From: an uncultured Candidatus Saccharibacteria bacterium | GTDB lineage: Bacteria; Patescibacteriota; Minisyncoccia; Phycocordibacterales; UBA1006 | Assembly (NCBI GenBank): GCA_964601935.1 | Contig: CAZROP010000001.1 | Span: 275,661 to 339,660 of the forward strand | Reading direction: 5' to 3' | DNA length: 64,000 nt | Shown: in pieces, positions 1 through 64,000 of the stretch | How positions within the stretch are numbered: position 1 is the stretch's first letter | Layout of the letters: every line of letters begins with the position of its first letter | Translations under genes and position numbers: made by a program | The notes under the pieces: generated by a model | Told to the model about the DNA's origin: nothing | Databases searched by the model: none | Seen by the model: only the letters and a program-made list of their open reading frames with translations

Positions 1-43
1 CTATAACCTCAACTCAGCGCCTACTGATGAACATTCACCTGCA

Positions 44-427
44 ATGCAGGAGATTCTTGCTCAGTTAAAGACTATAAAAGAAGCAATAAATGTCCTGGAT
101 ACTCAGCAGGGTATTGATTTACTTAGTATTAAAATAAATGAGCTGGTGCAACACTTCGAGGATCCTGATAATTATAAACTCTACCTAGAACAATACCCAC
201 AAGTACAGTCTATCATTGAAGAACGAGTGGCAGAAGTCATAAATGTTCTGGGGGGCATGCATCATGCCGAGCACGATCCAGAGAAATTACAAGCCCTCCA
301 CGTTGCTCTAATAGAGGTATGGCAGACCATTATATGGATGCGGATGTTTAGAGATAACAACTATAGCCCCGTTGTTTCTTCAGAGGGGCTAGATGCGACA
401 GCCCCTACAATTATTGAGTCTAACTAA
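44..427 (+). CDS. hypothetical protein (127 aa)
   Basis: Intact ORF followed by a hairpin terminator. No recognisable motif. Confidence 0.45.
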   Translation: MQEILAQLKTIKEAINVLDTQQGIDLLSIKINELVQHFEDPDNYKLYLEQYPQVQSIIEERVAEVINVLGGMHHAEHDPEKLQALHVALIEVWQTIIWMRMFRDNNYSPVVSSEGLDATAPTIIESN

Positions 428-440
428 TAATATACACTAA

Positions 441-467
441 AAACTCCTGCTGGCGCAGGAGTTTTTA
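441..467. terminator. bidirectional rho-independent terminator (aactcctgc-tggc-gcaggagtt plus T-run)
   Basis: Perfect 9-bp stem flanked by A-run and T-run. It lies between the convergent 44..427 (+) and rpmB (-) genes. Confidence 0.6.
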
Positions 468-484
468 GTAGTGGCGATTGATAT

Positions 485-730
485 TTATTTCAATATTCCT
501 GCCTTTCGCAATGTCGCATCTACGCCATTTTTCTTCATGGTGCGCAGAGCACGAGTAGATACCGTCATACGGATAGATTCGCCGAGTTCTGGAACGAATA
601 TCTTTTTCGTCTGCAAATTAGCCCAACGTCGGCGAGCCGGTATAGGGTTATATTTAGTAGCACGTACGCGGTTAGAGTACCCTCCGCCTACCTGAGAATG
701 CTTGCCTGTTATGATGCATACTTTTGCCAT
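485..730 (-). CDS. rpmB: 50S ribosomal protein L28
   Basis: The internal Met MAKVCIITGKHSQVGGGYSNRVRATKYNPIPARRRWANLQTKKIFVPELG matches the L28 family N-terminal signature (MAKVC..TGK). The listed ORF 485..838 extends upstream, but the L28-like start is at 730. Confidence 0.75.
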   Translation of the reverse strand: MAKVCIITGKHSQVGGGYSNRVRATKYNPIPARRRWANLQTKKIFVPELGESIRMTVSTRALRTMKKNGVDATLRKAGILK

Positions 731-763
731 AATAGAATTGATGCTATCATATATTGGTAATCT

Positions 764-1372
764 ATGCAAGACATCTCCCAATCCATTATCTCCCTTGTTA
801 TACTCATTTTCTCTACTGCATTGCACGAGGTGGCGCATGGTCTGGCAGCCCTCTATTTCGGAGATAAAACCGCATTGCGTGCAGGACGACTGTCGCTGAA
901 TCCTTTATCCCATATCGATCCATTTGGATCAGTACTGCTGCCTTTTGCACTGTTTATGCTAGGGTCACCCTTCGTATTCGGCTGGGCAAAGCCTGTACCT
1001 GTAAATCCTGCAAATTTACGCACTAAAAGCGCCTCCGCCTGGGTTGCGCTAGCAGGACCTGTGACCAACCTAGTATTAGCAGGAACAGCGGGACTGGTGA
1101 TGCGGATATGGGGTGCAGGACTGCCGCCAGCATTCCAGCAGTTTTTGCTACTAGTAGTAATTATTAACACGGTACTGATGGTATTCAATATGATTCCATT
1201 GCCGCCATTTGACGGATATCATGTGTTTGGATATCTACTGCGTATTCCATCGCGTGTGTATGACTGGTGTATGCGATATGGGTTCATCATGATTGTTATC
1301 GCAGTATTATTGTTTCAGCGATACTTGGATGGTGTAGTGCTATGGTTCGCGAGAGTATTTGCGGGGGTGTAG
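764..1372 (+). CDS. site-2 protease family (peptidase M50) membrane metalloprotease
   Basis: HEVAHG (HExxH) in a transmembrane segment, plus NMIPLPPFDG (the NxxPxxxLDG-like motif of S2P/M50). Confidence 0.7.
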   Translation: MQDISQSIISLVILIFSTALHEVAHGLAALYFGDKTALRAGRLSLNPLSHIDPFGSVLLPFALFMLGSPFVFGWAKPVPVNPANLRTKSASAWVALAGPVTNLVLAGTAGLVMRIWGAGLPPAFQQFLLLVVIINTVLMVFNMIPLPPFDGYHVFGYLLRIPSRVYDWCMRYGFIMIVIAVLLFQRYLDGVVLWFARVFAGV

Positions 1373-1388
1373 TAAGTTTTGTTGGGTA

Positions 1389-1524
1389 GTTTTCCGTCTT
1401 CCTAGCCTCCGAGCTGGGATGTGCAAAATAATGAGCTAGAGCGAATATATTTTGCCATGCAAAGCTCCAGGAGTTAGAAAGATACACAGGGGTGTTATAA
1501 GTATGCTGAATCCTGGAAGACAAA
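1389..1524. repeat. copy 1 of a ~165-bp MITE-like element (3-prime end truncated)
   Basis: Near-identical to 13356..13522 over ttccgtcttcc.agcctccgagctgggatgtgcaaaataatgagc.agagcgaatatattttgccatgcaaagctccag...gaatcctgg. The spurious ORF 1296..1523(-) lies inside it. Confidence 0.6.
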
Positions 1525-1624
1525 CAAAGAAGAACCGCTATACTTCAAGTGCCTCTCTTGATAATATTGGTGAATTGAACAGAGAACACTCGAACAACTA
1601 CTTCGGGAATGGTATACTTTACAC

Positions 1625-2215
1625 ATGGATACTCATCATACATTTCTATTCTTTGGTCGATCAGGATGCGGAAAGGGAACTCAGGCAGGACTCATAAAGC
1701 AACGTCTCGAATCGCAGGGGCGCGAGGTATTGTATATCGAAACAGGGCGCGAATTACGCAGTTTTGCAGAAGAAAAAAATACCACAGCAGAATTAGTTGG
1801 AGAAGTTATGAATAACGGAGATTTTCTTCCTCCGTTTGTGCCGATCTGGATCTGGACCAACGCATTGATTCGAAAGTTTGATAATACACAGGATCTCATA
1901 CTGGACGGGCTGGCGCGACGTCTGCACGAGGCACCAATACTGGATAGCGCTTTACGTTTTTATGGTCGTACCAATGTACATGTGGTTCATATTAATGTAA
2001 CTCCAGCCTGGTCGCGAGAGCGCATGCTGGCACGACAGCGTGCTGACGATAACCCTGATGACGTCGAACGACGCCTCCATGCATTTGAATTGAACGCTTT
2101 ACCAGTACTGGAGTATTTCAAAAATCAGAAGGGCTATGATTATTTCGAAGTAGACGGAATGCAAAGTATTGAGTCAGTGCATCATGATATCGTAGGGCAT
2201 ATATGGGGAGAGTAG
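1625..2215 (+). CDS. adk: adenylate kinase (short form)
   Basis: P-loop FGRSGCGKGTQA, a LILDGLARR NMP-binding region, and a C-terminal DDNPDDVERRLHAFE...LEYF motif typical of Adk. Confidence 0.7.
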   Translation: MDTHHTFLFFGRSGCGKGTQAGLIKQRLESQGREVLYIETGRELRSFAEEKNTTAELVGEVMNNGDFLPPFVPIWIWTNALIRKFDNTQDLILDGLARRLHEAPILDSALRFYGRTNVHVVHINVTPAWSRERMLARQRADDNPDDVERRLHAFELNALPVLEYFKNQKGYDYFEVDGMQSIESVHHDIVGHIWGE

Positions 2216-2256
2216 ACATTATTGTCATCCTGCCAGTTTTGTTGTAGTATCACCTC

Positions 2257-3039
2257 ATGAAGCCTAATATAAAGTCACAGGAAGAGTTAGAGATATTGCG
2301 CGCAGGAGGTGCTCGATTGGGTGCTATTGTAGAGCGTCTGTGTGCCTCTGTGCGTCCTGGCATGACCACATTGGATATCGATAACCAGGCGCGGGAATTA
2401 ATTGCGCAGGTGGGTGGAGAATCTGCCTTTCTAGGATATCGTCCTCATGGCGTCACGCGCCCCTATCCTGCCAGCGTATGTGTATCGATCAATGATGAGG
2501 TGGTACACGGTATTCCTTCTGCCAGTAAAGTATTAGTAGAGGGTGATATAGTAACTATCGATTGTGGGTTACGTTATCAGGGACTATACACAGATCATGC
2601 GGTCACTGTTGCGATCGGAACTATCCCTGAAGCACAACAGAAGTTGGTAGATATATGTCGTGATGCTCTGTATATAGGTATAGATGCCTGCAGTGTTGGT
2701 GCTACGAGCCTGGACCCTGGACGAGATATTCAGCAATTCGTTGCAGGGCGTTATGGCATTGTACGCGAATTGTCAGGGCATGGGGTAGGATATGCGGTAC
2801 ACGAGGACCCATTTGTACCTAATTATGCAATGCGGGGGCGTGGCGCAGTACTGCATCCTGGAATGGTGTTAGCTATAGAACCAATGCTGACCATAGGATC
2901 TGCCAGCGTCATTTTCCTGGACGATGAATATACGGTGGTTACCGAATCAGGAAATAGGGCAGCACATTTCGAGCATACTATTATAGTTACAGCCCAGGGT
3001 CCTGAAATTATTACAGAATCAGGGTTATACGTGTTATAA
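2257..3039 (+). CDS. map: methionine aminopeptidase type I
   Basis: Pita-bread metal-ligand motifs: VHGIP, DIVTIDCG, GHGVG, LAIEPM, FEHTIIVT. Confidence 0.85.
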   Translation: MKPNIKSQEELEILRAGGARLGAIVERLCASVRPGMTTLDIDNQARELIAQVGGESAFLGYRPHGVTRPYPASVCVSINDEVVHGIPSASKVLVEGDIVTIDCGLRYQGLYTDHAVTVAIGTIPEAQQKLVDICRDALYIGIDACSVGATSLDPGRDIQQFVAGRYGIVRELSGHGVGYAVHEDPFVPNYAMRGRGAVLHPGMVLAIEPMLTIGSASVIFLDDEYTVVTESGNRAAHFEHTIIVTAQGPEIITESGLYVL

Positions 3040-3125
3040 TTCAGCAGACCTATCGTGGGTCCTGAAATTATTATTAGAATATAGAATTTTCTATCCTTTG
3101 GGACAATTTAATATCATTTATCTCT

Positions 3126-3860
3126 ATGAGCTCTCTTTCAATCACATCAATATCACAGCAGGTATGGAGTATTTACAAACGTCACTGGAAAGTGCTTTTG
3201 ATTGCATCGCTAATACCGTTCGTTGTTTCTCTACTGCAGCAATTCGTATTCGACTCATCGATCGGAGGATCTGCAGTATCACTTCTCGCAGGCATCCTCG
3301 GGTTCTTGTCCTACGTATATCAAACCTCGTATATTATCAAAGTTCATTCTGGTAGTACTCCAGATTCCAAACAGCATCTGCGAGCAATGAACGTTCGTCA
3401 ACTATGGCGTATACTGCGTACCAATATCTGGATGGGATTTATCATTCTATGGCCCGTGTTTATATTGATTGCTGTTGCCGGTGTACTAGGGTTTGTTATC
3501 ACAAGTGATTCTTTTTCAGGAACTACAGTATCATTGATTGCTATGGGCATAGCAGCTGTTGTAGGTGCGATCATTGCATTTATTCGATCGCTATCATACA
3601 TATTGATGATGTATCTCGCATTCACAACATCCGACAAAGTTCGTACACTCCCCAAGACATCCAAGAACTTTATGCATAATCACAAAATAAAGTTTCTCAA
3701 GCTGGTCTTGTTGCAGGTGGCATTAGGAATTGTCGGTATGCTGACATTTGTCCTGATGCCCGTTGTTCAGTCGCTGATATTTATTTCAATTGTGGTATTT
3801 GCAGAACGAGTGATTGCGCAGCGGCGTGCTCCTCATGCCGAAGTCGTTAATCCAGAATAA
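3126..3860 (+). CDS. hypothetical polytopic membrane protein
   Basis: Several hydrophobic helices. Followed by a terminator. Confidence 0.5.
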   Translation: MSSLSITSISQQVWSIYKRHWKVLLIASLIPFVVSLLQQFVFDSSIGGSAVSLLAGILGFLSYVYQTSYIIKVHSGSTPDSKQHLRAMNVRQLWRILRTNIWMGFIILWPVFILIAVAGVLGFVITSDSFSGTTVSLIAMGIAAVVGAIIAFIRSLSYILMMYLAFTTSDKVRTLPKTSKNFMHNHKIKFLKLVLLQVALGIVGMLTFVLMPVVQSLIFISIVVFAERVIAQRRAPHAEVVNPE

Positions 3861-3885
3861 TTACAATCTATTGCTCTCTATAATA

Positions 3886-3918
3886 AAACACCCGGAGTTT
3901 TGTTCCGGGTGTTTTATT
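3886..3918. terminator. bidirectional rho-independent terminator (cacccgga-gttttgt-tccgggtg plus T-run)
   Basis: Inverted repeat flanked by A-run and T-run, between convergent genes. Confidence 0.6.
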
Positions 3919-3936
3919 ATTGTCTTTATCTCCGAT

Positions 3937-6645
3937 CTACTGAATTGTAATAGGTACTTCAGTTATTGTTTTGTTCCAGATTTGGTCTGCTACGATTATG
4001 CGCAAGGTCGCGGGTCCAGGAGTTGTTTCTGGTATCGAGAATGTGATGACGCCGGATACAGTATTAGATTGTGTTACTAATTCATCGTTTATAAATACCT
4101 GTATCGATTGCAATGGGTAGTTTGCTGTTGTCTGATACTGCAAGGTTGTTTCCGTGTCACTGGATAATGGGCCCGGTAGCGGAGCAACTGATACTACGGG
4201 TAAATTGGCCTGAATGTGTACGTTGTCGTACTCGGTAGGTTTTACTGTCGCTGCCGTGGGTACTTTGTCTCCGTTTTTGGCAACCCACTTTTTGACTCCA
4301 TAGCTCCAGTTACGATACATGTGACTGGAGAGGTCACCAATGCCTCCGCGTGCATTACCGGGAGTGACGTAGGCGAGGATAGTATCTGTCGTGCCGAGTA
4401 CATATTCCTTGCGTGTTTCGACAGGCGTCATATCTGTTGCAAGTTTTCCTGATACTGTGTCAACGGTAAATGCATCATTGCCATACCAGTATCCTCGCAG
4501 TACTGCAGGTAGCGTAGGATCAGGTGGGGCAGGTGGAACGAACGAGGTGCGAGCCCCTATATTTTTCAGACTTTCTGTCATCACATCACGCCAGAGTGGT
4601 ATAGCGATCGAGGAGCCTTTTTTCATCGGAGTGTTGTCATTATTTCCAACCCATACGCCAACCGCAACATCGGGGGTGTATCCCATGAGCCACGCGTCAC
4701 GATTGTTGTTGGTAGTACCTGTTTTCGCAGCAACCGGTACCCCAAATCCGTTTAGGGCGTTTCCTGACAATGGACGCCGCGCCTCTGGGTCTGAAAGTAT
4801 TGACGATAGCATGCGTGCTGCCTCGGCAGATACTGCTTGTACAGCGCGTGGAGTATAGCTAAATAGAACTTTATCATCCGCTTTTGACTGGATTTTCAGG
4901 ATGCCATGCGCAGGGGTATAGATACCATCAGCAGCAAATGCAGCATATGCTGCCGTCAGATCCAGTGGACGAACTTCACCGCCTCCCAGCACGAGAGAAA
5001 GTCCGTACAGACCGGTAGAGCCCAGTGACTGCATACCGAGAGTCTTTGCAAGCTGCAGTGCACGCGTAGGAGTTACGAGGTAGAGTAATTTCACAGCAGG
5101 AATGTTGCGTGATTCTGCTAATGCTGTGCGTAGAGAAATAGGTCCACGGAATGCACCATCATAGTTGTCGGGTGCGTAACATGAGCCGTCTTTTGACGTG
5201 GTGATATTCGATGGCTCGCATCCTGTGCCGAACTGTGTTGCAACATCGAATAGCACAGTATCAGGATTATAGCCCATTTCAAACGCTGCTGCGTATACGA
5301 TTGATTTAAATGCTGATCCAGGTTGTCGTTTCGCTAGGGTGACATTGTATTTACCATCTACATTCTCATCTTCGTATCCTCGTGATCCTACCATTGCTAA
5401 TATGTCACCCGTGCGAGGTTGTATTACGGTAACGGCTGCGTTCGATGCGTTGTACGCTGCTTCGTTTTCGAGTGCGCGCTTTGCTGCAGACTCTTCTGCA
5501 ACTTTTTGGATATCCCAATCTAGAGTTGTGATAACTTTGAATCCACCTGTAGTCATTGCCTCTGATCCATACTGTCGTTCAATTTGCTGGCGTACGTACT
5601 CTACAAAATGCAGCGCCTTCGAATCATTGTCTTTTTTCTCTATGAATACTACGCGTTCGGTAATCGCAGCAGAATATTCTGCTGATGTTATCAATTTGTT
5701 CTGTAACATTTCTTTTAGCACATAGTTTTTTCGATACTCTAATTCTTCACGGTGTTTTCCGTACGGTGATAGATATGAAGGACGATTTACAATAGCTGCC
5801 AAATACGCTGCCTGTGCAGTTGTGAGATCAGTCGCAGTAGTATTAAAGAAGTGGCGTGCTGCAGCCTCGACCCCGTAAATGTTTCCTCCAAAAGGAACTT
5901 CATTGAGATAGATCGTGAGAATCTCATCCTTGTCATAGACCTGTTCCAATTTGGTTGCGAGAATCCATTCTTTTACTTTGCGAACTATACTATGGTCCGA
6001 TGTCAGGATGGTATTTTTTAACACCTGTTGGGTGATAGTTGATCCACCTGATCCGCGTACCGGCAACCCGAGTTTTGCGAGAACAGTATTGGTTGCACCG
6101 CGCAGAGTTGAGTCAATACGTACACCTTTGTGTTCATAAAATTTTGTATCTTCTGCCGCAACGACAGCTTTCTTCATAACAGGTGCTATTTTTTCTGATT
6201 TTACCTCGGTGCGTTCCGCGGATTCAACTACGTCATACAGAATGATTTCGCCAGTACGATCGTATATAGTTGTACTATTGGATGACGCACGTTCCTGGAA
6301 TGTAGTGAGACTGGGTATTGATAGCGTAGACATCCATATTGCTGCAGAGCCCATTCCAACCAGGCTGACAGCACCGAGTGTAGGCCAAAACCACGGTTCA
6401 GATTTATGAGTGGACTTTGCATCTTTCACAAATGCGCGTTTGCGCTGTAGTAATGATTCTAGAGTTGACCCGCGTTTTCGTGGCGAGACTGACTCCCAAT
6501 TTGGACTCGTAAAGTCAGATGGGTTGTGTAGTGAATTGTTGCGTACATTGTTCATAAGTGTAATAGTACAAGTATACAGGAATAGTGTAGAAATATCACG
6601 CTCTTGGTAGGGTGTAGTTGTGTCAACTTCCGTATGGTCTGTCAT
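3937..6645 (-). CDS. class A penicillin-binding protein (transglycosylase/transpeptidase) with ~240-aa C-terminal extension
   Basis: GT51 motifs EDTKFYEHKGV and GGSTITQQVLKN. Transpeptidase SxxK (PGSAFKSIVYAAA). An N-terminal TM segment. The start is placed at the Met (6645) just downstream of the hairpin. The alternative upstream start at 6765 would overlap the neighbouring gene by 62 nt. Confidence 0.8.
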   Translation of the reverse strand: MTDHTEVDTTTPYQERDISTLFLYTCTITLMNNVRNNSLHNPSDFTSPNWESVSPRKRGSTLESLLQRKRAFVKDAKSTHKSEPWFWPTLGAVSLVGMGSAAIWMSTLSIPSLTTFQERASSNSTTIYDRTGEIILYDVVESAERTEVKSEKIAPVMKKAVVAAEDTKFYEHKGVRIDSTLRGATNTVLAKLGLPVRGSGGSTITQQVLKNTILTSDHSIVRKVKEWILATKLEQVYDKDEILTIYLNEVPFGGNIYGVEAAARHFFNTTATDLTTAQAAYLAAIVNRPSYLSPYGKHREELEYRKNYVLKEMLQNKLITSAEYSAAITERVVFIEKKDNDSKALHFVEYVRQQIERQYGSEAMTTGGFKVITTLDWDIQKVAEESAAKRALENEAAYNASNAAVTVIQPRTGDILAMVGSRGYEDENVDGKYNVTLAKRQPGSAFKSIVYAAAFEMGYNPDTVLFDVATQFGTGCEPSNITTSKDGSCYAPDNYDGAFRGPISLRTALAESRNIPAVKLLYLVTPTRALQLAKTLGMQSLGSTGLYGLSLVLGGGEVRPLDLTAAYAAFAADGIYTPAHGILKIQSKADDKVLFSYTPRAVQAVSAEAARMLSSILSDPEARRPLSGNALNGFGVPVAAKTGTTNNNRDAWLMGYTPDVAVGVWVGNNDNTPMKKGSSIAIPLWRDVMTESLKNIGARTSFVPPAPPDPTLPAVLRGYWYGNDAFTVDTVSGKLATDMTPVETRKEYVLGTTDTILAYVTPGNARGGIGDLSSHMYRNWSYGVKKWVAKNGDKVPTAATVKPTEYDNVHIQANLPVVSVAPLPGPLSSDTETTLQYQTTANYPLQSIQVFINDELVTQSNTVSGVITFSIPETTPGPATLRIIVADQIWNKTITEVPITIQ

Positions 6646-6648
6646 TAA

Positions 6649-6691
6649 AATAACCTCTCGATTGCTGTGCAATCGAGAGGTTATTTTTTGG
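6649..6691. promoter_or_regulatory. perfect 15-bp-stem hairpin immediately upstream of the PBP start codon
   Basis: ataacctctcgattg-ctgtg-caatcgagaggttat followed by TTTTTT on the + strand and TTTTAATG on the - strand. The GAGAGG Shine-Dalgarno-like sequence of the PBP gene lies inside the stem. Confidence 0.45.
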
Positions 6692-6703
6692 AGATGCAGA
6701 CAA

Positions 6704-7153
6704 TTATATTGCTTCGGTTCCGCTGCCAGATGTTGTATCCCCTGCAGTTTCTGCTCGGCCGCCACGGCACTGGCCTGTCGATGATTTGTAGGTTGCCCAT
6801 GCCTTTTGACGGGCAGACTTTAGTTCATTGTGGTTGGCTCTGCTCGCGGTGCGATGGGCGCTCCACACTACTTTACGTGCATCGGTACGTTCGCGTGCAG
6901 TACCGCGAGACAGAGCCTCGATAAGCCCAGTTTTGCGAGCTGCCAGTAACTGGGTCTGAGTCTGGGTGAATTTTGCAAAAGCACCCGCTAGAGCATCTTC
7001 GCGAATAGTAAGGGCGGTTGCAACACACGTTTGATCGAATGTTGTCTGGGTCTGGGCAGAAGAGTTGCTGTTAACCTTGTCGTTCAGCTGTGCAAATGAT
7101 GCCACAGGAACAGTAATAACAATGAGCAGGGCAACAGAAATTGATGTTTTCAT
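6704..7153 (-). CDS. hypothetical secreted protein (signal peptide)
   Basis: N-terminal MKTSISVALLIVITVPVASFAQ signal-like segment. Low complexity. Confidence 0.45.
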   Translation of the reverse strand: MKTSISVALLIVITVPVASFAQLNDKVNSNSSAQTQTTFDQTCVATALTIREDALAGAFAKFTQTQTQLLAARKTGLIEALSRGTARERTDARKVVWSAHRTASRANHNELKSARQKAWATYKSSTGQCRGGRAETAGDTTSGSGTEAI

Positions 7154-7320
7154 AGATACTTTGAATGGATAACAGATTATGTAATTCTACTAATAAACCT
7201 AGTATACGCCTATTTTGGGAAAACGGCACTAGACAATAACTTCACAGGTGTGGATAATCTGTCTAATAAGCGGCTTTTGCTAGGTATTCCAAGACTCTTT
7301 AACGTCCCTGAGCTGAGATC

Positions 7321-7842
7321 TTATTTTCGATGATGCGCAAAATGGGTAATTCCTATAGCTATTGCATCGATTTCGTCGTCGATACCTGTCGAGGTGCCGC
7401 CCATAGCTTTTTGCCGGGCTATACGGTCAAATTGGATGATTTTTTCAGTCATATAGGCTACCGAGTCCTTTGTTGCGCGACCATCGCCTGTGAGAGAGAT
7501 TTTGACCTGTAGAGGCGTGTATTCGTATACAGGTATACCAGAACACATGGCAGCATATTTAATGACTCCACGCGCTTCTGATACACCCATGACAGTTTTT
7601 TGATTAGTAGTGAAAAATACCGTTTCAATAGCGAGGGCGGTAGGCGAGTATTCGTGAATTAATGCAGTAATGCGCTTGCCTATAGCCAGTATTCGTTGAT
7701 CCAGTGAGGCTGATTTGTCCGTGGTAAAGCATTCAGAGTATATCAATGTTTCGCGCCCCTGAATCCTGTTCAGAATAGCAATCCCTACACGATCATATCC
7801 AGGGTCTACTGAAATAATAGTAGTGTCCATAGAGGGTATCAT
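7321..7842 (-). CDS. ruvC: Holliday junction resolvase RuvC
   Basis: IISVDPGYDRVGIAIL (the GIDPG-like RuvC start). The overall RuvC length fits. Confidence 0.8.
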   Translation of the reverse strand: MIPSMDTTIISVDPGYDRVGIAILNRIQGRETLIYSECFTTDKSASLDQRILAIGKRITALIHEYSPTALAIETVFFTTNQKTVMGVSEARGVIKYAAMCSGIPVYEYTPLQVKISLTGDGRATKDSVAYMTEKIIQFDRIARQKAMGGTSTGIDDEIDAIAIGITHFAHHRK

Positions 7843-7931
7843 AGCATATTCAAGAGTGGCGTCTTTTAGTCTGGATATACAAAAATTCCCTTCCTCTGCA
7901 ATGGGAAGGGAATTTTCTGGGTGAATAGAAA

Positions 7932-8753
7932 TTAGCTTTTTATCTCTACACTCTTTGGTCCGAAGAATTTATTCATTACTCTTTTGATTGCATTGGGTTT
8001 TTTCGGGTGCTGTGCGTTAGGGAGAGTTTTTGCTAGTTCAGTTTTGGCTGACTCCAAAGAAGTTTTAAAAGTATCTTCTATCTTTTTTGTTTCTGTCTGA
8101 TGTAAATCACGGAGTTTCTTTACTTCGTCAGGTATAGTTTTGTCCTGGCGGATATCGCGGAATGAAGAATGCGCTGACTCCATTGTTTTTTTGAGTTCAG
8201 CCTTTACTGTTGCTGATGCTACGCCTGATGCACAGTCAGCTTTTGCCTTTGCGAGTGCTGCATCGAGTTTAACTTTCAAATCACTGATGCCAGTAGTTGT
8301 AAGACCTGTTTTTTCTTTGACCTTCGCATCTACTCGTGCGCGCTCTTGCGCAGTTAGTGTATCCACTGCTATTCGCTTTGCTGTTTCAGCTGCAGTCACC
8401 TGGGTGATGAATGTTTCTACGGCTGTTTTCTCTGCGTCGGTCGTTGCCTGTGCGCGAAGAGCTTCGAATCTCTTTGTTAAGTCATTGTTACGCTGCTCAT
8501 GGTTTTCTGACTTTATATCATCTTTTTTCTGGTGTTTATCGTCACGTTTTTCAGAGTGTTCTTGCGATTTTGTATCTACTTTTGTACTAATCTTACCGAG
8601 CATGCTGTCTTTTAATTCAGTGATTTTTGTGATGTTTGTACAGAAATCCCCCTTTGATAATTCAGTAGGTAGGGAAGGGCGTGGTTCTGCAAATGCAATA
8701 GGGCTGATGATGGCTGTTAATACAAATCCTGTAATGATACGAGTTGTTTTCAT
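7932..8753 (-). CDS. hypothetical secreted coiled-coil protein
   Basis: A signal peptide, then a K/E/A-rich helical sequence. Confidence 0.5.
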   Translation of the reverse strand: MKTTRIITGFVLTAIISPIAFAEPRPSLPTELSKGDFCTNITKITELKDSMLGKISTKVDTKSQEHSEKRDDKHQKKDDIKSENHEQRNNDLTKRFEALRAQATTDAEKTAVETFITQVTAAETAKRIAVDTLTAQERARVDAKVKEKTGLTTTGISDLKVKLDAALAKAKADCASGVASATVKAELKKTMESAHSSFRDIRQDKTIPDEVKKLRDLHQTETKKIEDTFKTSLESAKTELAKTLPNAQHPKKPNAIKRVMNKFFGPKSVEIKS

Positions 8754-8785
8754 AAGTGCTTGATTATTTTTTATTAGACGAAAGA

Positions 8786-9193
8786 CTATAGTATTCCATT
8801 CAGGGATACTGTATCAGTATACACGAGATCAGATACTGTTTGTAGTTGATTAATAATAACTGCTGTATCGTCCCATAACTCTGTATTAGTGGAGTGTGAG
8901 GTACTGTTGCTAATAATACTATCCGCACTAGATAATAACGGGTTGTCAGTCGTAGATGTGTATATCAGAGATGATCCAGTTGCGATCAGTACCAGGCAAA
9001 GCGTTGTCACAAATGTGAGCCGACGAATACGAATGATAGAACGATAGGGGGACAGGCGTGGCAGTACACCAGCCTCATTACTATCACGGATAGTAGCAGG
9101 ATTTGTGACAGACTCCATGATGCGCGATTTCAGATGTTCTGGTGCGCGCACTAACTGCGAGGTCTGTTTAATACGGGAGGTAATTGATTCCAT
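8786..9193 (-). CDS. putative membrane anti-sigma factor
   Basis: Lies immediately downstream of the ECF sigma gene and overlaps it. A cytoplasmic N-terminus is followed by one TM (FVTTLCLVLIATG). The start is uncertain: an alternative Met is at 9118. Confidence 0.4.
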   Translation of the reverse strand: MESITSRIKQTSQLVRAPEHLKSRIMESVTNPATIRDSNEAGVLPRLSPYRSIIRIRRLTFVTTLCLVLIATGSSLIYTSTTDNPLLSSADSIISNSTSHSTNTELWDDTAVIINQLQTVSDLVYTDTVSLNGIL

Positions 9194-9695
9194 ACTTTGA
9201 TTGAAATAATTGTTTTACTTTTTGTAATGCTCGGCTGTGAATTTTTCTAATAGTTGGTTCGGGTTTGTGCAGTTGTCGTGATAATTCAGAATAGGAAAGG
9301 TCGTTAATGCTGTGTCCTATGATGATGGCGCGGTCAGTATCGGGTAATTGCTGCAGCATCTCTATTAACTGCTCTATATTGCGCTGCTTATGTGCTAGCT
9401 CGTCAGAGGTATCTGCATCAGATGCTAGATCGCATGCGTTGATATCAACAGGAATAATACGGGATCGTCGTCGGTAATAGTCGGTTATCAGATTGCGGGC
9501 AATGGTGTACAGTGCGCGTATACGGTGTTCGTCAGACTCGTAGGTCTCCCAGCGGGTGTGAACACGTACATAGGATTCCTGGGCGATATCACTGGCCACG
9601 TCACTATTGCCTGTCTTGAAGAGAATATGTCGGTATAATCCGTCACTGCTACGGTCGTAGAAGGATTCAAACTCTGATAACTGGCGTGTATCCAT
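9168..9695 (-). CDS. RNA polymerase sigma-70 factor, ECF subfamily
   Basis: Sigma region 2 (DIAQESYVRVH...) and a region 4 HTH (LSYSELSRQLHKPEPTIRKIHSRALQKV). Confidence 0.75.
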   Translation of the reverse strand: MDTRQLSEFESFYDRSSDGLYRHILFKTGNSDVASDIAQESYVRVHTRWETYESDEHRIRALYTIARNLITDYYRRRSRIIPVDINACDLASDADTSDELAHKQRNIEQLIEMLQQLPDTDRAIIIGHSINDLSYSELSRQLHKPEPTIRKIHSRALQKVKQLFQSKYGINYLPY

Positions 9696-9761
9696 GTGGA
9701 TAGATTATATCATAGGAGGGTTGTTGTATAGGGATCGTCATAGGATGGATACTATTTCCAC

Positions 9762-9788
9762 TAAAAAAACTACGCAGAAATGCGTAGT
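9762..9788 (-). terminator. rho-independent terminator downstream of ruvB
   Basis: On the minus strand: ctacgca-tttc-tgcgtag followed by TTTTTTT. Confidence 0.5.
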
Positions 9789-9813
9789 GTGTGACACGGT
9801 TTACTTTTTCACA

Positions 9814-9855
9814 GGCGACTCCTCTTCTAGCCAGAGGGGGAAGACCGAAAGAGGT
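9814..9855. repeat. short repeat family B copy (gcgactcctc...ctagccagagggggaagaccgaaa)
   Basis: Shares its flanks with 15807..15856. Confidence 0.4.
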
Positions 9856-9858
9856 CAA

Positions 9859-10812
9859 TTACGCAATATGCTCTCGACCATGATCGGTCAGTTCGCGACC
9901 GCGGGCGGTACGTTCGATGAATCCCAGGCGCATCAGATAGGGTTCTATGACGTCTTCCAGGGTCCCCTCGTCTTCGTCCAGGGCTGCTGCCAGGGTTTTG
10001 ATACCCGTGGGGCCACCATTGAATTTGTGTGCCAGAGTATTCAGATAGTCACGGTCGATTTTGCCCAGTCCACGATGATCAACGCCCAACATGTCCAGAG
10101 CCGCCACAGCCGACGGTCCATCGTACGCGGTATGGTGAACCTGCGCATAGTCACGGAAGCGCTTTATCAGATAGTTGGCAGTACGTGGTGTAGCGCGAGA
10201 TGCAGATACCAGCACGTCAACAGCATCAGAATCCAGTGCTATATTCAGCAATCCTGCAGAGCGGTTAATAATATGCGCCATTTCAGCATCATTATAGGGG
10301 TCCAATCGGTATACGCCACCGCTGAATCGCGCGCGCAGAGGTGCTGATAATAGGGCGATACGTGTAGTTGCTGCAACTAGGGTAAATGGTGGTAGATCCA
10401 GCTGTATTGTGCGTGCGCTAGGCCCCTTACCGACCATAATATCCAATACACCGCGTTCGAGGGCGGGGTAGAGGACTTCTTCTATCATTTTGTTCAGGCG
10501 ATGGATTTCGTCCACGAATAGGATGTCGCCGGGCTGCAGATTGGTAATCATGCTGGCGACGTCGCCGACTTTTTCCAGAGCAGGTCCTGATGTGGTTTTC
10601 AGCTGTCCGCCGATTTCGGATGCGATGAGCATGGACAGGGTGGTTTTGCCCAGACCAGGCGGTCCGTATAACAGCATGTGTTCCGGCTGGTGACCACGCT
10701 CGCGGCTGGCGGAGAGATGTACCTGAATGGCGCGTTTGGTGTCATTCTGACCAATATATTCATCCCAATTGGCAGGGCGCAGCAGTGTGTCGAGATTCAG
10801 ATGAGAGGACAT
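9859..10812 (-). CDS. ruvB: Holliday junction branch-migration helicase RuvB
   Basis: Walker A LLYGPPGLGKTTL and the RuvB N-terminal LRPANWDEYIGQ. Length is 317 aa. Confidence 0.9.
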   Translation of the reverse strand: MSSHLNLDTLLRPANWDEYIGQNDTKRAIQVHLSASRERGHQPEHMLLYGPPGLGKTTLSMLIASEIGGQLKTTSGPALEKVGDVASMITNLQPGDILFVDEIHRLNKMIEEVLYPALERGVLDIMVGKGPSARTIQLDLPPFTLVAATTRIALLSAPLRARFSGGVYRLDPYNDAEMAHIINRSAGLLNIALDSDAVDVLVSASRATPRTANYLIKRFRDYAQVHHTAYDGPSAVAALDMLGVDHRGLGKIDRDYLNTLAHKFNGGPTGIKTLAAALDEDEGTLEDVIEPYLMRLGFIERTARGRELTDHGREHIA

Positions 10813-11297
10813 ATGAGGGGATTATAGCATATTCAGGTTGTCGACTGGGGGTGTCTCGCTATTCCAAAGAAAAAGGCTGCATAGCGTGAGATTTGCTATG
10901 CAGCGATGACGAGAGTTTGTTGTATGAAGAAAAGAATCGCTTTCTCTAGAGAGATTGTAACATGTTCTGATTTGAATTCAATCTGGATAACAAAAAAGAG
11001 CTTATCCGGACAATACCGCACAAGCTCTCGTAGGAAATCACCCGACTGTTGCTAGGGAGGATCGCATAACGATTTCTCCTAGCTCAGACAAAATTAATAT
11101 AGACGCTATATGAGAAAAAACTTATAGAAAGTATATACCTATGAATGAGTGTGTCAATAGGTAGTCTTTGAAAACCTAACGTTGAGGCTGCAGAGAGGGG
11201 AGTAAGAGACATCACCCTGAAAAGTGACTCCCTCCTAGTCTCCCAAGAGTTAAGAGGGAGGAACGAACGGTTCGGGTCGCGTCGTAGACGCGACCAA

Positions 11298-11343
11298 CCA
11301 AACCCCACCCCTAACCCCTCCCCTTTGCTAGGGGAGGGGAACC
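11298..11343. repeat. short repeat family A copy (ccaaaccccacccctaacccctcccctttgctaggggaggggaacc)
   Basis: Near-identical to 16929..16974 and, in reverse complement, to 16825..16863. It contains a 9-bp palindrome cccctcccc/ggggagggg. Confidence 0.5.
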
Positions 11344-11461
11344 CGAACCACTAGACAAACACATAATCATGTTTCATAATGTACTTCATAAGTTGACACA
11401 GAATTATTTAGTTGTATGGTGAATTTAGTTTACACACTTTATCTCACACTATAAAAACTTA

Positions 11462-11998
11462 TTGGTGATGAAAGCACTGAACAAGGGTTTTGCGTATTTT
11501 TTTGCATTGATGGCTTGTATCTCGCTGATGCTCGTCTCTTGCAATACCCAGTCTGAACTCGTAGACAATTGGGTACCGGGCAATCTTGCTGTTATCAGTA
11601 ATTCTGCAGAAGGGCTGGTTCAGATTCTCGGCGGGAGTCAGGAGACGGTAGTAATTGCCGAGCATGGCAAGAATCGGCTCGTAGGGAAAGAAGGGTCAGT
11701 ATTCGATCAAGACTCGGTTTCTCGTCGTACTGCAATACAAGCTGCCGTTTCATTCCGTGATGCTAACGGAAACTGGCATGCTCTGGATAACTGCCTGGTA
11801 ACCCCGGGTACCAAGAAACAGGACCGCGTGACATTTGTTCCTGTCCTAATGCCGACTCAGGCAGAATATAATGGCTGGTGGCTGGTGGACGAACGAATAC
11901 TTGGCGATACTCCGAACGTCAACTCTTGGAGAGGGGCGCCAAAAGCAGTAAAGACCTCGTATAATGAGGAGGATTACACCAACGAAAAGAACGAGTAA
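11462..11998 (+). CDS. lipoprotein, paralog 1 of triplicated module
   Basis: Signal peptide with lipobox LVSC. The N-terminus MVMKALNKGF resembles the N-termini of 12480 and 13640. Confidence 0.55.
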   Translation: MVMKALNKGFAYFFALMACISLMLVSCNTQSELVDNWVPGNLAVISNSAEGLVQILGGSQETVVIAEHGKNRLVGKEGSVFDQDSVSRRTAIQAAVSFRDANGNWHALDNCLVTPGTKKQDRVTFVPVLMPTQAEYNGWWLVDERILGDTPNVNSWRGAPKAVKTSYNEEDYTNEKNE

Positions 11999-12285
11999 TG
12001 GATCGTGCGCAAATCTGGAACGGAATTAAGAAACGGTGGCTTGTATGGATTGCCTTTGCGGGGTTGCTCTTTGCCGGGTTAATCTGGGGCTGGATACTGT
12101 CATCTACTAATCCAGTTCAAGGCGACCAGTCTGTCCAAATCGTGGGCAAGCTTCCTGAGCATTTGACAGATGCGGACCTTCGCGCTGCTCGCGAGGCCCT
12201 AGGGCAACTTGATACATGGCAGCCACCTACTACGAACGAAGAAAAAGATTCGACCAATAACGCTGCTCGTTTACTGAGTAACTGA
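11998..12285 (+). CDS. small single-pass membrane protein, partner 1
   Basis: The start overlaps the upstream stop (TAATGG). A basic N-terminus is followed by one TM (WLVWIAFAGLLFAGLIWGWIL). Confidence 0.5.
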   Translation: MDRAQIWNGIKKRWLVWIAFAGLLFAGLIWGWILSSTNPVQGDQSVQIVGKLPEHLTDADLRAAREALGQLDTWQPPTTNEEKDSTNNAARLLSN

Positions 12286-12315
12286 ACGACAGATACGGTC
12301 AAACAAGCCTTGCAG

Positions 12316-12378
12316 AATTGAATAGTTACCTCTTGGGTGGCTCTCGATTCTGCAGGCTTTTTATTTTCACGAGTATGT
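12316..12378 (+). terminator. hairpin terminator after module 1
   Basis: gccttgcagaat...attctgcaggc followed by TTTTTATTTT. Confidence 0.45.
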
Positions 12379-12479
12379 TTTTGATGCTTTTGGGTGAGGG
12401 TTTTGAAACCTAATAAAGTATTGACATACCACAAAATAGCGTTAGGGTTAGGTTAAAATTCATCAAAAATATTTGTATC

Positions 12480-13013
12480 ATGAAAGCATTGAAAAGATTA
12501 AACTTCTTTGCACTGATGGTGTGCGGCTTTATGCTGTCGCTCGCCTCGTGCGCTTCTGAAAATGGTGGACTTACTCGTTCGTTGGATGTGAACGACTCAG
12601 CGGATCCCCTCGTTGCCACCCTCAGGGAAAACAAGGGGGCCGTGCGCGGTGCCGTCAAAGAAGTTGGTGAGTTCGAGCGCGTTCGCGTTGGATGTATCGG
12701 CTACAATGCCGAACCTCGGGCCTTGGACGGTATGAGTGTATTTACGGTCCTCGAGACGTTCTACGATACGCTTGCGTATGCGATGGTAGCGTTTCAGGGT
12801 AGTAATGGCGAAAAGTTTTGGTACGACGACGTTCGGGTTGGTACAGATACCAAGCCCGGCACTACTGCGGAATTTGTGATACTTGTAGACGAAGAAACGA
12901 AAGAGTCAATAGTCATCGAGAAAGGACGGGTTCCTGTAAAACTGAAGCGGCTTCGATTTTCAGAGTCAGAGGAGAAGCGTCTGTTGCCCGCCCATCAAAG
13001 AGAACAGCCATGA
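12480..13013 (+). CDS. lipoprotein, paralog 2
   Basis: N-terminus MKALKRLNFF. Lipobox LASC. Same length (177 aa) as paralogs 1 and 3. Confidence 0.55.
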   Translation: MKALKRLNFFALMVCGFMLSLASCASENGGLTRSLDVNDSADPLVATLRENKGAVRGAVKEVGEFERVRVGCIGYNAEPRALDGMSVFTVLETFYDTLAYAMVAFQGSNGEKFWYDDVRVGTDTKPGTTAEFVILVDEETKESIVIEKGRVPVKLKRLRFSESEEKRLLPAHQREQP

Positions 13014-13279
13014 GGTTCAGCGTTATCCGTATAGCGTCTTCGTGGGATAAGCAACGGAAGAAAATTATCTGGATGATGGTCGCTATCTTTCTATTCCTGG
13101 TACTGGTCGGCTATGGCGTATGGTTTGCATGCCAGCCAGCAAAGTGTCCAGCTATTGGAGAAAGGAAAGTCTCTATTGAGCAGGTCATATTGATTCCTCT
13201 TGATTCCAATATGACGCCTGAACAAATCCAGGAATTTCTCAATGCGTCAGGAGAGGTTCGCACATTACCGCAGGATTAA
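13010..13279 (+). CDS. small single-pass membrane protein, partner 2
   Basis: ATGA start/stop overlap. A basic N-terminus, then the TM IIWMMVAIFLFLVLVGYGVWF. The listed ORF 12818..13279 is the same frame extended upstream. Confidence 0.45.
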   Translation: MRFSVIRIASSWDKQRKKIIWMMVAIFLFLVLVGYGVWFACQPAKCPAIGERKVSIEQVILIPLDSNMTPEQIQEFLNASGEVRTLPQD

Positions 13280-13355
13280 GAACGAACGACACAATCAAAG
13301 ACTTGCACTATAGATAGCATCACTGGATGTTCTATAGCGCAGGTCTTTTTCATAT

Positions 13356-13522
13356 TCTGTCTTCCTGGCCTCCAAGCTGGGATGTGCAAAATAATGAGCG
13401 ATAGCGAATATATTTTGCCATGCAAAGCTCCAGAATTAGAAAAACCAACTGGAGTTCTATAAGTGTTTTGAATCCTGGGTCCCAGATCTTCGCCATGGCT
13501 GCGTCTGGGAAGACGGAAGAGG
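13356..13522. repeat. copy 2 (most complete) of MITE-like element with terminal inverted repeats
   Basis: The 5-prime end ttctgtcttcctggcctccaagctggga and the 3-prime end tgggaagacggaagagg are inverted complements of each other (consensus cctcttccgtcttccc ... gggaagacggaagagg). The 5-prime end includes the hairpin tcccagc-ctccga-gctggga. Confidence 0.6.
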
Positions 13523-13639
13523 AGGTGCGAGTGTGCTTGTCTTGCCAAATGTACAGAACAATTCTGTAGCGTGAAAAAACGATTGACATATTATGGTATA
13601 GATATATCGTGAAGGTAATCATTCACATAAAATTCACTG

Positions 13640-14173
13640 ATGATGAAAGCATTAAACAGTTTCAGATTTGCGGTGATGGTTTGCGCTTTATTTATAGCGC
13701 TTACCTCCTGCGTGGGAATAAAAAATGAAATTCAGAGCGACCTGGGGTCAGGTAGCTATCTTTTCGAGGCATTGGAAAATAGCCCTCAATCCGGAGTGGT
13801 ATGGGAGGTTCAAGGCGATACCATTTTGTATATCCAGTACGGAAAAACTATACCCAGGTATAGCGCCCAAAGCCAATTTAAACCTGAAGGAGTAGAAACA
13901 CTGCACTGCGCCCTAGCGAAAGTTTGCTTTCAATTGGGGTCCCAAGAACCAGAATGTATCAGCAATTGCGCTGTTTCTGTGGCTTCGACAAAAGGAGACT
14001 CAATCCCGATGGCTGCTGTTTTTGTTCCACCTTATTCCGGCCAGTCTGGCTTTTGGGTGTTAATGCACGAAGGCACTGTCCGGGGTTTGCCGGTCGGGAC
14101 TATTACGCGGCCGGCAGGCTGGGCGGCAGGAGGACGGCTCAGTCAGGTGGATCCAAAAAACCAACGACCATGA
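13640..14173 (+). CDS. lipoprotein, paralog 3
   Basis: N-terminus MMKALNSFRF. Lipobox LTSC. 177 aa. Confidence 0.55.
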   Translation: MMKALNSFRFAVMVCALFIALTSCVGIKNEIQSDLGSGSYLFEALENSPQSGVVWEVQGDTILYIQYGKTIPRYSAQSQFKPEGVETLHCALAKVCFQLGSQEPECISNCAVSVASTKGDSIPMAAVFVPPYSGQSGFWVLMHEGTVRGLPVGTITRPAGWAAGGRLSQVDPKNQRP

Positions 14174-14481
14174 AGGTGCGAACTGCTAGTCTGCGAAAAT
14201 TGTGGCAGAGACACAAAGCCCGTATACTCTGTATCAGTATTTTGTTTCTGGTGGCAGGAGGGCTTGCTCCATGGGCTATGCGATTATCAGATCTGCCGGA
14301 TGCCTCCTCATTCCAACATCTCTCGCCTGCACAGCGGAGGGCGCTGGATAGAGCCGCAAAAAATGCAAAAGAGCTGAGCTGGCCGATGCCCAAGCAATGG
14401 GGGCGGGATACTGCGGGTCTGTACTGCAATCAGGGTCCTGTTGCTGCCGAAGAACCTCGATTTCAGAGGTTCGGGGAATGA
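14170..14481 (+). CDS. small single-pass membrane protein, partner 3
   Basis: ATGA overlap with the upstream stop. A basic N-terminus, then the TM ILCISILFLVAGGLAPWAM. Confidence 0.45.
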   Translation: MKVRTASLRKLWQRHKARILCISILFLVAGGLAPWAMRLSDLPDASSFQHLSPAQRRALDRAAKNAKELSWPMPKQWGRDTAGLYCNQGPVAAEEPRFQRFGE

Positions 14482-14500
14482 TGAGAGGTAGGTTTATAGT

Positions 14501-14540
14501 AAAAGCTCTTTGGTCAGTTAGATCAAAGAGCTTTTTATTT
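14501..14540. terminator. bidirectional rho-independent terminator
   Basis: aaaagctctttg-gtcagttagat-caaagagctttt plus T-run, between convergent genes. Confidence 0.6.
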
Positions 14541-14579
14541 TCTCAAATTGTTCAGTAGTCAGTAGTCTATGCAAATAGG

Positions 14580-15068
14580 TCACAGTTCCATAATCATTGC
14601 GAGCATGAGCGGGATAGTCAGAATTGCTGATAGGCAGCTGAATATCAGGCAAATGACGATGGCTGGCTTTATCTTGTTGGGCCACCAGTTGCTCAAGACG
14701 CCTATACAGCACAGGTTGCTGAACCCTCCCCCGAGCCCTATGCTAAGTGGATAACATAGCCATAAATCAAACGGAAACTGAACGCAGATCCAACCAAATG
14801 CCAGAACCCACCCTATGGCTAGGAGTAAGCTCGCTCCTGCTAGTATTTGGAGCGCGTAAGCCTTCTTTGTTTTGGGGGCGATGAGTAGCCATGATGTACA
14901 GCAGGGTGCGGTGATGTTTTCTAGTGGTACATCCAGTGTCATCTCATAAGAAAGCTGTTGTCGATACTTTTGTATCGCCAAGCTTGCTGCACTGAATATT
15001 GCCTGGATCAAGAAGACTAGGCACAGTGTCATAGTAGAATAGCGCATGACTAAATCCAGGTAGTACAT
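14580..15068 (-). CDS. hypothetical polytopic membrane protein
   Basis: Multiple hydrophobic helices. Confidence 0.5.
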   Translation of the reverse strand: MYYLDLVMRYSTMTLCLVFLIQAIFSAASLAIQKYRQQLSYEMTLDVPLENITAPCCTSWLLIAPKTKKAYALQILAGASLLLAIGWVLAFGWICVQFPFDLWLCYPLSIGLGGGFSNLCCIGVLSNWWPNKIKPAIVICLIFSCLSAILTIPLMLAMIMEL

Positions 15069-15256
15069 GAGTTGTTATATTATTGGGTGAAGAAATAGGG
15101 TTTATATATAACATATACCTGATAAGGAATCAGTCAAGGGGCTCTCATACATTCACAAGCCTGGGTCTGTTGATAGTTCTATTGCGGGCAGGTGCTACTG
15201 GACGCATACTGCATACAAACTATCTACTTTTGTCACGTTATAAAAAGAGAACAGTT

Positions 15257-15709
15257 ATGAAAAGTCTATTGTTATTGGTTTTGGGTTTTTTGGGTTACAA
15301 CTACAACACTACATCTGCGGACGATTCAGTAGTTAAGGTGCTCCAGTCAGGCAAAATGATCACGGCAGAAGTCATTACTCAGCATGGTGATGAGGCACAG
15401 CATGGAGTTCGTATGCTGGAAAAGGGAAAGGCCCGTACTATGCAGTTGCAGGCAATAGTTGTCACGGTAGCATTCTCCTTGAGTGGTATGCATCACACCT
15501 CCAAAGTGCTGGCGGCATACGAGGAGGGCATCGAGGGAAGTGAAGTCCAGGTGGTGGGAATCACCTGGGATGGGAGTAATTACCAATTGTTGACCGAAGA
15601 GCTGGCACGGGACAACGATCTTTGCACCAAGGTCATCCCGCAGCTACCGTTGGTCCCGGGCTGCTCGTGTGTCACCAGGCCAATAAGGGTAAGAGTCACG
15701 AGGCCATGA
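15257..15709 (+). CDS. hypothetical secreted protein
   Basis: Internal Met with the signal peptide MKSLLLLVLGFLGYNYN. The listed ORF 15083..15709 extends upstream. Confidence 0.45.
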   Translation: MKSLLLLVLGFLGYNYNTTSADDSVVKVLQSGKMITAEVITQHGDEAQHGVRMLEKGKARTMQLQAIVVTVAFSLSGMHHTSKVLAAYEEGIEGSEVQVVGITWDGSNYQLLTEELARDNDLCTKVIPQLPLVPGCSCVTRPIRVRVTRP

Positions 15710-15806
15710 ATTCCGCTGATTCAGAGGTTTCACAACCGCATAATTTGCATTATATATGACCAAAAAAGTCATATTATATGGCAGATTATGCGGTTTTTGT
15801 TGGGGA

Positions 15807-15856
15807 TAGCGACTCCTCCTGTGTCCCCCCTCTAGCTAGAAGGGGAAGACCAAATG
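15807..15856. repeat. short repeat family B copy
   Basis: tagcgactcctcctgtgtcccccctctagctagaaggggaagaccaaa, matching 9814..9855. Confidence 0.4.
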
Positions 15857-15929
15857 TATTGACATTACAATATAGTATTGTAATATATAGGATAGTTAAC
15901 TGATTCAAAAATCTTTAAAATAATACATC

Positions 15930-16724
15930 ATGGGATATCTTCCGCTTATTATAGGGTTAGCTATCCTCTTTGGAGGATCTGGTTACGTTATATATTACCT
16001 TCTTGGCAGACCTCGCCTCCAAGAGATGAAGGCTCGTGACGAGCCTGCTGCGATAAGGTTCACTTACAAGATCCTATTCTTAGGGGCTATGGCGGGCGTA
16101 GCCCTCACAATTTGGGTGCTATACTCTGCAGGGTTAATCACAATGCCTTCTCTAGCCAATGAACAAAGGAACTCCGCTACCGAAGAGCCGTTGGAGCAGT
16201 ATGAGAACGACAGTCCAGGGCAGGTTGCCCAGGAAGCTACTACGAACAACATGACTAAAATCCCGACTCAGATTGGGGTAATACAGGAAGAAAAAAATGA
16301 AAACCCAAAAACTCGAGAGTACACGCTCCCGATGGATGGCAAGAACAATATGATCATCTCGCTCTGTATTAAAAAGGAAGGGGGAAAAGGCTGGAAGGTG
16401 GTCACGCTCAGTATTGCCGACACTCAGACAGTTGTTCGCGACAAATACGCGAATGATACGGTCGAGGAGCCAGTTCTGTGGCTGTACAAGCAGCCAGGAT
16501 GGTTCTCGAGCGCAGATCCTATCTACCTGCGCGAATCGTGGTCCGCTACACTGGATCAGGTTTTTGCAGAGCTGGAATGCAAGTCTCGCAATCCATGGCC
16601 GGAGTACATTCGTGCAGACCATTGGTCTGAAGCAACGGATAGAACGTATCGCTGGGGGAGTGATGCTGTCAAGAAAATGGCAGCAGCCCTGGACGTTGTT
16701 CGTTCCCTTGAAGTAGAGAAATGA
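15930..16724 (+). CDS. hypothetical membrane protein
   Basis: Two N-terminal TM helices. A TTGACA-17-TAATAT promoter-like sequence sits upstream at about 15868. Confidence 0.5.
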   Translation: MGYLPLIIGLAILFGGSGYVIYYLLGRPRLQEMKARDEPAAIRFTYKILFLGAMAGVALTIWVLYSAGLITMPSLANEQRNSATEEPLEQYENDSPGQVAQEATTNNMTKIPTQIGVIQEEKNENPKTREYTLPMDGKNNMIISLCIKKEGGKGWKVVTLSIADTQTVVRDKYANDTVEEPVLWLYKQPGWFSSADPIYLRESWSATLDQVFAELECKSRNPWPEYIRADHWSEATDRTYRWGSDAVKKMAAALDVVRSLEVEK

Positions 16725-16824
16725 CTACGTGTATTGCAGAACGCATCACATACATTATCGGTACTACCTGTTGGTAGAATTCGATTGAATGTATGTGATG
16801 CGTTTTTTGTTTTCTGGGTTTTGC

Positions 16825-16974
16825 TCCTCCCCCTAGCAAAGGGGGAGGTTGGGAGGGGGTTTGTTTCTTGCAAGAGTTAAAAAGGTTGGGATTGAATCCC
16901 TTCTACCCCGAGACAGGAATCCCGAAAGCCAAACCCCACACCCTGTCCCTCCCCTTTGCTAGGGGATGGTAACC
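16825..16974. repeat. composite ~150-bp element bounded by inverted copies of repeat family A
   Basis: 16825..16863 is the reverse complement of 16929..16974. Both match 11298..11343. The internal hairpin is gggattgaatccc. Confidence 0.5.
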
Positions 16975-17019
16975 AAAACATCTTCGCACCAGCTACCTTT
17001 TCATGTATACTATATTCAT

Positions 17020-18201
17020 ATGAATATTATTACCGATCCAGAACGAATTGATGCAGTACTGTCCCGTGGTGTAGTAGAGGTTATTGGCGAGGAGCGCCTG
17101 CGCGAACGAATGTTGGCAGGCGAGCAGTTACGTATCAAATTCGGCATTGACCCGACGAGTGCGCATATACATTTGGGGCGCTCTATACCGCTGTTAAAAT
17201 TGCGTGATTTCCAGTCACTGGGCCATCAGGCTGTGCTAATTGTCGGAACCTTCACCGCCCAGGTGGGGGATACTAGTGACAAAGACGCTGAACGCCCCAT
17301 GCTGTCCGCCGAAACAGTTCAGGAGAACCTGACGAATTATTTAGATCAAGCAGGAAAAATAATTGACATTGCCAGTGCAGAAATTCATTACAACCATACA
17401 TGGCTCGAGCCACTGACATTCGCACAGGTGTCACAATTGTGTGATCAATTTTCTGTGAACGAATTTATATCACGTGATGTTATTGATAGGCGTATTGTTG
17501 CGGGCAAGCGTGTATCATTGCGAGAAATGCTGTACCCTCTAATGCAGGGCTATGATTCTGTCATGGTGCGTGCTGATGTAGAGTTGGGTGGTACTGATCA
17601 GCGATTCAATTGTCTGGCGGGACGCGCTCTGCAAAAATCTGCATCGCAGGAACCTCAAAGTATTATAGTAGGCCCTATTATCAACGGTACCGATGGCGCA
17701 AAAATGAGTTCCAGCAAAGGCAATGTAGTGCGCCTGACCCATTCTCCGGTAGATATGTTCGGACTGTTAATGGCTGCTAACGATGAGCAAATTATCGAAT
17801 ATTTGATAACACTCACACGCGAACCAATAGGCGATATCGCGCTGATGCGGCATCAGCTGGATCAAGGGGTAAATCCTCGCGATATAAAAATGAAGATGGC
17901 GCATGCAATCACTGCCCAGTATCATGGTGCAGATGCTGCGCAGGCAGCGCAGGATGGCTGGATTGCACAGTTCAGCAACAACCAATTACCCGAAGATATT
18001 CCAGAAATTACGCCCAGTGAATGGGATATTGTGACTGTGCTGATAGAGTCTGGGTTGGTATCATCCAAAACAGAGGCACGTCGTATGATAGAACAGGGAG
18101 CAATTCGGGTGAACCAGGAGTCAACACATCTATTGGATCACGTAGTAATACCGGGCGATATTGTGTCTCGTGGTAAACTACATTTTGTGAAAGTGGTGTA
18201 A
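17020..18201 (+). CDS. tyrS: tyrosyl-tRNA synthetase
   Basis: HIGH-like AHIHLGR. LRDFQSLGHQAVLIVGTFTAQVGDTSDK matches the TyrRS LQ.AGH..I.L.GG.T..IGDPSGK block. KMSSSKG is present. A C-terminal S4 domain SKTEARRMIEQGAIRVN is present. The upstream ATG at 16966 lies inside a repeat element, so 17020 is preferred. Confidence 0.8.
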   Translation: MNIITDPERIDAVLSRGVVEVIGEERLRERMLAGEQLRIKFGIDPTSAHIHLGRSIPLLKLRDFQSLGHQAVLIVGTFTAQVGDTSDKDAERPMLSAETVQENLTNYLDQAGKIIDIASAEIHYNHTWLEPLTFAQVSQLCDQFSVNEFISRDVIDRRIVAGKRVSLREMLYPLMQGYDSVMVRADVELGGTDQRFNCLAGRALQKSASQEPQSIIVGPIINGTDGAKMSSSKGNVVRLTHSPVDMFGLLMAANDEQIIEYLITLTREPIGDIALMRHQLDQGVNPRDIKMKMAHAITAQYHGADAAQAAQDGWIAQFSNNQLPEDIPEITPSEWDIVTVLIESGLVSSKTEARRMIEQGAIRVNQESTHLLDHVVIPGDIVSRGKLHFVKVV

Positions 18202-18239
18202 TTTACCTTACGTGGCGTTGTCAAGAGGGGTCCAAGATT

Positions 18240-18597
18240 GGGTAGTTGACATATATATAATATAATGATACATTGTATGCATAGGTTCTATTTCTGTGGG
18301 TTTTTCGGTTGACGCCGAGTTATCCCCCAAACGGTCCCTTGATTTTGTATCGTTCGTGTATATAGTGAGAATACTATCGTGTCTGATCTATAGTGCTCGG
18401 TATTCTCATTACTTTCGTTTCAGGGTGTGGGGAGGCTTCTGACGGTGCGTGGGCTTGTATCCACGATGTCTTTCGAACCCCTTACTCTATCCCGTCTTTT
18501 CACAGGCTCGTGGAAAGGAAAGTGATGAGAATACTCGGCGGTATCTAGTAGATAGCAATAACAAAAAACACCTTTGTATGAAAGGTGTTTTTTGTTG
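18240..18597 (+). ncRNA. candidate structured ncRNA (identity unresolved)
   Basis: About 410 bp with no ORF, between convergent genes. It has a TTGACA promoter-like box at 18246, long-range inverted repeats (gagaatac/gtattctc and ggtattctcattactttc versus gaaagtgatgagaatactc), and a terminal hairpin aaaaaacacctttgtatgaaaggtgtttttt. Confidence 0.3.
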
Positions 18598-28548: not shown

Positions 28549-31404
28549 ATGTCTGAAAATTATAACGAACCTATCGAAGATGGTGAAGCTCCTGAGTTTG
28601 TAGAAAATGCACCCAAGCATGTAGTAGGCATGGAAGCGTCCAGTGAGCCTCTTTCACAAACACTAAAGGTTATCGAAAGTATTCTGTTCGAAGATCTGGG
28701 TGACGCTTTTCTTCCTGGAACTCCTGCTCGTGAACGATTTGATGAAATAGTGAATGGCGAACAGTTCCAAAATCTAGGGCCAGTATTGCAAAAATTGGCT
28801 GCAGATAGGCGTGATCATAGACGCAATCCGATAACTATTGAAAGTATATATACAGCGCTGAGTCTCTATGTGCAGACAGGGTCCGCCAATAATCGCGTGG
28901 AATTAGCTACGCTATTGGATGGATTTAGTGATGAGTATGAGAAAGGTGGATTACATAAAAGTGAAAGATTGGTGTCCAAGTTGCAGCGATTTGGAAGGGC
29001 AGCCGCGGCAGTATTCACTGGGATGCTCGCACATCCAGCCTATGGCGCGTCAGATATGCCTCAAGCAAGTCCTGTAAACAATGGCGCGCAGAAAACTGCA
29101 TCATTTTCATATGACGCAACAACACCTGCCGGAATATGGAGAGCGAGTGATTACGAGAATACTGATTTAGAAGGTGGAGGCAATGGTAATCCAGAACAGG
29201 AATTAGCAGCAGCAGTTCTTGAGAGAGACAGTTTGAAAGACCAGGTCGCCGAGTTAAGAACAGAATTACAAGGCCTGGATGCTAAAAAAACCGCATATAA
29301 AGCTATCATGGCAAAGAATGTTAAAGGTTCTTCAGCTTGGAAGGGTGCTGACGCTAAACTCGGACCGGTACGTGATAGAATAAATACTATTATACTAGAT
29401 CTAGCAGATTTGAATGGTGAATTAGTAGCTGCACAGGCTAATGTAGATCGTTGGCAGACAGAAGTAGATAGGGCGAATGCGACACAAAATGCAGCAGCGC
29501 TGGCTCAGGCAGAGATACAGAGAATGAATGCCTTGGAAACAGAGGTGGGTACTTTGGTAAAACCAGTGCCTGGTGTATCGAATCGATATGATACTGGTCT
29601 CAAGTCGGGTGAGGATGCAGGGCAGAAAGCATCTGACGCACTGTTTAATATTCAGCAGAGAATGGGGGAAATAGAACAGTTTGTTATTGAAAATGGTCTA
29701 GATGTTCCGCTCAGCAGAACTGATGCAGAGTATGCACTGTGGTCTAGACTGCAGACACATTTGCAAACTCTGCAAAAACAGGCAGATAATGCGCAGCAGT
29801 GGGTAGACAGTTCACAAAAATTAGCAGCAGATCAGTTGGGTATAGCAACCGATTCTGTTGCAGGAGTTCGGGCAGATAATGCAGCAGCAGGTCAGCGCAA
29901 AGATGAATTAGCTGATGCAGAATCTCGCATAAAGAATGCAGCGGCATTGAAGAAGCTAACCAAACCTCGTGAGTTTACTAAAGAGGACGCAAGAAATGTA
30001 AAGCGTAATGCGAAGAACGCCGGCGATATTCGCACAGCAGCAGAGGCCAACATGGATGCGGCATCTATGGATGCAACGAATGCGTTATATGGTGCGTTGA
30101 TGGAAAAGGCACAGTCAGGAACTCTCACTCTTGCAGAATTGAAAGAATTACAAGATATGTTGCCAAAGGTAGAAACAGACCCTGGATTGCGTCTTATTTT
30201 GGAAAAGATCAGGGACCCGAAGACTGGAAAGAAGGAAAGAATGGAGCTACTAAAGATGTACGCACAACAAAGAAGATTCCTCCGACCTGGAGAATATTTC
30301 GATGTCAGTGGACCAGGTTCATCGGGTACTCCAGGCAAGAAGACATCTACCACTGAAACCAAGGTTAAAAAAGGTACACAAATAATCACAGAATCATACA
30401 GTGGTTTGCCGCGAGACCAAGTTCCGCTGGGATTTGTTCAGCATGATAATAATGTGAGAAGTGGTGAATATAGTGCGAATGCTGCAGATAATTACCACGT
30501 ATTATCATATGCGAAATATCTGGGAATGTCAGCGGCAGAAACGAAGCCTACTACAGCACAGGGTGCGATGAAAAACTTGTACAAAGCATTCACTGATCCT
30601 CGTACTGCAGATGACTGGTATTATACTATTCGCGAGGCGTGGGCAAACAAGGGGAGAGCAGATAGCCATACAGGATCCCTGAAGGATGCAGATTTGCGTG
30701 CCCATTTTGATAAGGCTTTCAGTGCAATGTTAAAGAGCCCTGGGAGCATTTCTGCAGAGTTGGCGCGACTTGGTCTGAAAATAGGAACGACGACAGGTAG
30801 AGTAACTCTCTATGGCATAGAGAATGAAAATGGAGGAGTGGTACGTATGATTAATAGTCGAAACGTGCATCCAGGAGAAATGTTCCTAATGACCACAGAT
30901 GGTGATATCGTGGGTAGTTTGTGGTGTATTAATCCAACTATCATCATCCCGACAGTTAGCGGAGAGCGTTTGCGAGAAATCGTTAATACTGCCGATACGG
31001 TTACGGTAACCAATAATCAGTATGAGGAGCTCATAAAATACCGATATATCGAGAATACGGTAATTGTTCAGGGTCAGCAGCAGCAAAGTCGCGTCGGAGT
31101 AAGTGGTAGCGCTAATCTGCACCTGGATCTTGTCCGTATACAGAACCAAAAAACAGGGGCATGTTTCAATGTAGCACGCAATAGATTGCAACAATGGTCC
31201 CAAGGAGATTCGGGAGATAGAGGGCGACCATTGAACGGGAATCATTCAGTGGGGAGTGACGGGGATCGGGGAACTGGGCTAGGTGAACAAATCGGTTCGG
31301 ATGGGGACAGTGGAACAGGTCTAGGTGGTCACAGTAATGGTAATTCGGGTACTCCAGGCAATAATCCAGCCACTAGAAGCAATAATAAGGGGCCGCGGAA
31401 CTAA
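28549..31404 (+). CDS. hypothetical large coiled-coil protein (951 aa) with Gly/Asp/Ser-rich C-terminal tail
   Basis: Intact ORF divergent from pilB. Acidic N-terminus, a long helical middle, and a GDSGDRG...GTGLG repeat tail. Confidence 0.55.
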   Translation: MSENYNEPIEDGEAPEFVENAPKHVVGMEASSEPLSQTLKVIESILFEDLGDAFLPGTPARERFDEIVNGEQFQNLGPVLQKLAADRRDHRRNPITIESIYTALSLYVQTGSANNRVELATLLDGFSDEYEKGGLHKSERLVSKLQRFGRAAAAVFTGMLAHPAYGASDMPQASPVNNGAQKTASFSYDATTPAGIWRASDYENTDLEGGGNGNPEQELAAAVLERDSLKDQVAELRTELQGLDAKKTAYKAIMAKNVKGSSAWKGADAKLGPVRDRINTIILDLADLNGELVAAQANVDRWQTEVDRANATQNAAALAQAEIQRMNALETEVGTLVKPVPGVSNRYDTGLKSGEDAGQKASDALFNIQQRMGEIEQFVIENGLDVPLSRTDAEYALWSRLQTHLQTLQKQADNAQQWVDSSQKLAADQLGIATDSVAGVRADNAAAGQRKDELADAESRIKNAAALKKLTKPREFTKEDARNVKRNAKNAGDIRTAAEANMDAASMDATNALYGALMEKAQSGTLTLAELKELQDMLPKVETDPGLRLILEKIRDPKTGKKERMELLKMYAQQRRFLRPGEYFDVSGPGSSGTPGKKTSTTETKVKKGTQIITESYSGLPRDQVPLGFVQHDNNVRSGEYSANAADNYHVLSYAKYLGMSAAETKPTTAQGAMKNLYKAFTDPRTADDWYYTIREAWANKGRADSHTGSLKDADLRAHFDKAFSAMLKSPGSISAELARLGLKIGTTTGRVTLYGIENENGGVVRMINSRNVHPGEMFLMTTDGDIVGSLWCINPTIIIPTVSGERLREIVNTADTVTVTNNQYEELIKYRYIENTVIVQGQQQQSRVGVSGSANLHLDLVRIQNQKTGACFNVARNRLQQWSQGDSGDRGRPLNGNHSVGSDGDRGTGLGEQIGSDGDSGTGLGGHSNGNSGTPGNNPATRSNNKGPRN

Positions 31405-31456
31405 ACAGTAATAGCTTGACATGACTCAATAAATAAGACATAATATATCATATCGT

Positions 31457-34108
31457 ATGAAAAAACTACTCCAATCAATCACTCTGTCGATCCTTGCATT
31501 TGTTATTGCGCCATTTGCAGTATTGGCTGCGCCTATTATCAACGTAGACAGTGGAGTAGGGCCTGAATCTCTATGTAAGCCTATAGGGGAGATCGTTGTT
31601 AACGAAGAATTCTACAATAATGATATTTCGGTCAATGTGCTTTCCAATGATTATATTTATTACGGAAATACCGCAGCAGCGGTCAGTATCCGGGCCATGG
31701 CAACTAATACTGGTGATACAACTGGGAATGTAAATTACAGCATCCAGTATAATGGTACTCCGGGTGCCTATGCAACATCACACTCATTTACGGTTACGGT
31801 AGATGGCAAAAATCAGGCAATCAATGTTAATACTTCTCCAGCTCTTACTAAAATAGCCTTGGTAGATAGTTACAAGGTTGTTCGTACAGGACAGGCATCT
31901 CAGGGTTCATCGTTCCCTTATGCACAGAGCTCATTGCCGAGTGCCGTGTCGAGCACATCCTTCACTGTACCACCGAGTGGGAACGCGTTCGGATCGTCAT
32001 TTGATTGTAGTGGGTATGGAGTATTTTGGTTCCCAACTGTCAACCAGCCACAAACCTGGGGTTTTGAGGTTGGTCTAAAAAATGTATACAGTATTGTAAA
32101 ACAGGCTACTGTAGTTCCACAGGGCAATTGTCCTATAGATTTGGTGGCTAATCCTACAACAGTATTATTCGGAGGCTCGACAGTTCTCAGCTGGTTGCAT
32201 ACATCTACGAATAACTGTACACTGGCTCTTTCGTGTTCTGCTGTGAACGGTTGGGGGTCAGGATCTCTTCCGGTTACAGGTAGTCAGACTGTCGTGACTA
32301 CTGCACCTGCAGGATCTCAGCAGACATATACTATACAGTGTAATTATCCGAATGGAACGAGCGCAACGGATAGTGCGACAGTGAATATTCAGCAGCAGAA
32401 TAATCCGACCAACTATTGTCCGCCAACATTGGACGCGACACCCAATGTTGTGTTTCCTGGGGCTGTTGTGAATATTAGTTGGGGAGCCCTGCCTAACAAT
32501 GTGTGTACACAGGCTAATTATTGTTTAGCGCAGAGTGGCTGGGCATCAGGACAATTAAACACATCAGGCAATCAGTCATATCCAACCTCGTCTAGTGCTG
32601 CGCCAGGGTCAGGGCTGTCGTTCACTATCAACTGTCATTATCCTGATGGGTCAGTACGCAGTGCAACAGACACTATTACGTTCCAGGGAAATGTAAATCC
32701 GCCACAACAGTATGGTAGTCCGACCATTGATGCGAATCCTGATTCCGTGTATCCAGGGGCACAGGTTAATCTGACCTGGTCAGGCGGCAATGGCGCAGTA
32801 TCATGTCAGGCAATAGATGGTTGGGCACAGTCAATCAACGTTAACGGGTCTCGTGTGTATACCACATCTCAGGGTGCGCCAGGAGGTAGTAACCAAACAT
32901 TCCGTATTCGTTGTTTATATCCTGATGGGGCACAGCGTGATGCGTCAGATACGATACAATTCATCGCACAGAATATTCCACCGAATCAGTACCAGAACCC
33001 AAACAATGGCGGAGTATCAGGAATCGCAGGGTCTCCCATCGTACGCACATTGTCAGCGCGATCTGTAGAGAAAACATCTGCAAAATTGCGTGGATACTTC
33101 AACGCAAATGGATGTCCTGCTATTACCACATGGTTCGAGTACGGACCAGAACGTGGTAATTTGGAATTCCGTTCAGATAGTATTACTCAGAGTAATAAAT
33201 ATGGAAACGTAGAATTTGTTGCAACCAATTTGCGGCCAAAAACAAAATACTACTATCGTATCGTAGGAGAAAACTGCAAAGGGGTGAGTTTGGGAGCTAT
33301 CGAATCACTCGTAACTGCCAGTGGAGCTATCAATGTTGTGGGTTCACAGGCTACTACGAATAATACTACTGTCGTTCGCAATGTAACTGAACGTATAGTA
33401 GATACATCAGTCACGGCGACAGGTGCGGGTACCAGCTATCTGCGTTTAGATGTTACGAACGACAATGATGTTCCCGATGAAGACAACGAGCCTATTCGGG
33501 TTGTGATCCGTGGAGAAGTAGTGGTATATCGGGTTGTTTGGGAAAATCTCACTACCAGTATGCTGCGTGACGGCAAAATCCGTGTGAATTTGCCTCGCGA
33601 GCTCGCGTTCATGAATTCATCAAATGGAATCTATGACAAGGATTCAAATAGCGTATACATGACTATAGGAGATATTCCTGGACGTGCCAGCGGAGTAGAG
33701 TTCATTACGGTCAAGGTAACCACCGGAGGCGCAGTAGGTGATCCTGTAGTAGTTGAAGCAATTGCTGCATTCGATGCGCCGAAAACTGACGCGCAGGTAA
33801 ACGCTATTGATTATGATGAAGACGTGTTGGCAGACCGTGTATTGGCTGCTGCGAATCCATTCTCATTCAATTGGATATGGATCATAGGAATTATTCTATT
33901 AATGGTACTGGTATTCCTCATCGCGCGTTATCATGCGCTAGCGAGTCAGTATCGTGGTGGAGGTTATAATCAGCATAATTACTATACTCCCCCTGGTCCA
34001 CAGACGCCTCCCGTTGTGCCAGTACGAATGTCAGAGCCAGAGCGTGATCCATTTGTTCCGCCCTCTGCGGGCAGTGGTCCTGTCTACAAACCCTATCAGC
34101 CGGAATAA
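31457..34108 (+). CDS. cell-surface protein with tandem Ig-like repeats and C-terminal membrane anchor
   Basis: A signal peptide. Three or more ~90-aa repeats (PT.DA.P..V.PGA.VN..W....C.A..GW). An Fn3-like segment. The TM FNWIWIIGIILLMVLVFLI, followed by a Pro-rich tail. Confidence 0.6.
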   Translation: MKKLLQSITLSILAFVIAPFAVLAAPIINVDSGVGPESLCKPIGEIVVNEEFYNNDISVNVLSNDYIYYGNTAAAVSIRAMATNTGDTTGNVNYSIQYNGTPGAYATSHSFTVTVDGKNQAINVNTSPALTKIALVDSYKVVRTGQASQGSSFPYAQSSLPSAVSSTSFTVPPSGNAFGSSFDCSGYGVFWFPTVNQPQTWGFEVGLKNVYSIVKQATVVPQGNCPIDLVANPTTVLFGGSTVLSWLHTSTNNCTLALSCSAVNGWGSGSLPVTGSQTVVTTAPAGSQQTYTIQCNYPNGTSATDSATVNIQQQNNPTNYCPPTLDATPNVVFPGAVVNISWGALPNNVCTQANYCLAQSGWASGQLNTSGNQSYPTSSSAAPGSGLSFTINCHYPDGSVRSATDTITFQGNVNPPQQYGSPTIDANPDSVYPGAQVNLTWSGGNGAVSCQAIDGWAQSINVNGSRVYTTSQGAPGGSNQTFRIRCLYPDGAQRDASDTIQFIAQNIPPNQYQNPNNGGVSGIAGSPIVRTLSARSVEKTSAKLRGYFNANGCPAITTWFEYGPERGNLEFRSDSITQSNKYGNVEFVATNLRPKTKYYYRIVGENCKGVSLGAIESLVTASGAINVVGSQATTNNTTVVRNVTERIVDTSVTATGAGTSYLRLDVTNDNDVPDEDNEPIRVVIRGEVVVYRVVWENLTTSMLRDGKIRVNLPRELAFMNSSNGIYDKDSNSVYMTIGDIPGRASGVEFITVKVTTGGAVGDPVVVEAIAAFDAPKTDAQVNAIDYDEDVLADRVLAAANPFSFNWIWIIGIILLMVLVFLIARYHALASQYRGGGYNQHNYYTPPGPQTPPVVPVRMSEPERDPFVPPSAGSGPVYKPYQPE

Positions 34109-34118
34109 GAACTCATTA

Positions 34119-34148
34119 AAAAACACCCTTACGAAGGGGTGTTTTTTA
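34119..34148 (+). terminator. rho-independent terminator
   Basis: aacaccc-ttacgaa-ggggtgtt plus TTTTTT. Confidence 0.55.
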
Positions 34149-34187
34149 TAAATCCACAAACACACATACATGCTATACTAGAGTCCT

Positions 34188-34634
34188 ATGACCTCGAATA
34201 CCACTGTCGTTACCCTGGATGCTTTGTCTGATTTCGCTCAATCTTTACTGGATAGTATACCCGAAGTACCATCTGCAACAATTTTCTATTTGGGAGGTGA
34301 TTTGGGTGTCGGTAAAACTACATTTGTCACAGCATTAGCCGGGGTGCTGGATATTGGTGAAGTGATAACGAGTCCTACCTTTGTTATTCAGAAGTCGTAT
34401 CCGATAGCACAGCATAGCCGCTTTTCACAATTGATTCATATTGATGCCTACCGTTTGGATTCTGGTGATGATCTGGAGAAATTGCGCTCCCACGAGTATT
34501 TTGCCGACCCGAGCAATCTAATCTGTATCGAATGGTATACCAATATTACCTCTGCATTACCCGGCGCAGGTGTATATATTGATATTGCTATCGTCGATGC
34601 TGCTACTCGTTCATTCACTGTGTCCGTTGTATAA
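34188..34634 (+). CDS. tsaE: tRNA threonylcarbamoyladenosine biosynthesis ATPase TsaE
   Basis: YLGGDLGVGKTTFV P-loop and a downstream SPTF motif. About 150 aa. Confidence 0.7.
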   Translation: MTSNTTVVTLDALSDFAQSLLDSIPEVPSATIFYLGGDLGVGKTTFVTALAGVLDIGEVITSPTFVIQKSYPIAQHSRFSQLIHIDAYRLDSGDDLEKLRSHEYFADPSNLICIEWYTNITSALPGAGVYIDIAIVDAATRSFTVSVV

Positions 34635-34641
34635 TGTGTCT

Positions 34642-37029
34642 ATGGTTAAAATTACTAACAAACCCACCGTAGTATTGCTGGATAGTCATGCAATGCTCCA
34701 TCGTTCGTACCATGCTTTTCCTAATCTGACTACTCCTCATGGAGAGCCTTCGGGCGCGCTGTTCGGTCTGACGCAGATGTTGTTACATGTTATGTCCGAA
34801 TTTGATCCACATGATGTGGTGGCATGTTTTGATCTGCCTGTTGATACATTCCGCCACACCGCATTCGATGGGTACAAGGCTGGTCGTCAAAAAACTGATG
34901 ATGCATTGTCGATTCAAATAGAGCGCGCACGAGGAATTATGGAGGCGTGGAGTATACCAGTAGTGGATGCTCCCGGATTCGAAGCTGACGACTGCATAGG
35001 TACATTAGCAAACAAATATCATGTAGCAGGATACCATGTAGTAATAGCATCAGGAGATCGAGATACTCTACAGTTAGTACGAGATAATGATGTGGTGGTT
35101 TGGACATTAAAGCAAAATATCAAAGAAAGCATAGTGTTTAACGAAGAAGGCGTAATTAATTATTACGGATTTGTTCCGCAACTGATTCCAGATTACAAGG
35201 CACTAGCAGGGGATTCCAGCGATAATATTCCAGGGATTCGTGGAATAGGTGATAAAACTGCACGTACATTGGTTGGGCAAGTCGGCAGTATAGATACTAT
35301 ATATGATGTGTTAACAACGGATCCTGAGCGTATTCAAACTCTGATACCAAAGCGTATGGTTGAGCTACTGAAAAATGGTCGCGAAGAAGCAGATTTTTCG
35401 CGCATTTTGGGAGAAATACGATTAGATGCTCCGGTAGAGATTGTGGCATATGACAAGGCTTGGCGGGAACGTGCATCAGCAGATGCTATCTTGTCAGTAT
35501 GTCGCACCTATTCGTTTACTTCGTTGATCAATCGCGTGAGAAACTTATTTTCATTACAGGCTATTACAGAACAGACACCTTCTTTGTTGGATGGGCTAGA
35601 TAGTGCGCATCAGTCTGTTGATGATGTAGAATTACGACGTATGCAGATTGCCCGATGGGTGATTGATCCTTCTCGGAGTAACTACACACTTTCAGAATTA
35701 TATGCTTGGTCAGGCGCGGCTACGATATCGGGTATTTGGGAGGCGCTAGACAAAGAAATAGCGCATACACAGACTGAATTCGTTTGGAACAGTATAGAGG
35801 ATCCTCTAATATCTATTGTTGCAAGTATGCGTGAACACGGCATGCTATTAGATCAGGCAACTTTATCGAGCATCGGTGATGGGGTGCAGGAGTCATTACA
35901 TGTTGTAGAGAAAAAGATTCAAGATCATGCTGGTGTACAGTTTAATATTAATTCTCCGAAACAACTAGGAGAAATTCTTTTTGAAACACTAAATATCACA
36001 GGAAAAGGAATAAAGAAGAACAAGTCTGGGGGGTATTCGACCCAGGAATCAGAGTTAGAAAAAATACGTCACCTGCACCCCGTTATCGCTGATATTTTAG
36101 AATACCGTGGTCTGGCAAAACTCCAATCAACTTATATCGAATCGCTACCTCGATTCTGTGATGAAAATTCACGCATACATCCCTGGTTGCGCCAGGATGG
36201 GGCCGCTACCGGTCGGTTTTCATGTACGGATCCTAATATTCAGAATATTCCTATACGTACAGAGTTAGGGAAAACATTGCGCAATGCATTCGTGGCGCCG
36301 CCTGGTTATGTTATTGTGCGTTGTGATTATTCGCAAATAGAATTACGTCTGGCGGCACTCCTGTCAGGAGAAGACACGATGTGCAAAATGTTTCGTAATA
36401 ATGACGATATTCATACTGCAGTCGCTGCGCGTGTATTCGGTGTGCCAGAATCAGATGTTACGCGCGATCAGCGTCGTAGCGCAAAAGTTATTAACTTTGG
36501 GATACTCTATGGTATGGGTGCGACAGCGTTGGCAGGGGAATTGGGTACTATCCGATCAGAGGCAGAAGAGTATTTGCATGCATACTATGCACGATTTCCT
36601 CGTATACAGGAGTATGCACGGGATAATATAGAGCATGCTCGCAACCATGGATATACGCTGACGTTATTCGGTCGTAGGCGACCTGTTCCGGAAATGAGCT
36701 CGGGATCACCCATGGTGCGTGCTTATGGCGAGCGGATCGCTATGAATGCGCCTATACAGGGGACCGCAGCAGATGTAATGAAGTTGGGAATGATTCAGGC
36801 TGATACCGTATGTCAAAAGTATAATGCTTATATGATAGCCCAAGTGCATGACGAAGTATTATTTGAGGTTCCCGAAAGTGTAGTGAATGAATTCGTTCCC
36901 GATATAGAACAGACACTAGAATCGATACTGTCAGTATACAAACCTGATGTTGCTGCACTGGTTCCGTTGGTTGTAGAAACAGAAGTTGGTCCATCGTGGG
37001 GCCAGACTAAGCCGTATATAACCTCATAA
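34642..37029 (+). CDS. polA: DNA polymerase I
   Basis: A 5-prime nuclease domain. Polymerase motif A DYSQIELR, motif B RRSAKVINFGILYG, and motif C QVHDEVLFE. The start is placed at MVKITNK; the listed ORF starts earlier inside tsaE. Confidence 0.85.
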   Translation: MVKITNKPTVVLLDSHAMLHRSYHAFPNLTTPHGEPSGALFGLTQMLLHVMSEFDPHDVVACFDLPVDTFRHTAFDGYKAGRQKTDDALSIQIERARGIMEAWSIPVVDAPGFEADDCIGTLANKYHVAGYHVVIASGDRDTLQLVRDNDVVVWTLKQNIKESIVFNEEGVINYYGFVPQLIPDYKALAGDSSDNIPGIRGIGDKTARTLVGQVGSIDTIYDVLTTDPERIQTLIPKRMVELLKNGREEADFSRILGEIRLDAPVEIVAYDKAWRERASADAILSVCRTYSFTSLINRVRNLFSLQAITEQTPSLLDGLDSAHQSVDDVELRRMQIARWVIDPSRSNYTLSELYAWSGAATISGIWEALDKEIAHTQTEFVWNSIEDPLISIVASMREHGMLLDQATLSSIGDGVQESLHVVEKKIQDHAGVQFNINSPKQLGEILFETLNITGKGIKKNKSGGYSTQESELEKIRHLHPVIADILEYRGLAKLQSTYIESLPRFCDENSRIHPWLRQDGAATGRFSCTDPNIQNIPIRTELGKTLRNAFVAPPGYVIVRCDYSQIELRLAALLSGEDTMCKMFRNNDDIHTAVAARVFGVPESDVTRDQRRSAKVINFGILYGMGATALAGELGTIRSEAEEYLHAYYARFPRIQEYARDNIEHARNHGYTLTLFGRRRPVPEMSSGSPMVRAYGERIAMNAPIQGTAADVMKLGMIQADTVCQKYNAYMIAQVHDEVLFEVPESVVNEFVPDIEQTLESILSVYKPDVAALVPLVVETEVGPSWGQTKPYITS

Positions 37030-37033
37030 TAGT

Positions 37034-37474
37034 ATGACTACAGAAGACATTATTATACCAACATTATTTGGAGCTCAGGCCACCATAGTTCGCGGCATAG
37101 CTGAGACTGTAAAAAAATCTGTAGCAGAACGTGATACTCGACCGTATGCTCTAACAGATGCGCTCTTTGCTGGCGACAAACGCACGCTATGGATTCAGTA
37201 CCGTACATTAATCCGGGATGGATATACGCCTGATGAGCTAGCAATTACTCTCTGGTGGGGGATCAAATCCATTTTGCAGGTGTATAGCGCAGATTCGTCA
37301 GTTTCTCCCTATGTAACAAAGAAGATTAGTGTATTGCAAAAAAAAATGAATCAAGCAGGCGCGGTAACCATGGCATTGGCGTTTTTGGAATCGATCACGA
37401 GTGCCCGTACGACAACTGGCGGGATCGGGGCTGAATCCTATATAGAGCGGTGGATATTGGAATTATCTTTGTAG
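37034..37474 (+). CDS. hypothetical protein (possibly a DNA pol III delta-like C-terminal domain)
   Basis: Lies directly after polA. It has a weak resemblance to the HolA helical domain (DALFAGDKRTLWIQYRTLIRDG). Confidence 0.35.
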   Translation: MTTEDIIIPTLFGAQATIVRGIAETVKKSVAERDTRPYALTDALFAGDKRTLWIQYRTLIRDGYTPDELAITLWWGIKSILQVYSADSSVSPYVTKKISVLQKKMNQAGAVTMALAFLESITSARTTTGGIGAESYIERWILELSL

Positions 37475-37501
37475 AGTAGGGTGGTATACTGAATCAGTAT
37501 T

Positions 37502-38452
37502 ATGGATACTGATTATTTGCCGTCTACGGGCTTTGTGCGCATAGTGTTCGGTGTTCTCGTTGCTGGGATACTATTTTATGTAATATATTCAGGAGCTCCA
37601 GAAATACGTGCGGTCATATCAGGCTTTTTTCAGCAAGGTAGTGCGGGCTCAGCAGAAAAGAACGAAGATGCATACAGCGATTACCGTACTTTGGATACTG
37701 ATAAAGATGGATTATTTGACTGGGAAGAGTCGCTTTTTGGCACCGATCACACACTAGCTGACACTGATTCAGACGGCACAACAGATTTTGAGGAGTATCA
37801 TGCAGTTTCTGTCGCTCTAGCAAACGACTCGCTGGCTGGTACGATCCCTCTGGGGCAACAAATTGGGGGTGTGTTAGCAGTAGATGCTTTTGACCCGAAC
37901 AATCTCACTGATTCGTTGGCGCGTGATTTATATACGTCTCTTTCAATTGCAAAACAACAATCAGGAGGAGTACTGAAAGAATCAGACACAGAACAACTGG
38001 CAACTATTGCAGCAAAAACAACTCAAGGTTTTTCTATTCGTCAGTATGAGGATGTGGATTTCAAGACTGTTCCAGACTCGTCGCTCGCACGAACAAACTT
38101 CGTAAATGATTTTGCAAAAATCCAACAGCAATCACCTCTGCGTCCAGATGATTTACGCAGGGTGTTACTGGCTATAGAAAATGACTCATCAATTCCTGCC
38201 GATATCATTGAACGTTCAGCGCAGTATAACAAGTTTGTGACGCAGCATTTGTCTGTTCTTATCCCTACTACCAAGCTGCCTGCTTACAAAAACTACGTGA
38301 ATGCCTTGAATCGCTATCTAGAAATGGTTCGTCTGATAGCGTTGAATGATATTGATCCAGCACGTTCGATTGGCGCTATACAGTCCATGGAGAATGTAGT
38401 TCAAAATCTGGATAGGTATATTCAGCAGTTTGCTTTGTCATTTAAATCGTAA
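37502..38452 (+). CDS. membrane-anchored protein with Asp-rich calcium-binding-like repeats
   Basis: An N-terminal TM. The block DTDKDGLFDWEESLFGTDHTLADTDSDGTTDFEEY is thrombospondin type 3-like (DxDxDG). Confidence 0.5.
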   Translation: MDTDYLPSTGFVRIVFGVLVAGILFYVIYSGAPEIRAVISGFFQQGSAGSAEKNEDAYSDYRTLDTDKDGLFDWEESLFGTDHTLADTDSDGTTDFEEYHAVSVALANDSLAGTIPLGQQIGGVLAVDAFDPNNLTDSLARDLYTSLSIAKQQSGGVLKESDTEQLATIAAKTTQGFSIRQYEDVDFKTVPDSSLARTNFVNDFAKIQQQSPLRPDDLRRVLLAIENDSSIPADIIERSAQYNKFVTQHLSVLIPTTKLPAYKNYVNALNRYLEMVRLIALNDIDPARSIGAIQSMENVVQNLDRYIQQFALSFKS

Positions 38453-38453
38453 T

Positions 38454-41400
38454 ATGAAAAAACTTCTTACAATCATTTTAATTACAGTTCTGGGCGCAGG
38501 GAATGTATCGCTCGTTTATGCACAGCCACCTGGATTGCCTACAATCGATATCCCGAACCTTATACAGAATGCATTTAGTGCTACTCAGGATGCCAAAGGG
38601 GTCCTCAAGGAGTTCAAGTTGGATAAAATACCACTTAAAATTGCAAAAAAGCTCTTAGATAAAATGACAGACTCAGTGGTTGTATGGGCTGCAGGCGGAT
38701 TCAAGAAAGAAGGACCAGCATTTATTAGTAATTTTGATGAATATGCAGAAGGGCTCGCAATACAAACAGGGACACTGCTCATAGATGAAATTGTAAAGGA
38801 GGGAGAAGAGTACGCTAGCAAGTCTTTGACTACGGCAGAGCAGCAGGAGCTCAAAAAGTGTAATGATGTCAAAAAAGAATATGATCAGTATTATAGTCTG
38901 CTCGAAATAGCGCTCTTTGACGAAGGTATTGCTGTGGGTGGTGGAAGATTTCTGAGTCTGAAAAGTGAAGGGGGTGTAGCAGAATTTAATACATTCTTGA
39001 ATAGTTTGGGGTATCCATCCTACGTATTAGGAAATGGTCAGTACAACAAAAAGGCATTAAAAACATTTTTAGAAGAATACATAATGTCTGATCCTGTTCG
39101 TTTGCGCGCAACAGGGCTGACTGTAGGATTCGAGCGCATGCAGGAACTAATACGAAAACTTGATGTGTGTCAAAAGACATTGTTTATAAAGGTCACAGGC
39201 TTAACCTATACCAATGATTTGGTAAAATTTATTGGTGAGACATATCGGAATGGTAGAAGAGGCTCTGCTAGTCGTATAGGTTTGCCTAATTTCGAAAATT
39301 TTGGTTCCGAATACATCAAGGCGTTATCAAGTAATTGGAAGTCATTCAAGACTGACGCATCGGCAGGGGGTTGGGCTGCTTGGGGAGAATCAGCAAAGTT
39401 GGAAAATACTCCGTGGGGTGCAAAATATTTAGCTCAAGCAGAGTTATCAAATACACTGGCACAGGAGTTGGGGCAGAAGTCAGCACAGCTCCAGCGGAGC
39501 GGTGGTTTCTTGGATAAGGGAGAGTGTGCAGAATATCGTGAAGTGGAATCATCAGCAGGAAATGAACGTATATGTGTAGATTATCAGGCAAATACTCCTG
39601 GTACCGTGATACGTGAAGCTGTTAATAAGCGTATCTTGCAACAATATGACCAATTGAATAATGCTGATGACTGGACTGATCTGCTCCTTACTACGAGCGT
39701 AAAACTGGTCGATGGAATTTTGCGAGAAGGAGTACTGCCTCTGGCTAATAACGCTATCGACAAGGGTTTGGCATGTCTCGCAGGATCCTGTGATGAAGAT
39801 ATTTATGGAAAGACTAATGTTGCCAGTAGTCAGACTATAACCAATAGCGGAGGGGCTACTATAGCAGCTGACGATGTAGTCGATATAAAAAATGTGTTAT
39901 ATGGACCGTTGGTTTTGGAAAAAGATGCAAATGATAATATTATTTATGAACGCCGTGATCCGAATGGGTATCGCGTCAGGGAAAAACGTAATGCAGATCG
40001 TCAATTGGTAGAATATGTTGCCTATAATGAACAAGCGGTACCTCAGTACCGTATCCGAGAACAGACACGTCGCGTGAATGGTGTCGATACTCTGTATTAC
40101 ACAGCAATACCATTTTCTGGTAGACCGCAGCCTTTTGGTGAGCTGGCATCATTAGAGCCTACTATTACTATTGATTATTCACGACCACAGTATGCGTTTC
40201 AACATGAATTAGATGCAAGTGGTAGTCCACGATATACAGTACTGTACGAAACACATCCGTTGACTGGAGCGCTCGTTCAGGATTATAAATATAAAAAGAA
40301 ATTAGATGCGAGCGGTAACGAAACTGATCTGTACGAATACGACTCATCAGGCAATCGCATTATATTGCGTGATGCAAATGGGAATGCGGTGCTGGATCCA
40401 AATAGTAAGATACCAAAGTATAAACGAGAAAATGGCTCTATTGAATTAGCAGCAACTCTACAGCAGACAATTAGTGCTCAGCACAAGTTTGTAGGAACGT
40501 TGGGTGTTCGTCGTTTGATGGCTCTGGACCAGGGATTACCAGGACCTGATCTGGGATGGGATGGTCGTTTGGATGACAAGGTTAACTCAGCAATCGATGC
40601 GGAAACCAATCCGCGCAAGAAGAGTGCTCTTCGGGAAATATATGATACGGTTAAGCGCACGTTCGAAGCGGGTATTACCGGTAGTACAGTAGATGATACC
40701 GCGTCGGACGTTGTATTAGTGCGTGGCGGAGCTGTGTATACTAATCCACAGTACACATTTTTGGATTTCAAATATCCTGTGACAGGTCCAGGAACAATTC
40801 CAATTGGCCCAACCGGCGCACCTTTGCCACAGACAGGTGTTACTGCGCAGAATTATCAAGCATTACTTAATAAAACATTTCCTAAAAAAATGATTTTGAC
40901 ACGCGCAGATGATAGATCTGTCGCAGAGTACGACGTCGTATCTATGAATACCTATGCGGGTCTATGGTTTAATCCAACTACAAAACAGGTCGAAGCAGTA
41001 GGTAATATTCCAGAAGCACAGAGTATTCGTGAACTTACATTGGCGGTAGAGAGCCAATTCACCGATGTTATTGATACGTATCGTCGTCGTGGAACGACAT
41101 TGCGTACTGTACAGTCAAAACTGAAACAGTTGCAGGTACAGTACGAGTCGCTGCCGTACATTAGCCCTGCTTCAACATTGGAACAACGTGCAGAACGTAC
41201 GAAAAAAGAAAATCAGATAGCATATGAAATTAGCCTAATTCGCGGTGAATTGCCTATTTATGACGATGTGGTAGAGGAGAAAAGCAAGCTCAAGAGTCTT
41301 CTCGTTAATTATGATTTGATGGGGGAGATGCTGATGGGTACTACAGAATATCGTAGTCAGGATGGGTATGCAGTACGGTTCGGGGACTTGCAGCAGTACC

Positions 41401-41981
41401 GAGGCACTGATGTTGCATCCAATGATGTACACAGAGGGTTGTCGAGATATCATGAAGATGCAGCACTCGCAAAACGTTACGAACAACTCTACCTAAAGGA
41501 TAAAATGGGTCTTCTGTACTGTGGTTTCCAAGATCATAGCAAAATTAATACGCTATCCAGTGATATTCGCCAGTCAATTATAAGTGAAATTGTTCAGCAA
41601 GAACGACAATCTGGTCTACGCTCGCTACTATTGCTGAGTCCACTCGCTCTGGGTGTTAATGCAATATTCGGCAATAATCAGACGACTTATGATGTGTTCG
41701 GAGGGTTTGCATCTGTAGGAATAGGTAATGAGGAATATCGAAGTTCTTCTATGCGTCGCGAAACCTATGAGTATACTGTTCCGTATCGCTGCTATGAAAC
41801 AAGCGTAATATGTAACAATGGTGATGATGAGGCGCCTTGCGGTTCGTATCAATGCCCTATTATTGGTCATAACACGCCAGGAGAATCATTCTTAATGGCA
41901 TCTATCAAGGCGTCCTGCGCAGGTATCTATAGGTCGTCTATTGGAGATTATCTAGATCTGATAGACCCAGATTCACGATAA
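38454..41981 (+). CDS. large secreted protein with YD-like repeats (1176 aa)
   Basis: Signal peptide MKKLLTIILITVLGAGNVSLVYAQ. YD-type repeats (DLYEYDSSGNRIILRDANGN). A Cys-rich C-terminus. Confidence 0.55.
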   Translation: MKKLLTIILITVLGAGNVSLVYAQPPGLPTIDIPNLIQNAFSATQDAKGVLKEFKLDKIPLKIAKKLLDKMTDSVVVWAAGGFKKEGPAFISNFDEYAEGLAIQTGTLLIDEIVKEGEEYASKSLTTAEQQELKKCNDVKKEYDQYYSLLEIALFDEGIAVGGGRFLSLKSEGGVAEFNTFLNSLGYPSYVLGNGQYNKKALKTFLEEYIMSDPVRLRATGLTVGFERMQELIRKLDVCQKTLFIKVTGLTYTNDLVKFIGETYRNGRRGSASRIGLPNFENFGSEYIKALSSNWKSFKTDASAGGWAAWGESAKLENTPWGAKYLAQAELSNTLAQELGQKSAQLQRSGGFLDKGECAEYREVESSAGNERICVDYQANTPGTVIREAVNKRILQQYDQLNNADDWTDLLLTTSVKLVDGILREGVLPLANNAIDKGLACLAGSCDEDIYGKTNVASSQTITNSGGATIAADDVVDIKNVLYGPLVLEKDANDNIIYERRDPNGYRVREKRNADRQLVEYVAYNEQAVPQYRIREQTRRVNGVDTLYYTAIPFSGRPQPFGELASLEPTITIDYSRPQYAFQHELDASGSPRYTVLYETHPLTGALVQDYKYKKKLDASGNETDLYEYDSSGNRIILRDANGNAVLDPNSKIPKYKRENGSIELAATLQQTISAQHKFVGTLGVRRLMALDQGLPGPDLGWDGRLDDKVNSAIDAETNPRKKSALREIYDTVKRTFEAGITGSTVDDTASDVVLVRGGAVYTNPQYTFLDFKYPVTGPGTIPIGPTGAPLPQTGVTAQNYQALLNKTFPKKMILTRADDRSVAEYDVVSMNTYAGLWFNPTTKQVEAVGNIPEAQSIRELTLAVESQFTDVIDTYRRRGTTLRTVQSKLKQLQVQYESLPYISPASTLEQRAERTKKENQIAYEISLIRGELPIYDDVVEEKSKLKSLLVNYDLMGEMLMGTTEYRSQDGYAVRFGDLQQYRGTDVASNDVHRGLSRYHEDAALAKRYEQLYLKDKMGLLYCGFQDHSKINTLSSDIRQSIISEIVQQERQSGLRSLLLLSPLALGVNAIFGNNQTTYDVFGGFASVGIGNEEYRSSSMRRETYEYTVPYRCYETSVICNNGDDEAPCGSYQCPIIGHNTPGESFLMASIKASCAGIYRSSIGDYLDLIDPDSR

Positions 41982-42071
41982 TAGATAGTATCTCGGAGGA
42001 TGTTAGTACTCAGTTTCTACTGTGCATTACGTGCAGAATTCTAGATGCTCTCCATGATACACTGATAGAGC

Positions 42072-45000
42072 ATGAAGCGCTTGTTAGTTAGTATTGCATT
42101 GGTATGTGCTCTAGTCGTAGGCGGAGTTGTTTTGGATATACCTAATATTGCTGATACTCCTAATGTATATGCACAGGGCATAGCCGAAGGGGCGAGTTTG
42201 CAGGTGGGCACTCAGAGTTTGACTCCTTATGGAGCGTGTAGTACAGGCCTGACAGGTTTGGGGGATTTGGGTTGTCAGATAGGTATATTCTTTGTATATG
42301 GTGTATGGTTTCGTTTGACCAACGCTTTGGCTACGCTGGCTGCATATCTAGCAGATTATGCTTTGTGGCTATCGGTACAGAGTAATTTCTACCGTTTCGG
42401 AGATCTTATGATACGTGGGTGGGAAATTGTTCGAAACTTTGTAAATATTGGATTTATCGTCGCATTATTGTATGCAGGTGTTCAATTAATTTTAGGAAAG
42501 AGTAATGGATCTCGTATTCTTGTTCGTATTATTCTCTGCGCTCTGTTGGTGAATTTTAGTTTATTCGGAGCACGTCTGATAATTGACTTTGGGAATATTA
42601 CAGCCCGAGCTATCTATACTCAGATTAAATACAGTAGTACACCGGGTACGGAAGGCATATCCACGTTACCAGGTCAGGTACGCATATCCGAGGCCATACT
42701 CAGTACCTCTAATCCGCAGGCGGTATTGTTTAGTGATATTGGTGATCAAGCAGATTCTGACTTTATTTGGAAAATGTTCACCATGTTTTTCCTGATGGGA
42801 ATTGTAAATATCATGTTGATATTTGTATTTTTATCAATGGCTATATTATTCCTAACCAGAACAATATCCTTGGTGGTACTGGCTATATTGGTACCTATAC
42901 CTATTGTGGTTGATCTAATACCTGTTGCAAAATCCGCTGTGCAGAAAATGAAAGGTGCAGGGTCAGTATTTTCGCTAGAAAACTGGTTCACAGAATACTG
43001 GAAATTGTCTGCGATGGCGCCTGTTTATGTATTTTTTCTCTACCTGATTGTTATAGTGCAGTCAGGATATTCCAAAATCCAATCGCTGCAGCCGACAGGT
43101 ATAGGGTTCATAGGTTCTGTATTTACTGCAATGCTACCTATTATCATTACATTCTTTCTCATAAAGTTTGCATCAAAAATAACAAAGGACTTTTCAGGAA
43201 CATTTGGTGCATTGGTGACCAGTGGACTCAACACTGTTATAGGAATGGTGGGCGGCGGAGCGCTAGGTCTAGCAGCACGAGGTACTCGTATTGCGGGAGG
43301 ACGGCTGGGTCGTGGATTACAGCGTGCTGGTGCACTGACAACAGAAGAGCGTGAATCACGTATCGCAGCAGCAGAAGCAAAGAGCGGCAAAAACAGCCTG
43401 CGTGCACGCCTGGCGCGTAACAGATATAGTGACAAAAATTCTGCGCGCTTGTCGAATGTTGGTAGTTATATGGCTAACACAGCAACCTATGATCCTCGAC
43501 AGATCAAAAATACTGGAACATTTAAAAAGTTTGCAGGTACAAGTGTGGGCAAGAAATTTCTTAACGAAACAGGCCAGCAAGTGGTGTCAGATATAAAATG
43601 GGGTAAGCCCATAGAAAAGTCTTATAATGTAAAGGATAAAGAGCGTAGCCATAAAGAAGAACAGCGTGCTGCACAGTATACAAAAGATATTCAAAAATCG
43701 ATGGATGATGTTACAGGATATCGTAATGCACAGATTGCCCGAACAGCCGCTGACTCTGCTGTAGGGCAGCAACGAGCAGCAGAGGTACGTGTAGATGCTG
43801 CGCTTATGGACGATCCAGCAGCATTGGTACATCAAGCACAAAAAGTAGTAAATAGCCTGCCGCCGAATGCAACACCAGAACAGCGACAGGCTGCAGAGCG
43901 TGATTTGCGCATTGCTCAGATTGAATATAGAACGAATGCACGACAGTATAGTCAAGCTGATATTGCCCAGGCGGAAGGTGAGGCAAAACGTATCAAGGAT
44001 GAGCTCAAAAGTGCAACTGCAGATTACGATACTGCAAAGGCATCGGGTGATAAGGAATTGATGCGCACCCGTTACCAGGCTATGGAGGCTGTAAAGCAGC
44101 GTTTGGCTGCAGCAGAGCGCACAGTTGAAGAGACAAAGTTTAATAAAGAAAACTATTCTCACCTCAGCATTACCGATATGGAAGGTAGTGTTGCTATGCT
44201 GGAGGCAAATATTCGAAATGGTAAAGAGGCATTGAGAGTAGAAAAAGAAGCGCTAGAGAGAGAGGAAAAGAAACAAAAGGAAACACAAGGCGTATTGTCA
44301 AAAGAGCGAGCCGCACTCGAAAAAAGAAAGACTGACCTAGAGAAATTACGAGCTGCTCAGGTGAAGTTTATGGAGGATAAGCGTGCAGCAGGTACGGTTA
44401 CCCAAGAACAGGAGGATTTACATACTAGAAGGATGGATGCATTTGCCTTGACTGAAGATGGTATCAATAGAGATGATACTAACCTAAAGACTCAAGAACA
44501 GAAACTCACTCTGGATGCTGCCAACACCAAGAGCAAGCAAGATGCCGCGAAAGCAAGGGAAAAACAATTTGAAGATGACAAAAAGAAAGCAGACGCTCTC
44601 AAGAAGTCTGTTGAGGCACGCCAAAAGAAAAAAGCCGAACTAGAAAAATCAGTTGAAGAAAAAACATACTTATATGATGATAGTGAGGCTCTGCAGCATG
44701 CAAAGGCTTTGGAAGAGTTAAAGCAAAAGTATAAAAAAGCATCTCCGGAAGGTAAGCAGCAGCTCTTACAAGAGTTAGGGTTCCATGCTGATTTAATTAC
44801 AAAGTTCAAAGAAGAAAACAAAGATAATCAGGTGGCACTGTTGTCGTTGGAAAAGGCATTAATTGGACAAGCATCACTGGACAAGGAAGTGATGCAACAG
44901 TACATAGCAGAGCAGTCTATTGAAAGAATGAAAAATGGCTATAGAAATATTGGGAAGAAAGTAGGCGCTGCGCTGGTCACGACGGGTGCGGTTGTCGCGG

Positions 45001-45227
45001 GGGCAGGAGTTGTGGCGACTGCCGGTGCTCCGTTGTTGGCCGTAGTCGCTGCGGGTGCAATTACTGGTGCTGCAGTGAATGCAGGTCGTACTAGTATCGC
45101 GGACAAAGCTGGTGAGGTGACTGGTAAGGCTGGGGCCGGCTTACAAAATGTTGTCGAAAAACTAGAGCGTGTTGCGTATGATGATTCATTGACCGAACGT
45201 TCAACAGAAAGAATGCGTAAAAAATAG
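42072..45227 (+). CDS. polytopic membrane protein with long C-terminal coiled-coil tail; VirB6/TrbL-like by architecture
   Basis: About 7 TM helices in the first ~400 aa, then ~600 aa of K/E/A/Q-rich helix. The architecture matches VirB6/TrbL/TcpH-like T4SS channel components. The assignment is inferred, not motif-based. Confidence 0.45.
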   Translation: MKRLLVSIALVCALVVGGVVLDIPNIADTPNVYAQGIAEGASLQVGTQSLTPYGACSTGLTGLGDLGCQIGIFFVYGVWFRLTNALATLAAYLADYALWLSVQSNFYRFGDLMIRGWEIVRNFVNIGFIVALLYAGVQLILGKSNGSRILVRIILCALLVNFSLFGARLIIDFGNITARAIYTQIKYSSTPGTEGISTLPGQVRISEAILSTSNPQAVLFSDIGDQADSDFIWKMFTMFFLMGIVNIMLIFVFLSMAILFLTRTISLVVLAILVPIPIVVDLIPVAKSAVQKMKGAGSVFSLENWFTEYWKLSAMAPVYVFFLYLIVIVQSGYSKIQSLQPTGIGFIGSVFTAMLPIIITFFLIKFASKITKDFSGTFGALVTSGLNTVIGMVGGGALGLAARGTRIAGGRLGRGLQRAGALTTEERESRIAAAEAKSGKNSLRARLARNRYSDKNSARLSNVGSYMANTATYDPRQIKNTGTFKKFAGTSVGKKFLNETGQQVVSDIKWGKPIEKSYNVKDKERSHKEEQRAAQYTKDIQKSMDDVTGYRNAQIARTAADSAVGQQRAAEVRVDAALMDDPAALVHQAQKVVNSLPPNATPEQRQAAERDLRIAQIEYRTNARQYSQADIAQAEGEAKRIKDELKSATADYDTAKASGDKELMRTRYQAMEAVKQRLAAAERTVEETKFNKENYSHLSITDMEGSVAMLEANIRNGKEALRVEKEALEREEKKQKETQGVLSKERAALEKRKTDLEKLRAAQVKFMEDKRAAGTVTQEQEDLHTRRMDAFALTEDGINRDDTNLKTQEQKLTLDAANTKSKQDAAKAREKQFEDDKKKADALKKSVEARQKKKAELEKSVEEKTYLYDDSEALQHAKALEELKQKYKKASPEGKQQLLQELGFHADLITKFKEENKDNQVALLSLEKALIGQASLDKEVMQQYIAEQSIERMKNGYRNIGKKVGAALVTTGAVVAGAGVVATAGAPLLAVVAAGAITGAAVNAGRTSIADKAGEVTGKAGAGLQNVVEKLERVAYDDSLTERSTERMRKK

Positions 45228-45245
45228 TATTTTATAAGAAATTAT

Positions 45246-45716
45246 ATGATTCCATCCAAAGTTCAAGAATTTATAAACAGTAACAAACCGACACTGCCGG
45301 AGTATATTCAAGAAACCCTTGATTCATTTGACTGGCTGTCGATTTGTTCCGAGATCGCTGCAAAATATCGTTGTACCGAACGTCAAGAGGAAGCATTCAT
45401 GATGGAGGTAGTCATGCTTGTTTACGAACTGTCAGAGGCGGAGCTGTTCAAGATCAATATTATGAATCACATAGGTGTGTCTGAGATGATCGCGCATAAC
45501 ATGATTATTGATGTTCAAACTCGTATCATTAGTAGGCTACAAACAGAACTAGAGCGTATAGTGGGTGACGCGCCCGAGGTTCTGGCGCAACAATTACGAA
45601 ATAACGGTAATGAATTACAACAAGTAGAAATTCATCCCTTCGTGAACCCATTGGAAAGTACTACTATAGTAGAAACAACTCCTAACCATGACCCGTATCA
45701 CGAACCTATTGATTAA
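45246..45716 (+). CDS. hypothetical protein
   Basis: Intact ORF. No motif. Confidence 0.45.
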   Translation: MIPSKVQEFINSNKPTLPEYIQETLDSFDWLSICSEIAAKYRCTERQEEAFMMEVVMLVYELSEAELFKINIMNHIGVSEMIAHNMIIDVQTRIISRLQTELERIVGDAPEVLAQQLRNNGNELQQVEIHPFVNPLESTTIVETTPNHDPYHEPID

Positions 45717-45874
45717 ATATCATTGATAATGCTTGATCTGAATCCGACTTGTTCTTGAAAAATCACAGGTACTTAACTGTACCAAGCCCCTCTTCTCGAA
45801 AAATATACAATTTTTGTAGTACTTGTTATTTTTCTTGCGAAAGGGTTTTTCTTTTGAACGAGCTGGGTTCAGTT

Positions 45875-48800
45875 CTAGTTTCGCCTAAACATATTTCCAA
45901 ATTTTTGAGTCAACGCACTCCAGCTATTTTCGAGTTTTTCGTATAATGGCTCGCTAATAAGTTTTCGGTAAAGTGCTACACGCATGATGGTAGGCAAGCG
46001 TTCAGGGTTTAGAGGGTCTGTCTCTACTAATTCAGTGACAGTTTTGTTGCGTAATTGTTGGGTATCGATTGTGTCGAGCAGTACTACGCGGAGGCGCTGT
46101 GTATCCGATTCTGCTGTATAGAGAGGGTTAAAATCAATCAGTATATTGTATGCCTGCTGTATCGATGTGGCTGATTGCGGCATAGCAGGCAGGGCAAAAG
46201 GTGCATCTGGCATAGGATTTAACAAAAACCGATTACCCAAATAATGGGGTGCCTGCGGTTCTCCCAGGACATCTGTAATTTGTACCACCAAATCACCATA
46301 CGTGGGTTTCTCTCTTCTGACTAGTAGTCCTGAAGCCTGGCGTGGTTCTGCTGAAGTAGGCAGCAAGAAATCCATGAACTTTTCACTCGCCGAGAGAATT
46401 TTGTCCAGAAGGGTTTGGATAGTAATGGTGCTGATTTCTTTTAAGTTAAAAACTTTGATTTTTTCGCGGAGGATCTCTATTGATGGACTGGTAGTTTGTT
46501 TGATTTCCAGTATATCGCCGAGGTTTGCCTCCAACTCGTATCCACTTACTTGTAACTCATGTACGATATCCTGCAATGTGTTGTTGCATATTTGTGCCTG
46601 ATAATAGAGAGTGGGATATGTAGTTCGGTAGAGGTTCTCTAATTTTGTAAACTTTTCTGTAATCTTTACTGATTTACTTGCGATGTGACGCTCTAGAGCT
46701 GTTTGTGTCGCTTCCACTCGTCCTAGTTCGAAGTCGGTGATTTCATTAGGATGCTTTCTAGAGTGATCTTCTCGCAAGACCATATTAATCTGTGCAAGAT
46801 CCTCGTCAGACAATCTTGACTTCATATCTGTCGGTATCCAGGGCGGTATTCGGTTGTCTCGTTCAAACACTGTAGCGAATGGTGGTTGTTTTGCGGTATC
46901 ACTGATAAATCGCACAATTGCCCTGCGTGTAATTTCGCCATAGTTAATAACTCGATCATTGCCCACAGCCACTACTACCGAGTGATCGTCTTCCGCTTTT
47001 GCATCAGGTCCTTTCTGCATGATAGAGAACTTAGTCTTGGTGGATTTATTCGCTGCGTAATACGCTTCGTTTACAATAGTTCGAAGCCTTTCTGCTTTTT
47101 CGTGATCATTCGCATGTTTTTCCTGGTAGCAGCTATTCATTGCATCATAAATCGCGCCACACTGGTCACGCAGGTTTTGTTGGTACGCTTTGTCTGCTGG
47201 GTGTGGGGTTGCAAAAATATCACAATAGTTTTCAAGGAACGTTGTTTCATACTCTGATCGCTTTTTCTCCAAGTAGGCGATAGCCAGAGTATAGAATCCT
47301 CGTAGGTCTTTGTCGCTATCCTGTTTGTTGAGAGTCAGTAAAGGGCAATCATTGGTAGTATTTTTCGGTACTGCTTTTTTGATTTCATCACTGAGTAGTT
47401 TTTTCAAGTTTGTCAGTACCGCATCTACTCCTGCAGATCCGACGTAGGTATTCAGTTCTGTTTTAGGTACCTGGCGATAATTCGGGGTTGCCAGCATAGG
47501 GTTAGTGAGCGTGTGCTGAACCCATTGTAGAGTCGATGCAATCTCTCCTAGAGGGCTAGGTGCTCCGTCGATGAGTGTAATTACTTCATCAATAGCCATC
47601 GGGTCGTTCAGTAAGGCTTTTAGTCGTTCTGTATTCAGTGTAGAGTCGAGAACTTCAGTATAAACCAGTTTTCTGTCTGATGTTATGCGTGGTTCATGAT
47701 TATTAGGTATAGGCAATAGCTTTGCGTACTTCTGCAATTCTTTGATGCGGACTTCCAGTGCAAAAACAGCTCGTTGAGCCGCTTTCCAGTTATCTGTGAT
47801 TTCAGGCAATGATCGGTTTACGGGTGTTGCTTCGATGCTGGTAAGCACTAGGCGGTATGCAGAGCTTGCCGTTAGTTCTTTTTCCTCACACTCACGCTGG
47901 AGCTCTTCAAGAAGTATATGTAGTTGTAGCGGATTGCCTTTTTTCCAGCAATCTTCAAAGTTTTTCTCCATCTCTCGTTTTGCTGCAGACTCTAGAACGG
48001 CCTTAGATTGGGTATTGCCTTCCGCATCTCTCCATGTATCTTTCACAGCTTCTCCGTTATGACTAGTTTTGAGATCGTTGGGGTTAGTATTACGTATATA
48101 GTTGCGATACTCCTCGATAATGGGGGAGTACAATGTAGATTCGTGATATATGCGCAATTGTTTCTGTAATGCCTGTATATCTACACTGGCGTCATGGTCA
48201 AAGTCATTAACGAGTACATCGTTACGCATAGTTTGTGCTAGTTCCGAGTGAAGAGTAATAAAGTGGTTCTCTGCACGACTAATATCCTCCACGTTCTCTG
48301 ACAAGAATGCAGAAAACTCTGGAGTAAAAATTAACTTCCTAGTATTAAATCCTTTTTCAAACTTGTCACGGGCTGATTTCTGTTTTTTCTTAACCGCGTC
48401 AGCATTCAGCCCCTTGAGATTGGGTACTGAGCTTGGATCTGTAAAGTATTCATATTGACTCTTCTCGGTCAATAATTCTTGCACTCGATCTATAGGTTCG
48501 TCTATACGCATTTTATCTTCGAATACCTCCACCTTTTTTCTCAGAATCTCTAGTCGTTTTTGTTTTATATACTCCGAAATTCGGGCTTCTCTCAGTTTTT
48601 CTAATTCTGACACTATGTCTTCGTTTGGATCAATGCTCTCCAGGAGGATAGCAATCTCTATTTCCAAGGCGTCACGCTCCTCGTCGGTGAGCGTACAATG
48701 TTCGTCGTAGGTACTGTGAAAGCGCACTATTCCATCATTTCTAGTAAATACAGTGGTGTAGGGAGGTTGGTTACTTTTCTGGTTTTCAGTTCTTGCGAGC

Positions 48801-49945
48801 GAATCCTTGTGTCCCTGTGTCAGTTCAGCAGATTCTGTAATTTGTTGCTTTACTTTATCGATGCGATCTAGTAGTAGTTCATAGTATTCATTATTATCTA
48901 TAGTACGTTGTGCCTCAGTCAGTGCATGTTCGACATCCCACAACGGATCACTCCATTGCTGTTGAAAGGTTTCGTTGAGCTGATCCATGAAGTCATCTAC
49001 AGAAATTTCCTCCGCAGCGTTTTCTAACGATACATTCAGTGCGCCTATCTGTATAATGGGAGGTGTGTCATTGGGTCGATAATGGGCTGATACCAGATCG
49101 CCAATCTCTTTTCGTATTCTCCTTGTATCAGGCGCCAGGTTGATTTTATAAGCAACAATAGTATCCTCAACTACTTTTGTTCTCGATGTGCGAATGAGAT
49201 TATTTAGTTGAGCTTCGTAGAGCTCCCTTGAGGCTTTATTCAAAGCTTGGATATTGTCAGGATGTGGTTGTTCTAGTAGCCATGTCTGAACAGCATGTTC
49301 GAGTCCAGTAATATGTATAGGGTCTATTACTTTTTCTTCGGGTATCTCCTGATAGGTGTGTCTGAATATGTTTAGTGCTTCTCCAGGGTTTTTTGCTGCA
49401 GCAGTATTCTGCGAAAACTCCTGACCCCATAGAGCCTCTCTCTTTTGATGTGATGTGCTGAGACTCTCTAGAATGGGCACTTTCCAATTTCGAATATAGT
49501 CTACGAGGTATTTATATTCAGTGGTGATTAGATAGTGCTCCTTCTCGAGAGGTTCTTTAAAATTTTGTTCTCCTTTTGGGTTTTGAGCAAGCGGACGCTG
49601 ATAGTTTTCATATTTTTTTATTAGTTCCAGTACGCGTGTTGTAACCTCCTGAATCCTATTGGTAATAATATTAAAATCGAATTTTTCTATACATTTCTGT
49701 ATGATGGCTTCCGCGTTTCTCTGTCCCCGTTTCTGGAGGGCTTCTAATTGCGACTGAATATATTTATATTCTAAAATAGAAGGTGGATTTTCTTCAATGC
49801 CTGCTACTGTCTCGGTATTAGTGTCGTTCTGGTCATGGTATGCTGGCTCTACGAAAGAACCTCCATAAGGTATGGGTAGTAAGCTGCCACTTCCTTGTAC
49901 ATCAAAAGTTTCAGACATAGATGGTTCCTGTATAGTAAACCACAT
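45875..49945 (-). CDS. giant hypothetical cytoplasmic protein (1356 aa)
   Basis: One uninterrupted ORF. Helical and E/K/L-rich. No signal peptide, no TM and no P-loop. It is embedded antisense within the T4SS-like cluster. Confidence 0.55.
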   Translation of the reverse strand: MWFTIQEPSMSETFDVQGSGSLLPIPYGGSFVEPAYHDQNDTNTETVAGIEENPPSILEYKYIQSQLEALQKRGQRNAEAIIQKCIEKFDFNIITNRIQEVTTRVLELIKKYENYQRPLAQNPKGEQNFKEPLEKEHYLITTEYKYLVDYIRNWKVPILESLSTSHQKREALWGQEFSQNTAAAKNPGEALNIFRHTYQEIPEEKVIDPIHITGLEHAVQTWLLEQPHPDNIQALNKASRELYEAQLNNLIRTSRTKVVEDTIVAYKINLAPDTRRIRKEIGDLVSAHYRPNDTPPIIQIGALNVSLENAAEEISVDDFMDQLNETFQQQWSDPLWDVEHALTEAQRTIDNNEYYELLLDRIDKVKQQITESAELTQGHKDSLARTENQKSNQPPYTTVFTRNDGIVRFHSTYDEHCTLTDEERDALEIEIAILLESIDPNEDIVSELEKLREARISEYIKQKRLEILRKKVEVFEDKMRIDEPIDRVQELLTEKSQYEYFTDPSSVPNLKGLNADAVKKKQKSARDKFEKGFNTRKLIFTPEFSAFLSENVEDISRAENHFITLHSELAQTMRNDVLVNDFDHDASVDIQALQKQLRIYHESTLYSPIIEEYRNYIRNTNPNDLKTSHNGEAVKDTWRDAEGNTQSKAVLESAAKREMEKNFEDCWKKGNPLQLHILLEELQRECEEKELTASSAYRLVLTSIEATPVNRSLPEITDNWKAAQRAVFALEVRIKELQKYAKLLPIPNNHEPRITSDRKLVYTEVLDSTLNTERLKALLNDPMAIDEVITLIDGAPSPLGEIASTLQWVQHTLTNPMLATPNYRQVPKTELNTYVGSAGVDAVLTNLKKLLSDEIKKAVPKNTTNDCPLLTLNKQDSDKDLRGFYTLAIAYLEKKRSEYETTFLENYCDIFATPHPADKAYQQNLRDQCGAIYDAMNSCYQEKHANDHEKAERLRTIVNEAYYAANKSTKTKFSIMQKGPDAKAEDDHSVVVAVGNDRVINYGEITRRAIVRFISDTAKQPPFATVFERDNRIPPWIPTDMKSRLSDEDLAQINMVLREDHSRKHPNEITDFELGRVEATQTALERHIASKSVKITEKFTKLENLYRTTYPTLYYQAQICNNTLQDIVHELQVSGYELEANLGDILEIKQTTSPSIEILREKIKVFNLKEISTITIQTLLDKILSASEKFMDFLLPTSAEPRQASGLLVRREKPTYGDLVVQITDVLGEPQAPHYLGNRFLLNPMPDAPFALPAMPQSATSIQQAYNILIDFNPLYTAESDTQRLRVVLLDTIDTQQLRNKTVTELVETDPLNPERLPTIMRVALYRKLISEPLYEKLENSWSALTQKFGNMFRRN

Positions 49946-50000
49946 TACTGGTTGACATTCATCATGGCGGCATTTGTTTCTGTGGTATACTATTACCTAC

Positions 50001-64000: not shown

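Follow-up and report, generated by a model that had tools for sequence, protein, structure and literature searches.

A tandemly triplicated gene pair encoding a lipoprotein and a small bitopic membrane protein in a Patescibacterium

INTRODUCTION

A large part of bacterial diversity belongs to the Patescibacteria, which live attached to other cells. To our knowledge, few of their surface molecules have been characterised besides type IV pili. A 64-kb stretch of DNA from an ultra-small member of this group, the candidate phyla radiation or CPR (hereafter the window), whose RuvB is at most 64% identical to those of Paceibacteria-type metagenome-assembled genomes, carries three consecutive copies of a two-gene unit, each encoding a lipoprotein (L) and a small bitopic membrane protein (S). 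The locus raises the questions of whether this array is genuine, how old its copies are and what the encoded pairs might do at the surface of an episymbiotic cell.

RESULTS

Three L/S units in tandem

The tandem triplication of the two-gene unit is genuine. The units and their genes are as follows; orthologues are those on a related metagenome contig, L001.

11393-12359, + strand, unit 1 (L1 and S1), promoter to terminator
11468-11998, + strand, L1, 176-aa prolipoprotein with lipobox LVSC (ORF, codon usage, orthologue P0002)
11998-12285, + strand, S1, 95-aa N-in single-pass membrane protein (ORF, topology, codon usage, L001 orthologue)
12421-13348, + strand, unit 2 (L2 and S2), promoter to terminator
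12480-13013, + strand, L2, 177-aa prolipoprotein with lipobox LASC (ORF, codon usage, orthologue P0008, profile homology)
13010-13279, + strand, S2, 89-aa N-in single-pass membrane protein (ORF, topology, codon usage, L001 orthologue)
13583-14535, + strand, unit 3 (L3 and S3), promoter to terminator
13643-14173, + strand, L3, 176-aa prolipoprotein with lipobox LTSC (ORF, codon usage, homology to L1)
14170-14481, + strand, S3, 103-aa N-in single-pass membrane protein (ORF, topology, codon usage)

All elements of the three modules reported in a preliminary description of the locus were found in the sequence, namely a start/stop overlap within each pair, a promoter and a terminator for each unit (3/3) and a MITE-like element between units 2 and 3. 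One detail was revised: L1 had been started at a TTG at 11462, and the ATG at 11468 (MKAL...) is likelier. The start codon of S1 shares one base with the stop codon of L1 (TAATG), and the L2/S2 and L3/S3 junctions both overlap as ATGA. Each of the six ORFs has its highest codon-usage score in the frame proposed for it, and the score is poor where the S2 and S3 ORFs extend upstream. Three independent Logan contigs of the same strain are 100% identical to the window, and their gene calls include S1, S2 and S3.

Lipoproteins and their membrane partners

The L proteins begin with MKALNK..., MKALKR... and MKALNSFR..., with K/R in each n-region, and continue into a hydrophobic stretch of 14-16 residues that ends in a lipobox of the form [LVI][ASTVI][GAS]C. 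L1-L3 are the only ORFs returned by a lipobox scan of the window; among those window ORFs that were scanned with Pfam, neither Lgt nor LspA turned up. The signal peptides have 12-14 of 22-23 residues in common and are 61-71% identical in nucleotides, against 22-25% amino acid and 37-40% nucleotide identity in the mature parts, in agreement with the conserved signal peptide and strongly diverged mature lipoprotein described previously; the 30-nt start region of the L genes is 70-80% identical. Rather than being confined to the signal peptide, as the preliminary description had allowed, homology reaches into the mature proteins. Mature L1 and L3 match in pairwise comparison at z=10, and mature L2 is marginal against either (z 2.1-2.6); a profile-profile comparison of L1/L3 with L2, restricted to mature parts, gave P=9.7e-5 over 82 collinear columns. 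Added support for homology comes from a C-terminal K-N-E/Q-x-P tail common to the lipoproteins, whose codons probably embed the A-rich translation-initiation box of the downstream gene. Such a box lies 8-16 nt before the starts of all L and S genes and of the neighbouring genes P150 and P264.

Each S protein consists of a short N-terminus (14-18 residues) with 4-7 K/R, one hydrophobic helix and an ectodomain of 52-66 aa, and the positive-inside single-TM topology holds for 5/5 S proteins of the window and L001. The preliminary description had allowed that the small ORFs might lack a conserved TM topology in orthologous loci; both their topology and their overlap are kept in L001, the sole such locus available. 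Full-length S1 and S2 are related at P=8e-5, and comparison of ectodomains alone gave P=0.015-0.03 or no signal, homology there being barely detectable. The case for homology among the S proteins is thus the weaker one, with position and topology as its main basis. S3 is the most divergent and has no known orthologue, L001 carrying only L1/S1- and L2/S2-type pairs.

Expression signals

Each unit is delimited by its own promoter and terminator:

11393-11420, + strand, unit 1 promoter, TTGACA-N16-TATGGT (conserved in the orthologous L001 unit)
12305-12359, + strand, unit 1 terminator hairpin, then T-run (-31.4 kcal/mol, z = -5.9)
12421-12448, + strand, unit 2 promoter, TTGACA-N16-TAGGGT (pattern scan)
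13297-13348, + strand, unit 2 terminator hairpin, then T-run (-27.6 kcal/mol, z = -8.0)
13583-13610, + strand, unit 3 promoter, TTGACA-N16-TATCGT (pattern scan)
14501-14535, + strand, unit 3 terminator hairpin, then T-run (folding z = -5.5)

The pattern TTGACA-N16-TAnnGT occurs three times in the 64-kb window, once before each unit (0.19 occurrences expected by chance), and is invariant upstream of both L001 units. From their sequence, the promoters are assigned to the sigma-70 type and are probably constitutive. A tie to an ECF sigma factor was considered and rejected, the unit promoters not being of the ECF type.

Genomic setting

The units sit in a lineage-specific 5.6-kb island that interrupts a conserved ruvB-ruvC-tyrS neighbourhood and contains three further orphan envelope genes:

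11239-11348, + strand, left copy of an imperfect direct repeat of ~110 nt that brackets the island
13350-13523, no strand assigned, MITE-like repeat of ~170 nt with terminal inverted repeats of 14-16 nt
14580-16724, no strand assigned, three orphan envelope genes, comprising a 162-aa multi-pass protein (- strand) and the next two
15257-15709, + strand, P150, 150-aa secreted protein, orphan envelope gene
15930-16724, + strand, P264, 264-aa membrane protein, orphan envelope gene
16866-16979, right copy of the bracketing direct repeat

The 162-aa protein, P150 and P264 are all co-conserved with the units in L001. Horizontal acquisition of the island was rejected, despite the bracketing direct repeats, because its composition is native and shows no anomaly. 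No phage genes, integrase or tRNA were found near the island, and Rfam and tRNA scans were negative. The MITE-like element has inserted between units 2 and 3 and belongs to neither; more copies lie at 25154-25274 and 1392-1516 in the window, and the same-strain assemblies break within the copy at 13350-13523. Near the units are also a PBP1a gene and an ECF sigma/anti-sigma-like cluster, and a T4SS-like cluster is located elsewhere in the window, ~36 kb away.

Distribution and age of the family

L001 carries orthologues of both genes of units 1 and 2. The L1 orthologue (P0002) is 57% identical and has the lipobox LTSC, and the L2 orthologue (P0008) is 34% identical with a less canonical GTSC. 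The S1 orthologue lies at L001:2541-2792 with an overlapping GTGA start, and that of S2 at L001:888-1184; the gene calls of the contig include the S2-like ORF, the S1-like ORF being uncalled and present only in the ORF list. The L/S pair behaves as a unit, because the orthologous pairs keep their overlaps but differ in order.

Beyond this contig, the family is an orphan confined to one narrow lineage. When L1, an L profile and P150 were run against 5.8 billion proteins in a word-indexed search, they returned only the same strain and the one related contig, and of 1.84 billion representative proteins searched exhaustively by HMM, four proved to be family members. Three additional HMM matches (P0009-P0011; E ~2e-5) were rejected as long, internally repeated proteins in which chance similarity of ~13 bits per repeat is summed. 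An HMM scan of 1.39 Mb, comprising the window, L001 and 80 RuvB loci (mostly from Patescibacteria), revealed no L/S homologues outside the window and L001, and genome and metagenome scans with L1, L1 plus P0002, and P150 yielded no loci. For the six L/S proteins and the three neighbours, Pfam, NCBIfam, PADLOC and PHROGs gave sub-threshold noise only (for Pfam and NCBIfam, no match at E <= 1). Sequence matches in the PDB, to designed 'Pizza' propellers and to an RRM beta1-alpha1 motif, were taken as chance.

The duplications are ancient, older than the split of the only two known lineages; the evolutionary comparison spans these two lineages, which leaves conservation statistics thin. Saturation of dS affects all pairs, whether of paralogues or of orthologues, and the dN/dS of ~0.19 for L1, where computable amid saturated dS, is consistent with purifying selection. 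Given that the duplications pre-date the lineage split, the divergence of the copies is therefore an old one and not demonstrably that of a fast-evolving system.

Predicted structure of the lipoprotein

In AlphaFold2 (AF2) models, L is predicted to consist of a tether, an OB-like barrel of five strands and a disordered tail. The L2 model has a mean pLDDT of 71, with 75-97 in the core. Models with L1 or L2 as target share the same five-strand topology and the disordered tether and tail, both resting on the same five-sequence alignment. The best matches of both models are OB-fold domains, and these are weak, none reaching significance (Foldseek E >= 4e-3, TM ~0.25, from the five-sequence alignment).

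DISCUSSION

Three putative surface complexes

We see an even chance that the locus encodes three co-expressed surface complexes of a lipoprotein and its bitopic partner, each from its own operon and anciently duplicated, in a CPR genome. In such complexes, L would be anchored by diacylglycerol to the outside of the cytoplasmic membrane in a monoderm cell, exposing a flexible tether of ~20 residues, a five-stranded OB-like barrel of ~100 residues and a charged disordered tail. The start/stop overlap would lead to coupled, roughly equimolar synthesis of S as a type-II bitopic protein, whose ectodomain (a strand, then a helix) may dock on the L barrel, giving a heterodimer anchored in the membrane. 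With the three pairs diverged, an episymbiotic, genome-reduced cell might then possess three different binding surfaces with which to capture ligands or nutrients or to adhere; we infer this binding or adhesion role from the architecture and the host lifestyle alone.

One parallel to such paired surface proteins is the MIB-MIP system of Mycoplasma, a two-gene surface system that can occur as several tandem gene pairs (PMC11213901). In both cases a tandem two-gene surface module is found in a genome-reduced host dependent on another organism, each pair is expressed as a unit of its own and multiple pairs were already present in a common ancestor. However, the six L and S proteins have no sequence or domain similarity to MIB and MIP (Pfam) and lack a protease motif, and whereas the immunoglobulin binder MIB and the protease MIP are large, L has 176 aa and S ~95 aa. 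By gene layout, the units also resemble the arrays of genes with SPII signal peptides that adjoin T4SS genes in Saccharibacteria (PMC7427843), in that a CPR genome combines a small lipobox array with a T4SS-like apparatus. Unlike those arrays, the L genes are flanked by ruvB and tyrS, with ~36 kb separating them from the T4SS-like cluster.

Alternative explanations

The proteins could instead be accessories of envelope housekeeping (membrane or cell-wall assembly, or stress sensing), with L regulating or scaffolding a membrane process via S. Sigma-70-type and probably constitutive promoters, purifying selection (dN/dS ~0.19), the nearby PBP1a and ECF sigma/anti-sigma-like cluster and the co-conserved membrane-protein neighbours would all be compatible with this role. 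It fits poorly, however, with an orphan family, absent from every other Patescibacterium in the 1.8 billion representative proteins and from the 80 RuvB loci; moreover, with 11-18 residues, the cytoplasmic tails of S leave no room for a signalling or anti-sigma domain, and the promoters are not ECF-type. We regard a housekeeping function as unlikely.

An array of immunity proteins, in which the lipoproteins and their partners neutralise extracellular toxins, is improbable. The model for it is the S. aureus Lpl/Csa/TilA family (DUF576), tandem clusters of 'lipoprotein-like' genes on the nuSa-alpha island (PMC4470592; PMC10730906), which vary in copy number and of which one member inhibits the T7SS lipase TslA (PMC10730906). 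Both loci comprise tandem, diverged, surface-anchored Sec/SPII lipoprotein paralogues of a monoderm, located in an accessory island and better conserved in their N-terminal region, and the window does contain a T4SS-like cluster. Yet that cluster is ~36 kb distant, and neither a toxin gene or domain (such as a TslA-like lipase) nor a T7SS lies in the island or beside the units, where the neighbours are membrane or secreted proteins lacking Pfam domains, ruvB and tyrS. L1-L3 contain no DUF576 or other Pfam domain, are predicted to fold as small OB-like barrels and, in contrast to Lpl/TilA, are each accompanied by a coupled bitopic partner, a promoter and a terminator; an immunity function would leave this obligatory S partner without a role. 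The paralogues are, in addition, ancient and apparently under purifying selection rather than recently variable, and L and S have no PADLOC match. The preliminary suggestion of a toxin/immunity or signalling pair likewise found no backing, as Pfam, NCBIfam, PADLOC and PHROGs revealed no domain associated with toxins, immunity, defence or signalling.

Surface lipoproteins of the Vsp/Vlp/Vsa type in Mycoplasma occur in tandem, with a conserved 5' region and signal peptide and a diverged mature part. The L genes share this pattern, down to a conserved promoter, in a host-dependent, genome-reduced organism, but phase or antigenic variation is very improbable here. Their 5' and signal-peptide regions are 61-71% identical in nucleotides, not near-identical cassettes; searches for phase-variation features found neither tandem repeats in the mature regions nor homopolymer tracts in the promoters (the sole run is a T7 inside L1); no recombinase, invertible or other switch element was seen nearby; every copy has a complete promoter; and the three independent same-strain assemblies are identical.

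The shortness of S, its marginal ectodomain similarity and a superficial resemblance of the pair to Rz/Rz1 might suggest spurious S ORFs or, for the units, phage remnants (spanin-like or for superinfection exclusion). This reading is already largely refuted by the codon-usage signal of S, its topology and overlap conserved in L001, the Logan calls of S1-S3 on same-strain contigs, the native composition, the lack of any PHROGs match and of phage genes, integrase or tRNA nearby, a gene order and size reversed relative to spanins (the lipoprotein being the larger, upstream gene) and a host group that is not known to have an outer membrane.

Implications

Returning to three lipoprotein/bitopic-partner complexes, the locus offers a well-delimited candidate set of surface complexes, and conservation as whole units holds for two of the three. 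For now, it is one among many CPR orphan envelope gene families. A bolder proposal, and something of a long shot, is that L/S may constitute a new CPR-specific class of surface receptor, in which S would clamp the lipid-tethered OB-like barrel and each of the three ancient paralogues would bind a ligand of its own (an oligosaccharide or nucleic acid), either scavenged or on a host cell. If this were true, the L/S pairs would be determinants of the host range or nutrient uptake of an episymbiont. Should L and S prove to interact with one another and with a ligand, the pair would offer a tractable way into host recognition or scavenging in this lineage.

Organisation of the gene pairs

Three successive units lie on the + strand of the window, each consisting of a gene for a lipobox protein (L1-L3) followed by one for a small single-pass partner (S1-S3), as read from the ORF list and the sequence:

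11468-11998, + strand: L1, ATG start giving MKAL..., lipobox LVSC
11998-12285, + strand: S1, 95 aa, TAATG overlap with L1 (1 nt)
12480-13013, + strand: L2, lipobox LASC
13010-13279, + strand: S2, 89 aa, ATGA overlap with L2
13643-14173, + strand: L3, lipobox LTSC
14170-14481, + strand: S3, 103 aa, ATGA overlap with L3

The preliminary description had proposed this anatomy, three pairs of a lipoprotein and a small single-TM protein with overlapping starts, and it is confirmed; for L1, the ATG at 11468 is preferred over the TTG at 11462 because every paralogue begins MKAL. All three L proteins (176-177 aa) carry an SPII-type signal, with a basic n-region and a hydrophobic h-region preceding the lipobox, and a six-frame regular-expression scan detected no other lipobox ORFs in the 64 kb. 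The S proteins have a single hydrophobic helix, 4-7 Lys/Arg within a 14-18-residue N-terminus and a 52-66-residue C-terminal ectodomain; the positive-inside N-terminus indicates an N-in/C-out topology.

Coding potential was assessed with a codon-usage log-odds score trained on 13 Pfam-supported window genes, and the proposed frame was the best of six for 6/6 L and S ORFs. Upstream, the S2 and S3 ORFs stay open for a long way through L2 and L3, out of frame with them; read in the S frame these extensions have a non-coding score, so the S starts are the overlapping ATGs. S1, S2 and S3 are all among the Logan gene calls of same-strain contigs (L002, L083, L084). In L001, a 4.7-kb contig of a related organism from a different sample, the gene calls contain an S2-like ORF, and an S1-like ORF (GTG start) is present in the ORF list only. 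The NCBI gene call for L2 (P0005, 160 aa) starts at an internal Met and misses most of the signal peptide; the deposited annotation therefore masks the lipoprotein nature of L2.

Homology and predicted structure

The L signal peptides (12-14 of 22-23 residues identical; 61-71% nucleotide identity) are conserved far better than the mature parts (22-25% residue identity; 37-40% nucleotide identity), in line with the strong divergence within a constant L/S layout that had been described. Whether the likeness extends past the signal peptide had been left as a test, and it does: mature L1 and L3 align at z=10 against shuffles, mature L2 reaches only z=2.1-2.6 with L1 or L3, and a mature L1/L1'/L3 profile matches a mature L2/L2' profile (L1' and L2' being the orthologues on L001) over 82 collinear columns with P=9.7e-5. 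Together with a K-N-E/Q-x-P terminus common to 5/5 L proteins, these scores indicate that the L proteins are homologous along their entire length. The homology signal among the S sequences is weak: P=8e-5 for full-length S1 vs S2 profiles and P=0.015-0.03 for ectodomains alone, with S2 vs S3 giving no signal. What they share is a Trp in the N-terminus with basic residues after it, the TM helix and a strand-to-helix motif, 'LP..(L/M)(T/S)x(E/A)(D/Q)'.

AlphaFold2 models of L1 (mean pLDDT 56; core 67-88) and L2 (mean pLDDT 71; core 75-97), built from a five-sequence L alignment, both start with the signal helix, continue through a tether of ~20 residues modelled at low confidence into five long beta-strands, identically ordered in the two, and finish in a disordered, charged tail of ~25 residues. 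Foldseek searches of the PDB with both models identified no structural homologue; the matches were to OB-fold domains with long hairpins (MCM N-terminal domain, ribosomal uS12; E >= 2.6e-3, TM about 0.25). Because these are weak, the predicted core is only tentatively an OB-like barrel.

Transcription and translation signals

The pattern TTGACA-N16-TAnnGT occurs three times in the whole window (11393, 12421, 13583) vs 0.19 expected by chance, each time 31-47 nt upstream of an L start. In an alignment of five upstream regions, two from the related organism, the -35 hexamer and the TA..GT of the -10 are invariant and at fixed spacing. A strong hairpin and, after it, a T-run close every unit (-31.4, -27.6 and -19.8 kcal/mol for units 1, 2 and 3, with z = -5.9, -8.0 and -5.5 vs shuffles), and equivalent hairpins occur at both L001 units. 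With its own promoter pattern and terminator hairpin, as previously suggested, each unit is a separate transcription unit.

No Shine-Dalgarno sequence was found at the island gene starts in the window. An A-rich box (YAAAAR) lies 8-16 nt upstream of all L and S starts and of those of P150 and P264, two neighbouring orphan envelope genes. For S, the box sits within the final L codons, which backs a genuine internal initiation site; the conserved K-N-E tail of L probably reflects this box. Unlike these island genes, with their leaders or internal starts, many window housekeeping genes have a TATAAT/TATACT-like box ending roughly 5-10 nt before the start codon: ruvB (10812), the sigma factor gene (9695), dnaE (23442), tsaE (34188), adk (1625), tyrS (17020) and pilB (28461). 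This spacing suggests leaderless mRNAs for housekeeping genes such as ruvB, dnaE and tsaE.

Relatives and evolution

Searched against 5.8 billion proteins, L1 returned itself and a single relative, its orthologue P0002 (about 56-57% identical), and a profile of all copies matched nothing beyond the paralogues and their two orthologues. When 1.84 billion cluster representatives were scanned exhaustively with HMMER, the same four clusters came back together with three matches at E~2e-5 (P0009, P0010, P0011), which are probably chance because their scores sum 3-4 internal-repeat matches of ~13 bits. These three are long proteins whose near-identical ~130-aa repeats include 'F(Q/R)(N/D)xxGxxxxTDNxxxFA', a motif similar to 'FRDANGNWHALDNCLV' in L1. 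Pfam, NCBIfam, PADLOC and PHROGs searches gave no match for the six L/S proteins or for the three neighbouring orphan envelope proteins (P150, secreted; P162, multi-pass; P264, membrane), nor did PDB sequence searches for the former.

L001 encodes, in order, L2-like and S2-like proteins (ATGA overlap), a 160-aa multi-pass protein on the opposite strand, L1-like and S1-like proteins (GTGA overlap), and orthologues of the 150-aa secreted and 264-aa membrane proteins of the window. Position, overlap and topology of the small ORFs, whose conservation had been posed as a test, are thus retained. The order is L1S1-L2S2-L3S3-P162 in the window and L2S2-P162-L1S1 in L001, so L and S move together as a pair; since L001 has both L1S1 and L2S2, their duplication is older than the split of the two lineages. 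Orthologues are 57% (L1), 34% (L2), 36% (S1) and 35% (S2) identical, and the neighbours 58% (P150), 27% (P162) and 26% (P264). The available rate signal (dN/dS about 0.19 where computable), with dS saturated in all comparisons, points to purifying selection.

Genomic setting

The RuvB encoded next to unit 1 shares no more than 64% identity with any GTDB representative, and its best matches are in Paceibacteria/Nomurabacteria-type Patescibacteria MAGs. Core genes in the window include adk, map, PBP1a, ruvC, ruvB, tyrS, dnaE, rnhB, pilB, polA and ileS. Among the 80 RuvB loci, 24 from related Patescibacteria have ruvB, ruvC and tyrS only a few kb apart, with unrelated genes filling variable gaps between them. 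In the window, an ECF-sigma cluster parts ruvB from ruvC, and a 5.6-kb block of native composition (six L/S genes and the three orphan envelope genes) parts ruvB from tyrS. No L or S homologues occur elsewhere in the 1.39 Mb scanned (window, L001 and 80 RuvB loci). Given these absences and the interruption of ruvB-tyrS, the units belong to an accessory envelope island specific to this lineage. At the island there is no tRNA and no Rfam match at the gathering threshold, and no integrase was seen among neighbouring ORFs.

Two types of repeat are associated with the island. A MITE-like element of ~170 nt (13350-13523) was found, as earlier noted, between units 2 and 3 (spacer 13280-13640). It has 14-16-nt terminal inverted repeats (TTTCCGTCTTCCCA / TGGGAAGATGGAAA), three window copies (the others at 25154-25274 and 1392-1516), one with an internal deletion, and a fragment in the related lineage (L001:170-200). 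Three independent same-strain short-read assemblies break exactly within 13350-13523, as expected of a dispersed repeat. An imperfect direct repeat of ~110 nt (11239-11348 and 16866-16979) flanks the island; its 51-nt core is 82% identical and contains the GC-rich, palindrome-like CCCTCCCCTTTGCTAGGGGAGGG. A further, partial copy lies inverted at 16830-16859. The repeat could represent a REP-like element or an insertion footprint. One same-strain contig ends at 16842, near the right-hand copy.

Several other features of the window were recorded. The cluster between ruvB and ruvC (7932-9695, - strand) encodes an ECF-type sigma factor (9168-9695), an overlapping 135-aa single-TM protein without Pfam match that is possibly an anti-sigma factor, and a 273-aa secreted coiled-coil-like protein. 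A PilB-type ATPase is encoded at 25975-28461. IleRS (58037-61585, 1182 aa) is an unusual domain fusion, with a His_Phos_1 histidine-phosphatase domain inserted at residues 534-685 (E = 6.6e-28). The very large ORFs at 28549-31404, 38430-41981, 42072-45227 and 45875-49945 have no Pfam match. A T4SS-like cluster (49974-57731) encodes a PrgI-family protein, a VirB4/TraG P-loop ATPase, an NlpC/P60 hydrolase and a PG-binding protein.

Comparison with known systems

The L/S pairs lack the defining features of spanins (including negative PHROGs searches) and of defence systems (PADLOC negative), and likewise those of toxin/immunity pairs, an earlier suggestion, family searches being negative. Vsp-type phase variation is not supported, given 5' identity of only 61-71%, no repeats, a single T7 run and a promoter at every copy. 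In Saccharibacteria, arrays of genes with SPII signals adjoin T4SS genes (McLean et al.; PMC7427843), whereas the L array lies about 36 kb from the T4SS-like cluster. Two systems come closest in architecture: in S. aureus, the DUF576 Lpl/TilA lipoproteins, encoded in tandem (PMC4470592; PMC10730906), and in mycoplasmas, the MIB-MIP gene pairs, also in tandem, with every pair its own expression unit (PMC11213901). Neither is homologous to L/S and the defining domains of both are absent here.

A lipid anchor would hold L at the outer face of the single membrane, with a flexible tether carrying its barrel. Synthesis of S would be coupled to that of L, in near-equimolar amounts, and its short ectodomain would bind L. 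The three old paralogous pairs may then represent three binding specificities that a host-dependent cell displays at its surface. CPR genomes commonly contain orphan envelope families, and the locus as yet gives no pointer to an unusual mechanism. The L/S operons form a genuine family of lipoprotein/bitopic-partner pairs, clean in organisation and restricted to their lineage, and vary a familiar theme: tandem surface-lipoprotein paralogues in reduced, host-dependent monoderms.

Follow-up and report, generated by a model that had tools for sequence, protein, structure and literature searches.

The 64-kb stretch of DNA analysed here (the window) carries housekeeping genes, namely adk, map, a gene for a PBP1-type penicillin-binding protein, ruvC, ruvB, tyrS and dnaE, together with a SET-domain gene, rnhB, a T2SSE ATPase gene, polA, ileS and a T4SS-like cluster. 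Among these genes lie three copies of a repeat element of about 127-175 nt (a density of three elements per 64 kb), all of them on the + strand and co-oriented with the flanking genes. Copies 1 and 2 are intergenic, and one of the three, copy 3, contributes to a gene. Copy 1 starts 17 nt past the stop codon of an M50-like peptidase gene and lies about 100 nt ahead of adk, and copy 2 lies between two tandem paralogous gene units, immediately 3' of a terminator-like hairpin with a T-run. The copies, their parts and the features that bear on them are as follows.

1389-1526, + strand: copy 1, between the M50-like peptidase gene (764-1372) and adk (1625-2215)
1389-1432, + strand: left end module of copy 1 (43.3 bits, E 3e-8)
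1420-1465, + strand: module B of copy 1, containing the break of the Logan assemblies at window position 1443
12285-12480, + strand: paralogous 'empty' spacer between tandem gene units, with both flanks aligning to the spacer that holds copy 2
13276-13548, - strand: antisense open reading frame (ORF) across copy 2, judged spurious, no homologue
13350-13523, + strand: copy 2, the most complete, with left end module, module B, core and right end module
13352-13395, + strand: left end module of copy 2, hairpin CCTGGC/GCTGGG with two G-U wobbles on the + strand
13383-13428, + strand: module B of copy 2, hairpin of 46 nt, GCAAAATA...TATTTTGC and then CATGCAAAGC
13467-13521, - strand: right end module of copy 2 (44 bits, E 2e-8)
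24559-25209, + strand: rnhB, encoding RNase HII (PF01351), with the residues from P198 on and the stop codon encoded by copy 3
25150-25276, + strand: copy 3, a short form of 127 nt without module B, whose first 60 nt are the end of rnhB
25152-25195, + strand: left end module of copy 3, CGTCTTCC, hairpin CCCAGC-CTCCGA-GCTGGG, then ATCCAGGAGTT
25222-25276, - strand: right end module of copy 3, inverted, with an enlarged hairpin loop (36.4 bits, E 2e-6)

The first-pass annotation of this DNA had proposed three copies of one repeat, and this was confirmed by several measures. A 25-nt 5' motif, GTCTTCCYRGCCTCCRAGCTGGGAT, occurs at 1396, 13359 and 25159 (three observed against 0.00 expected from shuffles of the window), and a 3' motif, TAAGTGTTYTGAATCCTGG, occurs at the corresponding offsets (1498, 13460 and 25215). 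An nhmmer profile built from the three copies recovered them with E-values of 8e-63, 8e-49 and 3e-39, and the pairwise identities were 94% over 79 nt for copies 1 and 2, 81% over 86 nt for copies 2 and 3, and 97% over 30 nt for copies 1 and 3. Furthermore, two Logan assemblies from other sequencing runs were 100% identical to the window, with contigs starting at window position 1443, inside module B of copy 1; an assembly break inside a copy is the behaviour expected of a multi-copy repeat. Both assemblies being identical to the window, they contained neither a strain-level presence/absence polymorphism nor an excision junction. The chance that the family is not genuine, i.e. that it reflects chance similarity or an assembly artefact, is negligible: nothing was found in its favour, it is refuted by the motif counts, the nhmmer E-values and the independent assemblies (which agree across the right half of copy 1 and its flanks), and related copies are present in three other genomes. 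The three copies are spaced regularly at about 11.9 kb. Since no segmental homology underlies this spacing, it was treated as a coincidence and a meaning for it was rejected.

When the window copies were compared with those of 'Candidatus Nomurabacteria' MAG JANPGR01 and with the elements of two more distant relatives (L012 and L013), the conserved part proved to be the ends of the element and not the whole element. The end module is about 45 nt long and consists of a flank (C)GTC(T/A)T(CC), a 7-bp hairpin and a second flank (A)TCCAGGAGTT. In alignment A3 the right end is the left end in inverted form, and a poorly conserved, variable core lies between the two. The terminal inverted repeats have the core CGTCTTCC/GGAAGACG and are extended to 14-19 nt. 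Inverted repeats had already been claimed for the most complete copy, and they are real, but the pair of arms quoted was a composite: the right arm, gggaagacggaagagg, is that of copy 2, while the left arm, cctcttccgtcttccc, occurs in no copy. The nearest left arm is that of copy 3 (cctctttccgtcttccc), from which the quoted one differs by one T fewer; that of copy 2 is catattctgtcttcct. The 5' hairpin tcccagc-ctccga-gctggga, described at the same time, was found verbatim in copy 3 and is kept through G-U wobbles in copies 1 and 2.

A covariance model, R1, was built from the end module and searched over 130.7 kb of DNA. Its best match was the left end of copy 3 (54.4 bits, E 5e-11). For copies 2 and 3 the left ends were detected on one strand and the right ends on the other, and two ends outside the training set were also detected, both in contig L001 of JANPGR01 (L001:2465-2548, E 1e-4; L001:121-205, E 5e-3). 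No further strong copy was detected by R1 in the window, and no insertion sequence with these ends was found in the 130 kb searched. The hairpin stems are variable in sequence, with the variants CCCAGC/GCTGGG, TGCGGC/GCCGCA, TGCGGA/TCCGCA, CCCAGG/CCTGGG, CCCAGA/TCTGGG and TTCCCGC/GCGGGAA, and pairing is kept: across 13 ends, 94.5% of 91 cells are paired, and compensatory changes occur in five of the seven hairpin pairs (16 cells). None of 500 shuffles was as good, and registers slid by 1-3 columns were only 21-48% paired. The end hairpin is under structural constraint. In the elements L002 and L012 one end is of the CGTCTT type and the other of the CGTCAT type; since left and right variants are mixed within one element, the ends behave as independent units and not as halves of one conserved helix. 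Some of the 'aatgacaa' motifs were found to be right ends of variant elements (CGTCAT/ATGACG type), and the reading of these motifs as promoter -35 boxes only was therefore dropped.

The size differences between copies have more than one origin. The first-pass annotation had put them down to deletions between short direct repeats, which holds for the 3' loss in copy 1: this copy lacks a 3' hairpin of about 29 nt, the loss falls between two CTGG(G) repeats, and the right end is cut down to GGAAGACA. The same truncated end yields AAGACA-16-TATACT upstream of adk, which is promoter-like as a consensus match only. The explanation does not hold for the clean 46-nt block that is found at 1420-1465 and 13383-13428 and is missing from copy 3. 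This block, module B, is a separate small hairpin that is nested in some copies in either orientation. In copy 2 it is flanked by the left-end hairpin and the TCCAG motif; besides copies 1 and 2 it is found in L012, in two places, and in variant form in L001a, L002 and L003; within the right-end hairpin loop of L001:2465-2548 it is inverted, and it is cleanly missing from L013 as well as from copy 3. RNAalifold misaligned module B and gave a weak value of -1.3 kcal/mol, so no formal covariation claim was made for it.

Copy 3 starts at a codon boundary (25150), 7 codons past the conserved FCRR of rnhB, and the C-terminus of the ORF reads ...FCRRCMG-PLSVFPASELGSRSWKNKD*, with the last 19 codons and the stop codon inside the copy. 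It had been suggested from the letters alone that the end of RNase HII comes from the element. The protein was aligned with 12 RnhB homologues from Parcubacteria-type bins (Yonathbacteria, Taylorbacteria and Paceibacterota among others), six of them at 59-63% identity, the nearest relatives being 198-200 aa long. All 12 lack the tail and stop 1-7 residues after FCRR/K, which shows that the RnhB tail and stop codon derive from the element and that the C-terminal replacement is real. With 25150-25276 taken out of the sequence, the flanks at rnhB would join as ...TGTATGGGT|TTGTCACCATGA and the frame would continue as CMG-LSP-stop, a predicted tail of orthologue-like length. The antisense ORFs across copies 1 and 2 (1296-1523, 13276-13548 and 13350-13622) are present and were judged spurious: a search with the antisense ORF against 1.84 billion representative proteins returned only an unrelated low-complexity protein and no real homologue. 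Similarly, a concatenated six-frame peptide of the element gave no match in the protein database. The element is non-coding.

Outside the window, an exact-pattern scan of the GTDB species set with the 5' module retrieved one other genome only, JANPGR01, where 26-29 nt of the 5' module are identical to those of the window in three contigs. Elements were located in this genome and in L012 and L013 as follows.

L001:127-284, L001:2379-2548, L002:6880-7060 and L003:360-550(-): the four elements of JANPGR01
L012:11241-11500 and L013:3298-3381: the elements of the relatives

The comparative sample is small, comprising nine elements in four genomes. The JANPGR01 copies adjoin the unrelated housekeeping genes uvrD, ndk, topA and rny, and their contigs have no tblastx similarity to the window. 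The element has thus been dispersed to sites that are not orthologous, in this genome as well as from one genome to another. Conservation at syntenic sites only would have pointed to a regulatory RNA; as copies were found at non-orthologous sites, the mobile reading is favoured. L012 and L013 are close relatives (86-95% nucleotide identity across genes) and differ in the position of the element: in L013 it lies between rnhB and SET (3298-3381), and in L012 the sister element, 89% identical to that of L013, lies after SET and is inverted (11513-11429). As SET is oriented alike in both, the difference is not accounted for by a simple inversion. In the window, the paralogous spacer at 12285-12480 carries no element, and by comparison copy 2 is an extra block. 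These comparisons show that the element is gained or lost at specific sites. At the insertion sites themselves, the inverted repeats and target duplications that were to be expected of a transposable element were found in part: terminal inverted repeats are present, but a flanking duplication was found in only one of nine elements. This is a perfect 17-nt direct repeat, TTTCTCTTGTATTTTTT, flanking L001:127-284; in the other eight none was found. The exact termini of the elements are uncertain by a few nt. No conserved left-flank motif was found among the element flanks.

A cognate transposase was searched for and not found: Pfam detected no transposase, RAYT, integrase or Y1/HUH protein among about 47 ORFs of the window and 10 MAG ORFs. 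Rfam gave no match at the gathering score over the window, and copy 2 gave only noise at E <= 10. BLAST against phage and plasmid collections gave no matches, a scan of viral contigs gave none, and a metagenome scan with TCTTCCNNGCCTCCNAGCTGGGA gave eight matches, all by chance and inside high-GC coding DNA. As far as the searched databases show, the family is confined to a narrow Nomurabacteria-like (CPR/Patescibacteria) lineage. In a literature search, no paper was found on MITEs in Patescibacteria or on intergenic repeat elements in CPR. Other kinds of element were also considered. An intrinsic terminator was rejected because a T-run follows no copy, and integron attC, CRISPR and protein-coding readings were ruled out by spacing, sequence and absent homologues.

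A family of structured small RNAs had been offered as the alternative to a mobile element. This reading takes the copies as cis-acting structured RNAs or sRNA genes that are selected for a role in the transcript (an exonuclease-blocking 3'-UTR stem-loop, an RNase III processing site or a discrete sRNA) and that spread or persist through that function. It agrees with the position of the three window copies, which are in sense orientation downstream of + strand genes and ahead of the next promoter, and with the covariation of the hairpin stems. It also agrees with the predicted folds. Copy 3, which folds as a near-perfect 127-nt rod, reaches -56.1 kcal/mol (z -6.8) on the + strand and -43.9 (z -4.1) on the - strand; for copy 1 the values are -43.5 kcal/mol (z -3.9) and -36.3 (z -2.6), and for copy 2, -52.9 kcal/mol (z -1.6) and -46.0 (z -1.3). 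The + strand of the window copies thus has an advantage of 7-12 kcal/mol and better z-scores, and all six stem departures from the consensus in these copies are G-U on the + strand and A-C on the - strand. When the genomes are taken together, seven of eight elements fold more stably as the mRNA-sense strand, among them the two L001 copies whose orientation is opposite to that of their genes. However, this asymmetry has a confounder. Throughout the window the + strand is rich in G, and C-to-T changes on it give G-U on the + strand and A-C on the complement, so the same asymmetry is also expected from mutation bias, as with a C-to-T bias on the non-template or lagging-template strand. Furthermore, the fold of copy 2 scarcely beats shuffles, the L001 elements are antisense to their flanking genes, the elements carry no promoter or terminator of their own, and no Rfam family was matched, even at E <= 10. 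The ends are inverted copies of one module, a DNA-level symmetry without an obvious RNA rationale; the end variants mix independently and end-to-end pairing itself is not conserved; the core is unconserved; and copy 3 overwrites a coding end. The RNA alternative is therefore weakened, although the better folding of the mRNA-sense strand in seven of eight elements speaks for it, and we regard it as unlikely.

The mobile reading made at first sight, a non-autonomous MITE-like element, is the best supported one, by its terminal inverted repeats, its dispersed sites, the turnover between L012 and L013, the empty spacer and the rnhB tail. The inverted modules, the mixing ends, the unconserved core, the lack of an own promoter, terminator or Rfam family and the overwritten coding end together place a selfish DNA repeat first in the ranking. 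We consider it probable that the element is a palindromic repeat of the MITE/REPIN type, non-coding and non-autonomous; in our ranking an RNA function follows at a distinctly lower level of credence, and a classical DDE-transposase MITE is a sub-variant that appears improbable. On this last reading the element would descend by internal deletion from an insertion sequence with the same inverted repeats, would move by cut-and-paste and would leave a target-site duplication of fixed length. The inverted repeats of 14-19 nt, the small, non-coding and dispersed nature of the element, the direct repeat flanking one copy and the size variants made by internal indels, which recall the two forms, long and short, of Correia elements (PMC10969869), all agree with such a derivation. 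However, the flanking duplication is missing in eight of nine elements, the sole duplication is longer (17 nt) than most DDE families make, covarying hairpins within the ends are foreign to DDE inverted repeats, and the 130 kb searched held no insertion sequence with such ends. Hairpin-bearing, REP-like ends with covarying stems bring the architecture closer to REPIN/BIME than to a classical cut-and-paste MITE.

For such a palindromic DNA repeat, a course of events can be proposed. A transposase encoded elsewhere in the genome would mobilise the element in trans and would recognise the flank-plus-hairpin ends. Since the hairpins covary, the flank is conserved and target duplications are generally lacking, a single-strand-DNA mechanism (HUH/RAYT- or IS200/IS605-like) would be favoured over DDE cut-and-paste. 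A copy inserted downstream of a gene would be passively co-transcribed and would form a long stem-loop in the 3' UTR, which may, as a side effect, alter the stability or processing of the mRNA; such effects have been reported for REP, ERIC and Correia elements (PMC10969869). Copy 3, in landing 7 codons after FCRR, would have swapped the native tail and stop of RnhB for 19 element codons, probably neutrally.

REP, REPIN and BIME elements of Pseudomonas and Enterobacteria are built of REP doublets that are mobilised by RAYT tyrosine transposases. In enterobacterial REPs a GTAG-type flank stands 5' of the palindrome, whereas the conserved flank here is (C)GTC(T/A)T. Further differences are that no sequence similarity to REPs exists and that the units are longer, at about 45 nt; that only three elements are present in the 64-kb window, while REPINs occur in hundreds per genome; and that the window holds no RAYT gene and a CPR bacterium is the host. 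The organisation is nevertheless similar. A REPIN is defined as two inverted REPs with a variable spacer that form a hairpin as single-stranded DNA or as RNA (PMC3337134, PMC3116915), and here too two inverted units enclose a poorly conserved spacer and the whole element can form a hairpin in either molecule. The unit is likewise made up of a short palindrome with one flank on its 5' and another on its 3' side, target duplications are generally absent, mosaics with other small motifs occur, and the elements are extragenic, placed behind genes and terminators (PMC3337134, PMC3116915).

Correia elements (CREE/NEMIS) of Neisseria and ERIC/IRU elements of Enterobacteria are also intergenic imperfect palindromes of 100-200 bp with terminal inverted repeats; as in the present family, there are long and short variants set apart by an internal block, and they are co-transcribed with neighbouring genes, as is proposed here. 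Their ends can supply promoter hexamers (PMC10969869), with which the AAGACA-16-TATACT of copy 1 may be compared. Correia elements have an IHF site and make a duplication of a TA target (PMC10969869), but a TA duplication was not seen in the elements examined, and unlike Correia and ERIC elements the present family has covarying subterminal hairpins and no sequence similarity to them. Rickettsia palindromic elements (RPEs) are palindromic repeats of about 150 bp in a reduced genome that join coding genes, and MITE-generated gene fusions have been documented for them (PMC10969869). Copy 3, which gives 19 codons to RnhB, is similar in this respect. However, RPEs insert in-frame within ORFs and are read through, whereas copy 3 replaces the extreme C-terminus and supplies the stop codon, so the analogy is loose. 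With IS200/IS605-derived PATEs and HUH elements the family shares subterminal hairpins beside a conserved short motif and the lack of target duplication, as well as a strand or replication bias, all three window copies being on the G-rich strand (PMC6006769). On the other hand, the ends of IS200/IS605 elements are not inverted repeats of each other as they are here, and these elements insert beside a fixed tetra- or pentanucleotide, whereas no conserved left-flank motif was seen. Taken by analogy, the flank-plus-hairpin geometry and the lack of duplications would fit REP/REPIN-RAYT and IS200/IS605-type systems better than DDE systems (PMC3337134, PMC3116915, PMC6006769). In its way of working the family resembles a REPIN/BIME or a Correia/ERIC-type MITE. 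Because the elements have no similarity in the Rfam, phage and plasmid collections, no GTAG flank, no fixed target duplication and only a loose likeness to RPEs, membership of a named family was not claimed.

The repeat family is real and previously uncatalogued; it is new in sequence and ordinary in type. Since this kind of element is well known, it is an addition to the catalogue and not a new principle, and its presence in a CPR genome is a mild surprise. For the annotation of MAGs, spurious ORFs and altered gene ends such as the 19-residue foreign tail of RnhB matter, and short-read assemblies are broken by the elements at positions that can be predicted. Should the mobilising enzyme be identified, the hairpin with its covarying stem and the CGTCWT flank would offer a compact recognition site for study. 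The genomes of CPR/Patescibacteria are tiny and usually regarded as repeat-poor; the present family, together with at least two further repeat families that were noticed in passing, shows that their intergenic DNA is actively remodelled. It is a tentative and rather doubtful thought that the ends are true REP-like units long kept by a single-copy domesticated HUH (RAYT-like) or undescribed enzyme, or that the sense stem-loops act in the transcript through 3'-UTR protection or processing. Were either true, ultra-small CPR genomes would have yielded their first described REPIN-type host-element system or a new class of cis-RNA.

Three short units in the window share the pattern GCGACTCCTCYT...CTAGCYAGA.GGGGAAGACCRAA:

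9810-9856, + strand, short unit
15808-15856, + strand, short unit
11222-11265, + strand, short unit

Each has its own small hairpin, and their terminal sequence resembles the right terminus (GGGAAGAC) of the main element, the palindromic MITE/REPIN-like repeat. These units may be solo or variant ends; 15814-15857 scored only 11.9 bits (E 2.7) with the covariance model of the hairpin-bearing end module. A sister element, whose inverted repeat (TGTCATCCTGGGGCGCA) is perfect over 17 nt and which also contains an inner palindrome (GCGAACCCGGGATC), was located in the relative L012, together with matching pieces in the "Candidatus Nomurabacteria" assembly JANPGR01:

L012 20343-20524, sister element
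L003 564-632, matching region (JANPGR01)
L002 6706-6723, matching piece (JANPGR01)

In the JANPGR01 contigs, exact sister-element pieces of 17-21 nt recur adjoining main elements. The sister element of L012 is bracketed by two direct copies of about 52 nt (20273-20325 and 20545-20597), which represent yet another GTCAT-plus-hairpin unit.

A second repeat family in the window is based on the hairpin CCCCTCCCC-TTTGCTA-GGGGAGGGG, and its copies have common flanks (CCAAACCCCAC...):

11298-11348, copy of the second family
16830-16859, copy of the second family, inverted
16929-16979, copy of the second family

Since L017, a contig from the independent Logan assemblies, ends exactly within the 11298 copy, this family also breaks assemblies. 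A 30-nt exact repeat occurs at window 53981-54010 and at 10517-10546 of the Logan contig L015, about 1.9 kb past the right end of the window. Both Logan contigs stop at this CT-rich repeat, which ends in ...GAAGAACCCTCCTCCCCC and is a further case of a repeat breaking assemblies.

Several features of gene content were also recorded. A type IV secretion-like cluster (50671-56106) encodes a PrgI-family protein, a TraG/VirB4-like P-loop ATPase and an NlpC/P60 hydrolase, and is followed by a PG_binding_1 protein. In a class I aminoacyl-tRNA synthetase of 1182 aa (58037-61585; domains tRNA-synt_1 and Anticodon_1), the catalytic domain is interrupted by a histidine-phosphatase domain (His_Phos_1) that spans residues 534-685, an architecture likewise recorded in the Logan copies. 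The SET-domain gene and rnhB are neighbors in all three genomes (window 24103-25209, L012 10001-11262, L013 2660-4068), although the SET-rnhB order of the window is reversed to rnhB-SET in the two relatives. dnaE is a single ORF of 1090 aa in the window, whereas two genes were called in L012, with the PHP domain separate.

Three tandem paralogous two-gene units occupy 11462-14481, with common start regions at 11454, 12466 and 13629. Each unit encodes proteins of about 177 aa and about 90-100 aa, for which no Pfam match was found, and copy 2 of the main element sits between the second unit and the third. The right end of copy 1 (1517-1544) provides a -35-like AAGACA, with TATACT 16 nt away, and the pair lies about 80 nt upstream of adk. 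Judged by consensus match only, it is possible that this pair constitutes an element-derived promoter.
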